A stretch of 60,040 nt of DNA. It comes from Phycisphaerae bacterium (GTDB taxonomy: Bacteria > Planctomycetota > Phycisphaerae > WQYP01). The position numbers and the translations under genes were made by a program. The stretch spans positions 1-60,040 of the forward strand of contig JBBRWV010000004.1 of NCBI GenBank assembly GCA_038248985.1, written 5' to 3'. Shown one piece after another: positions 1 to 60,040 of the stretch. The first letter of the stretch is position 1; each line of letters opens with the position of its first letter. The notes beneath the pieces are model-generated. The model had not been told where the DNA came from. It was given only the letters and a program-made list of their open reading frames with translations, and ran no database searches.

Positions 1-146
1 CCCCCCTCACCAGCGACCCCCTCTCCGACACCGCGCTGGCCAACCAAGCCGCCGACAACGCCGCGCTTGCGCCATTCTCTGAAGATATCGAGATTTCCGA
101 GACATTTCTGCCGCCGGCGAAACTTCGTGAGCCGACCGGTCGCGAC

Positions 147-2336
147 ATGATTATCAATGTTGTGGAAGGCGAAGAAGTGCGTATCGCCATCGTGCGGCGC
201 GGCATTCTGGAAGAACTTTACATGGAGCGTTCCAGCACGGAATCGCACATCGGCAATATCTACAAGGGTCGCGTCACCAACGTGGAACCCTCTATACAAG
301 CGGCATTTGTGGATTTTGGCATCGGCAAGAATGGCTTCCTGCATATATCCGATCTGCACCCGCAGTACTTCCCCAAGAGCAAACAACCGCGTGCGTTTCA
401 GCCGCGGCCAGAGAATCGTTTTGATCGCCGCCCCCCTCAGCCGGTGCAAGCCCCGCTGACGCAATCGCCTGTGCCGACGACGGAATCTGCAGGAAATATT
501 CCTGCGTCCATCAGCGGATCCACCCAAGAAAATCCGCCGGTACCGCAGCCGCAACTTCTGGCCGAACCGACCCCGTTGTCATCCGATTCGGGCGGCGGTT
601 CCGGTTCGGGGCTGTCCAATGAAGCAGGGCTCAGTTCGGAGATAAGCTCCGGCATGCTGGCACACAATACATCGGCGGATTCGCCCGCGCAGGCACTCGA
701 GCAAACGCTGGAAATGTCGCCCAGCGAAGTCTCCACTCCCCCAATCTCCGACAGCGTTGCGGCACCGGTTGTTGAGAATTCTGTTTCGCCACTGGCCACC
801 GCGGAATCCGTGGCAGAGCCGTCGCCCATCGTCGCCACGGAAGCCAACAGCGAAGCCGGCCCCACCAATGATGCGACCGATGGTGTCGAAACGGAGAGCT
901 CGGCAGAATCAGCCACAGGCACTGCCACGGCTGAAGTGGAAGCCGAGACGGAAGAAGAAGACGAGCCCACCGACTTCGGCAACGCCTACAACAACGATCT
1001 GCGCGATGATGAAGAGGACATGGAAGAAGCGGACGATGGCGATGATCGGCACATGAAGCCGATGGAAAAAGTTGGCCGCAAAACACCGCGGCATGAGCGG
1101 CCGCCGATCCAGCAGTGTCTGCGTCGCGGTCAGGAAGTTATCGTTCAAGTCATCAAGGAAGGCATCGGCACCAAGGGGCCGACGCTCACGTCGTACGTTT
1201 CGTGTCCCGGGCGCTATCTCGTGATGATGCCCGGCATGGCGCAGTTAGGTGTCTCGCGAAAAATTGAAGACCTGGAACTGCGGCGTGAACTGAAGCGTAC
1301 GTTGATGGAACTGAATCCTCCGAAGAATCTCGGCTTCATCATTCGCACGGCGGGCACGGAAGTCGCGAAGAAGGAATTGCAGGGGGATCTCGGTTATCTC
1401 GTTCGCATGTGGAAGGTCATTGCCAACCGCATCCGCACGCAGAAGGCCCCGGTCGAGCTTTACGAAGAATCGGATCTGGTCATCCGCACCATCCGCGATG
1501 TGTTCAATGACAGCATCGACCGCATCATCGTGGACAACGAGCAAGTCGCCTCGCGCATCCGCGATTTCCTCTCGATCGTCGATCCGCGCTCGGCGGGCAT
1601 GGTTGAACTTTACACCGGCACGATGCCGCTTTTCCAGAAATTCGGCGTCGAGCGAGAGATTGAGAAGATCAACTCGCGCCGGGTTGAAATGGCCAATGGC
1701 GGCTCGCTGGTGATTGATTCCACCGAGGCGCTCGTCGCCATCGACGTGAACTCGGGCCGCTATCGTGAACAGAAAGATGCGGAACTCACGGCGTTCAACA
1801 TGAACAAGGACGCGGTCAAGGAAGTGGTCCGGCAGCTTCGACTGCGGGATTTGGGCGGGGTCATTATCATCGACTTCATCGACATGCGTGAGGAGCGTCA
1901 CAAGCGCGAGATCGAGCACCTCCTGCGACTGGCGCTGGAAGACGACCGCGCCAAGACCAAAGTTTTACGGATGTCGCAATTCTGCTTGATTGAACTGACG
2001 CGCCAGCGCGTCCGGCCTTCGCTCAAGCGGTCGATTTATATGGATTGCCCCCACTGCCGAGGCAGCGCACTGATCAAGACACCGGAAAGCGTCGCGCTCG
2101 ATGTGATGCGTCGTCTTGCGGCTGGTGCCACGCGATTGGACGTGGCCCGCCTGGAAGTCCGGGCTTTTCCCGCGGTTGCAACTTTCCTGCTCAACCGCAA
2201 GCGCAAGGCGCTAGTGGAGTTGGAAGAAAAATCCGGGAAGCGGATTGGGATCAATCCTGACCCACACCTCGCGGGAGATCAGGTGCAGATCGAAGCCTTC
2301 ACGCCGACGGGCAACATGATCAACATTCCGCTGTAA
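147..2336 (+). CDS. Rne/Rng-family endoribonuclease (RNase E/G) with a large low-complexity insert splitting the S1 domain
   Basis: 729-aa ORF. First S1 half GNIYKGRVTNVEPSIQAAFVDFGIGKNGFLHISD; second S1 half RRGQEVIVQVIKEGIGTKGPTLTSYVSCPGRYLVMMP. Catalytic core LVIDSTEALVAIDVNSG and GGVIIIDFIDM; C-terminal Zn-link CPHCRG. Confidence 0.9.
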   Translation: MIINVVEGEEVRIAIVRRGILEELYMERSSTESHIGNIYKGRVTNVEPSIQAAFVDFGIGKNGFLHISDLHPQYFPKSKQPRAFQPRPENRFDRRPPQPVQAPLTQSPVPTTESAGNIPASISGSTQENPPVPQPQLLAEPTPLSSDSGGGSGSGLSNEAGLSSEISSGMLAHNTSADSPAQALEQTLEMSPSEVSTPPISDSVAAPVVENSVSPLATAESVAEPSPIVATEANSEAGPTNDATDGVETESSAESATGTATAEVEAETEEEDEPTDFGNAYNNDLRDDEEDMEEADDGDDRHMKPMEKVGRKTPRHERPPIQQCLRRGQEVIVQVIKEGIGTKGPTLTSYVSCPGRYLVMMPGMAQLGVSRKIEDLELRRELKRTLMELNPPKNLGFIIRTAGTEVAKKELQGDLGYLVRMWKVIANRIRTQKAPVELYEESDLVIRTIRDVFNDSIDRIIVDNEQVASRIRDFLSIVDPRSAGMVELYTGTMPLFQKFGVEREIEKINSRRVEMANGGSLVIDSTEALVAIDVNSGRYREQKDAELTAFNMNKDAVKEVVRQLRLRDLGGVIIIDFIDMREERHKREIEHLLRLALEDDRAKTKVLRMSQFCLIELTRQRVRPSLKRSIYMDCPHCRGSALIKTPESVALDVMRRLAAGATRLDVARLEVRAFPAVATFLLNRKRKALVELEEKSGKRIGINPDPHLAGDQVQIEAFTPTGNMINIPL

Positions 2337-2341
2337 GGTGG

Positions 2342-3141
2342 TTACGTTGACGCGGTCACATCGTTGCTGCGTTTCCGTCGCCCGCCCGCTTCGCCGCTCG
2401 GTTCCGGCAGCGCGGCCAACCGCTTGGCCGACAAGGGTGCGTGGCGCGACCCCATTTCACGTTGCATCGAAACCAGTTGCGTATGGACCCGGCGGGCCAG
2501 TTGATCAGGGCTTAAGCCGCGCCATTCCGACGCGGGGATGGGCTTGCCGTAGTAGATGCGTATCCCGCGCGGTCGGGGCAGTTTGCAGTGTCGAGGCCAG
2601 GCGTCAAACGCCCCGTCGATCACTACCGGCTGAAGTGGGATGTCTTTTTTGCAGCGGTTCAAGATGAGGGTGAAGCCCGGCATGATTTGCTGGATGGCTC
2701 CGTCTTCGGAACGTGTTCCCTCCAGGAAAATATTCACCATGAATCCTTTTCCAGTCGTTCCACGGCGGTGCGGATTGCTGTCAGATCCGCCGCGCCGCGC
2801 TTCACGGGAAATGCGTTGAGCAACTCGAGCAGATACCTAAAGATCGTTCCGTTGAACAAGCTGTCGCGTGCCATCGAATGGATTTGGCGCCCCGGTGCAA
2901 TCCCGATCAACCAGGGGTCCAGAAACGACTGATGGTTGGTCAGCATCAGGACGCCGCCGTTTGCGCCGGCCGGGGGAATGTTGCTGGTGCCGCGCGCATG
3001 GAACCGAAAGAGGAGCATCCCGAGCACGCGCGACAGGAGCTTTCCCATTCCGTAGGCGGCGCGTTGAAATAGGGATGTCCTTTCGCCGCGAAAGGTGTAG
3101 GCGATACGAGTTTTTGTGGGGAGTTCAGACATGCCGCCCAA
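2342..3141 (-). pseudogene. plsC: 1-acyl-sn-glycerol-3-phosphate acyltransferase (PlsC family), split by a single frameshift near 2741-2750
   Basis: ORF 2734..3141 carries the HX4D block (NHQSFLDP) and FPVKRG. ORF 2342..2740 starts exactly at the next conserved block (VNIFLEGTRS). The two frames overlap at ...LEKDSW*/MVNIF. One extra base in the aaaagg run would restore LEKGFMVNIFLEGTRS. A likely ATG start is at 3132, 13 nt after the cmk stop. Confidence 0.75.
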
Positions 3142-3144
3142 AAA

Positions 3145-3834
3145 TCAGTGCCGGGAACCCGACACGGTACGTTCGTGAATCAAGCTGACCATTTTTTCAA
3201 CCACGTCATCGAGGGATACATCGGTGGTATCAAGGATGATCGCGTCGGCCGGCCGCGCGAGCGGGCCATGTGCGCGACCCTGGTCGCGCATATCGCGGCG
3301 CACGATCTGTTCAAGGACATCGTGAATGTCCGCGGAAATACCTTTGTCGGCCAGTTGCGATATGCGCCGCTGGGCTCGCACTTCGGGATGGGCATCGAGG
3401 TAGAATTTGAAATCGGCCTTGGGAAAAACGATGGTGCCCTGGTCGCGGCCCTCGGTCACCATGCCGCCGCGAATTTCCACACATTTTGCTCCGATGATTC
3501 TCTGGCGTTTGACCAATTCTTCGCGCACCCAGGGATTGTCGGCGGCTTGCCAGGTGATGGCGGTGATGTGCGGCGTGCGAATAGCTTCGGCGACATTTTT
3601 GCCATTCAATAAAATGGGGGCATTGGGCTGCGACCAATCAAAATCCAAACTGAGCAAACGGCACCGATTGGCGATTTCTTCGGGGAGGTCGAGGAGACCC
3701 TGTTCATAGAGATCGAGAGCCACCGCCCGGTACATAGCCCCCGTATCCAAATGCGGATAACCCAACTGGCCGGCGATCTTCAGTGCTGCGGCAGATTTGC
3801 CGGAACCCGCTGGGCCATCAATAGTTATGATCAT
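3145..3834 (-). CDS. cmk: cytidylate kinase
   Basis: 229 aa. MIITIDGPAGSGKSAAALKIAGQLGYPHLDTGAMYRAVAL is the typical Cmk N-terminus with P-loop. Confidence 0.93.
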   Translation of the reverse strand: MIITIDGPAGSGKSAAALKIAGQLGYPHLDTGAMYRAVALDLYEQGLLDLPEEIANRCRLLSLDFDWSQPNAPILLNGKNVAEAIRTPHITAITWQAADNPWVREELVKRQRIIGAKCVEIRGGMVTEGRDQGTIVFPKADFKFYLDAHPEVRAQRRISQLADKGISADIHDVLEQIVRRDMRDQGRAHGPLARPADAIILDTTDVSLDDVVEKMVSLIHERTVSGSRH

Positions 3835-4031
3835 GTCGTAACTCCCGATCGGGCACTATTAAATATCTCACCAACGATAATAAGTTGCTAATTTGGGCAA
3901 TCTGGTGAAGAAATTCTTGAAAACGGACTCATTTGACGATAAGTTATAGCATTCGGGTTGGAATTACAACATTTCCTAATCCAACCTTATGAATTTCAGT
4001 CGCCGTTTTACCTCGCTATTTTCTCCCCTCC

Positions 4032-4072
4032 GGTAGGCGAAGTTCCATCCCAGGCCTTCGCCTACTTTTTTT
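4032..4072 (+). terminator. intrinsic terminator-like hairpin with no upstream + strand gene (possible attenuator or sRNA 3' end)
   Basis: Perfect 10-bp stem gtaggcgaag (4033-4042) / cttcgcctac (4056-4065), 13-nt loop, then T7 (4066-4072). Lies in the divergent cmk / M20-peptidase intergenic region. Confidence 0.6.
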
Positions 4073-4208
4073 ATCAGTCCTTGCCGCCTTCCCCCTCGTA
4101 CCGTTTGAGGCTTCGCCAAACGGTGGTTATTCTTCACTTACCGTAATTTAGACTCTGTTGATGCCCGGTGCGTCAGGTGCTTTCGTTTTTTCTTCGGAGT
4201 TTCCCCCC

Positions 4209-5609
4209 ATGCTCGATACCGTCCTCCTCTGGATTTCCCGCAACGAAAAGCGGTGGCTCGGTGATCTTAAGAACTGGCTTTCTATTCCGAGTGTCTCTGC
4301 CCAGCCAGATCATGCGACGGACATACTTGCCGCCGCGGATTGGGCGAAGGATTATCTGCGTACCATCGGCATGGACGTCGAAGTCATACCCACCAAACGC
4401 CACCCGTGCATTGTCGCGACGACACCGCCGAAACTCTGTGCCCCCAACGCCCCTCACATCCTCATCTACGGCCACTACGACGTGCAGCCCGCCGAACCGC
4501 TGGATTTGTGGGAAAGCCCGCCATTCGAGCCCACAGTGCGCGATGGCCATCTTTTTGCGCGCGGTGCCAGCGACGACAAAGGCCAGGTTCATTGCCACCT
4601 GGCTGCGCTGCTGGCGTGGAAGGAAATCAACGAGGGTTTCCCGTGCCGCATTACGGTGCTTCTCGAAGGGGAGGAAGAGATCGGCTCACCCAATCTCATG
4701 GATGTGGTGCGGGCGAAAGAGGACCTTCTCAAAAGTGCGCAGGTTCTCATCATCAGCGACACCAATCAGTTCGCGGAGGGTGTGCCGGCGATTACCTATG
4801 GGTTGCGCGGGCTCGCTTACTTTGAAATAAAACTTACGGGGGCCAACTCGGATCTGCACAGCGGGATGTATGGCGGCGCCGTGGTCAACCCCGCGCACGT
4901 GCTGGCGTCGGTACTGGCGCAGTTGCACGACTCTCACGGCCGCGTCACGGTGCCGGGATTCTATGATGATGTTGAGCCGCTTACCGAGCGTCAACGTGCC
5001 GAATCGCGTGCGCTCCCGTTTACGGAAGCACAGTTTGCCGCGGACCTGGGGCTCACTCTGGAGGGTTTGCAGGGGGAAGAAGGATTCACCAGCCTGGAGA
5101 GAAAATCGGCCCGGCCCACGCTCGAAGTGCATGGGCTCTCCAGCGGCTATCAGGGCCCGGGGGCGAAAACCGTTTTGCCGTGCGAGGCGAGCGTCAAGTT
5201 CTCCTGCCGACTGGTTCCGAATCAGAATCCCCAGAGGATCTCAGCCCTGGTTGAAAAATATGTACGTTCGCTGGTGCCGGCCGGCGTATCGCTGGAGTTT
5301 CATTCGCATGGAACAGGCAACCCTGCGGCCATTACTCCGCTGGAGAGCCCCGCGATGGTCGCCGCTGCCGAAGCGATTGAATTGGGATTTGGCCAGAAGC
5401 CTGTATTCACGCGTGAAGGGGGGAGTATTCCGGTTGTCGGATGGTTCAAAGAAGCGCTGAACCTGGACTCCGTTATGGTGGGTTTCGGCCTGCCCAATGA
5501 CCGCATCCATGCCCCGAACGAGAAGCTTGATCTGTATTGCTATTATGCGGGCATTCGCACGGCGGCGGCACTTTATCAGAAACTGGCCGATCACCTACAA
5601 AAGAGTTGA
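4209..5609 (+). CDS. M20-family metallopeptidase (dipeptidase / ArgE-DapE-CPG2-like)
   Basis: ILIYGHYDVQPAEPLDLWESPPFEPTVRDGHLFARGASDDKGQV and LLEGEEEIGSP motifs. ATG at 4209 (MLDTVLLWIS...) with GGAG 11 nt upstream is preferred over the ORF-track start at 4158. Confidence 0.85.
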   Translation: MLDTVLLWISRNEKRWLGDLKNWLSIPSVSAQPDHATDILAAADWAKDYLRTIGMDVEVIPTKRHPCIVATTPPKLCAPNAPHILIYGHYDVQPAEPLDLWESPPFEPTVRDGHLFARGASDDKGQVHCHLAALLAWKEINEGFPCRITVLLEGEEEIGSPNLMDVVRAKEDLLKSAQVLIISDTNQFAEGVPAITYGLRGLAYFEIKLTGANSDLHSGMYGGAVVNPAHVLASVLAQLHDSHGRVTVPGFYDDVEPLTERQRAESRALPFTEAQFAADLGLTLEGLQGEEGFTSLERKSARPTLEVHGLSSGYQGPGAKTVLPCEASVKFSCRLVPNQNPQRISALVEKYVRSLVPAGVSLEFHSHGTGNPAAITPLESPAMVAAAEAIELGFGQKPVFTREGGSIPVVGWFKEALNLDSVMVGFGLPNDRIHAPNEKLDLYCYYAGIRTAAALYQKLADHLQKS

Positions 5610-5858
5610 TTGGAAAATTGTATGTGGGTCGAAACCCGCTTTATCGAGTTCCTGCAGAAGTGCTGTAAACATCTCCCGCGGATCAGTTGCATATTTGCTG
5701 GGACAGTTTGCGAAGTTGATTGAACTGCTTGAGGGTTAATCGAACACCTGGACGAATTCGCATTATGTGTGTAACCGCAGCTTCCGCATCCGGCACGATG
5801 CGGCGGGTAATTAACAGCATCGCCATCAAGACATTGTGACTGCCCGTGACTGAGTCGC

Positions 5859-5894
5859 AGAAAAAGGATGCCTCGCACTGGGCGAGGCATCCTT
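5859..5894 (-). terminator. rho-independent terminator of glgP
   Basis: 13-bp perfect stem (+ strand aaggatgcctcgc 5864-5876 / gcgaggcatcctt 5882-5894), 5-nt loop. On the - strand it is followed by a T-run (CATCCTTTTTCTG), about 30 nt after the glgP stop. Confidence 0.8.
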
Positions 5895-5924
5895 GACTTG
5901 AATTGGCAGCCGCGTCGCCACGCG

Positions 5925-8516
5925 TTATCCCCAGCGAATCAACCCCGGCTCCATGCGCAAATTGACGCTGGGATTTTTCGGCAATACGCGAACCTGGAAA
6001 CCCTGCTGGCCACAGGCTTTGGCCTGCAGTGTTCCGCGATAGGTATGTACCGGGTACTCCGGCGGTTTGCCAACCTCGGCGAGCTTGGGTTCGGTCGAGG
6101 ATATTTTTTCCATCATGGTGCGCGAGGCGTGGGATATGCCGCCTGTGGTATCCAAGGCCCCGTGGTAAAGCTCCACGAGTACATCTTCGGCTTTGATCGC
6201 CCCCAGCGCCACTTTCGTGTCGACACTGAAGCTCTCACCGGCCATGAGCGGTTCATCCGTGCTGGGCTTGATGTCAAAGACCCAGACCTTGCTCCATTCT
6301 TTCGCCAATTTTTCTTTCCAAGTGGCCAGGTCTTTTGCACCCTGACCATGCTGACTCATGAGCTTCGTGTGCAGCTCATTGGCCGGATTGTAAGCGAGTT
6401 CAAAATATTCCTGCACCATACGCGAGGTATTGAAGAACGAGCAGCACGTTTTGATTGAATCTTTCATGCGCGAAATCCAGCGTCGCGGCAGGCCATCGGC
6501 CCCGCGATCGTAAAACTCCGGAATGACTTCCTTCTCGAGCAACTCAAACAGCGATTCCGAATCCATGTGATCCTGGTACTCGTCGTTGTTGAACTCTTCT
6601 TCGGTGCCGATCGCCCAGCCTGAATGGGCGTTGTTCTTGTAGCACTCCACCCACCACCCGTCCAGAATCGACAAATTGATTCCGCCGTTGATCGGACCTT
6701 TCATGCCGGAGGTACCCGATGCTTCCATCGGCCGGCGCGGCGTGTTGAGCCAGATATCCACGCCCTGGACGAGGTAGCGTGCGACATTCATATCGTAGTC
6801 TTCGAGGAAAACCATACGCACGCGCACATCTTCGCGTTTGGCGAAGCGGATAATGTCCTGGATATAGCGTTTTCCACCGTCATCCCGTGGGTGGGCTTTG
6901 CCGGCGAAGATGAACTGCAGAGGACGATCGCGATTGGTCAGCAATTTAATCAGCCGGTCCTGGTCGCGGAACAACAGAGTTGCGCGTTTGTAGGTTGCGA
7001 AGCGGCGGGCAAAGCCAATCGTCAGCGCCTCAGGGTCCAGAATTTCATTGATGCGTCCCACATCCGCCGAGGAGGAGCCGCGTCGTTTGAACTGCTCCGT
7101 GAGGCGTTCGCGCACGAAGCCCACGAGGTGTTCGCGGCGACGTTCGTGGGAACGCCATAGTTCCGCATCCGGAATGCGGGTGATCCGGTCCCACATCTGG
7201 TAGTTCGTCGGTTTGTCGGACCAGTTGGCGCCGAGGTAGCGTGAATACAGCGAGGAAAACTCATCGGACAACCAAGTCTGAGTGTGCACGCCATTGGTGA
7301 TCGCCTTGATGGGCACTTCCGGAATCGGCAAGTCGGGCCAGATGCGATGCCACATGTCGCGGGAGACTTTTCCGTGCAACTGGGACACGCCATTGCAGTG
7401 CCATGCCGTGCGCAGGGCCAAGACCGTCATTGAAAAATGTTCATGGGGGTCGCCGGGGGTAATCTTTCCCAGATCAAAAAATACTTCTCGGGTGATTCCC
7501 AGGCGTGGATAGTACGAACCGAGGTATCGCTCAATGATGTCGGCGTGGAACGCATCGTTTCCGGCCGGCACGGGGGTATGCGTCGTAAAGATATTCGATG
7601 AGGCCACGAGTTCGATGGCTTCGCGGAAGGTCATCTTCTCTTCTTCCATCACGAGGCGGAGGCGTTCCAGCGACAAAAAAGCGGCATGGCCTTCGTTCAT
7701 GTGGCAAACGGTCGGCTTGATTCCGAGTGCCGACAGAGCGCGCAGCCCGCCGATCCCGAGCAGCACTTCCTGGCGTACGCGCATATCCTGATCGCCGCCG
7801 TACAGACGGGCGGTGATCTCGCGGTCTTCGGGCCGATTGCTGGGCACGTTGGCATCAAGCAGATACAACGGATTGCGTCCCACCTGGAGCCTCCAGATGT
7901 ACGCTTTCACGGGGCCTTCCGGCATAGACACTTCAATGGTGACCGGCTGCTTCTTCTCGTCCATCATTTGCGTGATGGGCAGAGTGAAGAAATCATTTTC
8001 AGGGTAATTTTCCTGTTGCCACCCCTCGGAATTCAGGGCCTGACGGAAGTATCCAAAACGATACAGCAACCCCACGCCCACCAAGGGCAAACCGATGTCG
8101 GAGGCTGATTTCATATGATCGCCCGACAGCACCCCCAACCCGCCGGAATAGATCGGTACGGACTCGTGGAGCCCGTACTCGGCGGAAAAATAGGCGATCC
8201 GCGCCTTGTTTCCAGGATAGGTCTGGGTGTACCAGGTCGGAGTCGACATGTAGTGTTTGAAGTCCGCGGAAATGCGGTTCATGTGCGCCAGGAAGCCTTC
8301 ATCAGCGGCCGCCGATGCCAGTTTGTCCTGCGATATCAGGGACAAGACGCGGACGGGGTTATGATTGGTCTGCTCCCACAACTCGGAATCAAGACGGCGA
8401 AAGAGACCTGTGGCGTCATAGTTCCACAACGTCCAGAGATTGTAGGCTAGCTCGGTTAGGGGCTTCAGTGTCTCCGGGATGGCCGGAACAACGACAAATT
8501 TACGCACTGTGGGCAT
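5925..8516 (-). CDS. glgP: alpha-glucan (glycogen/maltodextrin) phosphorylase, GT35, DUF3417-type N-terminus
   Basis: MPTVRKFVVVPAIPETLKPLTELAYNLWTLWNY N-terminus; PLP-lysine block EASGTSGMKGPINGG. ATG at 8516 has AAGGAG 7 nt upstream. The ORF-track start at 8636 adds 40 unsupported residues. Confidence 0.92.
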   Translation of the reverse strand: MPTVRKFVVVPAIPETLKPLTELAYNLWTLWNYDATGLFRRLDSELWEQTNHNPVRVLSLISQDKLASAAADEGFLAHMNRISADFKHYMSTPTWYTQTYPGNKARIAYFSAEYGLHESVPIYSGGLGVLSGDHMKSASDIGLPLVGVGLLYRFGYFRQALNSEGWQQENYPENDFFTLPITQMMDEKKQPVTIEVSMPEGPVKAYIWRLQVGRNPLYLLDANVPSNRPEDREITARLYGGDQDMRVRQEVLLGIGGLRALSALGIKPTVCHMNEGHAAFLSLERLRLVMEEEKMTFREAIELVASSNIFTTHTPVPAGNDAFHADIIERYLGSYYPRLGITREVFFDLGKITPGDPHEHFSMTVLALRTAWHCNGVSQLHGKVSRDMWHRIWPDLPIPEVPIKAITNGVHTQTWLSDEFSSLYSRYLGANWSDKPTNYQMWDRITRIPDAELWRSHERRREHLVGFVRERLTEQFKRRGSSSADVGRINEILDPEALTIGFARRFATYKRATLLFRDQDRLIKLLTNRDRPLQFIFAGKAHPRDDGGKRYIQDIIRFAKREDVRVRMVFLEDYDMNVARYLVQGVDIWLNTPRRPMEASGTSGMKGPINGGINLSILDGWWVECYKNNAHSGWAIGTEEEFNNDEYQDHMDSESLFELLEKEVIPEFYDRGADGLPRRWISRMKDSIKTCCSFFNTSRMVQEYFELAYNPANELHTKLMSQHGQGAKDLATWKEKLAKEWSKVWVFDIKPSTDEPLMAGESFSVDTKVALGAIKAEDVLVELYHGALDTTGGISHASRTMMEKISSTEPKLAEVGKPPEYPVHTYRGTLQAKACGQQGFQVRVLPKNPSVNLRMEPGLIRWG

Positions 8517-8705
8517 TCTCACTCCTTTGAAAAACCCCTCGCTTGTACTCGTCTTGAGTTCCAAAACGTCGCCTAAGTGTAAACGAGCCGCAATGTTTTG
8601 AAAATGATGCATTTGCCGGTAAAAGTTCGCATCCATCTTTGCGCGAACTTCTTGCTCCCCAAATGGTTTCCCCTATGCTGGGCTTCGACCTTGGTTTCGC
8701 AAAGG

Positions 8706-9263
8706 ATGCCCGTCATGCTTCGACGTATTGCCGCTCTCTTCTGGTGGCTCGGACTCTCCCTCTGGTTTGGGGGCCTTGTCGCGTTGGGAGCGGTCGCCGC
8801 TCCGCCGATTTTCCACACCATCCGCGACGTGAACGCCACACTTCCGGGCACACCCGAATGGCTCAATGCCCAGGATCAACTGGGCGGCGAAATCTTCGGC
8901 GAAATTCTCCGGCGTTTCAGCATTCTGGAGGGCGTCTGCTTGGCGGCCTTGCTTGCGGCGCTATTTATCTCCCTGCTGATGCGGCGTAATCTCTGGCTCT
9001 GGATTCGGCTGTTCATGGTGCTGGCGCTGGGCTCCCTGCTTTACTACGACTCCCGAGTGCTCACGCCCGAGGTCTGGAAAACTCGGACGCTCACGCGGGG
9101 CGTTCAATCCGCCGAGCTTGAAAACCGTTTTCAAGTTCTGCACAAACGCGCAGAGTTTCTCGGCCAGATCAAAGTCTGGATCCTCGTTGGTCTCGTGGGC
9201 GTCAGCGCTTCGACCTCCAACCCGTCCCGCAAACTGCAAGGCGAGCAGCCAAGCCATGATTAA
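8706..9263 (+). CDS. small multi-pass membrane protein (DUF4149/TMEM205-like)
   Basis: MPVMLRRIAALFWWLGLSLWFGGLVALGAVAAPPIF plus three further hydrophobic helices. The start at 8706 was chosen because upstream ORF residues overlap the glgP 5' region. Confidence 0.5.
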   Translation: MPVMLRRIAALFWWLGLSLWFGGLVALGAVAAPPIFHTIRDVNATLPGTPEWLNAQDQLGGEIFGEILRRFSILEGVCLAALLAALFISLLMRRNLWLWIRLFMVLALGSLLYYDSRVLTPEVWKTRTLTRGVQSAELENRFQVLHKRAEFLGQIKVWILVGLVGVSASTSNPSRKLQGEQPSHD

Positions 9264-9924
9264 AGAATCGCTTACCCACAAAAAGCAGAGGGCATCGCTC
9301 ATCATTAACGAGCTCAAGAAGCTCTATCCCCATGCCCATTGTGCCCTCCATCACCGCAATCCTTACGAGCTTCTGGTCGCCACGATCCTCTCGGCGCAAT
9401 GCACCGACGTTCGCGTGAATCTCGTCACTCCGAATCTTTTCGCGGAGTTCCCCACTCCCGCGGCGATGGCCGGGGTGCCCGTCGAGAAGATCGAAACTCT
9501 GATTGCGTCCACCGGATTCTTTCGCAACAAGGCCAAATCTCTCAAGGAATCCGCCGCCGATATTGTCAGCAAGCACCACGGAGAGGTCCCGCAATCCATG
9601 GAGGCGCTCACCGCACTGCGTGGGGTGGGTCGCAAGACGGCCAACGTTGTGCTCGGTAACGCCTTTCAACAGAACGTCGGGATTGTCGTTGATACGCACG
9701 TGTCGCGGCTCAGCGAGCGCCTCCATCTCACGCGCCATGCCGATCCCGTCAAAATCGAAAAGGATCTTATCCAGCTCGTACCCCAGAACGAATGGACCCT
9801 TTTTTCTCACTGGCTCATTTTTCACGGTCGCCAAATCTGCGTCGCCCGTAAGCCGCGCTGCACTCAATGCTCGCTGCTGAAGCATTGCCCCTTGGGGAAA
9901 AAGCTGATCGCCACCAGTTCCTGA
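9256..9924 (+). CDS. nth: endonuclease III (DNA glycosylase/AP lyase)
   Basis: HhH-GPD block LTALRGVGRKTANVVLGNAF and the FeS motif CVARKPRCTQCSLLKHC (C-x6-C-x2-C-x5-C). ATG at 9256 overlaps the upstream gene's stop by 8 nt. Confidence 0.92.
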   Translation: MIKESLTHKKQRASLIINELKKLYPHAHCALHHRNPYELLVATILSAQCTDVRVNLVTPNLFAEFPTPAAMAGVPVEKIETLIASTGFFRNKAKSLKESAADIVSKHHGEVPQSMEALTALRGVGRKTANVVLGNAFQQNVGIVVDTHVSRLSERLHLTRHADPVKIEKDLIQLVPQNEWTLFSHWLIFHGRQICVARKPRCTQCSLLKHCPLGKKLIATSS

Positions 9925-9961
9925 CCATGCAAGGAAACTTCTTGCGAGTAAGATTCACCCT

Positions 9962-11164
9962 ATGCTCGATTGGCTCCGACAACGCAAACGCATGACCGGT
10001 GGACTCCACTTCGGCCCCCCCGGCTGGTCTCCCCATGAGATCGAGAACCACTCCATCCCGCCCGCGTCTCCCACTGCGGAGCGCCCCATCCCGCCGGTCG
10101 CCTCCGCGAACGACACCCGCGACTGCAAGGCCTTTCTGGAACTCCTGACCCGTGCCGGCATCACTCGCACCAGTACCATCATCCCCTCCATTTCTGAGCA
10201 AATCGCCGACCTCTCTGATCGCCGCATCCGTTCCCTCGTGCTCAATCTCCTTCCCACCCAGCCCGATTTCGCTCTGCCTGCGGCCCTTTCCATCGCTGCT
10301 TTTGACGAACTTCGCGAAGGCATCACCGCGCTGCAGAACTTCATTCGGGCACGCCGCCTCACGCTGGTGATTGATCGCCAAGATCATATTACCGCGCGCC
10401 GCTGGAAAAAAGCCAGGGCCGATTCACTGGTCAATTTCGAAATCATTTCGCTGCTCAACCGCTATCCCCAGTCTCACCACACGGTGCTCCTGCGCACTCT
10501 CTTTGGGAAAAAGCTTCTCCCCTCCGAGCTTCCGACACGAGCCAACCGCTTCGTCGTCGATCCCGTGGCCTGCTGGGCACTCGGACGTTTCCTGCGCACA
10601 TCCCAGCCCCTCAGTCACCGCCCCGTGCAGATTTTCATCTGTGAATCCCCCCGGCGCACCGTGGCACCCCGTGTCGTCATGGCCCGCCTTGGTGAGCCCG
10701 TCACCGATCTCCTGCGCCGTCTCGGTGTCACCGTCGCCAACCGACAGATCATTCTCAATGGCATGCTCACCGGCCACGAAGCGTTGCCTGATGCCGCCAT
10801 CGCCTCAGATACGGAAAGCATCGCCGTTCGACTTCTCCCGCTCGAAGAGCTTGCTTCGCCATGCATTGCCTGCGGTTGGTGCGTCGACGTATGCCCCACG
10901 CAGCTTAACCCCGTCGGGCTCTTCGATCTGGCCCGCACGGCACAGGGCAAACGGGGCAGTGGCGTCGTTACCACTATCACTCCCACCGACGGAGAAAGCC
11001 TGGGCTGCATCGGCTGCGGTCTTTGCAGCTATGTATGCCCGACGCGCTTGCCGCTCATGCAGGAGCTGCTTGATCTGCGCGCTCAGGCCGAGATCGCGCA
11101 ATCTCTGGTCACCAAAGTCAATCCTGGCCTGACAGAGGATACCCTCGGGGAGGATGCGCCATGA
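9962..11164 (+). CDS. RnfC-like iron-sulfur protein with a degenerate nucleotide/flavin site
   Basis: Two ferredoxin-type motifs, CIACGWCVDVCP and CIGCGLCSYVCP. The central region is collinear with RnfC (NRYPQSHHTVLLRTLFGKK..P..LP). The RnfC GGAGFPT and NGAECEP positions read RTSTIIPS and LNLLPTQPDF. Confidence 0.6.
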   Translation: MLDWLRQRKRMTGGLHFGPPGWSPHEIENHSIPPASPTAERPIPPVASANDTRDCKAFLELLTRAGITRTSTIIPSISEQIADLSDRRIRSLVLNLLPTQPDFALPAALSIAAFDELREGITALQNFIRARRLTLVIDRQDHITARRWKKARADSLVNFEIISLLNRYPQSHHTVLLRTLFGKKLLPSELPTRANRFVVDPVACWALGRFLRTSQPLSHRPVQIFICESPRRTVAPRVVMARLGEPVTDLLRRLGVTVANRQIILNGMLTGHEALPDAAIASDTESIAVRLLPLEELASPCIACGWCVDVCPTQLNPVGLFDLARTAQGKRGSGVVTTITPTDGESLGCIGCGLCSYVCPTRLPLMQELLDLRAQAEIAQSLVTKVNPGLTEDTLGEDAP

Positions 11165-12396
11165 CCACCGCCACTACTGCATTTTCTGGCGTTGAAAAAC
11201 ATGCCCCCGCGCGAGCGCCCTTCCTCGTCTGGCCGGTGGCACGCCGCGAGTTCTACACCTCGATCTGCGTCGCACTCCTGCCGGCTCTCAGCTGGGGCAT
11301 TGTCGTTTTTGGATGGCGTGTTCTGGCGGTCCTCATCGTCGCGCTGGCGGGCGCAACGTTGGAGCATTTCATTCTTTTCCGCTTCACCCGCCGCGGCAAA
11401 TGTCTGGTATATGCCCAAACTGCGCTGGGCGTCCTACTGCTCGTGGCCCTCATGCACCCCCTATGGCCCGGCTGGATTGTTGCCGTTAGCAGTTGCCTGA
11501 TTCCACTCGGCTGCTGGATCATGGGCGGACCCGGCCGCGAATATCTTCACCCGTCGGCGCTGCTTGCCATTTTTCTGACGGCGCTCGTACCGCTCATCAT
11601 CGCTCCGGCACTTCAGCGTGAATTGCCGGATGCTGTCCTTGCCCGCGACCGTCTATTTATGGGCGACATCCGTTCCAACATCGATGTCGGGGCTGCACGG
11701 TGGCTCCGTGCCCGCGATCTCGACGGCAATGATGCGATGCGCGCGCCCCGCCCAGATGCCTCCACTCGCGATCTTTTTGCCGATATGTCGGCCCTTCTCA
11801 CCCAGGCTCCCATGACCGGCCAGGGCGGCAACGCTCCCGCCATCCAGTCACGCGAGTTCCTGCGTCAAATGCTCGACGACTCTCTCATCCGCAAGCTCCC
11901 CTCCTTCGACCTCTTCCTTCTCGGGGTTCGCCCAGGACCCGTCGGCACAGTCGGAATCCTGGGCATCCTCTTCGGCGGCCTCTACCTCGCGTACCGTCAT
12001 ATCCTTCGTTTCCGCTCGGCGGCGGCGTTCCTTGTCTGGTTCTCCCTTGCGCAGCTTTTCACGATTCTGTCGTTTGCCGCGCTGCGCCATCTGGGCCTTT
12101 GGGGAGCCGCTTCGGTGCTCTCCGAATTCGGCGGGGACCTCTTTATCCTCTGGATTTACAGCACCCTGAGTTCCGACATGCTCTTCGCTGCGGTTTTCAT
12201 TTTGGCCCTCCCCGGCACTGAACCGCTCACTCCCGGTGGGCGCCGCTGGTTCCTCGTCGTTGCCGCCCTGCTGGCGGCCATCCTCCATCGCATCAACCTC
12301 CCGATCCTTCCGGCCACCACAGCGCTTCTGGTGTTCATGCCCTTCCGTCACCTTTTCGACCGCCTCTTTGCACACAGAAGCTGGCTCGCCCGCTGA
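11161..12396 (+). CDS. RnfD/NqrB-family polytopic membrane protein (divergent)
   Basis: ATGA overlap with the upstream gene. Collinear RnfD-like blocks: ALLPALSWGIVVFGWRVL, GGPGREYLHPSALLAIFL, LLGVRPGPVGTVGILGILFGGLYLAYRH, AAVFILALPGTEPLTPGGR. I see no obvious SGATPL-type flavinylation motif. Confidence 0.6.
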   Translation: MTTATTAFSGVEKHAPARAPFLVWPVARREFYTSICVALLPALSWGIVVFGWRVLAVLIVALAGATLEHFILFRFTRRGKCLVYAQTALGVLLLVALMHPLWPGWIVAVSSCLIPLGCWIMGGPGREYLHPSALLAIFLTALVPLIIAPALQRELPDAVLARDRLFMGDIRSNIDVGAARWLRARDLDGNDAMRAPRPDASTRDLFADMSALLTQAPMTGQGGNAPAIQSREFLRQMLDDSLIRKLPSFDLFLLGVRPGPVGTVGILGILFGGLYLAYRHILRFRSAAAFLVWFSLAQLFTILSFAALRHLGLWGAASVLSEFGGDLFILWIYSTLSSDMLFAAVFILALPGTEPLTPGGRRWFLVVAALLAAILHRINLPILPATTALLVFMPFRHLFDRLFAHRSWLAR

Positions 12397-12465
12397 TCGA
12401 TTTGCTTCTACAATTCTCTCGACACTGCTCTCCCGGCTGACTCGGACCACTCGCCAAGGAGCCTC

Positions 12466-13644
12466 ATGCAAATCGCCGCCGCCCTCAGCAGCATTGAGCC
12501 GCCCTCCCGCCTTGCCGAACACCTCGCCATGCAACTCGAATCACTGCACACGCACCCGGCGGATCTCATCACTCTCTTTGTGTCGCAACAGATCCAACCC
12601 AGCTTCTATGAAGTCATGGCCCACATCCGCACAGCCATGCGGCCCCGGCATCTGCTGGCCGTCACTGCCGAGTCCGTTATCGGCAACGATCAGGAACTCG
12701 AACGCATCCCCGCCGCGTCGGCACTCGTCATGCACCTGCCCGGTGTGGAGGTCGACACTTTTCACATTGCCGAAGACGAGTGGCCGGAAATGCTCAACGA
12801 CGATGACCGTCTGCGGCAGCGCATCGATCGCCCCAACCTGCGCGGCATCATTCTTCTGGCCGAACCGTACACCACGCCCATCGTCCAGTTCCTGGATGCG
12901 TGCGCCCGCATCCTTCCCCATGCCCCGGTCATCGGTGGGATGGCGTCCGGCATGACGCAGGCCGGCGAAGCTCGCCTGGCTGCCGATGATTTTGTCCACT
13001 CGACAGGGATTGTCGGTTGCACTTTCTCCGGCAACATTCAGATCGACACCATCATCTCGCAGGGGTGTCGCGCCATCGGTCCGGAGTTCACGGTCACCGC
13101 GTGCCATCGCAACGTCATCGAAGAACTCGACCACCAGCCTGCCTTCTCCACGTTCCAGCAGATGGTCGCCCTCCTGCCGCTGCACGACCAGAACCTCCTC
13201 AACAACTTTGGCCCGCCACAAATCGGGCGGAAAGTCACCGGCGTTACCGGCAGTCTCAATCGGGGCGATTTTCTCATTCGCGCAATCGTCGGGGTGCGCC
13301 GCGACCTCAACCAGATTCTCATCGGCGATGTACTCTCCGAAGGCGACATCGTCCGCTTCTATGTCCGTGATGCCCAAACTGCCGACGAAGAACTGCGACT
13401 CCTGCTCGAAGGCGAAACGCTCCTCGGGGCTGATCCTCTGGGCGCCATGCTCTTCAGCGGTACCAGCCGCGGAACGCGCCTATTCCCCCAGCCCAATCAC
13501 GACGTCTCCATCGCGCGCAATGTCCTCGGAAAAATCCCCATCGCCGGCTTCTTCGCCGCCGGTGAAATCGGTCCGGTCGGAGGAAGGTCCTTTATCCACG
13601 GCCACACCGCAGCGCTCGCCCTCTTTCGCAAAATCGAAGAGTAG
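12466..13644 (+). CDS. FIST (N+C) domain sensory protein
   Basis: 392 aa. The C-terminal block LFSGTSRGTRLFPQPNHDVSIARNVLGKIPIAGFFAAGEIGPVGGRSFIHGHTAALALF matches the FIST_C pattern. Confidence 0.75.
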   Translation: MQIAAALSSIEPPSRLAEHLAMQLESLHTHPADLITLFVSQQIQPSFYEVMAHIRTAMRPRHLLAVTAESVIGNDQELERIPAASALVMHLPGVEVDTFHIAEDEWPEMLNDDDRLRQRIDRPNLRGIILLAEPYTTPIVQFLDACARILPHAPVIGGMASGMTQAGEARLAADDFVHSTGIVGCTFSGNIQIDTIISQGCRAIGPEFTVTACHRNVIEELDHQPAFSTFQQMVALLPLHDQNLLNNFGPPQIGRKVTGVTGSLNRGDFLIRAIVGVRRDLNQILIGDVLSEGDIVRFYVRDAQTADEELRLLLEGETLLGADPLGAMLFSGTSRGTRLFPQPNHDVSIARNVLGKIPIAGFFAAGEIGPVGGRSFIHGHTAALALFRKIEE

Positions 13645-13681
13645 CCCCCCGATCACCCCCAGGCCCTTGCCCCCTGCATTC

Positions 13682-15643
13682 TCAATACGCGCTGGGTTCT
13701 TCCAAGTAGGTATACCCGCGCATTCCATCCTCGTAATATCGCATCAACTGCGTCGACTCTTCCAAGGTCAGCTTTTTCTCGCGCACGGCCGTCTCAATCT
13801 GCTTCCGCATCTTGCTGACCAACTCTTCATGATCGAACTGCACGTACCCCAGCACTTCTTTTACGGTATCCCCGCGCACGACCTCCTCGATGATCGTCTC
13901 CCCCTTCTCATCGATGGTCACATGCACGGCGTTCGTATCGCCCAGCAGGTTGTGCAGATCACCCAGGATTTCCTGGTAGGCCCCCACCAGGAAAGCGCCA
14001 ATGTAGTATTCTCGTCCATCGTATTCGTGCAGTTCCAGCGTCTTCTTCACGTCCCGCATGTCAATAAATGAATCAATTTTCCCGTCCGAATCGCAGGTGA
14101 TATCGGCCAACACCCCCCGGCGCGTCGGCTCTTCCTTCAAACGATGAATCGGCATCACCGGAAATAGCTGCTTGATGGCCCAACTGTCGGGCATGCTCTG
14201 AAACAACGAAAAATTGCAGAAATACGTATCTGACAACTGCGCCTCCAGCGATTCGAAATCATCCCCCACGTAATCCGCATCCTTGAGCAGCTTCAGAATC
14301 TTTCCGCAAATCCCCCAGAACAGCTTCTCCGTCAGTGAGCGCAACTCCAGCGACAAGTATCCCAGGTTGAAAAGATTCAATGCTTCATCGCGTTGCTGAA
14401 TCGCATCGTGATACATCTCCTGGAAATTCTTCTTTGTCACTTCCCGGTACGCATCGAAAAGATCCCGCACGGGTTGAGGGATTTCCTCCCCTGCCGCTGC
14501 CGCCGGTAGTTCCTTTGGGATATCGAAGAAATCAAACCCGCTCACCCCGAGCACGTTGAACACCAGGACCGAGTGGTACGCAACCAGCGCCCGCCCGCTC
14601 TCCGAAATAATCGTCGGATGCTTCACGCCGGCCTCATCGCACACGGTCTTGATCCGGAAGATCACGTCGGCGGCATATTCCTGCAGTGAATAATTAATAG
14701 AACTTTCAAAATTCGTTTGCGACCCGTCGTAGTCGACTCCCAGTCCGCCGCCCACATCTATGTACTTCATACCTGCGCCTGCCCGAGCCAGTTCCGCATA
14801 GATCCGCGCCGCTTCATTGAGCGCCGTCTTTACCGTGCGAATATTGGTGATCTGGCTGCCCAAGTGAAAGTGCAATAAATTCAAGCAATCTTCCATGCCC
14901 CGGGCCTTGAGATAATCGAGCGCCTTGAGCACCTCTGCGACAAACAAACCAAACTTGGAACGCACCCCGCCCGAGCTCTCCCACCGGCCGCTGCCCTTGG
15001 TCGCCAGCTTTACGCGCACCCCGATCATCGGCCGGATGCCGTGCTTCTCGGCATACTTCACGATCAATTCCAGCTCGGTGAATTTCTCCACCACCGGAAT
15101 CACTTTTTTGCCGATTTTCTGCGCCAGTATCACCGTTTCAATGAATTCATCATCCTTGAAACCGTTGCAGATGATCGGCGCATCCCCGTTGTTCATGAGC
15201 GCCAAAACGACAAGCAACTCCGGCTTTGACCCCGCCTCCAGCCCGAACCCGTAGGGCTTGCCGAAATCCACGATTTCTTCCACCACGTGCCGCTGCTGAT
15301 TCACTTTGATCGGATAGACGCACGAATAGCCGCCCTCGTACCCGTTGTCCGCAATTGCCTGTTTGAAGGCATCGTTCAAGTCCCCCACGCGATGCTTGAG
15401 AATATCCGTGAACCGCACCAGCACGGGCAGATTGATGCCGCGCAAGATCAACTCATCCACCAGCTTCTTCAAATCGATCGCCTGCTCCGGCCGCTTGGTC
15501 GGATGCACCACGACGTGCCCATCGCCGTTGATTCCAAAATAGCCCTTGCCCCAGTTGCTGATGTTGTACGTGTCTGCAGAATCCTGCACAGTCCACTGCT
15601 TCATGTCTTTCATCAATTCCATCTGTGTCATCGACCCCTGCAC
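13682..15643 (-). CDS. speA: biosynthetic arginine decarboxylase
   Basis: 653 aa. YNISNWGKGYFGINGDGHVVVHP, the PLP-fold block YPIKVNQQ and the C-terminal ITCDSDGKID are typical of SpeA. GTG at 15643 or ATG at 15631. Confidence 0.93.
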   Translation of the reverse strand: MQGSMTQMELMKDMKQWTVQDSADTYNISNWGKGYFGINGDGHVVVHPTKRPEQAIDLKKLVDELILRGINLPVLVRFTDILKHRVGDLNDAFKQAIADNGYEGGYSCVYPIKVNQQRHVVEEIVDFGKPYGFGLEAGSKPELLVVLALMNNGDAPIICNGFKDDEFIETVILAQKIGKKVIPVVEKFTELELIVKYAEKHGIRPMIGVRVKLATKGSGRWESSGGVRSKFGLFVAEVLKALDYLKARGMEDCLNLLHFHLGSQITNIRTVKTALNEAARIYAELARAGAGMKYIDVGGGLGVDYDGSQTNFESSINYSLQEYAADVIFRIKTVCDEAGVKHPTIISESGRALVAYHSVLVFNVLGVSGFDFFDIPKELPAAAAGEEIPQPVRDLFDAYREVTKKNFQEMYHDAIQQRDEALNLFNLGYLSLELRSLTEKLFWGICGKILKLLKDADYVGDDFESLEAQLSDTYFCNFSLFQSMPDSWAIKQLFPVMPIHRLKEEPTRRGVLADITCDSDGKIDSFIDMRDVKKTLELHEYDGREYYIGAFLVGAYQEILGDLHNLLGDTNAVHVTIDEKGETIIEEVVRGDTVKEVLGYVQFDHEELVSKMRKQIETAVREKKLTLEESTQLMRYYEDGMRGYTYLEEPSAY

Positions 15644-15819
15644 GAGTAAAACGCGTCGCGCCGCAAATTTCCACGCGAGACGAATATCATACGCGTTAAC
15701 CTTGAGGAAAACAGCGCAATTATCCGACTCTTTCCCCTGTCCCCCTTTACCTAATCTTCACATTCCGCATAACCGATAGCCACCACGGAGGCACTTTCAT
15801 CATCAAAGGGAGATTCCCC

Positions 15820-16221
15820 GTGCCTGCCAAACCCGCTGCGCAACCCCTCGCCAAGCCAGCCGAGGATCTCATCAGTGTCGATTACCTCTCTGGCGTCTGC
15901 ATCGTGACCCTCCTCACCCACGAGCTCAATTCCTCCACATCTGAAGAACTTTCCACGCAACTCCTCGCCCTCCTTAACAACGCTAAATCCTATAAATTCG
16001 TCCTCGACTTCGACTCCGTTCGCTACATGGAGTCCTCCTGCTTTGGCACGCTCGTCACTTTCCTCAAATGGCTCTCGCGCTTCGACGGCCAGGTCGTTCT
16101 CGCCAACGTCTCAGAAAACATCCGCTTCCTCTTTCACGTCACCGCGCTGGACAAGGTTTTTCCCATCCACCCCACCACCGAGTCCGCCCTCAACTTTCTG
16201 ACCCGCGGAGAACTGGGCTGA
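15820..16221 (+). CDS. STAS-domain anti-sigma-factor antagonist-like protein
   Basis: 133 aa, GTG start. LDFDSVRYMESSCFGTLV corresponds to the SpoIIAA-type LDLS.V.FMDSSGLG block with the phosphorylatable Ser retained. Confidence 0.75.
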   Translation: MPAKPAAQPLAKPAEDLISVDYLSGVCIVTLLTHELNSSTSEELSTQLLALLNNAKSYKFVLDFDSVRYMESSCFGTLVTFLKWLSRFDGQVVLANVSENIRFLFHVTALDKVFPIHPTTESALNFLTRGELG

Positions 16222-16337
16222 CCCGGCCAGGTGCCCAGCCGCTCGCACGGCAGCCCAAAAGCAGCCACCAACAGCTCTATCCTCCCCTATAATCCATCGC
16301 GTTGATTCTTCCGTTGCTCCTGCATGAGGCATCCCCC

Positions 16338-17093
16338 ATGTGCGGCCGCTATACACTCATCCGCCACGATACCATTGTTGGCATCTCCTTCAATCTCACT
16401 GTTCTGGCCAATCTGCGGCTCATCGCGCGCTACAACATCGCGCCGACACAGGAAATTCTTGCCTTCGCTAGGCGCCCGGAACTCACGCCCCAGCTCATGC
16501 GATGGGGCCTCGTACCCTCCTGGGCAACGGATCTCTCAATCGGCAACCGCATGATCAATGCCCGCGCTGAAACTTTGGCCCAGAAACCTGCCTTCAAAAA
16601 GGCCCTCGAAGCCCGCCGCTGCATCATCCCCGCCGACGGCTTCTACGAATGGCGAAAGAATCCCGATGGCTCCAAGACTCCTTTCTACATCCAGCTCAAA
16701 TCTCAGGCCCCGTTCGCCTTCGCCGGCCTCTACGAAAACTGGAACACTCCCGACGGCCAGCTCATCACCAGTTGCACCATCATCACCACCACGGCAAACG
16801 CCGTCATCCGCCCCATCCATGACCGCATGCCCGTCATACTCTCCGCATCGGCCGTGCCCCAATGGCTCAATCCTCAGCCCCAGAGTCCCGCCGATCTCTC
16901 GTGTGTGTTGATTCCGTACGACGCGGAGGAAATGACCGTCCACCCCGTCTCCCGCCGCGTCAACTCGGCTGCCGCCAACACCCCCGACCTCATCGAGCCC
17001 GTCCTTGAAACTGACTTCGTTACGTCACCGTCCATGACCAAATCCGCTGGCCGCACCAAGCCGCCCGACCCTCACCAAGGCTCACTCTTCTAG
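16338..17093 (+). CDS. SOS-response-associated peptidase (SRAP/YedK family, abasic-site crosslinking)
   Basis: MCGRYTLI start. The catalytic Cys2 requires the ATG at 16338 rather than the ORF-track start at 16302. YNIAPTQ, MRWGLVPSW, INARAET and IPADGFYEW blocks are present. Confidence 0.9.
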   Translation: MCGRYTLIRHDTIVGISFNLTVLANLRLIARYNIAPTQEILAFARRPELTPQLMRWGLVPSWATDLSIGNRMINARAETLAQKPAFKKALEARRCIIPADGFYEWRKNPDGSKTPFYIQLKSQAPFAFAGLYENWNTPDGQLITSCTIITTTANAVIRPIHDRMPVILSASAVPQWLNPQPQSPADLSCVLIPYDAEEMTVHPVSRRVNSAAANTPDLIEPVLETDFVTSPSMTKSAGRTKPPDPHQGSLF

Positions 17094-17141
17094 CGTGGCC
17101 CTGTGATATTCTGTCATGCCCCCCACTCGATCCGGGCCATG

Positions 17142-19025
17142 TCAGCGATAAAGCCGAACCTCAAATATCCGGGCATGGTCCAGCCCATGCGTGGCCAGAA
17201 CGGTGATCCGCAAAGCGGCAAATGGCTTGAGCACATCCAATGTATGACGGCGCAATCGCTGATAGTTGCCCGTGACCTGCAAAATATCCCGTCATTGTCC
17301 GTTAATCAGGACTGAAACGGCGTAATCGCGCACCGTTTCGGGTTGTGGTTGCCCCCAAAGTTGCTGGGCGTTGCAGCCATCCGATTGCGAAAGCGTCAGC
17401 TCGCAATGCAGGCCGGTATCAAAAATAATTTGCAATTGGCTCGCCGAAGTTGGGTTCATGAATTCCAGTTGTAGATGTGCCGGAAAGCCCGCTGCCGAAT
17501 CGGACATCCAACGATGGGCTGTCTGATTGTCATGAGCGCGTCCGACCGGAGCGCGCCGTTCGCCGTGGACACAACGCGTTTGCCCCGAGGTCACGCACGT
17601 CGCCGGCCCCAACGGCTGTTCAGATGACGCAGTAACTTTGGCGGTACGCGCAAGATCTTTTGCATCCTGATTAAGCTGCCCTACCAGATAACAATCGTCC
17701 CGCAGAAGTTGCTGTTGTAGCGCGTGAAGCGAATTTGGATCGGATGTAAGCGACGCCGGGGAAGTTTCTGGCTAATCGCGTATGCCGCGACCGTTCCAAC
17801 CCCCTGCCCAACCACCGCACAGGTGGCCATAACCCGCGTCGAGGCAAACGCAACGTGGGTTGCCGATATGTCGCGCCCCGCGAAAAGCAAATTGGGAACC
17901 GTGCTGCTGATGCACGACCGGAGAGGAATGTCATACACGCACGGAACGGGGTAAGGGGTATAGGGCGGAAGTTCGGGACGGTCCACACCCTCTGGTGGGT
18001 GGATGTCTATGGCCCAACCGCCATAGGCAATTGCATCGGGCTGGGGCAAGCCTGAAAGTACGCCCGACTCATGCAAAATATGTTGTCCAATGAACCGACG
18101 GCTTTCGCGCTTGCCCGGAATCCACCCGAACCAATCCAAAGCCCAGTTGGTGGCAAGTTCTTTATCCGGTCCGTTCTTAAAATAGTCCCAGATGTCTAGT
18201 GTGATGGCGAGGCATTCTTCCTGGATGGGGGCGTTGTCCTTAATTGTGTGGAGTTGTCCTCCCCACTCCGCCCACAAGTATCCGTATTCAAATCCCATAT
18301 TTGGGCCGCTGCCTTTGTAGGGGCGGAATTTGAAATCTTCTGGCTTGAACTTACGAACCCACGGCGAGGCGACGAAGGGAAGCGGCCGGTCATGTTTGCG
18401 GGCGGTAAAGAGAATCGTCGAACCCAGGGTTTTGTGATCAGGAACGGATTGGGCGTATTACTCACCGAAATCCGTCTGGCCTTCGCGACCATGACGGAAA
18501 GACGCGGAAGCTTCGGCGCCGAGGCGGCCGTCGCCAGTGCAATCGACGAAAATCGTCGCCGCAATACGAAAGCGATCTTCGGTGGACGAGCGATCGGCCA
18601 ACGCCGCTTATGATCGTATCGCCGCTCTTTTCAACCCCGACAACCGTGGTATTGAGCAGGAGCGTGATATTGGGCTCCGCACGAACTTTTTCATACAGGA
18701 TAAGGTCGAGCAAGGAAGCCGAACGCTGGGGGTTACGAACGGCCAGTTCCAGGCGGATTTCTTCCATGATTCCGCCTTCGCGCGTTTCCGTAAGCAGAGC
18801 GCGGTTGCGTCCCCGGCAGCCGTGTTGATCCGCCCCCACAATATGCATGCGGATTTCGGACGAGGCATTTCCGCCGAGAACTGGTCGATCCTGAATCAGA
18901 ACGACCGAAGCGCCGTTGCGCGCCGCCGCAATGGCGCACGGGACGCCGGCCGGGCCTCCGCCCGCAACGACGATATCGCAGGAGAGGAGCTGGAGAGTAA
19001 CGAGCGGCGTAAGGTCTTCGCGCAT
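17142..19025 (-). pseudogene. FAD-dependent oxidoreductase with a C-terminal discoidin-like domain, inactivated by 2 frameshifts and 2 nonsense codons
   Basis: The homologous reading runs through three frames. From 19025: [34 protein letters not shown], frameshift near 18600; then [34 protein letters not shown] at 18458-18460. Next YAQS..GFEYGYLWAEWGG..FAGRDISATHVAFASTRVMATCAVVGQGVG, frameshift near 17750-17770. Finally SDPNSLHALQQQLLRDDCYL..VSVLINGQ, TGA at 17292-17294, then RDILQVTGNYQRLRRH..ALRITVLATHGLDHARIFEVRLYR, stop at 17142. Confidence 0.8.
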
Positions 19026-19172
19026 GTGGAAACCTAGGGAGATGGGAGATGTTAATGAAGGATTGACTACGTTAGCCACTGAAAAAAACCACTGTCCAGC
19101 CGCTAATTCGCTTTGTCCTGAAAACGGCGTGCTACAATCACACGCGACCCCGCGCATTTTGGAGCCGAAGAG

Positions 19173-20189
19173 ATGAGTGTCGTACCTATCACCAACGTTA
19201 TTCGCCGACTGAGTATCGTTCATGCCACAACTTACAGCTATGACCAGACGGTGACCAAGTCGGCCCACCGACTGCATCTGCGGCCGATCAACGATTGGCG
19301 ACAGCACGTCAGTGCCTATTCCCTGACAACGAATCCGCCGGTGGACGTCGTGGAATTTGAAGATGTTTTCGGCAACTTCATGGCCCGGTTTGACATCAAC
19401 ACACCGTATGCCGAGCTCTCAATCCGCGCCGAGAGCGTCGTGGAAGTGTTGGATATTGATCCCTTTCTATTCACGAAGAACCTGGCGAATCGACCCACGT
19501 TGCCGCTGGTGTGGATGCCGTGGGAATTAAAGATGCTGCAACCCTATCTGACACCGCAGGAATTGCCGGATACGCAATTGAAGGAGATATATGATTTCAC
19601 GACAGGGATCGCGGCACAGAATAATCAGGACATATTGGAGACATTGTTCGCGATCAACCTGACGCTATTCAAGGATTTCAAATATGTGCCGGGATCGACC
19701 ACGAATGCGACGACGCCCTTCGAAGTGTTGATGAACAAACAGGGAGTATGCCAAGATTTCGCGAATCTGTTCATCACCATGGCCCGGCTGCTGAGCCTGC
19801 CCGCGCGGTATGTGTGCGGATACATCTACACGGGGAACACCGGAGAGGCCCGGGCACAGTCGGACGCCTCGCATGCGTGGGTGCAGATTTACATTCCGAA
19901 TGCGGGCTGGAAAGACTTTGACCCGACGAATGGCAACATCCCGCATCTGGATCATGTGCGCGTCGGATACGGACGGAATTGGCGCGATACTGCGCCGGCG
20001 GCGGGGACGCTTTACTCGCCGGCCAATGAATTGATGAAAATTGATGTGCAGGTGATAGACCTGGCGAATGATCAACGAATGAAAACCCCGTTCACGCAAA
20101 TGACCAATCATGCATCAGGTTCTGCACCGCGATCAAGCACCACGGCGCAGGCACAGCAGCGCGGCCCCGGTGCTTCCGTGAAGGGGTGA
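19173..20189 (+). CDS. transglutaminase-like cysteine peptidase family protein (Bact_transglu_N + core)
   Basis: 338 aa. N-terminal [18 protein letters not shown]; Cys-His-Asp triad context [11 protein letters not shown] / [11 protein letters not shown] / DFDPTNG. Confidence 0.85.
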
Positions 20190-20362
20190 TACACGGCCCA
20201 CTGTTACGGGCAATCGGACACGGATTCTGTGCTGGCATAGCGGGGAGGGGTCTGCTATTCTTTTCAGCGGCGAGAGAAAATCCATTCAAGGAAACGTAGG
20301 GACTTAGTCACACCGTAGCTTGCGCGCGGTGGATGCATTGTTTTGTCTGGAGTTTCCGACGC

Positions 20363-23300
20363 ATGGCCATACATGTTGCACTCAATCATGTCACCCATTA
20401 CCAGTACGACCGCATGGTCAACATGTCGCCGCACATCGTGCGTCTGCGTCCGGCGCCGCACACGCGCACGCCCATCCATGCGTATTCACTGAAAATCACG
20501 CCCGAAGCGGGGAAACATTTCATCAATTGGCAGCAGGACCCGTATTCCAATTATCTAGCCCGGCTGGTTTTTCCAGAACCTGCCAAGGAATTGCGCGTGG
20601 AGGTAGACCTGGTCTGCGAAATGACGGTGATCAACCCCTTTGATTTTTTTGTGGAAGCATCGGCGGAGAAATCGCCGTTTGTTTATGAGCCGATTCTGCG
20701 GAAAGAATTGCTGCCCTATTTTGAAACGAGTGCGCCGGGGCCTTTGCTGGCGGCGCTGGTCAAGAAGCTGAAACGCAAGGACATTCGCACCATCGACTAC
20801 ATCGTAGAGATCAATGCGACACTGAACCGGATGCTGAAGTATCTGATCCGGTTGGAACCGGGTGTCCAAACGCCGGAAGAAACGTTGCAGACAAAGCTGG
20901 GATCATGCCGGGATTTCGCCTGGCTGCAGGTGCATTTGCTGCGGCATTTGGGCATGGCGGCGCGTTTTGTGTCGGGATATCTGATACAACTCGTGGCGGA
21001 TGTAAAGTCACTAGACGGGCCGTCGGGGACGGAAGTGGACTTCACCGATCTGCACGCCTGGGCCGAGGTGTATCTGCCGGGCGCGGGATGGATCGGGTTG
21101 GATGCCACATCAGGGCTGTTGACCGGCGAGGGGCATATTCCGCTGGCCTGCACGGCGGAGCCAATCTCCGCGGCGCCCATCACCGGTGCAACGGACACCT
21201 GTGAATCAGTATTGAAGCATACGATGTCCGTGCGGCGTGTGTATGAAGATCCGCGAGTGACGAAGCCCTATACCGATGAAGAGTGGTTGGAAATTGAAGC
21301 GCTGGGGCACCTGGTCGATCGCAAGTTGAAGGCTGGGGATGTGCGTTTGACGATGGGTGGCGAGCCAACATTCATTTCGATCGATGATATGGATGGCGCG
21401 GAGTGGAACACGGCGGCCATGGGGCTGCTGAAGAGAAAACTAGGTGGGCAGTTGTTCAAGCGCCTGCGAACGCGATTTGCCGCGGGCGGCTTTTTGCATT
21501 TTGGACAGGGGAAGTGGTATCCCGGCGAATCTTTGCCGCGCTGGGCGCTGGGATGCTATTGGCGGAAGGATGGCCAGCCGATCTGGCAGGAGCCAGCGTT
21601 GATCGCCGACGATGAAACGGATTACGGCCATGGCGAAAAGGACGCGAAGCGTTTCATCACTGAGCTGGCGCATCGCCTGGGGGTGGCGCCGGAGTATGCA
21701 CTGCCCGGATATGAAGATGCGTTTTACTATCTGTGGAAAGAGCGGAGATTGCCAACGAACGTCGATCCGTTCGACAGCAAGTTGGAGAACCAGGAAGATC
21801 GGGCGCGACTGGCCAAGGTATTTGAACAGGGGCTTGAGAAGGTGGTGGGTTATGCCCTGCCGTTGAAGCCGACCGGGCGGTCTGCGGCGCGATGGGCATC
21901 GGGGAGTTGGCGCTTCCGTGCAGAGCGAATGTATTTGTTGCCGGGGGATTCGCCGATGGGATTCCGGCTGCCGCTGGATTCACTGGCCTGGGTGACGAAG
22001 AGCGACTATCCGTCGGTGTACGAGCGTGACCCGTTTGAAGTCGTGCCAGCATTGCCTGAACCGCGCTTGGCGCGGCAAAGATACATAGGAAAACCTACGG
22101 AGACGAGCACACCTGAAGGCGATCGCGAGCAGAAGTTGGATGGCCCCCCCACCACACTTGATCGTGCGGCACTCGAAGGTGTAGGGATGGCGCATCCGCA
22201 TGCCATCGGAAAAATTGCATCGGGAGGCTATGAGGAACCTACCAGTGGCGCGGCGATGGGCGTGGGGAAATCCGCGATCTTGACGCTGGGAAAATCTGCG
22301 CCGAACGCCATTCGCACGGCGTTGTGTGTGGAGACCCGAAAAGGGAAATTGCACATATTCATGCCCCCGATGCGCTACATCGAAGACTACATCGATCTGG
22401 TGGAAACCATTGAAGAGACGGCGTCAAAACTGAAAACGCCGGTGGTGATTGAGGGTTACACGCCGCCCCACGATCCACGGATCAATCATTTGAAGGTAAC
22501 GCCTGATCCGGGCGTGATCGAAGTGAACGTGCAGCCGGTACACACGTGGGACGACGCCGTGAAGGTGACCAACGGACTGTATGAGGATGCGTACTATTCG
22601 CGATTGGGCACCGATAAATTCATGGTCGATGGGCGTCACTCGGGAACGGGTGGCGGGAACCATATTGTGGTCGGCGGGGAGGTGCCTCAAGATTCGCCGT
22701 TTTTGCGGCGGCCCGATCTGCTAAAGTCGCTGGTGGCATACTGGCACAATCATCCTTCCTTGTCGTACCTCTTTTCCGGCCTGTTTATTGGTCCGACCTC
22801 CCAAGCGCCGCGCGCCGATGAAGGGCGATCGGACAATCTGTACGAGTTGGAAATTGCAATACAGCAGGTGAAGCCGGGCATTGCTCCGCAACCGTGGCTG
22901 GTAGATCGATTGTTCCGAAACCTGCTGATCGATCTGACGGGCAATACCCATCGCGCGGAATTCTGCATCGACAAGATGTATTCACCGGACTCCTCGAGCG
23001 GGCGGTTGGGCCTCGTGGAATTCCGCGGTTTTGAGATGCCACCGCACCCGCGGATGTCGCTCACGCAGCAATTGCTGTTGCGTTCGCTGATAGCGCGGTT
23101 CTGGGAAAAGCCCTATGACGCGCCACTGGTGCGCTGGGGCACGGAATTGCACGACCGGTTTCTTCTGCCGCATTTTGTTTCCGCCGATTTTGAGGACGTG
23201 CTTTCGGGCCTCAATTCCGCGGGATTTCCCTTAATGAAAAAGTGGTTTGCGCCGCACTTTGAGTTTCGGTTTCCCATTCACGGATATGTGGATTTGGCAC

Positions 23301-23818
23301 ATATTGGGGGAATCCACTTGGAACTCCGGCAGGCAATCGAGCCATGGAACGTGCTGGGCGAAGAGCCGGCCGGCGGCGGGACGGCGAGATTTGTCGACTC
23401 GTCGGTGGAGCGGTTGCAAGTAAAAGTGACCGGCCGCGTGAACCCGCGTCATGTGCTGGCGGTCAACGGTGTGGCGGTTCCTCTGCACAACACCGGTCGT
23501 GTGGGTGAGTTTGTCGCCGGGGTGCGCTATCGGGCGTGGCAGCCGCCCTCGTGTCTGCATCCGACAATTCCAGCCCATGGGCCGCTGGTTTTCGACCTGG
23601 TGGATACGTGGAATGACAAGTCTGTCGGGGGATGCACGTATAATGTGGCTCACCCGGGCGGGCGGTCTTACGATGATTTCCCGATCAATGCGTTTGCTGC
23701 CGAGGCACGGCGCGTGGCACGATTCTTCAAGTTTGGCCATACTCCGGGAACGATCAAGGTCCGGACGGTGACCCCTTCGCTGGAGTTTCCCCTCACGATG
23801 GACTTGCGCAGGTCATAG
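20363..23818 (+). CDS. large transglutaminase-like protein with a C-terminal DUF2126 (GS-like putative amidoligase) region
   Basis: About 1151 aa from the ATG at 20363 (MAIHVALNHVTHYQYDR). Transglutaminase triad LGSCRDFAWLQ / DLHAWAEVYLP / GLDATSG. The long C-terminal region with GRHSGTGGGNHIVVGG is typical of DUF2126. Confidence 0.8.
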   Translation: MAIHVALNHVTHYQYDRMVNMSPHIVRLRPAPHTRTPIHAYSLKITPEAGKHFINWQQDPYSNYLARLVFPEPAKELRVEVDLVCEMTVINPFDFFVEASAEKSPFVYEPILRKELLPYFETSAPGPLLAALVKKLKRKDIRTIDYIVEINATLNRMLKYLIRLEPGVQTPEETLQTKLGSCRDFAWLQVHLLRHLGMAARFVSGYLIQLVADVKSLDGPSGTEVDFTDLHAWAEVYLPGAGWIGLDATSGLLTGEGHIPLACTAEPISAAPITGATDTCESVLKHTMSVRRVYEDPRVTKPYTDEEWLEIEALGHLVDRKLKAGDVRLTMGGEPTFISIDDMDGAEWNTAAMGLLKRKLGGQLFKRLRTRFAAGGFLHFGQGKWYPGESLPRWALGCYWRKDGQPIWQEPALIADDETDYGHGEKDAKRFITELAHRLGVAPEYALPGYEDAFYYLWKERRLPTNVDPFDSKLENQEDRARLAKVFEQGLEKVVGYALPLKPTGRSAARWASGSWRFRAERMYLLPGDSPMGFRLPLDSLAWVTKSDYPSVYERDPFEVVPALPEPRLARQRYIGKPTETSTPEGDREQKLDGPPTTLDRAALEGVGMAHPHAIGKIASGGYEEPTSGAAMGVGKSAILTLGKSAPNAIRTALCVETRKGKLHIFMPPMRYIEDYIDLVETIEETASKLKTPVVIEGYTPPHDPRINHLKVTPDPGVIEVNVQPVHTWDDAVKVTNGLYEDAYYSRLGTDKFMVDGRHSGTGGGNHIVVGGEVPQDSPFLRRPDLLKSLVAYWHNHPSLSYLFSGLFIGPTSQAPRADEGRSDNLYELEIAIQQVKPGIAPQPWLVDRLFRNLLIDLTGNTHRAEFCIDKMYSPDSSSGRLGLVEFRGFEMPPHPRMSLTQQLLLRSLIARFWEKPYDAPLVRWGTELHDRFLLPHFVSADFEDVLSGLNSAGFPLMKKWFAPHFEFRFPIHGYVDLAHIGGIHLELRQAIEPWNVLGEEPAGGGTARFVDSSVERLQVKVTGRVNPRHVLAVNGVAVPLHNTGRVGEFVAGVRYRAWQPPSCLHPTIPAHGPLVFDLVDTWNDKSVGGCTYNVAHPGGRSYDDFPINAFAAEARRVARFFKFGHTPGTIKVRTVTPSLEFPLTMDLRRS

Positions 23819-23901
23819 GTCAAAAAAACTACGGAATTCTGACTGCAGAAATCAGAAATTTAGGTCGATCTCCATTATTCTGAATCTCATGGTTCTGCAT
23901 C

Positions 23902-26568
23902 ATGCAGAACCCTTGGCCGCCGGACCCGAACTCTATGCAAACTGACCTGCCCACCAACATGGAAGACGATTCGCCCCCACCCGGGGCGGCCGAGTTGCCA
24001 CCACGGCAGACCCAAGACCGTCCCACGCACTCCGGGTTATGCGGCGCGTACGTCCCGCCAGCAACTATCTTCGATGAAATGGAAGAACGTGATGGCTCGG
24101 TGCGGCCGCACTGGAACATGTTTGTCAACCTGCTCGATGATCTGGGGCCCACAGAATTGCATCGGCGGTGGGACACGGCCCGGCAGTTGATCCATGACAA
24201 CGGCGTTACGTACAACGTATATGGCGATCCTGCGGGGATGGATCGCCCATGGAATCTGGACGCAATTCCCATGCTGTTTGGGCCGGAAGAATGGCAGCGG
24301 CTGGCCGATGGGTTGACGCAGCGGGCACGCTTGTTTGACGCAATTCTGTTCGACATTTACGGGCCCCAACGCACTCTGCATGAGGGAATACTGCCGCACG
24401 AACTCATTTTTTCCCATCCCAATTTCCTGCGCCCCATGCACGGCGTGCAGACGCCGGGATCGCGGTGGATGCATCTATACGCGGCTGATGTTTGCCGAGG
24501 TCCGGACGGGAATCTGTGGGTAATGGGCGATCGGACGCAGGCGCCGTCGGGGGCGGGTTATGCTTTAGAGAATCGGCTGGTGATCAGCCGGGCCCTGCCG
24601 GATGTATTTCGCGATTGCCGCGTGCGCCGATTGGCTACCTACTTCCGCACGATGCGCGAGACCCTCAAAGCGTTGGCGCCGCACGATCGCGATAATCCGC
24701 GCATCGTCCTGCTGACTCCGGGCCCGTACAACGAAACATACTTTGAGCACGCCTACCTGGCTCGATACCTGGGGTACACGCTGGTGGAAGCCGGCGATTT
24801 GACGGTGCGCGATAACCACGTCTACCTGAAAACGCTCGGAGGTTTGCAGCAGGTCGATGTCGTATTGCGGCGTCAGGACGATGATTTCTGCGATGCGTTG
24901 GAATTGCGAAATGAATCCACCCTGGGCATACCGGGGCTCGTGCAAGCCGTGTACGCGGGGAACGTGGCGATCGCCAATGCCCTGGGGTCGGGGATTCTTG
25001 AAACGCCGGCGCTTCTGGGATATCTGCCGCGACTATGCAAATTTCTGCTGGGCGAAGAGTTGAGAATGCCGTCGGTCAACTCCTTCTGGTGCGGCGAGGC
25101 GACGGGGCGCAGCCATGTGCTGGCAAATCTGCATCGAATGGTAATTAAGCTGTTTTGTCCGGGGCCCAAGCGCGAAGTGCTTTTTGGCAAACAACTCAGC
25201 CAGAGGCAATTGGAGGATCTGCGGGCACGAATTCTGGCTTGCCCGCGCGAATTTGTCGGTGAGGAGCAAATCACGCTGTCCACGGCGCCGGTGTTGGTGG
25301 GGAATAAAGTGGTGCCGCGGCACGTCTCGATCCGGGCGCACCTCGTGGCGACTCCGGATGGTTACGCCGTGATGCCGGGTGGGTTGACGCGATTCTCCGC
25401 GTCGGCCGACACGATGGTGGTATCGATGCAAAAGGGGGGTGGGTCGAAGGACACGTGGGTGTTGTCGGGCGGGCCGGTCGACCCGTTTTCGTTGCTTCAG
25501 CCGGCCGGTCAAGCGGTGGAAATCAACCGATCAGGCGGTGATTTACCCTCTCGAGTGGCGGATAATCTCTATTGGTTGGGGCGCTATATGGAGCGTGCCG
25601 AGGGACTCGCTCGCGTGTGCCGGGGAACCTTGGCGCGCCTGGCGGACACCAACCTGGAAGCCGCGCCGGAGCTGCTGACATTGCTGACCACGCTGTCACG
25701 CGAAGGGTCGGGCGAGGGCACCACCGAGAAGGCAGATCTGGCGGCGCACCCAGAGCAGCGATTGGCCCGCATTCTCTTTGATGAAACGTATCCCCAAGGC
25801 CTGCAGTCAACGCTCGGATCGATCTACCGGATCGCCAGCCTGGTGCGTGACCGCATCTCGGTCGATACTTGGCGAATCATTAACCGCTTCGACGAGGACT
25901 TTCCGTCAACCGGAAATCTAGATGTGCAGATCAACGAAATTTTGCCCGCGCTCGACCGCCTGATTATCACCTTCGCGGCGTTCGGCGGTCTGGCGATGGA
26001 ATCCATGACGCGCGGACATGCGTGGCGCTTTCTGGACATGGGCCGTCGAGTTGAACGTTCCCTGCAGCTGATCGCATTGTTGCGCGGCACGCTGGCCCAA
26101 AGCATTCGTCGCGAGTCGGCGTTGCTCGAAGCCGTGCTCGAAATTGCCGACAGCGCCCTGACTTATCGGCGACGCTATTTGAGCACCTTACAGGTGGCAC
26201 CGGTGCTCGATCTTCTCCTGTGCGATGAATCCAATCCGCGAGCGGTGGCCTTTCAGTTGAGCTGGCTGACGGAGCATGTCGAAGCATTGCCGCGTGCGGG
26301 AGGAACCACCAAACGCAGCGCCGAGGAACGCATTCTGTTGCGCATTTTGACCGCCGTTCGCTTGCTCGATGTAAACGCCGAAGCCACCGTGGATGCCAGC
26401 GGCCGGCGCCCGCGACTGGAGCATTTACTTACCGCTTTGAGCACAGATGTTTATTCGCTCTCGGACATGATCAGCCAAAGCTACCTGAGCCACGCAGTGG
26501 CGAGTCGCCAGTTGGGAACCATGATACACAACATAAGACATGACACGCATTTTCAGATCGACACATAG
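23902..26568 (+). CDS. fusion protein: circularly permuted type-2 ATP-grasp domain + alpha-E domain
   Basis: 888 aa. The N-terminal half ([54 protein letters not shown]) is paralogous to 28887..30410. From about aa 545, SRVADNLYWLGRYMERAEGLARV is paralogous to 30477..31478. Confidence 0.85.
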   Translation: MQNPWPPDPNSMQTDLPTNMEDDSPPPGAAELPPRQTQDRPTHSGLCGAYVPPATIFDEMEERDGSVRPHWNMFVNLLDDLGPTELHRRWDTARQLIHDNGVTYNVYGDPAGMDRPWNLDAIPMLFGPEEWQRLADGLTQRARLFDAILFDIYGPQRTLHEGILPHELIFSHPNFLRPMHGVQTPGSRWMHLYAADVCRGPDGNLWVMGDRTQAPSGAGYALENRLVISRALPDVFRDCRVRRLATYFRTMRETLKALAPHDRDNPRIVLLTPGPYNETYFEHAYLARYLGYTLVEAGDLTVRDNHVYLKTLGGLQQVDVVLRRQDDDFCDALELRNESTLGIPGLVQAVYAGNVAIANALGSGILETPALLGYLPRLCKFLLGEELRMPSVNSFWCGEATGRSHVLANLHRMVIKLFCPGPKREVLFGKQLSQRQLEDLRARILACPREFVGEEQITLSTAPVLVGNKVVPRHVSIRAHLVATPDGYAVMPGGLTRFSASADTMVVSMQKGGGSKDTWVLSGGPVDPFSLLQPAGQAVEINRSGGDLPSRVADNLYWLGRYMERAEGLARVCRGTLARLADTNLEAAPELLTLLTTLSREGSGEGTTEKADLAAHPEQRLARILFDETYPQGLQSTLGSIYRIASLVRDRISVDTWRIINRFDEDFPSTGNLDVQINEILPALDRLIITFAAFGGLAMESMTRGHAWRFLDMGRRVERSLQLIALLRGTLAQSIRRESALLEAVLEIADSALTYRRRYLSTLQVAPVLDLLLCDESNPRAVAFQLSWLTEHVEALPRAGGTTKRSAEERILLRILTAVRLLDVNAEATVDASGRRPRLEHLLTALSTDVYSLSDMISQSYLSHAVASRQLGTMIHNIRHDTHFQIDT

Positions 26569-26594
26569 AATCTGGGTTGAAAGGCGCGGCATTC

Positions 26595-27488
26595 ATGCCC
26601 CAATATCGCATACGTCATCTCACCCGTTATACATACGAGGAACCCGTGTCGGTCTGCCACAACCTGGCACATTTGCTGCCGCGCCAAAGCCCCCGCCATT
26701 TTTGGTCGTATGCCGATCTGGAGATTTCCCCGGTGCCCGCCGTTCATTCGGAACGAATCGATTACTTCGGAAATCGCCTGACTTTTTTTGCGATTCAGGA
26801 GCCGCATCGCGAACTCAACGTTCTTGCGAAATCGATTGTCAAGATTGAACCCACAGGCGAAGAAAATATAAGCCTCTTCGGCAGCCCCGCGGCTGCGTCG
26901 TGGGAATCCGTTCGTGACCACATGTGCGAGCGGCTCTGGGGAGACGATCTCGAGGCGTCACAGTTCGTGTATGAATCGCCCGGCGTCCAGGCCACCCCCG
27001 AAGTCCATGATTATGCCCAAGTAAGCTTCACGCCCAACCGGCCCATCGGCGAGGCCCTGCTCGACCTGACCTCGCGAATCCACCATGAATTTGTCTACGA
27101 TACCAAAGCGACAACGGCCACGACGACTCTCCCGGAAATCATGAACGCCCGTCGCGGCGTCTGTCAGGATTTCGCCCATCTGCAAATTGGCTGCTTGCGA
27201 TCCCTCGGGCTTCCCGCACGTTATGTTTCCGGATATCTCCTGACGGTGCCTCCGCCGGGAACTGCCCGGTTGGTCGGGGCGGATGCTTCCCATGCGTGGC
27301 TCAGTTTGTATATTCCCGGCCATGGGTGGCTGGACATTGACCCGACCAATGATCTGATTCCTTCGGAAAAGCACATCACCATTGCCTGGGGACGGGATTT
27401 CGGCGATGTTTCACCATTGCGCGGGGTGATATTGGGTGGCGGCAAACATACCATTCATGTTTCCGTCGATGTTTCTCCGTTAAAGTAG
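26595..27488 (+). CDS. transglutaminase-like cysteine peptidase family protein
   Basis: MPQYRIRHLTRYTYEEPVS start at 26595. Triad RRGVCQDFAHLQ / ASHAWLSLYIP / DIDPTND. Confidence 0.85.
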   Translation: MPQYRIRHLTRYTYEEPVSVCHNLAHLLPRQSPRHFWSYADLEISPVPAVHSERIDYFGNRLTFFAIQEPHRELNVLAKSIVKIEPTGEENISLFGSPAAASWESVRDHMCERLWGDDLEASQFVYESPGVQATPEVHDYAQVSFTPNRPIGEALLDLTSRIHHEFVYDTKATTATTTLPEIMNARRGVCQDFAHLQIGCLRSLGLPARYVSGYLLTVPPPGTARLVGADASHAWLSLYIPGHGWLDIDPTNDLIPSEKHITIAWGRDFGDVSPLRGVILGGGKHTIHVSVDVSPLK

Positions 27489-27496
27489 CTCCGCCA

Positions 27497-28693
27497 ATGC
27501 GTCTAAGGAGTCCGAGCGTGAACCCCAAAGAATCCACTGATGATCAAACACTCGACCTGCTGGCGCACACGCCCTTTCCCAAGCTGGCCCAAGCCCTGCG
27601 CGTTCGCATTCCCTCCGTCATCCTCAAGTGGGAAGCGGCGGTGGTGGTTATTTTACCCAAGGCCGACACCCTGACTCTGAAAGAATTGCGCAACTCCCTG
27701 CCCCAGATTCTGGTGAAGATTGCGGATGCCTTGGAAACGGATGAGGCCGGCCCAACGCAGGACCTGATCGAAGGCAGCAAAATTCATGGTATTGCACGAA
27801 TTCATGATGAATACAATGTGTGCGAATTGCTCGTAGAGTACCGCCTCCTTCGACGAATTCTTTTTGAACAAGTGGCCGAACAACTCGATGAACCCGTCAG
27901 CAAGAACCAGATGATCGCGCTGAACATGGCCGTTGACACCACCATTCAGAGCGGAATAGTGGCCTTCACTGATTTTCAACGGGGGCAAATCAAGGCGGGG
28001 TCGGAGGTTCAAGCTAAATACCTTTCCTTTCTTTCGCATGACCTGCGCAACCATTTGAACCATGCAACGTTGACCCTGGAACTTCTGGGGCGACGCCTGG
28101 AACGAAACCCGGGGTTCACCGAAAGCGTCAAGGACGTCGTTTCAATTCAGCGGAGTATTTTCCAGACCATTGCGGGCATGGACCGTTTGCTTAGGGCCGA
28201 ACAGTTGCGCAATCAAAGCATCAAACTCAACCTCGGGCCCGTGGACCTCCAACGTATGTTTGCGGAAGTCGTCAGCATTGCTTTTTCAGAGGCGCAGGCC
28301 AAGGGGCTTTCGATCGACGCCATCACCCCCTCGGGCGCACAAATAGTCAGTGATCGCGACTTGCTGATGCTGGTCTTGCACAATCTGGTGGGCAACGCCG
28401 TCAAGTACAGTTCTAGGGGCAAAATTCAAATTAGCGCCGATGAAGCGCCGGATCCTGCGCGTGGCTGGATATTGAGTGTCAGTGATCAAGGTCCGGGGAT
28501 CGCTCCGGAACACCTGCAGCATCTGTTTGAAGCATTTCGACGTGGTGACACGCATGGGCAGTCCGGACTGGGTCTGGGCCTATCCATCGCGTCGCACGCG
28601 GCGAAATTGCTGGATGGACGGCTGGAGATTGATTCGACCGTCGGAAAAGGCTCGACATTCTCACTGCATCTCCCGGCCGCAAAATCTACGTAA
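27497..28693 (+). CDS. cytoplasmic sensor histidine kinase with an RsbRD_N-like (globin-fold) N-terminal domain; no adjacent response regulator
   Basis: H-box FLSHDLRNHLN, N-box LVGNAVKYS, G1 DQGPGI, G2 GLGLGLSI. No hydrophobic TM segment. The N-terminal ~170 aa (VILKWEAAV..LRNSLPQIL..IHGIARIHDEYNVCELLVEYRLLRRIL) fits the RsbRD_N pattern. Starts 8 nt after the upstream stop. Confidence 0.85.
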   Translation: MRLRSPSVNPKESTDDQTLDLLAHTPFPKLAQALRVRIPSVILKWEAAVVVILPKADTLTLKELRNSLPQILVKIADALETDEAGPTQDLIEGSKIHGIARIHDEYNVCELLVEYRLLRRILFEQVAEQLDEPVSKNQMIALNMAVDTTIQSGIVAFTDFQRGQIKAGSEVQAKYLSFLSHDLRNHLNHATLTLELLGRRLERNPGFTESVKDVVSIQRSIFQTIAGMDRLLRAEQLRNQSIKLNLGPVDLQRMFAEVVSIAFSEAQAKGLSIDAITPSGAQIVSDRDLLMLVLHNLVGNAVKYSSRGKIQISADEAPDPARGWILSVSDQGPGIAPEHLQHLFEAFRRGDTHGQSGLGLGLSIASHAAKLLDGRLEIDSTVGKGSTFSLHLPAAKST

Positions 28694-28886
28694 GGCTGGG
28701 ATGCCGCTCAACTGCGCATCGCGGCCCCCCTTTCCCGCGCCAACTGCCTAATGTCAAGGCACCACTTCGAGTAATATCCCCATTATCCTGCCAAAAACGA
28801 CGGCGAAAGTCGGAACTCGCTTTGCGGTGCCTGGTTCCATTATGATGCCATTTCAAACAGCAACGGCGGACCTGAAACCTTCACGG

Positions 28887-30410
28887 ATGTCCATGACGAA
28901 GCTCGACTTTGCGAATTACGCAACCGACGGCTACTTCGACGAACTGTTCGAAGCAACGGGGAAACCGCGCGCTGGTTCAGCGTTACTCACCCAGCGAATT
29001 GCCTCCCTCCCGGCCGGAGAGTTGCTGGCGCGCCAGAAGGCAGCCGAGGCGGCCCTCCTGCAAATGGGAATCACCTTCGCCGTCTACGGTGACAAATCCG
29101 GAACGGAAAAAATCTTCCCCTTTGACTTGATTCCTCGGGTCGTGGAAGCGGCCGACTGGGCAGTTCTGGAACGTGGTCTCAAACAGAGAACGCACGCGCT
29201 CAATTGCTTCTTGACGGATATCTATAACGAGCAAAAAATTGTCAAGGACAAGGTGATTCCTGCAGAACTAATCCTGTCAGCAACCACCTTCCGCCGACAG
29301 ATGGTGGGCTTCACGCCGCCCAAAGGCATTTGGGCGCATGTGACCGGTACCGATTTGGTTCGCGATACCGACGGACAATTTTACGTGCTTGAAGACAACA
29401 TGCGCTGCCCGTCCGGCGTCTCTTATGTATTGGAAAACCGGGAGATATTGAAACGTACGCTGCCAAAAGTGTTCGAAGCCTGCGGCGTGCGTCCGGTGCA
29501 TGAATATCCGAATCGCCTGCGCGAAATGCTGCAATATCTGGCGCCCGAAGGCCTGACCAATCCGAACGTGGTGACGCTGACGCCAGGGATCTACAACTCC
29601 GCATATTTCGAGCATTCCTTTCTGAGCCAGCAAATGGGCGTTCCATTGGTCGAGGGGCGAGATCTGGTAATTCGCGAGGGGTACGTGATGATGCGTACAA
29701 CCAAAGGATATGAACGTGCGGATGTAATCTACCGCCGAATAGATGATGATTTCCTGGATCCCAAGGCCTTCCGTGCGGATTCGTTGCTGGGCGTGCCGGG
29801 AATCATGGAGGTCTACAAGGCGGGTCGCGTAGCGATGGCAAACGCGCCGGGGACTGGCATCGCCGACGACAAGGCGGTTTACGCGTTCGTCACCAAGATC
29901 ATTAAGTATTACCTCGGCGAGGAAGCCATCCTGCCCAACGTACCCACGTTTGTATGTTCCGACCCCAAGGATTGCGCCCACGTGGTGGCCAATATCCAAA
30001 ACATGGTAGTCAAAGCCGCCAATGAATCCGGGGGCTACGGCATGCTTATCGGCCCGCACTCTTCCCGACAGCAGTGTGAAGAATTCAAGCTGAAGGTATT
30101 GGGCAATCCCCGGAACTATGTGGCCCAGCCGATGGTGGCGCTGTCGCGCGTGCCGGTGATTGTGGACGACCATTTTGAGGGCCGTCATGTGGATTTGCGG
30201 CCGTACATCCTGAACGGAAAGGATATTTACGTGATGCCGGGGGGCTTGACGCGCGTGGCGCTGCGCAAGGGCTCGATCGTGGTAAACTCCTCGCAGGGCG
30301 GAGGATCTAAAGATACTTGGGTGCTCAGCGATGCACCCGCCAGTGATAAACTGAAGAGTTCCAGTCAAAGTCAATCTCAGCACCAGGCGATGGGCGATGA
30401 TGAGTTCTGA
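28887..30410 (+). CDS. circularly permuted type-2 ATP-grasp protein (stand-alone)
   Basis: [75 protein letters not shown]. The start is uncertain: in-frame candidates at 28827 (GTG), 28842, 28887 and 28893. Confidence 0.85.
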
Positions 30411-30476
30411 TTGACAAATCAGCAATGATCGATGGCGGAAGGCTTTGATCCACCAGTCGTTTACACCGGAGGGTTC

Positions 30477-31478
30477 ATGCTCAGTCGCGTGGCAGAATCA
30501 ATTTACTGGATGAACCGCTACATTGAGCGGGCGGATAACGTGGCGCGCTTCGTTCTCGTCAATTTGCACCTCATGCTGGATATACCCGGTGGCGGCGTAA
30601 TTGGCGTCGGCGGGCAATGGCAACCCTTAATCTGGACGACGGGCGATGACAAACTTTTTTTGAAGCGCTATCCAGAACCCGGCTCCGAAAATGTCATGCA
30701 GTTCCTCACCTTCGATGGTGAAAACCCCAACTCGATTATCTCCTGCATTCGCAGTGCCCGTGAAAACGCCCGGACGATCCGCGAATCCATCTCCTCCGAA
30801 ATGTGGATCACGCTCAACCGCTTCTATCTGCTGTTGACCGATCCTGACGCTCCCACGCGCGCCGCCAACGATCCCCATGCTTTTTATTCAGACATCCGCA
30901 CCGCATGCTCGCTTTTTGCGGGTGAAGCGGAAGGAACAATGTCACACGGCGAGGGATATCACTTCGGCGAGATCGCCAAGATGATTGAACGCGCAGACAA
31001 AACCTCGCGCATCCTCGACGTGAAATATTTCATTTTGCTGCCGAAAGTAGAGAACGTCGGCATGCCGATTGATACACTTCAATGGGCGGCATTATTGAAG
31101 TCCGCCTCCGCGTTGGAAATGTACCGCAAGCAATACGCCACTATCACTCCCAAACGCGTCAGTGAATTTCTGCTGCTCAACCGGGAATTCCCTCGCGCTG
31201 TGCGCTACTGCCTCGGTCGCATCGAGGATTCCCTGCGCGCCATCACCGGCACATCCCTTGAAACTTTCTCCAACCCCGCAGAGCAAAAACTGGGGCGGTT
31301 ACTTGCGGATATGACGTACACGAATATTGATGAGATCACCAAAAACGGCCTGCACGAATACATTGATTCGCTGCAACTTCGCCTCAATACACTTGACGAT
31401 GCGATCTACCACACGTTTTTTGAAGTAAAGCCAGTGGAAACCGTGAAGGTGGGATCCGAAGAGGAAGTTACGATTTAG
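30477..31478 (+). CDS. alpha-E domain protein (stand-alone)
   Basis: MLSRVAESIYWMNRYIERADNVARF is the typical alpha-E N-terminus. The ORF-track start at 30432 is also possible. The 3' end overlaps convergent anmK by 11 nt. Confidence 0.85.
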   Translation: MLSRVAESIYWMNRYIERADNVARFVLVNLHLMLDIPGGGVIGVGGQWQPLIWTTGDDKLFLKRYPEPGSENVMQFLTFDGENPNSIISCIRSARENARTIRESISSEMWITLNRFYLLLTDPDAPTRAANDPHAFYSDIRTACSLFAGEAEGTMSHGEGYHFGEIAKMIERADKTSRILDVKYFILLPKVENVGMPIDTLQWAALLKSASALEMYRKQYATITPKRVSEFLLLNREFPRAVRYCLGRIEDSLRAITGTSLETFSNPAEQKLGRLLADMTYTNIDEITKNGLHEYIDSLQLRLNTLDDAIYHTFFEVKPVETVKVGSEEEVTI

Positions 31479-32691
31479 GGGCGGCGAAATTTCCAGAGTG
31501 TGCCGTCACGCCTAAAACGATGGGCCGACGGGCACCTGTCACACTGGTGACATTGCCTGGCCAACCATCGAGCGTGGCAGCGCCCAGAATTGCAAAGCTG
31601 GCCGCTTCTTTTGCTTTGTTGGGTATGCTAAATTCTTCAATGCGACGGATCCGTGCAGGAGCGGGTTTGACATAGGCGGACGTGAGTTCTGCCAGTTCTT
31701 CCGCAAGCATCTTCATCAGGGTGGGGTTGTCGGCGCCCCCGCCACACACGATGACTTCGTCAGGCGGTTCGGGCAGAAAGTTTATGTACGCGTCGACAAT
31801 CGACCACGCCGTCCAGCGGCACAGGGTGTGTAGAAGATCAGGAACAGCGATGGTGGGATTTTGTTGCATAAGCTCGCGAGCAAACGCAACACCGAAAACT
31901 TCGCGTCCCGTGCTCTTGGGAGGCCTCCGTTCAAAATAGGAATGAGCTTGAAGTTCACGGAACAATCTTCCCTGAAGCGTTCCCTTTTGCGCCATTTTTC
32001 CCCCACGATCGAAATGCAATTTTTTCTCGCCGCTGGCAGCGGTTGCCGCAACAATCACCGCATCCATCACCATGTTTCCTGGCCCCGTATCAAACGCCAA
32101 TATTTCACCCTCGACGCTGCGCGGCAGATAAGTGACATTCGCAATGCCGCCGATGTTTTGCACACAACGAATGACTCGTGAATCACTCAAAAGAGCGGCA
32201 TCAGCAAAGGGTACAAGGGGCGCGCCTTGCCCCCCCACGGCCATGTCGGCGGGGCGAAAATTTCCGACGGTCATTATGCCCGTGAGAACGGCAATCACCG
32301 ACACATCACCCAACTGCAGCGTAGAACCCATTTCAGTCACACGTTTTCGCTTGCTGTCGAATCGCGGCAAATGACAAACCGTCTGCCCGTGCGAAGCAAT
32401 CGCCGCAATCTTCATCTTCGCTATCCCCGACCCGGCAATGCAGCACGCGGCGGCATCGGCAAACACTTCGGCGACACGAACATTCAACTCGCATATATCT
32501 TCCATGGTCGCGGTCGCCGGGGCCATGACCTTGAGCAGCCGTGCCCGCAGCTTCTTCGGCCAGGTATGCTCGTAATGATGCAGAACTTTCGCTTTATACT
32601 TTCCCGCGCCGCCCCGAATGCGCACCAGCGCCGCATCCACTGCATCGACACTCGTCCCCGACATCAGCCCGACAATCAGCCTTTCGCCCAC
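31468..32691 (-). CDS. anmK: anhydro-N-acetylmuramic acid kinase
   Basis: 407 aa. LIVGLMSGTSVDAVDAALV N-terminus, NIGGIAN, and the FDTGPGN block characteristic of AnmK. Confidence 0.9.
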   Translation of the reverse strand: MGERLIVGLMSGTSVDAVDAALVRIRGGAGKYKAKVLHHYEHTWPKKLRARLLKVMAPATATMEDICELNVRVAEVFADAAACCIAGSGIAKMKIAAIASHGQTVCHLPRFDSKRKRVTEMGSTLQLGDVSVIAVLTGIMTVGNFRPADMAVGGQGAPLVPFADAALLSDSRVIRCVQNIGGIANVTYLPRSVEGEILAFDTGPGNMVMDAVIVAATAASGEKKLHFDRGGKMAQKGTLQGRLFRELQAHSYFERRPPKSTGREVFGVAFARELMQQNPTIAVPDLLHTLCRWTAWSIVDAYINFLPEPPDEVIVCGGGADNPTLMKMLAEELAELTSAYVKPAPARIRRIEEFSIPNKAKEAASFAILGAATLDGWPGNVTSVTGARRPIVLGVTAHSGNFAAPKS

Positions 32692-32752
32692 GCAGTCATC
32701 CCTTCATCCACGCCATGGACAAAACATAAAAACTCCCGTGGATATGCATTTT

Positions 32753-34216
32753 TCATCGCGCCCCCGCCAGCACCGGCAACGTCGTGGCCGTCGCCCAGCG
32801 CGTTTCCATAGCCTCCAATTCCTGCATCGCCGGTGAAACGTTGAAATTCACTACCTGCGCTTGCTGCCGCAACTCGGGCGGCACCTCGCACATAACCCGC
32901 ACCGCAGACATCACATCCTGCGCCGTTATTTCTTCCGGGAGCCGCGCCAACGCGTAAGAGTGCTCGAGGGTGACATGGACCAGCCCGGCTTGCACCAACG
33001 CGACCAGCAACTGTTCGCAAATTTCGTTGGGTATCATGAGTTCCTCTGCCGCTTCGTGCGACCGCAGAGCCTTCCCCTCGCGGAAACGACGGTACAGGAC
33101 CACGGCCAGAGACAGGGCCCATTTGAGGTCGGAAAGGGGAACAGGAGTCTTGCGCATGAAAAAATAGCGCCGTTTGAGCATGTACCAATATTGATGCATG
33201 TAGCTGATCTGCAGCCCGATGAGGATGAAAGTCCACGTAACGTATATCCACATCATAAAGAGCGGGAGAATGGCCAGCGAGCCGTAAAAATTACTGCCCC
33301 CGATGGAGCGTTCCACGTAAAAGCCAAAACCCGCTTTTCCACCTTCCCACAGAACCGCCCCGACAAATGATCCCATCAGAGCCGACTTCCACTGCACATG
33401 CGTTTCAGGAACTATCTTGTAAAGCAGCAGAACCAGCCCCCACGAAACCAGAAAACTCGTCACCAGGTTAATCGTGCTGACCAGCCATCCAAAATGGGCA
33501 TACGAGTCCGCCGTGGAAAAGGCGAGGCGGCCGAGCGTCAGAGATACACCGACACCGATCGGACCGAGCGTCAGCACGCACCAGTAGAGCAATATGCGGC
33601 GCGACCAACTCCTCCCCTTAATGACACGGTAAATCTGGTTGAACGCGCCTTCGATCACCACCATCAGCGATATGGCCCCGTACAGCAGGATCGCCAACGC
33701 AACCAGCCCCGTGACTGTGGTCTTGGAAGTCACCGAATTCTTCGCTTTCTCGAGCAGCGGCCGGATGGAATCCGACAGCATAAGCGGGTCGCCATATTCA
33801 TCGAGCGCAGGCTTGCCGTCCTTGTCCAGCATGGGCATTTTATCAAGCTGCAACTGCTCAAAAAGTTTCGATTGGACAACTCGGTCCAACTTGTTCTGGC
33901 TGGATATCGCCCCCAATACCAATAGTGCCAGAACCAGTATCGGCAGCAGCGAAAACAACGTCTTGTACGCGAGGGCTGCGGCCTGTTCGAAAGTTTCTTC
34001 TTCGTCAAATCGCTGCTTGAGAATATTGAAAATCAGCAGGCCTCGCGGCCACAAACTCTTGGCGATTCTCCGCCGACGCTGTTGCGTCTCACGTTTCCAG
34101 TTCTCGGAAACTCCGCCACCTTCAGCGCCGCCGCCCGGTTTCTCATTCATAGTCTTTCCCACCATTTTCAAAACCCTCCCTTCAAGCAACTGCAACTGCC
34201 AGGTGGGACGTGACAC
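32753..34216 (-). CDS. YihY/BrkB-family membrane protein fused to a C-terminal Rrf2-like winged-helix domain
   Basis: FEQAAALAYKTLFSLLPILVLALLVLG and six TM segments typical of YihY. The C-terminal ~130 aa (LKWALSLAVVLYRRFREGKALRSHEAAEELMIPNEICEQLLVALVQAGLVHV...ARLPEEITAQDVMSAV) follow the Rrf2 wHTH pattern. GTG at 34216; alternative ATG at 34150. Confidence 0.7.
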   Translation of the reverse strand: MSRPTWQLQLLEGRVLKMVGKTMNEKPGGGAEGGGVSENWKRETQQRRRRIAKSLWPRGLLIFNILKQRFDEEETFEQAAALAYKTLFSLLPILVLALLVLGAISSQNKLDRVVQSKLFEQLQLDKMPMLDKDGKPALDEYGDPLMLSDSIRPLLEKAKNSVTSKTTVTGLVALAILLYGAISLMVVIEGAFNQIYRVIKGRSWSRRILLYWCVLTLGPIGVGVSLTLGRLAFSTADSYAHFGWLVSTINLVTSFLVSWGLVLLLYKIVPETHVQWKSALMGSFVGAVLWEGGKAGFGFYVERSIGGSNFYGSLAILPLFMMWIYVTWTFILIGLQISYMHQYWYMLKRRYFFMRKTPVPLSDLKWALSLAVVLYRRFREGKALRSHEAAEELMIPNEICEQLLVALVQAGLVHVTLEHSYALARLPEEITAQDVMSAVRVMCEVPPELRQQAQVVNFNVSPAMQELEAMETRWATATTLPVLAGAR

Positions 34217-34219
34217 GCG

Positions 34220-35164
34220 TTATTCCGGCAGATCCGGTGATGGCTCCGCCTTGATCGTCGATCCTTCTTTGGCGGGTGGATCCGCGTCTTTACGCACCTC
34301 GCGCGCCATCGAAATCGCGCTGACCTTGCCCGCTTCAAACTTGACCAGCACAGTGACCTTGGCCGATTTTATTGCCCCTTCGGCCTTGGTGCCGGCAGAA
34401 TCCTCAACGGTCGTGATCTCGTCGCCGCTCGGTATCGCACCGGCTTCACGCGCGGCGGCTAGCACCAGCACCGCTTCGGCAATCTTCCCCCGATCCCCCG
34501 CTGTGGTCGCCGGACCATTCTCCGCCTGCATAAACTTCACCAGTCCCGCATCCGTGCCCACCACCTGCACTTTCCCGTCCGCAGCAATCGCCAGAACCAC
34601 GCGCGACGTAATCCATGCCGGAAGTTTCAACTTGGCCCCGAATTCTATCGCATAAAAAAGATGATTGGCAAACAACTCCCCCAGTAACCCCGCGGTGATC
34701 CGCTCCTGCTTGCACTTGAGCCCGTCTGCATTTTTCTTCAACCATTTGAAGATCACCTCGCGCGGCTTGATGCTGTTTTGCAGTCGAAAAGCCGCTGTCT
34801 CTGCCACCACACGTTTCACGCCCGTATGACGTATCGCCGCATCGCGCACCACATTCGTTGCCGATTTGCCCAAAGCAACCAGTTGGTCCTCTGCCGCATC
34901 GCGCTGCTGCGCGGTCGTATTTTGCTCCGGCAAATTACTGAGAACATTCTCCACCTGCCCCGTCATGGGATTGTTCGGATCTGAAACACCGTCCGGACTT
35001 TCCGACGGCATTTCAATGAACACATCTTCTACTTGTGGCATCGGCCCATCGTCTACTTGCATAAGCCACGCGTTGGCCGGCAGCAGACATTTTTCCGCAA
35101 ATACGCTTCCACCAAGTGCCATCAAGGTGCCCGCGCAGATCACCATGCAAGCTAATCGTCTCAT
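34220..35164 (-). CDS. hypothetical secreted protein (signal peptide)
   Basis: 314 aa. N-terminal MRRLACMVICAGTLMALGGSVFA signal-like sequence. No recognisable domain. The stop lies 3 nt before the yihY-like start. Confidence 0.55.
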   Translation of the reverse strand: MRRLACMVICAGTLMALGGSVFAEKCLLPANAWLMQVDDGPMPQVEDVFIEMPSESPDGVSDPNNPMTGQVENVLSNLPEQNTTAQQRDAAEDQLVALGKSATNVVRDAAIRHTGVKRVVAETAAFRLQNSIKPREVIFKWLKKNADGLKCKQERITAGLLGELFANHLFYAIEFGAKLKLPAWITSRVVLAIAADGKVQVVGTDAGLVKFMQAENGPATTAGDRGKIAEAVLVLAAAREAGAIPSGDEITTVEDSAGTKAEGAIKSAKVTVLVKFEAGKVSAISMAREVRKDADPPAKEGSTIKAEPSPDLPE

Positions 35165-35482
35165 CGTCGATGTCCCTCAAATCCATTGGCAGAACGTGCA
35201 AAACACCCTTTTCAGCACTCACAATAACCGATTGTTTCGGAGACGCAACGAATTCTTTCCTGGTTCAAGCCCGTCCGCATTGCCCGCCCTGAAAAGTCTT
35301 TCCCTTCCACTTCCGCGACGCCCCTCCTTCACTTTTTGTTCGCGGTTTTTGTATTCCGTCATCGCTTACGATAAAGTGCCCATGCCGGTATTTTGGAGTT
35401 CTGCAAGCAAAATTTATCGGGAGTGGTGGCTTTCGCGAAATTACGCATTGTTTCTCGACCTCCTTTCATGGATGCCCTTGTT

Positions 35483-36049
35483 ATGTCCCGTCGTTTCTTT
35501 AAACGTCTCCTTCCCTGCCGCAATCGGCTCGCCAAAGAGAAATTCTTCATGGGCCGTTTTTCGCGCCTCCTGGCGCAACCCAATTACTGGCATCTCAATC
35601 GCAACTCCACTGCCCGCGGCATTGCCTCCGGTGCGTTCTGGGCGTTTATTCCCATCCCCGGGCAAACCATACTTGCGATCCTTACCGCCATTTGTATTCG
35701 CGGAAATATCGGCCTCGCCATCGTCCTGACCTGGCTCTCCAACCCCTTCACAATGTTCTTCTGCTTCTACGCCGCGTACCGCTTGGGCCTTCTGGCCATG
35801 TTCAGATCTCCCAAAGAAAACTTTTTCGAGAACCTCACCCAGGCGTTTAAACTCCCTTGGGCTGATTTCTTCGCCTGGTGCAGTTCCAATCTCGATGTCC
35901 TGATCCCCTTCCTCATTGGCTCCGTTATCCTGTCCACCCTCTCCGCCATCATTTTTTATGTACTCTCCCACGCCTTCTGGCGACTGCTCCTAACCCTCAA
36001 AATACGGCGGCGTGCGACCCGCCTCCGCGCCGCTTTGGCGACGGCTTGA
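35483..36049 (+). CDS. DUF2062-family membrane protein
   Basis: MSRRFFKRLLP..NRNSTARGIASGAFWAFIPIPGQTILAILTAICIRGNIGLAIVLTWLSNPFT matches the DUF2062 pattern. ATG at 35483 is preferred. Confidence 0.7.
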   Translation: MSRRFFKRLLPCRNRLAKEKFFMGRFSRLLAQPNYWHLNRNSTARGIASGAFWAFIPIPGQTILAILTAICIRGNIGLAIVLTWLSNPFTMFFCFYAAYRLGLLAMFRSPKENFFENLTQAFKLPWADFFAWCSSNLDVLIPFLIGSVILSTLSAIIFYVLSHAFWRLLLTLKIRRRATRLRAALATA

Positions 36050-36196
36050 CATTCCACACTCCCAAACGCCTTGACATAAGCTGCCAAAACCGTATTCTAT
36101 TACGTTTCCCGCTGTCGAGCCTCCCGTGTGCCAATTGGCCTTGCCGTCAGCGTGCTAAACAGCATCCTCAAATGTTCCGGAAGGACTCAAGTTCCC

Positions 36197-36703
36197 ATGA
36201 CGACTGCCACCGATTCACCGACACTACCCGCCGCATCCAAGCCTGTCCGGCGCATCCGCGCCACGGCTGGCCGCACCACACTTGCCAAGGTTGGGCATAC
36301 CGATGCCCGCTGGTTTGTGGTCGATGCTGCAGACAAAATTCTGGGGCGCCTCGCTTCCAAGGTCGCCATCCGCCTGATGGGCAAACATAAGCCCATCTAC
36401 ACCACTTCGGTGGATACTGGCGATTTTATCGTCGTCCTGAATACCTCCAAGATCAAAGTCACCGGCAAAAAGGCCGAGCAACGCATCCAAGAATATTACA
36501 CCTACTACGCCGGTGGCCGTAAAACCAAGCCGCACAAAGAGCTCTTGGCCCAGCATCCCAACAAGGTGTTTGAGCTGGCCGTCCGCCGCATGCTCCCCAA
36601 AACCAAGATGGGCGAACAGATGCTCTCCAAGCTCAAGTGCTACAAGGATGAAAAACATCCCCATGTCGCCCAGCATCCGGAAAAACTTGAACTCCTGAAG
36701 TAA
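36197..36703 (+). CDS. rplM: 50S ribosomal protein L13
   Basis: WFVVDAADKILGRLASKVAIRLMGKHKPIYT..DTGDFIVVLN..GRKT..RMLPK. ATG at 36197 with GGAAGGA upstream. Short N-terminal extension. Confidence 0.93.
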   Translation: MTTATDSPTLPAASKPVRRIRATAGRTTLAKVGHTDARWFVVDAADKILGRLASKVAIRLMGKHKPIYTTSVDTGDFIVVLNTSKIKVTGKKAEQRIQEYYTYYAGGRKTKPHKELLAQHPNKVFELAVRRMLPKTKMGEQMLSKLKCYKDEKHPHVAQHPEKLELLK

Positions 36704-36785
36704 CCCGCAGCGGCCAATCTCCCGCTTTTTGATTCTAAACTGATTCTTAGTCGATTTTCCGCCACTACACTCTTCCGAGGAAATC

Positions 36786-37238
36786 ATGGCAGCAGAAGCA
36801 ACCGTCACCGCGACAGTTCCCGCCACGCGGGGCAAGGTCGTCCTCAAAGGCAAAACCTGGTTCTGGGGCACCGGCCGCCGGAAGAAGTCCGTTGCCCGTG
36901 TGCGTATCACCGCAGGCGAGGGTAAGTTCGTCGTCAACAAACGCGAAGTGGATAACTTCTTTCAGGAAACGAAAGATCGCCACTACGTCCGCGCCCCGCT
37001 CGTTGCCGCCAATATCGCCGGCACCATGGACATTGCCGTCACCGTCGATGGTGGTGGTTACACTGGCCAGGCTGGCGCGATCGTGCAGGGTCTGGCGCGT
37101 GCTCTGGTTCTCATGAACGATGAACTCCGCCCCAACCTCAAGGCCGGTGGATTCCTCTCCCGCGACAGCCGCATGAAAGAACGTAAGAAATACGGCCAAC
37201 GCGGTGCTCGTCGTCGCTTCCAGTTCTCCAAGCGCTAA
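36786..37238 (+). CDS. rpsI: 30S ribosomal protein S9
   Basis: GTGRRKKSVARVRI..GGGYTGQAGAIVQGLARAL..RDSRMKERKKYGQRGARRRFQFSKR. Confidence 0.95.
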   Translation: MAAEATVTATVPATRGKVVLKGKTWFWGTGRRKKSVARVRITAGEGKFVVNKREVDNFFQETKDRHYVRAPLVAANIAGTMDIAVTVDGGGYTGQAGAIVQGLARALVLMNDELRPNLKAGGFLSRDSRMKERKKYGQRGARRRFQFSKR

Positions 37239-37265
37239 GCGATCGCTACAATTTTTTGTCTATAC

Positions 37266-37301
37266 GAAGACGGCGATCCGCAAGGTTTGACGTCTTTTTT
37301 T
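37266..37301 (+). terminator. possible weak intrinsic terminator after rpsI
   Basis: 6-7 bp stem gaagacg / cgtcttt with an 18-nt loop, followed by T7 (37295-37301). Confidence 0.35.
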
Positions 37302-37348
37302 CGCGCTCGATTCCTCCGTGTGATAATTTTGAACAAGGTAGTTGCATC

Positions 37349-38317
37349 GTGAAACCAATAGTATTTGTCGATGGTCAAGAAGGCACGACGGGCCTGCGTA
37401 TCCACGAACATCTTGCGATGCGCAATGACTTGGAAATTCTCAAAATTGCCCCCGACAAACGCCGAGATCTGGCGGAGCGGGAAAAACTGCTCAACGCCGC
37501 AGATGTCGTTTTCCTCTGCCTCCCGGATGGCGCCTCCCGTGAAGCCGTCGGACTCGTAACCAATCCTCGCACCATTATCATTGATGCCAGTACCGCTTTC
37601 CGCACAGATCCCGCCTGGACCTTTGGCCTGCCGGAACTCCATCCGACCTATCGCACCAAGCTCAAGACTTCCAAGCGGATCGCCGTTCCCGGTTGCCACG
37701 CCACCGCCTTTCTCCTCCCGGTCGCTCCCCTCGTATCCTGCGGCGTCATCGCCCCCTCCGCCCCCCTGACCTGCTTCTCGCTCACCGGCTATTCCGGCGG
37801 CGGCAAAAAAATGATCGCCGAATACGAGTCGCCTGCCGCCCCTGCCAGTTTCAAAGGGCCGCGCCCCTACGCCCTGACCCTCGCCCACAAGCACCTTCCC
37901 GAAATGAAGACCCACTCCGGCCTGAATCAGCCGCCGCTCTTTCAACCGGTGGTCTGCAATGTTCACAGCGGCCTCACCGTCGAAACATTTCTGCCGGCCC
38001 CCCTACTCTCGGGCAGTGTCACGCCGCAGGAAATCCATACCCTGCTTTCCACCCACTACCAAGACGAACCCTTCATCCGCATCCTGCCCTTTGATCCGGA
38101 CGCGACCGGTACTCAACTTACTAACGGTTTCTTTGACATCACCGCCAACAACGGCACCAATCGCGCCGACATCGCCGTCTTCGGTAACTCCCGCAGCGCA
38201 GGAAATGTCCTCTTGCTGGCCCGTCTCGACAATCTGGGCAAAGGTGCTTCCACCGCCGCCATCCAATGTATGAATCTCGCTCTGAATCTAGATGAAACCA
38301 TCGGCTTGGCGAGCTGA
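37349..38317 (+). CDS. argC: N-acetyl-gamma-glutamyl-phosphate reductase (short, type-2 form)
   Basis: VKPIVFVDGQEGTTGLRI..DVVFLCLPDGASRE..RIAVPGCHATA (catalytic Cys)..ARLDNLGKGAS. GTG at 37349 is preferred over the ORF-track start at 37256. Confidence 0.9.
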   Translation: MKPIVFVDGQEGTTGLRIHEHLAMRNDLEILKIAPDKRRDLAEREKLLNAADVVFLCLPDGASREAVGLVTNPRTIIIDASTAFRTDPAWTFGLPELHPTYRTKLKTSKRIAVPGCHATAFLLPVAPLVSCGVIAPSAPLTCFSLTGYSGGGKKMIAEYESPAAPASFKGPRPYALTLAHKHLPEMKTHSGLNQPPLFQPVVCNVHSGLTVETFLPAPLLSGSVTPQEIHTLLSTHYQDEPFIRILPFDPDATGTQLTNGFFDITANNGTNRADIAVFGNSRSAGNVLLLARLDNLGKGASTAAIQCMNLALNLDETIGLAS

Positions 38318-38353
38318 CGGCTTGGGGGGCTGAGCTTACAACCTCCGACCAAC

Positions 38354-38379
38354 AAAAAACCCCAGGCACACGCCTGGGG
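38354..38379 (-). terminator. rho-independent terminator after the DUF2934 gene (- strand)
   Basis: 8-bp GC stem ccccaggc / gcctgggg with a 4-nt loop. On the - strand it is followed by T6 (+ strand a6 at 38354-38359). Confidence 0.75.
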
Positions 38380-38424
38380 TACTTTCTCCATCATCAGCCA
38401 GTCGTCCAACTGCCGAGCCGCCGC

Positions 38425-38703
38425 TTACAGTCCGGCCTTCAACTGCCGTTCGGCTTCAGCCCAATCCGCCGCCGGGTTGCCCGGGGCATAGCCGCGGCTG
38501 GCGTAGATCTCAAACGCCCGCTTGGCGATCAAATCGTGCGTCAACACCCGTCCTGGCGTCGCTGCAGCTTTCACTGCGGTGCCTGAACCTTTGACTTCCG
38601 ATTTCTGAGACGGGACGAGTGGAGTCGCCACCACCGCAGGCTTCACGGCCTTACTTGCGGATTTTGTGACTTCCGGGTTCTTGGTTTCTTTACGTGGGGG
38701 CAT
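38425..38703 (-). CDS. DUF2934-domain small basic protein
   Basis: 92 aa. C-terminal IAKRAFEIYASRGYAPGNPAADWAEAERQL is the DUF2934 signature. Lys/Ala/Pro-rich N-terminus. Confidence 0.75.
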   Translation of the reverse strand: MPPRKETKNPEVTKSASKAVKPAVVATPLVPSQKSEVKGSGTAVKAAATPGRVLTHDLIAKRAFEIYASRGYAPGNPAADWAEAERQLKAGL

Positions 38704-38947
38704 GAGAATTCTCCATAAAAATATTGGTACATGATGAACGTTCCATCGCCCATCATTTGATTATCCCGCCTATACAAGGCAAGATTACTTTCTACCGTAT
38801 TAATGAATATCCTCGCCGTTTCTCTACCCAGAACCGGCCAAGGACACCTATCGCAACTTACAATGGTTTATCGTGTTACCGGACGTTTGTCAAGAAACTC
38901 TCAAAATCACTTTTATGACCAGAATCGCGCCCCCCTACCACCACCCG

Positions 38948-39979
38948 TCAATGCGTGGACAGCCACTCCTCCGCATAGCGCGCCAGCAACTTGTCCTCCC
39001 GCCGCTCCAATGCGCTCGCCAGCTTCCTGCGAAAAGGCTCATCGCTCTTCCGCGGATGAAGAACCGCGACAACTTCGCGGGCCCGCGGATGCAGGTCATG
39101 TTCGATAAGCTCCAGTAGAAATTCCGTGGTACCGTCGATACGCAGTTCCACGATGGCCGTAAGCGCCGCCGTACGCTGCTCCGCCGTGAGGGCAGACTTA
39201 TACAGGCCCACCAACATGGCCAATGCCGCGGGATGGCGACATTCGGCTAGCGCCGATATCGCCACCTGTGCTGGGGGTGATTGCGGATCATCGAGAAACT
39301 GTGCCAGAAAACCCGCGTGCTTCTCCGCGTCCAACTGCAGCAACACCGCACAACATTCGCCCAGCACCACCGGCTCGTCATCCCCTGCCAGCAACTTGAG
39401 GCGAACCAGCGCCGGCGCATCATTGGACGCCACCGCCCCGGCGGCACGCACGGCACCCACCCGTGCCTGGCTGTCCGAATCCATCAATAACGATGCGATT
39501 TCCAGCATCGCATCCGGATAACCGCACTCCGCCAGCGCCACAATGCAGCGCCCCCGCAATTCCCCCGCCGTGTCCGACGACCCTCCCCACGAAGGCTCCT
39601 TCTGAACGTGATGGACGCCTCGCAAAAAGACTTCCGTCTCCCGTTCATCCAACGCCGTCAGCGCCGCCACAATCGCCGTCTTGGCGAGGCACCCTTTGTC
39701 CGTGCGCCCCGGATCCTTCATGAATCGATCAAACGCCGCAAGAAGTTGCTTTGCCTGCGAAACCCGCCGCGTTGACGCCACAATCTCCGCCCCCGCCGCG
39801 GCAACAATATTGTGCTTGCTCCCCAGCAGCTCACTCACTTCCACATCGGAAATCTCATGATCGCTACGCTGCTTGAGTTCCCGAAGATGGGCCAGTGCGG
39901 CTTCGAGCGACAATGGTTTGGCCATGGGCAATTCGCCAAGTTGAAGCAAAGCAATCACTGTCGATTCAGAACCAGGCAC
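38948..39979 (-). CDS. HEAT-like repeat protein
   Basis: 343 aa. All-helical Ala/Leu-rich repeats (e.g. DSDSQARVGAVRAAGAV..PALVRLKLL, ISALAECRHPAALAMLVGL). GTG directly abuts the glgB stop (TAGGTG); alternative ATG at 39925. Confidence 0.5.
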   Translation of the reverse strand: MPGSESTVIALLQLGELPMAKPLSLEAALAHLRELKQRSDHEISDVEVSELLGSKHNIVAAAGAEIVASTRRVSQAKQLLAAFDRFMKDPGRTDKGCLAKTAIVAALTALDERETEVFLRGVHHVQKEPSWGGSSDTAGELRGRCIVALAECGYPDAMLEIASLLMDSDSQARVGAVRAAGAVASNDAPALVRLKLLAGDDEPVVLGECCAVLLQLDAEKHAGFLAQFLDDPQSPPAQVAISALAECRHPAALAMLVGLYKSALTAEQRTAALTAIVELRIDGTTEFLLELIEHDLHPRAREVVAVLHPRKSDEPFRRKLASALERREDKLLARYAEEWLSTH

Positions 39980-42055
39980 CTAAACCGGCGCCAATACCTG
40001 TGCCGTTCTGCATGGCAAGTAAAGCTGAATCGACTGGTCGCGTGAGTACATCGGCACGTCCTGCCGCGGGTAAACCGTATGCTCGGGCACCAGCCCCAAC
40101 CCGTCAAACTGCGGACCATCCGTATTGAGAATGACGCGGTAATCTTTCGGATCGGGAATCGGAATACGCAAACCGACATACGATTCTGTAGGATGAAAAT
40201 TGAACACGAACACCAGCGGTCCCCGCCGAAAAATAAGCTGCTTGGTGTCCTCGTGGCAGGCCAGTTGCTCGATAAACGGGTCGGGCAGAATGCGGAAATT
40301 TTCGTCGAGCATTTGCATCGCCCGATCAAAATTATTGAGGCCCACATACTTGAGCAGGTCATCGTCGACCAGCGACCATTGCCGACGCGCATGCTGGTAC
40401 GACCAGTTGTTGCCGATCCGCGGAAAGTCGATCCATTCCGGATGCCCGAACTCGTTGCCCATGAAATTGAGATAGCCTTCTCCGCCGAGTGCGAAGGTAA
40501 TGAGGCGAATCATTTTGTGCAGCGCAATCCCGCGATCCACGATGAGGTTCTTCTGGAGCTTGCTCATGGAAAAATACATTTCCTTGTCCATGAGCCAGAA
40601 GGCGAGCGTCTTATCCCCCACCAGCGCCTGGTCATGAGATTCCGCATAGCCGATGTGCTTTTCGTGGGCGCGGCGGTTGAGCAGCGTCTGGTAGATTTCG
40701 CTGAGTTTCCATTGATCGTCAGTCTTTTCCTTCAGTGTCTTGATCCAGTAATCGGGGATGCCCATCGCCAGTCGATAGTCAAAACCCAGCCCGCCTTCGG
40801 CAACCGGGCGTGCTGTGCCGACCATGCCCGACATGTCTTCGGCAATGGTGATGGCCGAAGGCTTGAGCGTGTGCGCCAGTTCATTCGCCAGTTGCAGATA
40901 GGCCAGGGCGTCGCCATCCGTATTCAGCGAAAAGTAATCGTCGTAGCTGCCGAAAGTCTTCCCCAGCCCGTGATCCAGGTAAAGCATCGACGTTACGCCG
41001 TCAAAGCGAAAGCCGTCAAAATTGTATTCTTCAATCCAGTAACGAACGTTGCTTAATAGGAAGCGCTGCACTTCATACTTCGAGTAGTCGAAGCACTTGG
41101 AATCCCACGCAACATGATCGCCGCGCGGCGGGGCATGGAAATACTGGTGGGCGGTTCCATCAAAATTATTGATCCCCTCGGCCACGTTCTTGACGGCGTG
41201 GGAATGTACCAGGTCCATGATCACCTGCAGCCCCAGCGAGTGCGCCGTGTCGATCAGTTCCTTCAAATCTTCCGGCGTGCCGAATCGCGATGACACCGCG
41301 AAAAAATTCGCGACGTGATATCCGAAAGATCCGTAATAAGGATGCTCCTGGATCGCCATCAGTTGGATCGCGTTGTAATGCAGCGACGCAATGCGCGGCA
41401 GAATGTTCTGCGTGAACTCCTTGAACGTGCCCACCTTGGATTCTTCCTGCGCCATGCCCACGTGCGCCTCGTAGATTCGCAGGCCGCCCGAACGTGCGCC
41501 ATCCGCATACGAAGGCAGTGGAAATCGAAAAACATGCCGCGCGGGTGGATTCCAGTAGATGCCCACGAAGTTGGGAGAATCGGGCGGTTCCTGAACAATC
41601 CGGCGAATATATGCCGGAAGGTGATCGGCCGTGACGCCATCAGCGCCGGTGATGAGCGTCTTGATGCGCGAACCGTGAATGAGTGTCTGTTCAAATTGTG
41701 CGTCCGGCAGGAAGACAGACCATGTGCCGAAGGTATCGCGGTTCATTTCACCGGGACCGGGATCGCGCGACCAGCCGTTGAAATCGCCGATGAGTTTGAG
41801 ACGGCGGGCACCGGGTGCCCATTCGCGATACCACACGCCCGTTTCCCCATTGTTCTCGCCGCGGTTGAAACCGAAGTAGCGGTGTCCTTGCGAAATATCG
41901 CCGAGCAAGCCGCCGTGGGCGTCGAAGGTGGAACGGATGTGTTGGTAGTGTAGGTAGCGATTGCGCAGTTGCTGGGCATAGGGTTCGAGCCAGGGATCGA
42001 GCGCAATCAGCGCGGTGCCGTCATTTCGCGTAGGTGATTGGGAATCAGTGGTCAT
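39980..42055 (-). CDS. glgB: 1,4-alpha-glucan branching enzyme (GH13, eukaryote-like type)
   Basis: GH13 regions DLVHSHA, NFDGFRFDGVTSMLY, TIAEDMSG, YAESHDQALVGDK. ATG at 42055 (MTTDSQ...). Confidence 0.9.
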   Translation of the reverse strand: MTTDSQSPTRNDGTALIALDPWLEPYAQQLRNRYLHYQHIRSTFDAHGGLLGDISQGHRYFGFNRGENNGETGVWYREWAPGARRLKLIGDFNGWSRDPGPGEMNRDTFGTWSVFLPDAQFEQTLIHGSRIKTLITGADGVTADHLPAYIRRIVQEPPDSPNFVGIYWNPPARHVFRFPLPSYADGARSGGLRIYEAHVGMAQEESKVGTFKEFTQNILPRIASLHYNAIQLMAIQEHPYYGSFGYHVANFFAVSSRFGTPEDLKELIDTAHSLGLQVIMDLVHSHAVKNVAEGINNFDGTAHQYFHAPPRGDHVAWDSKCFDYSKYEVQRFLLSNVRYWIEEYNFDGFRFDGVTSMLYLDHGLGKTFGSYDDYFSLNTDGDALAYLQLANELAHTLKPSAITIAEDMSGMVGTARPVAEGGLGFDYRLAMGIPDYWIKTLKEKTDDQWKLSEIYQTLLNRRAHEKHIGYAESHDQALVGDKTLAFWLMDKEMYFSMSKLQKNLIVDRGIALHKMIRLITFALGGEGYLNFMGNEFGHPEWIDFPRIGNNWSYQHARRQWSLVDDDLLKYVGLNNFDRAMQMLDENFRILPDPFIEQLACHEDTKQLIFRRGPLVFVFNFHPTESYVGLRIPIPDPKDYRVILNTDGPQFDGLGLVPEHTVYPRQDVPMYSRDQSIQLYLPCRTAQVLAPV

Positions 42056-42136
42056 GAATCGCTCCACATGCAACGTCGCGGTCAATTGTCCTCGCATTGC
42101 GCGGAGAGGACAAGGTGGAATTGTCAGATTGGACGA

Positions 42137-42811
42137 TTAAAGACCGCCACTCCACTCATTGGCGACAGGAGATGCGGAGGTTAATGAAGGGCCATCTCGA
42201 TCGGTGGAGACGGGCGGCATACGAACCGGGTAGGCGTGAACCATGGTGGGCCGAGATTTACGAAAGAATCGTTTGTAAGCACGCCAGAGGATCCATACGA
42301 ATGCTCCCATGACAAAGATGACCAGGAGGGGCACGAGCACGGCGATCAGGGAAATGATGGTGCTGATGAAATCTTCGATCATGCTGACCACCGGTGCGCC
42401 GATGCCGAACGTGGCCAGATTGATGACGGGGCGAGCGGTGGCCTTGACCGCGTGAACGCCGCCGGAGGTCACCAGGCCCAGCGTGACCCAAACGGCCTGA
42501 TGAGCCTGATCGATCACGCCGGCTTGCGAGGCGAAGAGGATGGCGCCGGCGGTGGGACGGATAAAGGTCTGGACGATGTCGTTGATGTGGTCGGCGCCGG
42601 GGATTTTGTCGACGATGATTTCGACGATGCAGAGGATGATCATCAGGATGAGAAACCAAGGGCTGCTCATCGTGTTCTGATAGGGTTCGGCGAGGTGAAG
42701 CGTGCCGGTGCGGGTGAGGATGCTGACGACGAGGAGGGGAATATAGGCGTTGAGTCCGGCGGCGCTGGAGAGTCCGAAGGCGGAGGAGAGATTGACGAGG
42801 GCATCGATCAT
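42137..42811 (-). CDS. DUF4126-family membrane protein
   Basis: AFGLSSAAGLNAYIPLLVVSIL..IVEIIVDKIPGADHINDIVQTFIRPTAGAI matches the DUF4126 pattern. Confidence 0.7.
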   Translation of the reverse strand: MIDALVNLSSAFGLSSAAGLNAYIPLLVVSILTRTGTLHLAEPYQNTMSSPWFLILMIILCIVEIIVDKIPGADHINDIVQTFIRPTAGAILFASQAGVIDQAHQAVWVTLGLVTSGGVHAVKATARPVINLATFGIGAPVVSMIEDFISTIISLIAVLVPLLVIFVMGAFVWILWRAYKRFFRKSRPTMVHAYPVRMPPVSTDRDGPSLTSASPVANEWSGGL

Positions 42812-42883
42812 TTCAGCGGTGAATTATCGAGGGAACCGGGGGAATTATCAATTCCAAAGTGCGAATTCCGCGTCGCAGAGGGT

Positions 42884-43825
42884 TCAGGGGTCGGCAAAGA
42901 TCGTGTACGAACCACCGTTTTCCTGTTTGGACTGCGCGGCGGTAGGAATCGAACCGTTGGTAGCGCGGGGGAAATCCGTGTACTTGATTCCCTCGGCGTG
43001 GCCATCGGCGAAGGCTACGTTGGCCAAGGTGCCGCCGTTGTGGCGGTAGCCAATACGGCTGTCTTGAACCAGGGTGGCATTTCCCGTGCCATCGAGGGAG
43101 CCGTTGAGTCGGCCGGCGCCCTGCTTGCCGGCGTACACACCATCGGCAATTGCAATCATTGCTTGCGGGCGGATGAAGTTGGTCCAGCGGGTGGGGGCGA
43201 TGACCGCTTGGGCAGTGCCTTTGTAGCCGACCGATGCGGTGTAGTAGGGATTCGGGAGCGTGGCCTTGTTATCCTGACCAATCGGGTTGTCGGAGTTGAT
43301 CCAATAGGAGACGCGGATGTTTTTGGTGAAGCCGCGAGCGGGGAGGAGAGTCGGGGTGCTGACGGCGTTACTGACGCGGATGCTGGGCCAGTCGAAGTAG
43401 CCGCGGGGTTTATCGGGATTGGTGCCGGTTTGGCCGCCGGCCATGCCTTCGATTTTCAGGGTGTTGGGGCAGTAGAAGATGTTGTTGAAGGATTCTCCCT
43501 GGCCGGAGACGGCGCCGTCGCGGTCGAGGATGGGACCCCAGCCGTCGAGGGGATCGGTGGGTCCGCCGGTGAAGTTGTCGGCGGCGGCGGGAGCGCCCAT
43601 GTTGTAGGAGGGGACGACGTAGCCATCGTTGTCGGTGTGATAGATGACGAGTCCGGTGCCGATGCCTTTGAGGTTGGCGAGGCACTTGGTGGTTTTGGCG
43701 CGCTCGCGTGCAAGGCCGAGGGTGGGGAGGAGGATGGCGACGAGGAGGGCGATGATGCCGACGACGACGAGGAGTTCGATGAGGGTGAAGGCGCGGGAGG
43801 AGTTGGGGAGGGGTGGAGTGTTCAT
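42884..43825 (-). CDS. prepilin-type N-terminal cleavage/methylation domain protein, DUF1559-like (Planctomycete-type pseudopilin)
   Basis: [25 protein letters not shown]-terminus. C-terminal [15 protein letters not shown], an H-x(9-11)-DG-like motif. Confidence 0.85.
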
Positions 43826-43865
43826 AAGCGTTTCCTTGCTTATTCCTAATTTTCTAGGCTTTGAT

Positions 43866-43894
43866 ATATAAGCATAGTTGCCGCTCGGTGTAAA
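43866..43894 (-). promoter_or_regulatory. sigma70-like promoter candidate for the DUF1559 gene
   Basis: On the - strand, TTTACA-17 nt-TTATAT in an AT-rich gap, then AAGGAA 7-8 nt before the ATG at 43825. The promoter consensus for this lineage is not established. Confidence 0.3.
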
Positions 43895-43931
43895 GGTCTT
43901 TCTGGAAATTTATACGGCCCCCCTACCGGTT

Positions 43932-44954
43932 TCATTGGCCGAGGTCTTTTTCGCTGACGAAGCGGTATTTGCCGCCGTTGTCGTGGGCGATTTTTGCCAG
44001 GTTTTTAGCCGCTTCCGGGGAGATGTTGACGTAGGCGATGGTGCTGATTTTGACGGAGTGATCTTGGTTGAGTTTGGCCACGACGTCGACGAGTGCGGGA
44101 TCAAAATTGCCATCGGTCAAGAAATAGATGACTGTGGGTTTCATGGCGAAGGCTTTTTCGAAGCCCCTTTGGAAGGGGATGAGCATATCGTCATTGCGGC
44201 CTTGGGCACGGAGGGCATCAATCCGGGCGGACATATCCAACTTTGTTTTTTTGTAAGCATTGAGCAGCTTCTCATCTCCCAGCGTTTGGGCACTCTCGGA
44301 GAACATGACGATATTGAACTTCTGAATGGGCGCAAATTTTTCGATACGATTCTTCAGTTCAGTACGCAGGAAATCAAAGGTGTCCATCATGGAGCCGGAG
44401 TGGTCGAGGAGAAAGACGACGGACTCGTGGTTTAATTTGCCGAAGATGGGCCCGCTGCCAATCTGATGCGAACCATAGATGGCGAGGCTTCCCGGGTCGC
44501 CGAGGCCGGGGCCGTGGCCGAGGCCCGTAGATCCGCCGATGCCGGTGGTGATGAAAGCGCTGTTGCGTGATGCCAGATCTCCGGCACCGGCGGAACTGTT
44601 GAGGAGGCTGGCGGCGGTGCCGCGGGTATCGACACCTGTCGTGGTGTTGGGGATGAGCGACTGGCGGGCTTCGACGTATTTTTCCTGAAAATTGAGCGAG
44701 GGACGATCAGCCGGGCCGGCGAGTTGACTGTTGGTGTCCCAGAGATCGCCGAAGGAGGCCGGTGGTGTGGTGGGCGTGGTGGTGGGAGTGGCCACGGCAT
44801 AGAGGAGGAAGGCGGCGACGAGGCCGACACCGGCGTGCATAAGGAAGGAGGTCAGCCAGGGCATCGCGACATCGGCGGTGTGGTGGAGGGGTGCCGAGTC
44901 GGCATCGATAGAGAGTTGCGCAGCTGGGCCTACGGGAGTCATGTGCGGGGTCAT
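43932..44954 (-). CDS. membrane-anchored von Willebrand factor A (VWA) domain protein
   Basis: One N-terminal TM (WLTSFLMHAGVGLVAAFLLYAV), a Thr/Pro/Gly-rich linker, and the MIDAS motif DHSGS in VVFLLDHSGSMMDTF. Confidence 0.8.
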   Translation of the reverse strand: MTPHMTPVGPAAQLSIDADSAPLHHTADVAMPWLTSFLMHAGVGLVAAFLLYAVATPTTTPTTPPASFGDLWDTNSQLAGPADRPSLNFQEKYVEARQSLIPNTTTGVDTRGTAASLLNSSAGAGDLASRNSAFITTGIGGSTGLGHGPGLGDPGSLAIYGSHQIGSGPIFGKLNHESVVFLLDHSGSMMDTFDFLRTELKNRIEKFAPIQKFNIVMFSESAQTLGDEKLLNAYKKTKLDMSARIDALRAQGRNDDMLIPFQRGFEKAFAMKPTVIYFLTDGNFDPALVDVVAKLNQDHSVKISTIAYVNISPEAAKNLAKIAHDNGGKYRFVSEKDLGQ

Positions 44955-45220
44955 GGCAGATCCTCCAAAGTCGTTCAGTGCGAAATGTTTGGTCCACGAG
45001 TGGGAATACTTAAAACAAGAGACATGCCACGGGGTGAGCGTGGCTTGGTGGAGGCCAGAATGGGGAAAACAGGGGGGAAATGGGGGGATTTGGTGGGATG
45101 GAGGGATTGTTGGGGTAGTGGACAGGGGAGGATTTTTGCCAGATGTGGCAAACGGGGGTGACGGGTACGCCAGCGATGGCAGGGCGGTATGGGATTTTCA
45201 AGGAGCGGGGGATGATGGCG

Positions 45221-45880
45221 CTAGGTTTCGAGTTTCACGGGGCCAAAGGGAATAGGGGCGGCGGGGGGTGATTGGGAGGAGGTGTTGGAGGAGGGAAGGG
45301 GCGGCGATTTGGGCTTGGGGGGAAAGCTCTTGAGGAATTCTTCGATGTAGGTGGCGAAGCGCGGGTATTCGGCGTTGGGGATGCTGGTGAAGTCAACGCG
45401 ATGCAGGCGACGGAGTTCGAGGACGACGTTGAGGTCGCGGCACATCGCATCCTGCTGTTCTTCGAGTTCGGTGGTCAATTCGAAAGGAGGCTTGGGAGGA
45501 AGCTGGGTGACGGGGTCCGCGGGTTGGGGGGCGGTGTTGGTGGGGATGCCAGCGATGTGGAGGAGGGTGGTGGCGGCGCGGCGTGCGACTTCGGGTTTTT
45601 CGGAAGTGTTGGAGAGGTGAATGAGTTGGGCAACGGCATGGGGCGCGTATTGCGCGGCGAGGAGACGGATTTGGACAGAGACGAGTTGGACCTTGAGACG
45701 AAGCATGTCGGCGGTGTCATGGTGCTGGAGGACATAGGCGACATCGTCAGTGGTACATTTGAGATCCTTGAGAAGGGTGTCGAGGTTGATGACGTGGGTT
45801 TCGAGATATTGGAGAAGTTGCTGGGAGGTGATGGGGGGTGGGCCGTCGGGCTGGAGGAGACGGAAGGGATTGGCTGGCAT
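45221..45880 (-). CDS. hypothetical protein with a Pro-rich C-terminus
   Basis: ATG at 45880 with AAAGGAA upstream. 219 aa (MPANPFRLLQPDGPPP...). No recognisable domain. The ORF-track extension to 46138 is Pro/Ser-rich translation of a C-rich spacer. Confidence 0.5.
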   Translation of the reverse strand: MPANPFRLLQPDGPPPITSQQLLQYLETHVINLDTLLKDLKCTTDDVAYVLQHHDTADMLRLKVQLVSVQIRLLAAQYAPHAVAQLIHLSNTSEKPEVARRAATTLLHIAGIPTNTAPQPADPVTQLPPKPPFELTTELEEQQDAMCRDLNVVLELRRLHRVDFTSIPNAEYPRFATYIEEFLKSFPPKPKSPPLPSSNTSSQSPPAAPIPFGPVKLET

Positions 45881-45907
45881 GGGAGTTCCTTTCGATAAGT
45901 TGCCTGG

Positions 45908-45939
45908 TTGATTGGTTGATTGGTTAAATAGTTGATTGG
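45908..45939. repeat. three copies of the octamer TTGATTGG (CCAATCAA on the - strand) just upstream of the 45880 start
   Basis: Copies at 45908-45915, 45916-45923 (tandem) and 45932-45939. Confidence 0.7.
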
Positions 45940-46384
45940 GACGGGGCGAGGTTTTTTCCATATTTGAGCCCTTCGTACCTGGGGCAAAAGACCATGTTTG
46001 TGCGCACAGGCGTGCGGGGGGTGGAGTTGTAAGTTGGGCGCTGGAGGAGGGTTGCGCGCGGGATTTGGGGGTGGATGAAGGGGACAGATGGCGCGCAGTG
46101 GGGGTTCGGTGGGGGGCGGTGGAGGGGGAGAGGTCCATTTTGCCGATAGGGAATGATGGGCGTATGCGGGCAAGAACGTGTAGTCGTGGGCGGGGATGTC
46201 CGTCGTGGGGTAGGAAGAATACCTAAAGCGAAGTGGTAGTTCCGCTACTGTGAGTCATGCCGACTATTCATACACTCGGTAGAGGCAATTTGGCCGTTCA
46301 TAGGGCGTAAGCCTTGAGACGGTGCTTGGACATGTCAACGGGACCGATTTACGATGCAACAAAGCATCATTTAAGGAAAGAAGC

Positions 46385-47590
46385 ATGGCTATTACTGTTG
46401 CAGTACCGAAAGAGAGTGTCGCGGGGGAGATGCGGGTGGCGTTGACACCGGCGGCGGCGGCGACGCTGATCAAGAGCAAATTGAACGTGGTGGTGGAGAC
46501 GGGGGCAGGGGTGGCGGCGGGGTTCAGCGATGCATCGTATGTAGAGAAGGGGGCGAAGGTTATGGCGCGGAACGAGGTATTCGCCGCGGCGGATATTTTG
46601 TTGGAAGTGCGGTGCAGCCTGGCGGGGGATGCGGATTTCGGGATGATCAAACCCGGTGCCCTGATGATCGGGTTTTGCGATCCACTGGGGAATGCGGCGG
46701 GGATGGCGGAGTTGGCCCAGAAGGGGGTGACGGTGCTGTCGATGGAATTGATTCCGCGGATCACGCGGGCCCAGGCGATGGATGCGTTGTCGAGCCAGGC
46801 GAACATCGCGGGGTACAAGGCGGTGGTGATGGCCGCGGAAACGCTGCCGAAGATTTTTCCGATGTTGATGACGGCGGCGGGGACGCTGCAGGCGGCGCGG
46901 GTCTTTGTGATAGGTGTGGGGGTGGCGGGTTTGCAGGCGATTGCGACGGCCAAGCGATTGGGGGCGGTGGTGAGCGCGTTTGACGTGCGCGCCGCGGTGA
47001 AGGAGCAGGTGCAATCGGTGGGGGCGAAATTTATTGAGTTGCCGATGGAGGCGGATGGGGCGGACAAGGGAGGGTATGCCAAGGCGTTGACCCCCGAGCA
47101 GCAGAAAAAGCAGGCGGAGTTGATGGCCAAGGTGGTGGCGGAAAGCGATGTGGTGATCACGACGGCGGCGGTGCCCGGGAAGAAGGCACCGACGCTGATA
47201 CCGGCGAGCGCCGTGGAGAAGATGCAACCGGGGAGCGTCATTGTGGATCTGGCGGCAGAGCGTGGGGGGAACTGTGAGTTAACGGAGGTGGGCAAGACGG
47301 TGGTGAAGCATGGCGTCACGATCATTGGGCATACGAATGTGCCGGCCACGGTGCCGATGCATTCGAGCAGCATGTATGCGAACAACCTGGCGAAGTTGCT
47401 GGCGATCATGGTGAACAAGGAAGGGGTTTTGACGATTGACCAGGCGGACGAGGTGATCTCGGGGAGCCTGGTGTGTCAGGGCGGAGAGTTGGTGCATGGG
47501 AAGGTGCGGGAGCTGCTGGGATTGCCAGCGGTGGTGACTGGGGCGTCGGTCGGGAAAGTTGAAACAGGACTTGTCGGAGTGACACGATGA
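46385..47590 (+). CDS. pntAA: NAD(P) transhydrogenase subunit alpha, part 1
   Basis: MAITVAVPKESVAGEMRVALTP..VFVIGVGVAGLQAIATAKRLGA. ATG at 46385. Confidence 0.92.
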   Translation: MAITVAVPKESVAGEMRVALTPAAAATLIKSKLNVVVETGAGVAAGFSDASYVEKGAKVMARNEVFAAADILLEVRCSLAGDADFGMIKPGALMIGFCDPLGNAAGMAELAQKGVTVLSMELIPRITRAQAMDALSSQANIAGYKAVVMAAETLPKIFPMLMTAAGTLQAARVFVIGVGVAGLQAIATAKRLGAVVSAFDVRAAVKEQVQSVGAKFIELPMEADGADKGGYAKALTPEQQKKQAELMAKVVAESDVVITTAAVPGKKAPTLIPASAVEKMQPGSVIVDLAAERGGNCELTEVGKTVVKHGVTIIGHTNVPATVPMHSSSMYANNLAKLLAIMVNKEGVLTIDQADEVISGSLVCQGGELVHGKVRELLGLPAVVTGASVGKVETGLVGVTR

Positions 47591-47886
47591 ATCTGGAATT
47601 TGCGAACAATTTATACGTTTTCGTGCTGGCCGCATTCTTGGGGCTGGAAGTCATCAAGCGGGTCAGTCCGATGCTGCATACACCGCTGATGTCGCTGACG
47701 AACGCGATATCGGCGATCAGCGTGGTGGCGGCGATTCAAATTGCGGGGGAAGGCAAGAGCACGCTGGCGACGATATTGGGCACGGTGGCGGTGGCGACAG
47801 CGTTCACGAACATCATCGGCGGCTTCATGATCACGGATCGGATGCTGAAGATGTTCAAGAAACGAGAAGTGCCCGGTAAGCATTAA
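47587..47886 (+). CDS. pntAB: NAD(P) transhydrogenase subunit alpha, part 2 (membrane)
   Basis: 99 aa with ATGA overlap to pntAA. VFVLAAFLGLEVIKRVSPMLHTPLMSLTNAISAI. Confidence 0.9.
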   Translation: MNLEFANNLYVFVLAAFLGLEVIKRVSPMLHTPLMSLTNAISAISVVAAIQIAGEGKSTLATILGTVAVATAFTNIIGGFMITDRMLKMFKKREVPGKH

Positions 47887-47935
47887 GCATCTTTGTCGAC
47901 GGTGATTATTTTTCCTTTCCTTAATACGGTGTCTC

Positions 47936-49405
47936 ATGAATTTGCTATACACACTCGCTGAAGACTCCGTCGCCGGGGTGACCGCGAGTGGAGATGTCAC
48001 CATTCAAAAGATGTTTGAAATCGTCGCGTACATAATCGCGGCGGCGCTGTTTATTTTGGCGCTCAAGTGGTTGTCGGCACCGACGACGGCGCGACGGGGG
48101 AATTTTGCGGGGCAGATCGGGATGGGGCTAGCGATCATCGGGGCGCTGTTGGGGCACGATATCATCAGCTATCAATGGATTATCGTGGGGTTTGTACTGG
48201 GCGCGGCGATCGGGGCGCCGATGGCGATCTGGATGCCAATGACGGCGGTGCCGCAGCGGACGGCATTGTCGCACGCGTTTGGGGCGTTGGCGGCGGCGCT
48301 GGTGGGCACGGCCCACTATTACCTGTTCTTTTACAACAACAAGAGCATCGTGGAGATACCGTCGCATACCGAGATGGGGATTCTGGCGGTGGAGGTGTTG
48401 CTGGGGTCGTTGACGTTCACGGGATCGCTGATGGCGTTTGGCAAGTTGCAGGAGATTCTGCCGACGCGTCCGATGGTTTTCAAAGGGCAGAATATTTTCA
48501 ATTTCGTGATTCTGGGGGCGGCGATCATGACGGGGGTGTTGCTGACGATTTATCCGGAGAAGACCTTTCTTTTCCCGGTGCTGCTAGGGCTGTCGACGTT
48601 GTTTGGGGTGCTGTTGATCATGCCGATCGGCGGGGCGGACATGCCGACGGTGATTGCATTGTTGAATGCGTACGCGGGGTTGTCGGCGAGTTTGATGGGC
48701 TTTGTGCTGAATAACAAGCTGCTGATTATCGCCGGTGCGTTGGATGGTGCATCGGGGTTGATTTTGTCGATCGTGATGTGCAAAGCGATGAACCGGAGTT
48801 TTGCGAACGTGCTGTTTGGGGCGTTTGGTCAGGTGCAGGCGAGTTCGGGGGCGGGGGAAAAGAAGACCGCGCGGGCGGGAACGCCGGAAGAAGCCGCACA
48901 GATAATGGAAGGCGCGCAGTCGGTGATCATCATCCCGGGATATGGGATGGCGGTGGCGCAGGCGCAGCACAAGGTGCGGGAGTTGTTCGACCAGCTAACG
49001 AAGCGCGGGATCGACGTGAAATTTGCGATTCATCCGGTGGCTGGACGGATGCCCGGGCATATGAACGTGTTGCTGGCGGAGGCGGAGATACCGTATGACC
49101 GCCTGGTGGAAATGGATGAGATCAACGGGGAGTTTCCGCAATGCGACGTGGCGCTGGTGATCGGGGCGAACGACGTGGTGAATCCGGCGGCGCGACATGA
49201 TAAGAATTCGCCGATCTTCGAGATGCCGATACTGGATGCGGACAAAGCGAAGATGGTGATGGCGATCAAGCGTTCGATGAATCCGGGGTTTGCGGGGATT
49301 GAGAACGAGTTGTACTTTGCGGATAATTGCATGATGCTGTTTGGCGATGCGAAGGCGGTAGTGGGGAGTCTGGCGAAGGGACTCGCGGAAACAGCAGACG
49401 CCTAA
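47936..49405 (+). CDS. pntB: NAD(P) transhydrogenase subunit beta
   Basis: 489 aa. Multi-TM N-terminus and dIII block IIIPGYGMAVAQAQH..FAIHPVAGRMPGHMNVLLAEA..GANDVVNPAA. Confidence 0.93.
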   Translation: MNLLYTLAEDSVAGVTASGDVTIQKMFEIVAYIIAAALFILALKWLSAPTTARRGNFAGQIGMGLAIIGALLGHDIISYQWIIVGFVLGAAIGAPMAIWMPMTAVPQRTALSHAFGALAAALVGTAHYYLFFYNNKSIVEIPSHTEMGILAVEVLLGSLTFTGSLMAFGKLQEILPTRPMVFKGQNIFNFVILGAAIMTGVLLTIYPEKTFLFPVLLGLSTLFGVLLIMPIGGADMPTVIALLNAYAGLSASLMGFVLNNKLLIIAGALDGASGLILSIVMCKAMNRSFANVLFGAFGQVQASSGAGEKKTARAGTPEEAAQIMEGAQSVIIIPGYGMAVAQAQHKVRELFDQLTKRGIDVKFAIHPVAGRMPGHMNVLLAEAEIPYDRLVEMDEINGEFPQCDVALVIGANDVVNPAARHDKNSPIFEMPILDADKAKMVMAIKRSMNPGFAGIENELYFADNCMMLFGDAKAVVGSLAKGLAETADA

Positions 49406-49419
49406 AGAAGGGACTTCTT

Positions 49420-51057
49420 ATGTTGGACGCGACCCGCCCGACGGTTGAACCGGTAAATAACAAGCCTGTGAACGATGCGCTGGGCGTGTTGATGAGGCCG
49501 ATGTACGTGGATCGGTTGCCGCCGTGCAACCAGGCGTGTCCTGCGGGGGAGAACATTCAGGAGTGGCTGAATTTTGCGCAGTCGGGGCGTTTCGAGGAGG
49601 CGTGGCGGGCGCTGGTGAAGAACAATCCGATGCCGGCGATTCATGGGCGGGTCTGTTATCACCCGTGCGAGAGCAACTGCAATCGGAAAGAGTTGGATTC
49701 GCCGGTGAGCATTCACGCGGTGGAGCGTTACCTGGGGGATTTGGCGATCAGCGAGGGATGGAAGATTAAGCCCGGGAAGCCGACGGGGAAGCGGGTGTTG
49801 ATTGTGGGGTCTGGGCCGTGCGGTCTTTCGGCGGCGTATCAATTGGCGCGGGTGGGGCATCATGTGACGGTGTGGGAGGCGGGGGCGAAGCTGGGCGGGA
49901 TGATGCGTTATGGGATACCGGAGTATCGTCTGCCGCGGGAAGTGCTGGACGCGGAGATTGGGCGGATCACGGAGATGGGGGTGGAGTTTCAGACCGGGGC
50001 GAAGGTGGAAGATTTAGAGCCTATTTTGCGGGGGAAGTCCTTTGATGCGGTGCTGCTGGCGATTGGGGCGCAGCTGGGCAAGCGTGTGGATATTCCCGCA
50101 GCGGATGCGGCGCGGATCGTGGATGCGCTGCAGTTTCTGGCGGATCCGATGGTGAGTGCGCCGATGTGTCTGGGGCGTCGGGTGGCGGTGTATGGGGGCG
50201 GAAACACGGCGATGGACGCAGCGCGGACGGCGTTGCGTCTGGGTGCGGCGGAGTCGCTGATTATCTATCGGCGGGATGCGGCGCGGATGCCGGCGCATCG
50301 GAGCGAACTGGACGATGCAGTGCTGGAGGGGGTGGTGGTGAACTGGCTGCGCACGGTGAAAATGGTCGGGCAAAATGAGATTGAAGTGGAAGTGATGGCG
50401 TTGGATGCCAAGGGGATGCCGCAGCCGACGGGGAAGACGGAGTTGTTGAAGGCGGACACGCTGGTGCTGGCGCTAGGCCAGGAGACGCAGAGTGATTTCC
50501 TGAAGAATATCCCGGGGGTCGTGGTGACGCGGGATGGGGCGATTCAGGTGGATGAGCAATTGATGACGGGACATGCGGGGATTTTTGCCGGCGGCGACAT
50601 GATACCGTTCAACAAGACCGTGACGACCGCGGTGGGGCATGGGAAGAAGGCGGCGTTGAATATTGATGCGTATTTGAAGCAGGCGATTGTCACGCCGAAG
50701 CAGAAGCATTCGGCGGCGGAGTTCAAGTTGCTGCGGATGGATTGGTATTCGAAGTGGCCGCAGACTTCGCAGCCGATGGTGGAGGCGGGAAAGCGTATAC
50801 AGTCCTTTGAGGAGACGCTGGGCGGGCTGGATCAGGTGGCGGCGTTGTACGAAGCGCGGCGGTGTTTTTCGTGCGGGAACTGCTTTGAATGCGACACGTG
50901 TTTCAGCGTATGCCCGGACCAGACCATCGTGAAGCTGGGAGCGGGGAAACGGTACACGATCAATATGAACAATTGCTCGCGCTGCGGTTTGTGCGTGCAG
51001 GAATGTCCGTGCGGGGCGATGGTGATGACGGCGGACACGGCCCAGGTTCCACGGTGA
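49420..51057 (+). CDS. GltD-like NAD(P)H-dependent FeS flavoprotein oxidoreductase with a C-terminal 2x[4Fe-4S] ferredoxin domain
   Basis: N-terminal Cys cluster region CNQACPAGENIQEW..CYHPCESNC. Dinucleotide folds VLIVGSGPCGLSAA and VAVYGGGNTAMDAA. C-terminal CFSCGNCFECDTCFSVCP and CSRCGLCVQECP. ATG at 49420, 15 nt after the pntB stop. Confidence 0.8.
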   Translation: MLDATRPTVEPVNNKPVNDALGVLMRPMYVDRLPPCNQACPAGENIQEWLNFAQSGRFEEAWRALVKNNPMPAIHGRVCYHPCESNCNRKELDSPVSIHAVERYLGDLAISEGWKIKPGKPTGKRVLIVGSGPCGLSAAYQLARVGHHVTVWEAGAKLGGMMRYGIPEYRLPREVLDAEIGRITEMGVEFQTGAKVEDLEPILRGKSFDAVLLAIGAQLGKRVDIPAADAARIVDALQFLADPMVSAPMCLGRRVAVYGGGNTAMDAARTALRLGAAESLIIYRRDAARMPAHRSELDDAVLEGVVVNWLRTVKMVGQNEIEVEVMALDAKGMPQPTGKTELLKADTLVLALGQETQSDFLKNIPGVVVTRDGAIQVDEQLMTGHAGIFAGGDMIPFNKTVTTAVGHGKKAALNIDAYLKQAIVTPKQKHSAAEFKLLRMDWYSKWPQTSQPMVEAGKRIQSFEETLGGLDQVAALYEARRCFSCGNCFECDTCFSVCPDQTIVKLGAGKRYTINMNNCSRCGLCVQECPCGAMVMTADTAQVPR

Positions 51058-51073
51058 TAGAAGGATACTGAGC

Positions 51074-51838
51074 ATGTCGACGCCGGGTAGCTACAGTAAT
51101 GACCGCGCCGCATGGCTGAAGGGGCCGGGGCACCGTTGTTCGGAGGCGCCGGCGAGAGGGAAGCGGGTGTGGCGGCTGGTTTTGCTGGGTCCGCCGGGCG
51201 TGGGGAAGGGAACCCAGGCGCAACTTTTATGCGACGAATTGGGGTCGTGTCATCTTTCGACGGGGGATGTATTTCGGGCCGCACGGTCCATGGAAATGGA
51301 CAAGGCGAGTCCGGCGATGGTTACGGCGATTGAGTGCATGGTGGGTGGGAAGCTGGTGCCGGATTTGACGGTGGTGAATCTGGTCAAGGAACGTGCGAAG
51401 TGTTTGCGATGCGTGGGGGGATTTTTGCTGGATGGTTTTCCGCGCACTGCGGCGCAGGCAGGTTCGCTCGAAGAAATACTTCAGTCCCAAGGCGTGACGC
51501 TGAACGCGGCACTTTACTTTGAATTGCCTCTCGAACAATTGCGGACCCGCCTCTCCGGCCGCCGTACGTGCGGGCGTTGCAAAGCGGTTTATCATGTGGC
51601 CAATCGTGCATCCGCGGTGGCCGGAGTCTGCGACACCTGCGGGGGTGACCTCGTCCAGCGCGAGGATGATCGCGAGGAAGCAATCGAGAAGCGAATGGTC
51701 GCCTACAATCTTACGATGGAACCGCTTCTGACCTTCTACGCCGAGCGAAAACTTCTGATGCGTATCAGCGCCGCAGGCTCGCCGGATCAGGTTTTTACCC
51801 GAGTCAAGGTCGCGTTGGGTTTGCCCATTCACGAATAA
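51074..51838 (+). CDS. adk: adenylate kinase (Zn-lid type)
   Basis: LVLLGPPGVGKGTQ, and a four-Cys lid CGRC..CDTCG. About 32 aa of N-terminal extension if the ATG at 51074 is used; alternative GTG at 51167. Confidence 0.9.
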   Translation: MSTPGSYSNDRAAWLKGPGHRCSEAPARGKRVWRLVLLGPPGVGKGTQAQLLCDELGSCHLSTGDVFRAARSMEMDKASPAMVTAIECMVGGKLVPDLTVVNLVKERAKCLRCVGGFLLDGFPRTAAQAGSLEEILQSQGVTLNAALYFELPLEQLRTRLSGRRTCGRCKAVYHVANRASAVAGVCDTCGGDLVQREDDREEAIEKRMVAYNLTMEPLLTFYAERKLLMRISAAGSPDQVFTRVKVALGLPIHE

Positions 51839-52022
51839 GTCCATTCTGAGGGCTGCAAACCTAGGGGTTAGACCTATTCACACTCGGTTCGAGCATCACG
51901 CCAAATCAAGTGCCATCCTGATACCGATGGCGCTTGCAATAGTCGAAACTACATCCAAACAAGTGTCGGTCTTCGGTTCAATTTGAAAATTGCGCCCGGG
52001 GGCCTAGCTAAAGGAGCCATTC

Positions 52023-53831
52023 ATGACTGCAGTCGATGTTCTTGGTGAATTGAGTATCTGGGAAGAGCGCCACACCGGCCCCGTGCCCCCTGCGGCAGTG
52101 AGCAAGTGGGTATCGGAAATGGTGGAGCTGTGCGAACCCAGCGATATCTACTGGTGTGACGGGACGGAAAAAGAAAAAACGAAGTTTCTGGCCGACGCGG
52201 TGAAGCAGGGCATTCTGATTCCCTTGAATAAGGAAAAACTGCCCAACTGCTATCTCCACCGCAGCAATACCAACGATGTCGCCCGCACCGAACAATGCAC
52301 CTTCATCTGCACCCCCGACGCCGACACTGTCGGCCCCACCAACAACTGGATGGAACCCAAGGCCGCCTACAAAAAAATCGGCGACTTGTTCTGCGGCAGC
52401 ATGAAGGGCCGCACCATGTACGTCGTGCCCTTCGTGATGGGCCCCATCGGCAGCCCGCTCGCCAAGGTCGGCGTGCAACTCACCGATTCACTCTACGTCG
52501 CCATCAACATGGGCATCATGACCCGCATGGGCGACATCGCCTGGTCTCAGCTCGGCACCAATGACTTCACCCGCTGCCTCCACAGCGTGGGCGACTGCAA
52601 CCCCGATCGCCGCTACATCTGCCACTTCCCGCTGGACAACACCATCTGGTCGTTTGGCTCTGGTTACGGCGGCAACGCGCTGCTGGGCAAGAAGTGCCTC
52701 GCGCTGCGTATCGCCAGCTACCTCGGCAAGCTCGAAGGCTGGATGGCCGAGCACATGCTGCTCTCCGGCGTGACCGCACCCGGCGGCGAGAAGACGTATG
52801 TTGCCGCGGCATTCCCGTCGGCCTGCGGCAAGACCAACTTTGCCATGATGATCCCGCCGGTTCAGTATCAGAAGGCCGGCTGGAAGATTTCGACGATCGG
52901 CGACGACATCGCGTGGATGTGGGTCGATGCCAAGTCCGGCAAGCTGCGGGCCATCAATCCGGAGAACGGCTATTTCGGCGTCGTCCCCGGCACCAACTAC
53001 GAGACCAACCCCAACGCCATGGAAACGATGAAGAACGACACGATTTACACGAACGTCGGGCTTCTCCCCGATGGCGATGTATGGTGGGAGGGCAAAACCC
53101 CAACCCCCCCGCCCGCCCTGATTGACTGGACGGGCAAGGAGTGGACCCCGGACTGCGGCCGCAAGGCAGCGCATCCGAACAGCCGGTTCACGGCACCGAT
53201 GGCGAACAATCCCGTGCTGGACGAAGCAGCGAACGACCCCAACGGCGTCGAAATCTCGGCGATCATCTTCGGTGGACGCCGCAGCAAAACGATTCCGCTG
53301 GTGTATCAGGCATTCAACTGGGTTCACGGCGTGTATGTCGGCGCGACGATTGGCTCGGAAACGACCGCGGCGGCCACGGGCGACGTGGGCGTGGTGCGGC
53401 GCGATCCGATGGCGATGCTGCCGTTCCTGGGCTACAACATCCGCGATTACCTCGGGCACTGGTTCAACATGCGTCGCAAGATGACCGATTGCCCCCGCAT
53501 CTTCTGCGTCAACTGGTTCCGCAAAGGCGCCAACGGCAAATTCCTCTGGCCCGGCTTCAGCGAAAACATGCGCGTCCTGGAGTGGATCATCAATCGCGCC
53601 CACGGCCGCGCCTACGCCGTCGAAACTCCCTTGGGCTGGATGCCGCAGTGGAAGGACATCAATTCGGAAGGATTGAATCTCGCCGCCGAAGACTATGCCG
53701 CCCTGCAGACCGTGCCGCACGAAGAGTTCAAGTCGGAGATTCTCGGCCAGGAAGAATTGTTCCTGAAGCTGGCGGGAGATCTGCCGAAGGAGATCATCTT
53801 TACCCGTGAGCTCCTCATCAGTCGCCTGTAA
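52023..53831 (+). CDS. pckG: phosphoenolpyruvate carboxykinase (GTP)
   Basis: 602 aa. FPSACGKTNFAMM, GDDIAWM and NWFRK motifs. AAAGGAG precedes the ATG. Confidence 0.95.
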   Translation: MTAVDVLGELSIWEERHTGPVPPAAVSKWVSEMVELCEPSDIYWCDGTEKEKTKFLADAVKQGILIPLNKEKLPNCYLHRSNTNDVARTEQCTFICTPDADTVGPTNNWMEPKAAYKKIGDLFCGSMKGRTMYVVPFVMGPIGSPLAKVGVQLTDSLYVAINMGIMTRMGDIAWSQLGTNDFTRCLHSVGDCNPDRRYICHFPLDNTIWSFGSGYGGNALLGKKCLALRIASYLGKLEGWMAEHMLLSGVTAPGGEKTYVAAAFPSACGKTNFAMMIPPVQYQKAGWKISTIGDDIAWMWVDAKSGKLRAINPENGYFGVVPGTNYETNPNAMETMKNDTIYTNVGLLPDGDVWWEGKTPTPPPALIDWTGKEWTPDCGRKAAHPNSRFTAPMANNPVLDEAANDPNGVEISAIIFGGRRSKTIPLVYQAFNWVHGVYVGATIGSETTAAATGDVGVVRRDPMAMLPFLGYNIRDYLGHWFNMRRKMTDCPRIFCVNWFRKGANGKFLWPGFSENMRVLEWIINRAHGRAYAVETPLGWMPQWKDINSEGLNLAAEDYAALQTVPHEEFKSEILGQEELFLKLAGDLPKEIIFTRELLISRL

Positions 53832-53868
53832 AACCTCCCGCGGCGGTGATGTTGTTTGAAGAATCAAG

Positions 53869-53910
53869 AGGATCTTTCGTTTGTGTTCGCACCACGAAAG
53901 ATCCTTTTTT
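53869..53910 (+). terminator. rho-independent terminator of pckG
   Basis: Perfect 12-bp stem aggatctttcgt (53869-53880) / acgaaagatcct (53894-53905), 13-nt loop, T6 tail to 53910. Confidence 0.85.
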
Positions 53911-53917
53911 GATTACA

Positions 53918-55423
53918 ATGGATTTGGTTATGATCAAACCAACGAAAACAACGAAAAAATCTGCAAACAGACCAGGCGAAAACGCGGTGGAGACACCGGA
54001 CCATGCGCCGTCATCGAATGCCGCATTCAATCTCTTCGCCGAAGGGGTGCGGGATTACGCCCTGTTCATGCTGGACAGCGAGGGGTACGTGGTGAGCTGG
54101 ACCACCGGCGCCGAAAAGATTGAAGGGTACCGGACGGAAGAAATTATCGGCAAGCACCACGCGATATTTTTTACCCCGGAGGATGTGGCCGCAGGAGTGC
54201 CGGACGAAGCGTTGAAGGGCGCCGAGCTAGAGGGTCGCCACCTGATGGAAGGATGGCGCGTCCGGCGGGATGGCACGCGTTACTGGGGCGAAGTATTGAC
54301 GTCGGCCTTGCGCGAGCCGGATGGGAAACTGCGGGGGTTTGCCAAAGTGGTACGGGACGCCACGCACCGGATGAATCTGCATGCGTCGTTGGAGCGTGCG
54401 GCGCAGGTCAGCGAAGCCCAGGTACGGACGATCCTGGAAGTGGCGGTCGATGCGATCATCACGATCGACCGGCGTGGAACGATCGGGATATTCAATCGGG
54501 CGGCGCAGGAGATGTTTGGGTATAAGCCGGCGGAGGTGGTGGGCAAGAACGTGACCGTGTTGATGCCGCAGCCTTACAAGAGTGAACACGACGGGTATCT
54601 GCATAACTACATGCGGACGGGGAAAAAGAAGATCATCGGGATTGGGCGGGAAGTGGCGGCGATGAAAAAGGACGGGACGATTTTTCCGATAGATCTGGCG
54701 GTGTCGGAAGTGCAGGTGGGGAACGAAGTGACATTTACCGGAATTATCCGCGACATCACGGAGCGGAAACTGCTGGAAAAAGAAATTCTGGAAATCAGCG
54801 AACGGGAGCAGCGGCGGATCGGGCAGGATCTGCACGACGGCCTGTGCCAGCAACTGACGGGCATAGCCTTTCTGATGCAGGCGATGCAGCAGAAGCTGGC
54901 GACGAGCGATGCCGCGGAGGCCGCGCAGGCGGCGCAGATTTCTTCCTTGCTGAAAGAGGCCGTTACGCAGGCGCGCAATCTGTCACACGGGTTGTACCCG
55001 GTGGACCCCCAGCCCGACGGTTTGATGGTGGCGTTGCGGGAGCTGGCGACGAACGTACGCACGATGTTCAATATTGACTGTGTTTTCCGCTGCCCGTCGT
55101 CGGTGATGATCGCGGACAATTCGGCGGCGACGCACCTTTACCGGATAGCGCAAGAGAGCGTGCAAAATGCGATTCGTCATGGCAAAGCGAGCGGCTTGAC
55201 CATCGAGTTGCTCACGACGCGGAATGGAATCCAGTTGTCGGTGTCGGACAACGGAATCGGATTTCCCAATGCGGATCAGCTAAAAACCGGGATGGGCCTG
55301 CGAACGATGAACCATCGCGCCCATGTCGTGGGCGCGACGTTTTCCATGACGCGGCTGCCCAAGGGCGGGAGCCGGATGACGTGTAACATGCCAACCACCG
55401 CAAACAAGGATCTAAGCACATGA
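53918..55423 (+). CDS. PAS-PAS sensor histidine kinase (HisKA_3/NarX-type)
   Basis: Two PAS blocks (GYVVSWTTGAEKIEGY.., GTIGIFNRAAQEMFGY..). H-box RRIGQDLHDGLCQQL; HATPase blocks NAIRHG and DNGIGF. The start lies after the pckG terminator, so the ORF-track start at 53846 is rejected. Confidence 0.88.
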   Translation: MDLVMIKPTKTTKKSANRPGENAVETPDHAPSSNAAFNLFAEGVRDYALFMLDSEGYVVSWTTGAEKIEGYRTEEIIGKHHAIFFTPEDVAAGVPDEALKGAELEGRHLMEGWRVRRDGTRYWGEVLTSALREPDGKLRGFAKVVRDATHRMNLHASLERAAQVSEAQVRTILEVAVDAIITIDRRGTIGIFNRAAQEMFGYKPAEVVGKNVTVLMPQPYKSEHDGYLHNYMRTGKKKIIGIGREVAAMKKDGTIFPIDLAVSEVQVGNEVTFTGIIRDITERKLLEKEILEISEREQRRIGQDLHDGLCQQLTGIAFLMQAMQQKLATSDAAEAAQAAQISSLLKEAVTQARNLSHGLYPVDPQPDGLMVALRELATNVRTMFNIDCVFRCPSSVMIADNSAATHLYRIAQESVQNAIRHGKASGLTIELLTTRNGIQLSVSDNGIGFPNADQLKTGMGLRTMNHRAHVVGATFSMTRLPKGGSRMTCNMPTTANKDLST

Positions 55424-56112
55424 CCATGCCAACAAACTCCGCAGCGGCCACACCCCTGTCATCTGCCAAGCGCCGGATCTTCATTGTCGATGATCATCCG
55501 ATTGTGCGGCAGGGACTCATGCAACTGATCAACCCCGAGGCCGACATGACGATTGTGGGCCAGGGGGAGGATGCGTACCAGGCGTTGAAGCTGATACGGC
55601 AGTTGAAGCCGGACCTTACGCTGCTGGACATTTCGCTCAAGGACACGGGGGGGATCGAACTGCTCAAGGAGATGCGGGCGCAGGATCCGGAACTGCGGGT
55701 GCTGATACTGTCGATGCACGATGAAAGTTTATATGCGGAGCGGGCGCTCCGTGCCGGGGCACGGGGTTATGTGATGAAGCAGGAAGCGCCGCAGGTCTTG
55801 TTGCAGGCGATACGCAAAGTATTGAAGGGGGAAGTGTATGTGAGCGAAAAGATGAGCGCGGTGCTGCTGCAGCGCATGGTGGGGAATCGGAAGCCCGGGG
55901 GCGCGTTGCCGATGGATCGCCTGACGGATCGGGAGATGGAGATATTTCGAATGATCGGCGCGGGGATGACGGTAAAGGAAATCGCCGAGAAGCTGTTTTT
56001 GTCCGCCAAGACGATTGAAGCGCATCGGGAGCACATCAAGGAAAAATTGAGTTTGAAGACCAGCGCCGAGCTGTTGCGGTTTGCGATTCGCAACGCACCC
56101 GACGAGCAGTAA
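55420..56112 (+). CDS. response regulator, NarL/FixJ family (REC + LuxR-type HTH)
   Basis: ATGA overlap with the kinase. IFIVDDHPIV..DLTLLDISL..; HTH LTDREMEIFRMIGAGMTVKEIAEKLFLSAKTIEAHR. Confidence 0.92.
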   Translation: MTMPTNSAAATPLSSAKRRIFIVDDHPIVRQGLMQLINPEADMTIVGQGEDAYQALKLIRQLKPDLTLLDISLKDTGGIELLKEMRAQDPELRVLILSMHDESLYAERALRAGARGYVMKQEAPQVLLQAIRKVLKGEVYVSEKMSAVLLQRMVGNRKPGGALPMDRLTDREMEIFRMIGAGMTVKEIAEKLFLSAKTIEAHREHIKEKLSLKTSAELLRFAIRNAPDEQ

Positions 56113-56114
56113 AC

Positions 56115-56144
56115 GCCTTTTTTGATGTGAAAAAAGGCTATTTT
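56115..56144 (+). terminator. probable intrinsic terminator after the response regulator
   Basis: 9-bp stem gcctttttt / aaaaaaggc with a 6-nt loop, followed by tatttt. Confidence 0.5.
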
Positions 56145-56345
56145 GGAAACGGGACGGGGCAGGGGTAGGTGGGACTACTGACGGGATGGGAGGGAGCGCG
56201 TTCATTCTTAGGACTTTCCCCCATCGTATAGGACCGCAGTTTTCCTAACAGAGTTCTCGCACGCCTCCTGATACCGCCAAATCGCTGAATTCCCGAAAAT
56301 GCAAGGATCGAACGAGCGGACTTTCCCGCGTTGGGAGGATCATCT

Positions 56346-57020
56346 ATGACAACGACTGGTGCACCATTGCCTGAAAACTTGCGCACACCGCGTGCGAACA
56401 TCTTGTGCAGTGCGCCGTTGCTGGCCGTCGGACTGGTGGGGCCGCCGGGAGCGGGCAAGACTTCGCTGGTCGAAGCGACCGCGCGGCAGCTTCGAGGGAA
56501 GGCACGCCTGGGGGTTATCACGGTGAATCCGGCCGCCGAACGCGATGCCGACCGCGTGTCGCGTTATTGCGACCAGGTGGAGGCGCTGTGTGCGGCACGG
56601 GCGGATCTGGACTCCATACTTTCGATTCTTCCGCGGTTCAAACTTGACGAGTTGGATCTCCTGTTTCTGGATGTGATTGCCCCGCTGGATGGCCTTCCGT
56701 TTTTTGGGCAGGATGTGACCGTCGCGGTGCTCTCGGTTTCGTCGGGGGATGACAAGGCACCGCTGTATAAGGACCTGCTGGCCAAGGCCGACGCGTTGAT
56801 CCTCAATAAGGCGGATTTGCAGCGGCACGTGATGTTTGACCGCGGAGTTTTCTGGGCCGACGTCCGGCGGATCAATCCGGAACTCGATCTGATGGAAGTG
56901 TCAACGTACGAGAACAAGGGCCTCGAACGCTGGCTCGCCTGGCTGGATCGACGGCGTCAGGACAAAAATCCCCGGTATCACCCCACCTCCGACGTGCCTC
57001 CGGAATTGTTAAACGGCTAA
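56346..57020 (+). CDS. HypB/UreG-like G3E-family P-loop GTPase lacking the canonical metal-binding residues
   Basis: Walker A GPPGAGKT, Walker-B-like LLFLDVIAP, and NKAD specificity motif. Collinear with HypB, but the CH and ENVGNLVCP positions read ARADLD and LDVIAPLDG. ATG at 56346 with GGGAGGA upstream. Confidence 0.65.
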   Translation: MTTTGAPLPENLRTPRANILCSAPLLAVGLVGPPGAGKTSLVEATARQLRGKARLGVITVNPAAERDADRVSRYCDQVEALCAARADLDSILSILPRFKLDELDLLFLDVIAPLDGLPFFGQDVTVAVLSVSSGDDKAPLYKDLLAKADALILNKADLQRHVMFDRGVFWADVRRINPELDLMEVSTYENKGLERWLAWLDRRRQDKNPRYHPTSDVPPELLNG

Positions 57021-57066
57021 ACAAAAACCAGTCTTTGGGAAACTTCACTTTTAGAAAGATCGTTTT

Positions 57067-59733
57067 ATGAATATCTTGTCGAAGTTGAAACGCTACTCTC
57101 AAAAGTCGGTGGTCCTGATAGGACTACTGATAGTGTTTGCGACGCTGGCCATCTGGCGTCCTTCCTTCGGGCAGTTGCCGACGGATAAAGCCACACCCGC
57201 TTCGGAAGTGGTTGCGGCCAAGGCCGAAAACGCCTTTCAGTATTTCTCCTTTATGTCGCAAGACGCCGGCACCAAGTTCACCACCGGTGAACGCGTCGGC
57301 CTCTTTGTCGCACTGGGCGTCTCGGTCATGGCCCTGCTCTACGCCTGGATGCTGGTGCGTCAGGTGCGCGATGCCGATCAAGGCACGCAGAAAATGCAGG
57401 ATGTGGCCTTGGCGATTCGCGACGGTGCGAATGCCTACTTGGCGCGCCAGATGCGCGTCGTAGCGCCCCTCATCCTCCTCCTGGTGTTTGTCCTCTTCCT
57501 CACTAAGTATATCAGCGGTGGCGACCATGCCACGGACTTTGCCTTCGGCCGCGCCGCCGCGTTCCTCGTGGGAGCCGTCTTCTCCGCGCTGGTGGGTTTC
57601 GTCGGCATGCGGATGGCCACGACGGGCAACCTGCGTGTTGCCGCGGCGGCCCGCGTGGGCTTTGGCCGGGCCTTGATGCTCGGATATCGCTCGGGCACGA
57701 TCACCGGCATGATGACCGACGGCCTGGGGCTGCTCGGCGGCACGCTGATCTTCATGATCTACGGCGAACATGCGTACGAAGCCCTGCTGGGCTTCGGCTT
57801 TGGCGGCACCCTCCTCGCGCTCTTCATGCGGGTGGGCGGCGGCATCTTCACGAAGGCGGCCGATGTGGGCGCCGATTTGGTCGGCAAGATTGAAAAAGAT
57901 ATTCCGGAAGATGACCCCCGCAATGCGGCGACGATCGCGGACAACGTGGGCGATAACGTGGGCGATTGTGCCGGCATGGCGGCGGACATTTTTGAATCGT
58001 ACGAAGTCACAATGGTCGCGGCGATGATTCTGGGCTGGGCATCGTTCGGCCACAAGGGCGTGTTGTTCCCCATTCTGGTGCGGGCCATCGGCGTCGTGGG
58101 CTCCATCATCAGCACCTACACCGTCCGGGCGAAGGCCAAGGGCAGCGTGGCGGAAGCCATGAAACAGATCAACAAGGGCTTCCTGATCGGTTCGGGAATC
58201 TCGGTTTTGGGCTTCATCATCCTGGGCTGGTACTACCTGCGGTTTACCGCGGAGAACACCACCGCGGAAGTTCTGGCAAATATCAACGCGCTTCCGTTCT
58301 GGGCGAATCTGGGCGTTCCTGGGCTGGATATGCGTCCGGCCTGGACTTGCCTGGTCGGCATTGTGCTGTGCGTGGTGCTCAATAAGGTCACCGAGTATTT
58401 CACCGGCACTGAATACAGCACGGTCAAAGCCATTAAGCAAAGTACCGACACGGGTCACGGCACGACGATCATCGAAGGATTTGCGGTCGGCTACGAGTCG
58501 GCATTCTTCACGGGGCTGGTGCTCTGTGTGGCCATCTTCGCCTCGGTGGCGATCTACACCACGACCATGTCCACGGTGAATCCGATCTTCATCGCTTACG
58601 GCGTCGCCATGTGCGGCATCGGCATGTTGACGCTGACCGGCAATACGGTATCGATGGATGTGTTTGGCCCGATTGCCGACAACGCCAATGGCATTGCGGA
58701 AATGGGTTATGTGCAGGATGACTTTGACAGCAAGGAAGAAATGCTGGCCGCACGCCAGACGCTTTCGGATCTCGACGCGGTGGGCAATACCACCAAGGCG
58801 GTCACGAAGGGCGTGGCGATCGGTTCGGCCGTCATTGCGGCGGTCTCCCTCTTCGCATCGTTCATCACGGTTATCGGTTCGGGCGGCGGCGGCGAAGACC
58901 AGGCCCTCCCCATCGACATGTTCAACGCCGTGGCCGGCACCCTCAGCGTCAGCTCGCCTAATTTGTTGATCGGCATGTTGATCGGCGGCGGCGTGCCGTT
59001 CCTGTTCAGCGCGATGCTGATTCGGGCGGTGGGCCGGGCGGCTTATATGAATGTGCAGGAATGTCGGTTGCAGTTCCATGACAAGCAGATATGGTCGGGC
59101 GAGAAGCGTCCGGACTATGGCCGCGTTGTGGATATCTGCACCAAGGCGGCACAGAAAGAGCTGGTAGGACCGGCGATTCTGGGCGTGTTCACACCGATCC
59201 TCGTGGGCTTCCTGCTCGGGCCGATCGGCCTGGCGGGGTTCCTGGCCGGGGCGATCGTGGCCGGCCAGCTTCTGGCGAGTTTCATGTGCAACTCCGGTGG
59301 CGCATGGGATAACGCCAAGAAAATGATTGAAGACGAACCGCGTAACCATGCGGCCAACACCGGCAAAGGTTCAGAACGGCACAAGGCGTCGGTGACGGGC
59401 GATACCGTGGGCGATCCGCTCAAGGACACCGCCGGACCGGCGATCAACCCGCTGCTGAAGGTCATGAACATGGTCGCAGTGCTGGCGATTCCGCTGATGC
59501 TGGGCTACGACAAGCTGATCGTGGACACCGTGAACGAGGGTGCCAAGAAATATGGCTTCACGCTGACCAAGCAACTGGAATACGTCGGCATGGATACGAC
59601 GCGGCTGATTGTGATTCTAGTAATCACACCGTTGATCGGCTGGGCGATTTGGCAATCACGTCGCTCGACGGCTCCGCTGATTACGACGATGCCGGAAGAG
59701 ATTGTGCAGGATTCGACCAAAGTCCGGCATTAA
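57067..59733 (+). CDS. hppA: membrane-bound H+-translocating pyrophosphatase, K+-independent type
   Basis: 888 aa. GDNVGDCAGMAADIFESYEV, DNAKK and GDTVGDPLKD motifs. The determinant GNTTKAVTKG (58783-58812) has Lys and Thr, as in K+-independent enzymes. Confidence 0.93.
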   Translation: MNILSKLKRYSQKSVVLIGLLIVFATLAIWRPSFGQLPTDKATPASEVVAAKAENAFQYFSFMSQDAGTKFTTGERVGLFVALGVSVMALLYAWMLVRQVRDADQGTQKMQDVALAIRDGANAYLARQMRVVAPLILLLVFVLFLTKYISGGDHATDFAFGRAAAFLVGAVFSALVGFVGMRMATTGNLRVAAAARVGFGRALMLGYRSGTITGMMTDGLGLLGGTLIFMIYGEHAYEALLGFGFGGTLLALFMRVGGGIFTKAADVGADLVGKIEKDIPEDDPRNAATIADNVGDNVGDCAGMAADIFESYEVTMVAAMILGWASFGHKGVLFPILVRAIGVVGSIISTYTVRAKAKGSVAEAMKQINKGFLIGSGISVLGFIILGWYYLRFTAENTTAEVLANINALPFWANLGVPGLDMRPAWTCLVGIVLCVVLNKVTEYFTGTEYSTVKAIKQSTDTGHGTTIIEGFAVGYESAFFTGLVLCVAIFASVAIYTTTMSTVNPIFIAYGVAMCGIGMLTLTGNTVSMDVFGPIADNANGIAEMGYVQDDFDSKEEMLAARQTLSDLDAVGNTTKAVTKGVAIGSAVIAAVSLFASFITVIGSGGGGEDQALPIDMFNAVAGTLSVSSPNLLIGMLIGGGVPFLFSAMLIRAVGRAAYMNVQECRLQFHDKQIWSGEKRPDYGRVVDICTKAAQKELVGPAILGVFTPILVGFLLGPIGLAGFLAGAIVAGQLLASFMCNSGGAWDNAKKMIEDEPRNHAANTGKGSERHKASVTGDTVGDPLKDTAGPAINPLLKVMNMVAVLAIPLMLGYDKLIVDTVNEGAKKYGFTLTKQLEYVGMDTTRLIVILVITPLIGWAIWQSRRSTAPLITTMPEEIVQDSTKVRH

Positions 59734-59754
59734 CGAGCTGGTTATTAGAAACTT

Positions 59755-59803
59755 GGGCTGGCGCAATGTATTTTTCGCCCTTGCGTCAGCCCTTTCTGTT
59801 TTT
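59755..59803 (+). terminator. rho-independent terminator of hppA
   Basis: 12-bp stem gggctggcgcaa / ttgcgtcagccc (one G-U pair), 14-nt loop, followed by tttctgttttt. Confidence 0.7.
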
Positions 59804-60004
59804 GCATGGCGTGGTGGGGATGGAGGGGTGGGATGGAGGGAAAAAGTGGCGTTTTTAGAGTGGAAATGACAGAGTGCCAAAACGCGAGAAAGAGAGATGA
59901 AGCTTGGCAATCTCCGCCCAATCCCGATAGGAAATGTAGGTGATGGGGTGGATGTCCGTTGTGCAGGTACGCAACGCCCTGTGAAGAGAGGGATGGGCTA
60001 TGAA

Positions 60005-60040
60005 AAATGGGGGGTAAATGGGGGGTAAATGGGGGGTAAA
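60005..60040. repeat. 11-nt tandem repeat AAATGGGGGGT, 3.3 copies, truncated by the window end
   Basis: Identical units at 60005-60015, 60016-60026 and 60027-60037, with a fourth starting at 60038. Noncoding region downstream of hppA. Confidence 0.9.

Follow-up and report, generated by a model that had tools for sequence, protein, structure and literature searches.

A widespread cpATP-grasp, Alpha-E and transglutaminase gene cluster with a predicted pseudo-ligase and an apparent local histidine kinase insertion

The predicted system and its genes in the window

Iyer, Abhiman, Burroughs and Aravind reportedly predicted in 2009 a peptide synthesis and modification system made up of cpATP-grasp, Alpha-E, transglutaminase, (Anbu) and a transglutaminase-COOH-NH2-ligase, a prediction presumably reflected in how Pfam describes CP_ATPgrasp_1, Alpha-E and DUF2126. 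In Mycobacterium tuberculosis, Rv2409c-Rv2411c, which we take to encode an unfused ATP-grasp, an Alpha-E protein and a transglutaminase, presumably lies far along the chromosome from Rv2566-Rv2569c, which we take to encode a transglutaminase-DUF2126 protein, an ATP-grasp-Alpha-E fusion and a transglutaminase. Rv2411c and Rv2567 are uncharacterised ATP-binding candidates which a 2026 preprint tested only for GABA-trehalose synthesis; neither made the compound (bioRxiv 10.64898/2026.04.15.718621). The Anbu structure papers cite the 2009 work as a first-pass annotation of the locus had done, and they call the hypotheses on the Anbu system unconfirmed (PMC6376114, PMC5666114). In the Yersinia Anbu operon, the ATP-grasp frees phosphate from ATP, and in Pseudomonas putida nitrogen limitation induces the Anbu operon (PMC6376114, PMC5666114); pull-downs of Anbu-operon proteins recovered no stable complexes between them (PMC6376114). 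The literature searched reports no substrate or product of the system, as the first-pass annotation had also held.

The window, a stretch of 60,040 nucleotides, carries seven ORFs on its forward strand at this locus, and Pfam assigns each of them, with strong E-values, to the family named in the first-pass annotation. TG1, a small transglutaminase-like protein of 338 aa (19173-20189; Bact_transglu_N 3.7e-23, Transglut_core 2.9e-22), is followed by a transglutaminase-DUF2126 protein of 1151 aa (20363-23818, within an ORF from 20333; Bact_transglu_N, Transglut_core, DUF2126), a cpATP-grasp/Alpha-E fusion of 877 aa (23935-26568; CP_ATPgrasp_2 1.1e-153, Alpha-E 1.3e-73) and TG2, a second small transglutaminase-like protein of 297 aa (26595-27488, alternative TTG start 26577; Bact_transglu_N, Transglut_core). 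Next come a soluble sensor histidine kinase (27497-28693; RsbRD_N, HATPase_c in Pfam and NCBIfam), a spacer delimited by comparison with relatives (28694-28841), an unfused cpATP-grasp of 522 aa (28842-30410, within an ORF from 28827; CP_ATPgrasp_2 7e-166) and an unfused Alpha-E of 333 aa (30477-31478, alternative start 30432; Alpha-E 4.2e-100). Anbu is absent from the window. Of the start positions proposed earlier, 20363 agrees with the database record for the 1151-aa protein; for the fusion, 23902 (888 aa) is an alternative to 23935 (877 aa), the start on a 99% identical contig; and 28887 is most likely to be replaced by 28842, judging from the MMPFQ start that is conserved as MMSFL in the relative L001.

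All six transglutaminase motifs quoted in the first-pass annotation were found in place, and its three Cys-His-Asp triads are intact: of 117 homologous domains, 117 keep the Cys, 116 the His and 116 the Asp. The triads are Cys193/His234/Asp250 in TG1 and Cys192/His241/Asp257 in the transglutaminase-DUF2126 protein (numbered from the 20333 ORF), and the triad alignment also has all three residues in TG2. TG1, which forms a separate clade about equidistant from the TG2-type and post-Alpha-E-type transglutaminases, is conserved 5' of the DUF2126 gene in the relatives L001, L085 and L084, and TG2 directly follows the fusion gene in almost every locus surveyed (best 80 matches listed). The DUF2126 match covers the full profile (1-826/826, E=0, 1324 bits); homologues of the whole protein are 60-75% identical across phyla, with a mean column identity of 67% over about 1100 aa. 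For its transglutaminase part, PDB 3ISR is a match in both sequence and fold. DUF2126 itself is presumably a second ligase, a putative carboxylate-amine ligase, and a glutamine-synthetase-like fold is weakly indicated by sub-threshold structural matches to glutamine synthetases (E 0.17-1.3) of a model whose confidence is low (pLDDT 60).

An intact cpATP-grasp and its degenerate fused paralogue

The unfused cpATP-grasp retains all motifs that are invariant in its family (compared with 29 unfused homologues) and is predicted to be the active ATP-grasp ligase of the locus. It matches PDB 3N6X by sequence (E 5.4e-161), and the ATP-grasp domain shares its fold with 3N6X, eukaryotic glutathione synthetases and E. 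coli GspS (Foldseek, E 1e-8 to 4e-4); a profile search of the family against glutathione synthetase gave no alignment. A motif at 29385-29426, invariant in the 29 homologues, contains Glu184-x-Asn186-x-Arg188, which resembles the Mg2+/phosphate-binding E-x-N-x-R motif of ATP-grasp enzymes and may likewise bind Mg2+. We take these three residues and the GGYG loop to be Mg2+/ATP-binding, going by the form of the motif and what is generally held of ATP-grasp enzymes. The unfused Alpha-E, which carries the motif SRVAESIYWMNRYIERADN, found no relative in a PDB sequence search.

The first-pass annotation was right to see diverged paralogues in the two ATP-grasp copies and in the two Alpha-E copies: the motifs it quoted are present, and identity is 39% over 469 aa for the ATP-grasp domains (E 2e-121) and 22% for the Alpha-E domains (E 3e-16). 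Its description of two paralogous amidoligase modules does not hold for the fused ATP-grasp, where the motif at 29385-29426 aligns with the degenerate VMGDRTQAPSGAGY (24520-24561). Here VLEDNxRxPSG of the unfused family has become VMGDRTQAPSG, ADDK has become LETP, and the GGYG loop is missing. The same losses run through 76 fused homologues, in which the Glu column of E-x-N-x-R holds G, A or S, Asn is replaced by Arg in 97% and Arg by Gln in 89%; 55 of the 128 columns that are at least 95% conserved in the 29 unfused proteins are kept in the fused ones, and E-x-N-x-R, ADDK and the GGYG loop are among those lost. Because motifs invariant in the unfused family are lost across the fused homologues, the fused cpATP-grasp is predicted to be an inactive pseudo-ligase throughout its family, and the two ATP-grasp copies are therefore unlikely to be functional equivalents, or the modules two equivalent amidoligases. 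The fold persists, in that an AF2 model of the fusion protein matches 3N6X and glutathione synthetases in Foldseek. The core Alpha-E motifs are kept in both forms, and the fusion is thus predicted to join a degenerate ATP-grasp to an intact Alpha-E domain.

Linkage of the modules and the histidine kinase

The loci surveyed, mostly on MAG contigs with simple ORF calling, are the best 80 of a longer list of matches; 44 species-level loci among them, from at least six phyla, have at least 9 kb on either side. The first-pass annotation had taken separate operons to be the norm for the large and small versions, yet 20 of these 44 loci (45%) have the unfused cpATP-grasp and Alpha-E no more than 10 kb from the fused gene, as do 15 of the 30 fully flanked loci that also carry DUF2126 (all among the best 80 matches listed). 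Linkage spans Planctomycetota, Verrucomicrobiota, Acidobacteriota, Myxococcota, Pseudomonadota and Fibrobacterota. Nor is co-location special to this genome: the six genes stand in identical order in relatives of 75% and 69% identity, and cultured Humisphaera borealis has ATP-grasp, Alpha-E, transglutaminase, transglutaminase-DUF2126 and the fusion in a row. All four relative orientations of the two modules occur in the survey; since the modules are divergent or convergent in some taxa, transcription as one unit is not conserved. The locus is an ordinary copy of a widespread, conserved bacterial gene cluster whose halves are commonly side by side.

The kinase gene, with the H-box SHDLRN at residues 180-185 (28034-28051), starts 8 nt past the TG2 stop. 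It was seen only in the window and in one contig of 99–100% identity (L003/L087). It is absent from the close relatives L001, L085 and L086, and it neither occupies the TG2/ATP-grasp junction in any of the best 80 matches listed nor occurs in the 26 surveyed loci that carry both modules. Apart from the near-identical contig, the kinase's closest relative (57% identity) has no transglutaminase beside it. No response regulator was found near the gene, which is an orphan; its GC and GC3 are similar to those of neighbouring genes, and no repeats flank it. In relatives the TG2-to-ATP-grasp junction is a spacer of 80-270 nt and a variable insertion point, which carries a DinB gene in L086. Judged from this distribution, the kinase is apparently a recent, lineage-specific local insertion outside the conserved machine.

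A candidate mechanism and comparison with known systems

We consider it probable that the locus is a conserved six-gene system, with one active ATP-grasp, a dead fused copy, DUF2126 and transglutaminases, into which a lineage-specific kinase was inserted, and that it works by a ligase/amidase mechanism. The active ATP-grasp is similar to glutathione synthetase and glutathionylspermidine synthetase; together with its Alpha-E partner, it would spend ATP on turning a carboxylate into an activated acyl-phosphate and couple this to an amine. DUF2126 would form a second amide bond, with the dead ATP-grasp/Alpha-E protein as its partner, perhaps a non-catalytic scaffold or substrate-binding subunit, and the papain-like transglutaminase domains would hydrolyse or transfer the resulting amide. 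The kinase may contribute local regulation in the window lineage.

The first-pass annotation had instead read the locus as two paralogous amidoligase/peptidase modules, both active and unusually united, with the kinase between them marking one co-regulated, possibly sequential, pathway. The genes do share a strand with gaps of only 8 to 173 nt, the kinase begins directly behind TG2, and the ATP-grasp and Alpha-E pairs are clear paralogues. However, adjacency of the modules is common, the fused ATP-grasp has lost the family's invariant motifs, divergent and convergent arrangements occur across taxa, no response regulator is nearby, and relatives with the same gene order, like all loci among the best 80 matches listed, have no kinase there, the near-identical contig being its only other place. 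This reading is very unlikely, and its "unusual" and "both active" parts are largely refuted. Functional independence of the modules, with their proximity here meaningless, is more improbable still. About half of the 44 fully flanked loci (best 80 matches listed) have no unfused pair within 10 kb, the two M. tuberculosis sets are presumably distant, and relative orientation varies; but adjacency in 45% of these loci over at least six phyla is far above a chance expectation that we roughly estimate at <1%, the linkage survives rearrangement into all four orientations, and the loss of activity apparent in the fused copy, a paralogue of the unfused pair, points to dependence on an active partner. 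It is the broad conservation of their linkage, and nothing peculiar to the window genome, that supports a functional coupling of the modules.

A further possibility, which we regard as rather doubtful, is pupylation-like protein tagging, in which the ligases would attach an amino acid or peptide tag, the transglutaminases would deconjugate or cross-link, and Anbu, where present, would degrade or process the tagged proteins. The Anbu papers credit this hypothesis to Iyer et al. (PMC6376114, PMC5666114), proteins are the usual substrates of transglutaminase-fold enzymes, the large helical Alpha-E domain could serve as a substrate adaptor, and Anbu is encoded beside the system in eight of the best 80 matches listed, so that a protein-directed role is no worse a fit than a small-molecule one. 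Against tagging, the window and most loci are without Anbu, no conserved extra tag-encoding gene was found among ORFs of at least 100 aa, the size range of the survey, the characterised enzymes structurally closest to the ATP-grasp ligate small molecules, and published attempts detected neither Anbu activity nor complexes (PMC6376114). Within the six-gene ligase/amidase reading that we prefer, a small gamma-glutamyl-type molecule or short peptide is weakly favoured as the product over a protein tag.

The Anbu operons of Yersinia bercovieri, Pseudomonas aeruginosa and others share ATP-grasp, Alpha-E and transglutaminase in conserved order (PMC6376114, PMC5666114) but end in the proteasome-like Anbu and have neither DUF2126 nor the fusion, whereas the window is without Anbu; eight survey loci (best 80 matches listed) carry both Anbu and the DUF2126/fusion system. 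The ligase/transglutaminase logic may resemble that of glutathionylspermidine synthetase, in which a synthetase is paired with an amidase, or that of PafA/Dop in pupylation. The fold of the window's ATP-grasp domain recurs in E. coli GspS and eukaryotic glutathione synthetase; 3N6X, the solved structure nearest to it, carries the annotation "putative glutathionylspermidine synthase", and GspS likewise combines a papain-like Cys amidase and an ATP-dependent ligase. Sequence identity, however, is no more than 10-14%, the window peptidase is transglutaminase-type rather than CHAP, and Alpha-E has no counterpart. PafA and Dop, glutamine-synthetase-like carboxylate-amine ligases, are similar in concept, a GS-like isopeptide or amide ligase with a reversing enzyme, but differ in that there is no sequence match and DUF2126 gives only weak signs of a GS-like fold; neither a Pup-like gene nor a proteasome was found. 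The two gene sets that we take M. tuberculosis to have are those of the window, contiguous here and presumably far apart there. From the system reportedly predicted in 2009 the window differs in lacking Anbu, in the extra small transglutaminase that its clade has upstream of DUF2126, in the downstream position of the unfused pair (upstream is commoner among the best 80 matches listed) and in the inserted orphan kinase. It nevertheless has every conserved component, namely an intact unfused cpATP-grasp, Alpha-E, small transglutaminases and transglutaminase-DUF2126, together with the predicted inactive cpATP-grasp N-terminal to Alpha-E.

Gene content and surroundings of the cluster

All seven ORFs of the cluster are found on the same strand of the window by ORF calling, and very strong Pfam scores bear out the family names that the first-pass annotation had given them; the profile-HMM search it had proposed as a check recovers exactly those families. 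The two small transglutaminase-like proteins, TG1 (19173-20189, + strand) and TG2 (26577/26595-27488, +), both match Bact_transglu_N and Transglut_core. Between them lie a transglutaminase-DUF2126 protein of 1151 aa (20363-23818, +), which combines the same two domains with full-length DUF2126 (E=0, 1324 bits), and a fusion of an ATP-grasp with an Alpha-E domain (23902/23935-26568, +; CP_ATPgrasp_2, 1.1e-153; Alpha-E, 1.3e-73). TG2 is followed by a histidine kinase (27497-28693, +; RsbRD_N and HATPase_c), by an unfused circularly permuted (cp) ATP-grasp gene (+; CP_ATPgrasp_2, 7e-166; PDB 3N6X, 5.4e-161) and, 66 nt past the stop of the latter and thus immediately downstream, by an unfused Alpha-E gene (30477-31478, +; Alpha-E, 4.2e-100). 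The genes stand as first drawn, and it is the starts that shift slightly: for the unfused ATP-grasp the likely start is 28842, with MMPFQ as the counterpart of MMSFL in a relative, and the start of the fusion is called at 23935 on a 99% identical contig.

The cluster combines an intact-motif cpATP-grasp, an adjoining Alpha-E, a transglutaminase with its triad, a transglutaminase-DUF2126 protein and a degenerate cpATP-grasp-Alpha-E fusion, which are features of the cpATP-grasp/Alpha-E/transglutaminase system that Iyer et al. reportedly predicted in 2009. Genes of M. tuberculosis and Pseudomonas belong to this system. The cluster is one more member of this known, predicted and experimentally unsolved system, with a minor lineage-specific insertion of a kinase. 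The named relatives returned by database searches are Phycisphaerae/Planctomycetota MAGs. The identical-sequence look-up gave no database record of the exact fusion protein, no NCBIfam model was found for any of the six non-kinase proteins, and Anbu, a proteasome-like Ntn hydrolase that is an optional member of the system, has no tblastn match anywhere in the window. A role in anti-phage defence was rejected, as none of the six conserved proteins matches the PADLOC models; the sole match is a weak, generic one to the kinase.

The gene content of the window is that of an ordinary chromosome (RNase E/G, cytidylate kinase, glycogen phosphorylase, branching enzyme, PntAB, adenylate kinase, PEPCK, H+-pyrophosphatase); tRNA and Rfam scans of it found none, and a promoter and terminator scan of 18.3-32.8 kb gave counts at the level of shuffled sequence. 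On one side the cluster meets a split FAD-oxidoreductase gene encoded on the opposite strand, on the other a convergent AnmK gene. In each relative, different genes flank it; therefore, the unit extends from TG1 through Alpha-E, and the same variability led us to reject a nearby arginine decarboxylase, and with it a polyamine link, as context. The FAD_oxidored gene (17681-19307, -) appears to be broken into one ORF covering profile positions 1-123 (18462-19307) and another covering 259-408 (17681-18298), with the middle third missing and an intervening ORF (18196-18564) without Pfam match; its upstream part overlaps the start of TG1 by 135 nt. A pseudogene created by frameshift or truncation would explain this, as would a mistake in the assembly. 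On the other side, an unusual 487-aa ORF (32753-34216, -) joins a BrkB/YihY-type membrane domain (Virul_fac_BrkB) to a C-terminal Rrf2-type transcription-factor domain. At 42000-52000, where about 10 kb of + strand genes include three ORFs without Pfam match (42236-43849, 43878-44435, 45272-45898) and PntA/PntB, the GC skew takes unusually high positive values (+0.25 to +0.37); it is negative where the genes lie on the - strand, at 10-18 kb and at 32-40 kb.

Motif conservation in the ligase and transglutaminase domains

Within the window, the ATP-grasp domains are 39% identical to each other across 469 residues and the Alpha-E domains 22%, and the motifs first quoted for both pairs of paralogues are real and present in the sequence. 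The description of the two modules as paralogous amidoligases does not hold in a functional sense, however, because the fused ATP-grasp lacks the invariant motifs of the unfused family. In an alignment of 29 unfused and 76 fused domains from the surveyed loci, 128 columns are at least 95% conserved among the unfused domains, and only 55 of these keep their residue in at least 90% of the fused ones. The window's unfused protein has all 128, including VLEDNxRxPSG, ADDK and GGYG. The losses in the fused family fall on the most motif-like positions: in V-L-E-D-N-x-R-x-P-S-G-V-S-Y the E is replaced by G, A or S, the N by R in 97% and the R by Q in 89%; A-D-D-K becomes (L)-E-(T/S/N)-P and D-L-R-P becomes V-L-R-x; and of K-x-x-x-E-S-G-G-Y-G-x-L-x-G-P the K is kept and the remainder is not conserved. 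The window fusion reads VMGDRTQAPSG at the first motif (G-D-R-T-Q where the unfused protein has E-D-N-M-R), LETP for ADDK, and KLFCPGPKREV at the Gly loop (PGPKRE where the unfused protein has ESGGYG). The E-x-N(-x-R) motif and the glycine-rich ATP loop of competent ATP-grasp enzymes are thus absent from it.

From these substitutions we infer that the fused cpATP-grasp is a catalytically dead paralogue of the unfused copy, to be treated as a non-catalytic partner in the design of a reconstitution. The loss of motifs in the window fusion and its 76 fused homologues reproduces the Pfam description of CP_ATPgrasp_1, according to which fusion to the N-terminal side of Alpha-E is reportedly frequent among inactive forms. 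E-x-N-x-R-x-P-(S)-G looks like the Mg2+/phosphate-binding motif of ATP-grasp enzymes, and K...E-x-G-G-x-G like the lysine/glutamate/glycine-loop of glutathione synthetase. The mapping of residues onto glutathione synthetase is tentative, because a PDB profile search of the ATP-grasp family found 3N6X alone and gave no glutathione synthetase alignment. Kinship of the ATP-grasp domain in fold is supported: the fusion, modelled with AF2 at pLDDT 71.5, has structural matches in 3N6X (E 4e-25), in the glutathione and homoglutathione synthetases of eukaryotes (about 1e-8) and in GspS of E. coli (4e-4). In the fusion, the core of the Alpha-E family is intact (S-R-x-A...W..R-Y-x-E-R...R, a second E-R, and P-R), and the unfused Alpha-E likewise keeps S-R..W..R-Y-x-E-R and the E-R motifs; Alpha-E has no solved relative by sequence in the PDB, and the fusion model yields no significant fold match for it.

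The DUF2126 protein is extremely conserved, with 60-75% identity to the best 120 homologues of a longer list; across phyla, the mean identity per column is 67% for an alignment of about 1100 residues. Its DUF2126 part has no sequence relative in the PDB. A low-confidence AF2 model (pLDDT 60) repeatedly gives sub-threshold matches to glutamine synthetase (GS) and gamma-glutamylmethylamide synthetase (GmaS) (E 0.17-1.3), which agrees with the prediction of a glutamine-synthetase-like ligase but does not prove it, and the invariant stretches include GTGGGNH and L-V-E-F-R-A-F-E, whose resemblance to GS motifs we regard as a lead. For the N-terminal transglutaminase part, both sequence and fold point to 3ISR, a putative cysteine protease of Cytophaga, and to TgpA of P. 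aeruginosa. Across 117 aligned transglutaminase domains from the window and related loci, the Cys is kept in 117/117 and the His and the Asp each in 116/117; all three window domains have the complete triad, as reported earlier. In an orthology comparison, TG1 gives about equal bit scores against the TG2 type, the type following Alpha-E and the Humisphaera transglutaminase.

Linkage of the modules and the inserted kinase

The survey took one genome per GTDB species, was anchored on an alignment of fusion proteins, and covers the best 80 loci of a longer list, each taken with flanks of at most 10 kb; many of the loci are MAG contigs, and their genes are simple ORFs classified by the window's own domains. 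Among these 80, 44 loci have at least 9 kb on both sides. DUF2126 adjoins the fusion in 30 of the 44, and the unfused pair lies within 10 kb of the fusion in 20, 15 of which belong to the 30 with DUF2126. Given one or two pairs per multi-megabase genome, we would expect such adjacency by chance in less than 1%; linkage is therefore something the system has conserved, found in roughly half of the fully flanked species, and no peculiarity of this genome. The co-location had been thought unusual. Instead, the gene order of the window, without the kinase, recurs in the locus whose fusion is 75% identical (L001: transglutaminase, transglutaminase-DUF2126, fusion, transglutaminase, cpATP-grasp, Alpha-E) and in a 69% relative (L085); a 67% relative (L084) has no unfused pair within 10 kb. 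The commonest layout, on one strand, is unfused pair, (transglutaminase), transglutaminase-DUF2126, fusion, transglutaminase. In other loci the unfused pair is downstream, as in the window, divergent or convergent, and these varied orientations across taxa (Planctomycetota, Verrucomicrobiota, Acidobacteriota, Myxococcota, Pseudomonadota, Fibrobacterota) argue for linked but separable transcription units. In Humisphaera borealis, a cultured member of the Phycisphaerae with a complete genome (CP063458.1, 2361132-2384713), cpATP-grasp, Alpha-E, transglutaminase, transglutaminase-DUF2126 and fusion are contiguous at about 2.367-2.378 Mb, which makes it a possible experimental model; a calpain-type Peptidase_C2 gene on the opposite strand takes the place of TG2 there.

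The kinase had been read as the mark of one co-regulated pathway, a reading that its distribution does not support. It begins 8 nt past the TG2 stop, ends 148 nt short of the unfused ATP-grasp, and apart from the window occurs at the cluster only in a metagenome contig that is 99-100% identical; neither the close relatives nor any of the best 80 loci have a kinase at this position, and no transglutaminase gene precedes its nearest other relative (57% identity). The protein is soluble, with an RsbRD_N sensor domain, the H-box SHDLRN and HATPase_c (1.4e-26), and many NCBIfam histidine kinase models match it below their own cut-offs. No Response_reg domain is found among its neighbours from 9.9 to 40 kb, and the window's single such domain (55420-56112) is encoded 25 kb off, behind another kinase, of the PAS type. 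The latter two form a complete two-component pair (53846-56112, +), a PAS-PAS-HisKA_3 kinase and an overlapping Response_reg and GerE (LuxR-type) regulator, unrelated to the orphan kinase of the cluster. Neither foreign composition nor insertion scars mark the kinase: its GC and GC3 resemble those of its neighbours, and the flanking repeats are short, chance ones. The best reading of the kinase is that of a lineage-specific gene which entered a variable spacer between modules; it possibly gives local regulation, lies outside the conserved system, and is a weak regulatory hint for one lineage. In another 67% relative (L086), a DinB-family gene (13718-14209, -) sits at the same TG2-to-ATP-grasp junction, which suggests that genes have been inserted into this spacer repeatedly. 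Upstream of the cluster, at a distance of 3 kb, a gene (15820-16221, +) encodes a STAS-domain protein of the anti-sigma-antagonist type; farther upstream, another encodes a sensor protein with a FIST domain (12466-13644, +). RsbRD_N and STAS both belong to the partner-switching world, and the nearness of the STAS and FIST genes to the kinase may be coincidental.

Mechanism and product of the system

The system is very widespread, with at least 8000 proteins matched by each of the searches with the fusion and the DUF2126 protein. Our full-text literature search found no paper on DUF2126, none assigning a function to the system, and no experimentally known substrate, product or ATP-dependent amide-bond formation; solving the system would therefore matter. 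Structural papers on Anbu describe an ATP-grasp/Alpha-E/transglutaminase/Anbu operon and cite Iyer et al. 2009 for a peptide-synthesis or tagging hypothesis, and they call these ideas unconfirmed; a Yersinia ATP-grasp releases phosphate from ATP, neither complexes nor Anbu activity were detectable, and in P. putida the Anbu operon is induced under nitrogen limitation (PMC6376114, PMC5666114). In a 2026 preprint, Rv2411c and Rv2567 were expressed just as candidates, and neither made GABA-trehalose (10.64898/2026.04.15.718621).

The domains point to a most likely mechanism. The unfused ATP-grasp, with its Alpha-E partner, would form an acyl-phosphate and ligate an amine to it; that the paralogous pair is fused is evidence, of the Rosetta-stone kind, for an interaction between ATP-grasp and Alpha-E proteins. 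DUF2126 would carry out a second carboxylate-amine ligation, with the dead ATP-grasp/Alpha-E protein as its putative scaffold or substrate-binding subunit, and the three papain-like transglutaminase domains would hydrolyse or transamidate the product. As this product, a short peptide or a small compound of gamma-glutamyl type seems to us slightly more likely than a protein tag, because of the kinship to small-molecule ligases, the extreme conservation, and the failure to find a conserved tag or precursor gene among ORFs of at least 100 aa in the best 80 loci. The tagging model is kept alive by Anbu. When all other ORFs of at least 100 aa from these 80 loci were clustered, Anbu was the only recurrent extra gene (8/80), the remainder being generic, and the genes match Anbu structures with E down to 5.5e-64. 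The eight loci (L066, L067, L076, L077, L081, L082, L083 and L039), mostly from methanotrophs and other Pseudomonadota, have Anbu beside or near the DUF2126/fusion module, and in L067, L082 and L083 a distinct, more divergent type of small transglutaminase accompanies it.

The components could also be joined in one hetero-oligomeric assembly line with two ligases, in which the dead ATP-grasp/Alpha-E scaffold, DUF2126 and the active pair work together, here under an RsbRD_N-type stress-sensing kinase. We consider this improbable; if true, the kinase would provide the first physiological signal for the system. The first-pass annotation was sound in its observations and, among its interpretations, in the families and triads; the unusual adjacency, the equivalence of the ligases and the role of the kinase were not supported. 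The locus itself adds little leverage, as the system is no more testable here than at many other loci. A parallel in design is GspS, in which an amidase is tethered to a synthetase, much as one of the transglutaminase domains is tethered to DUF2126 here.
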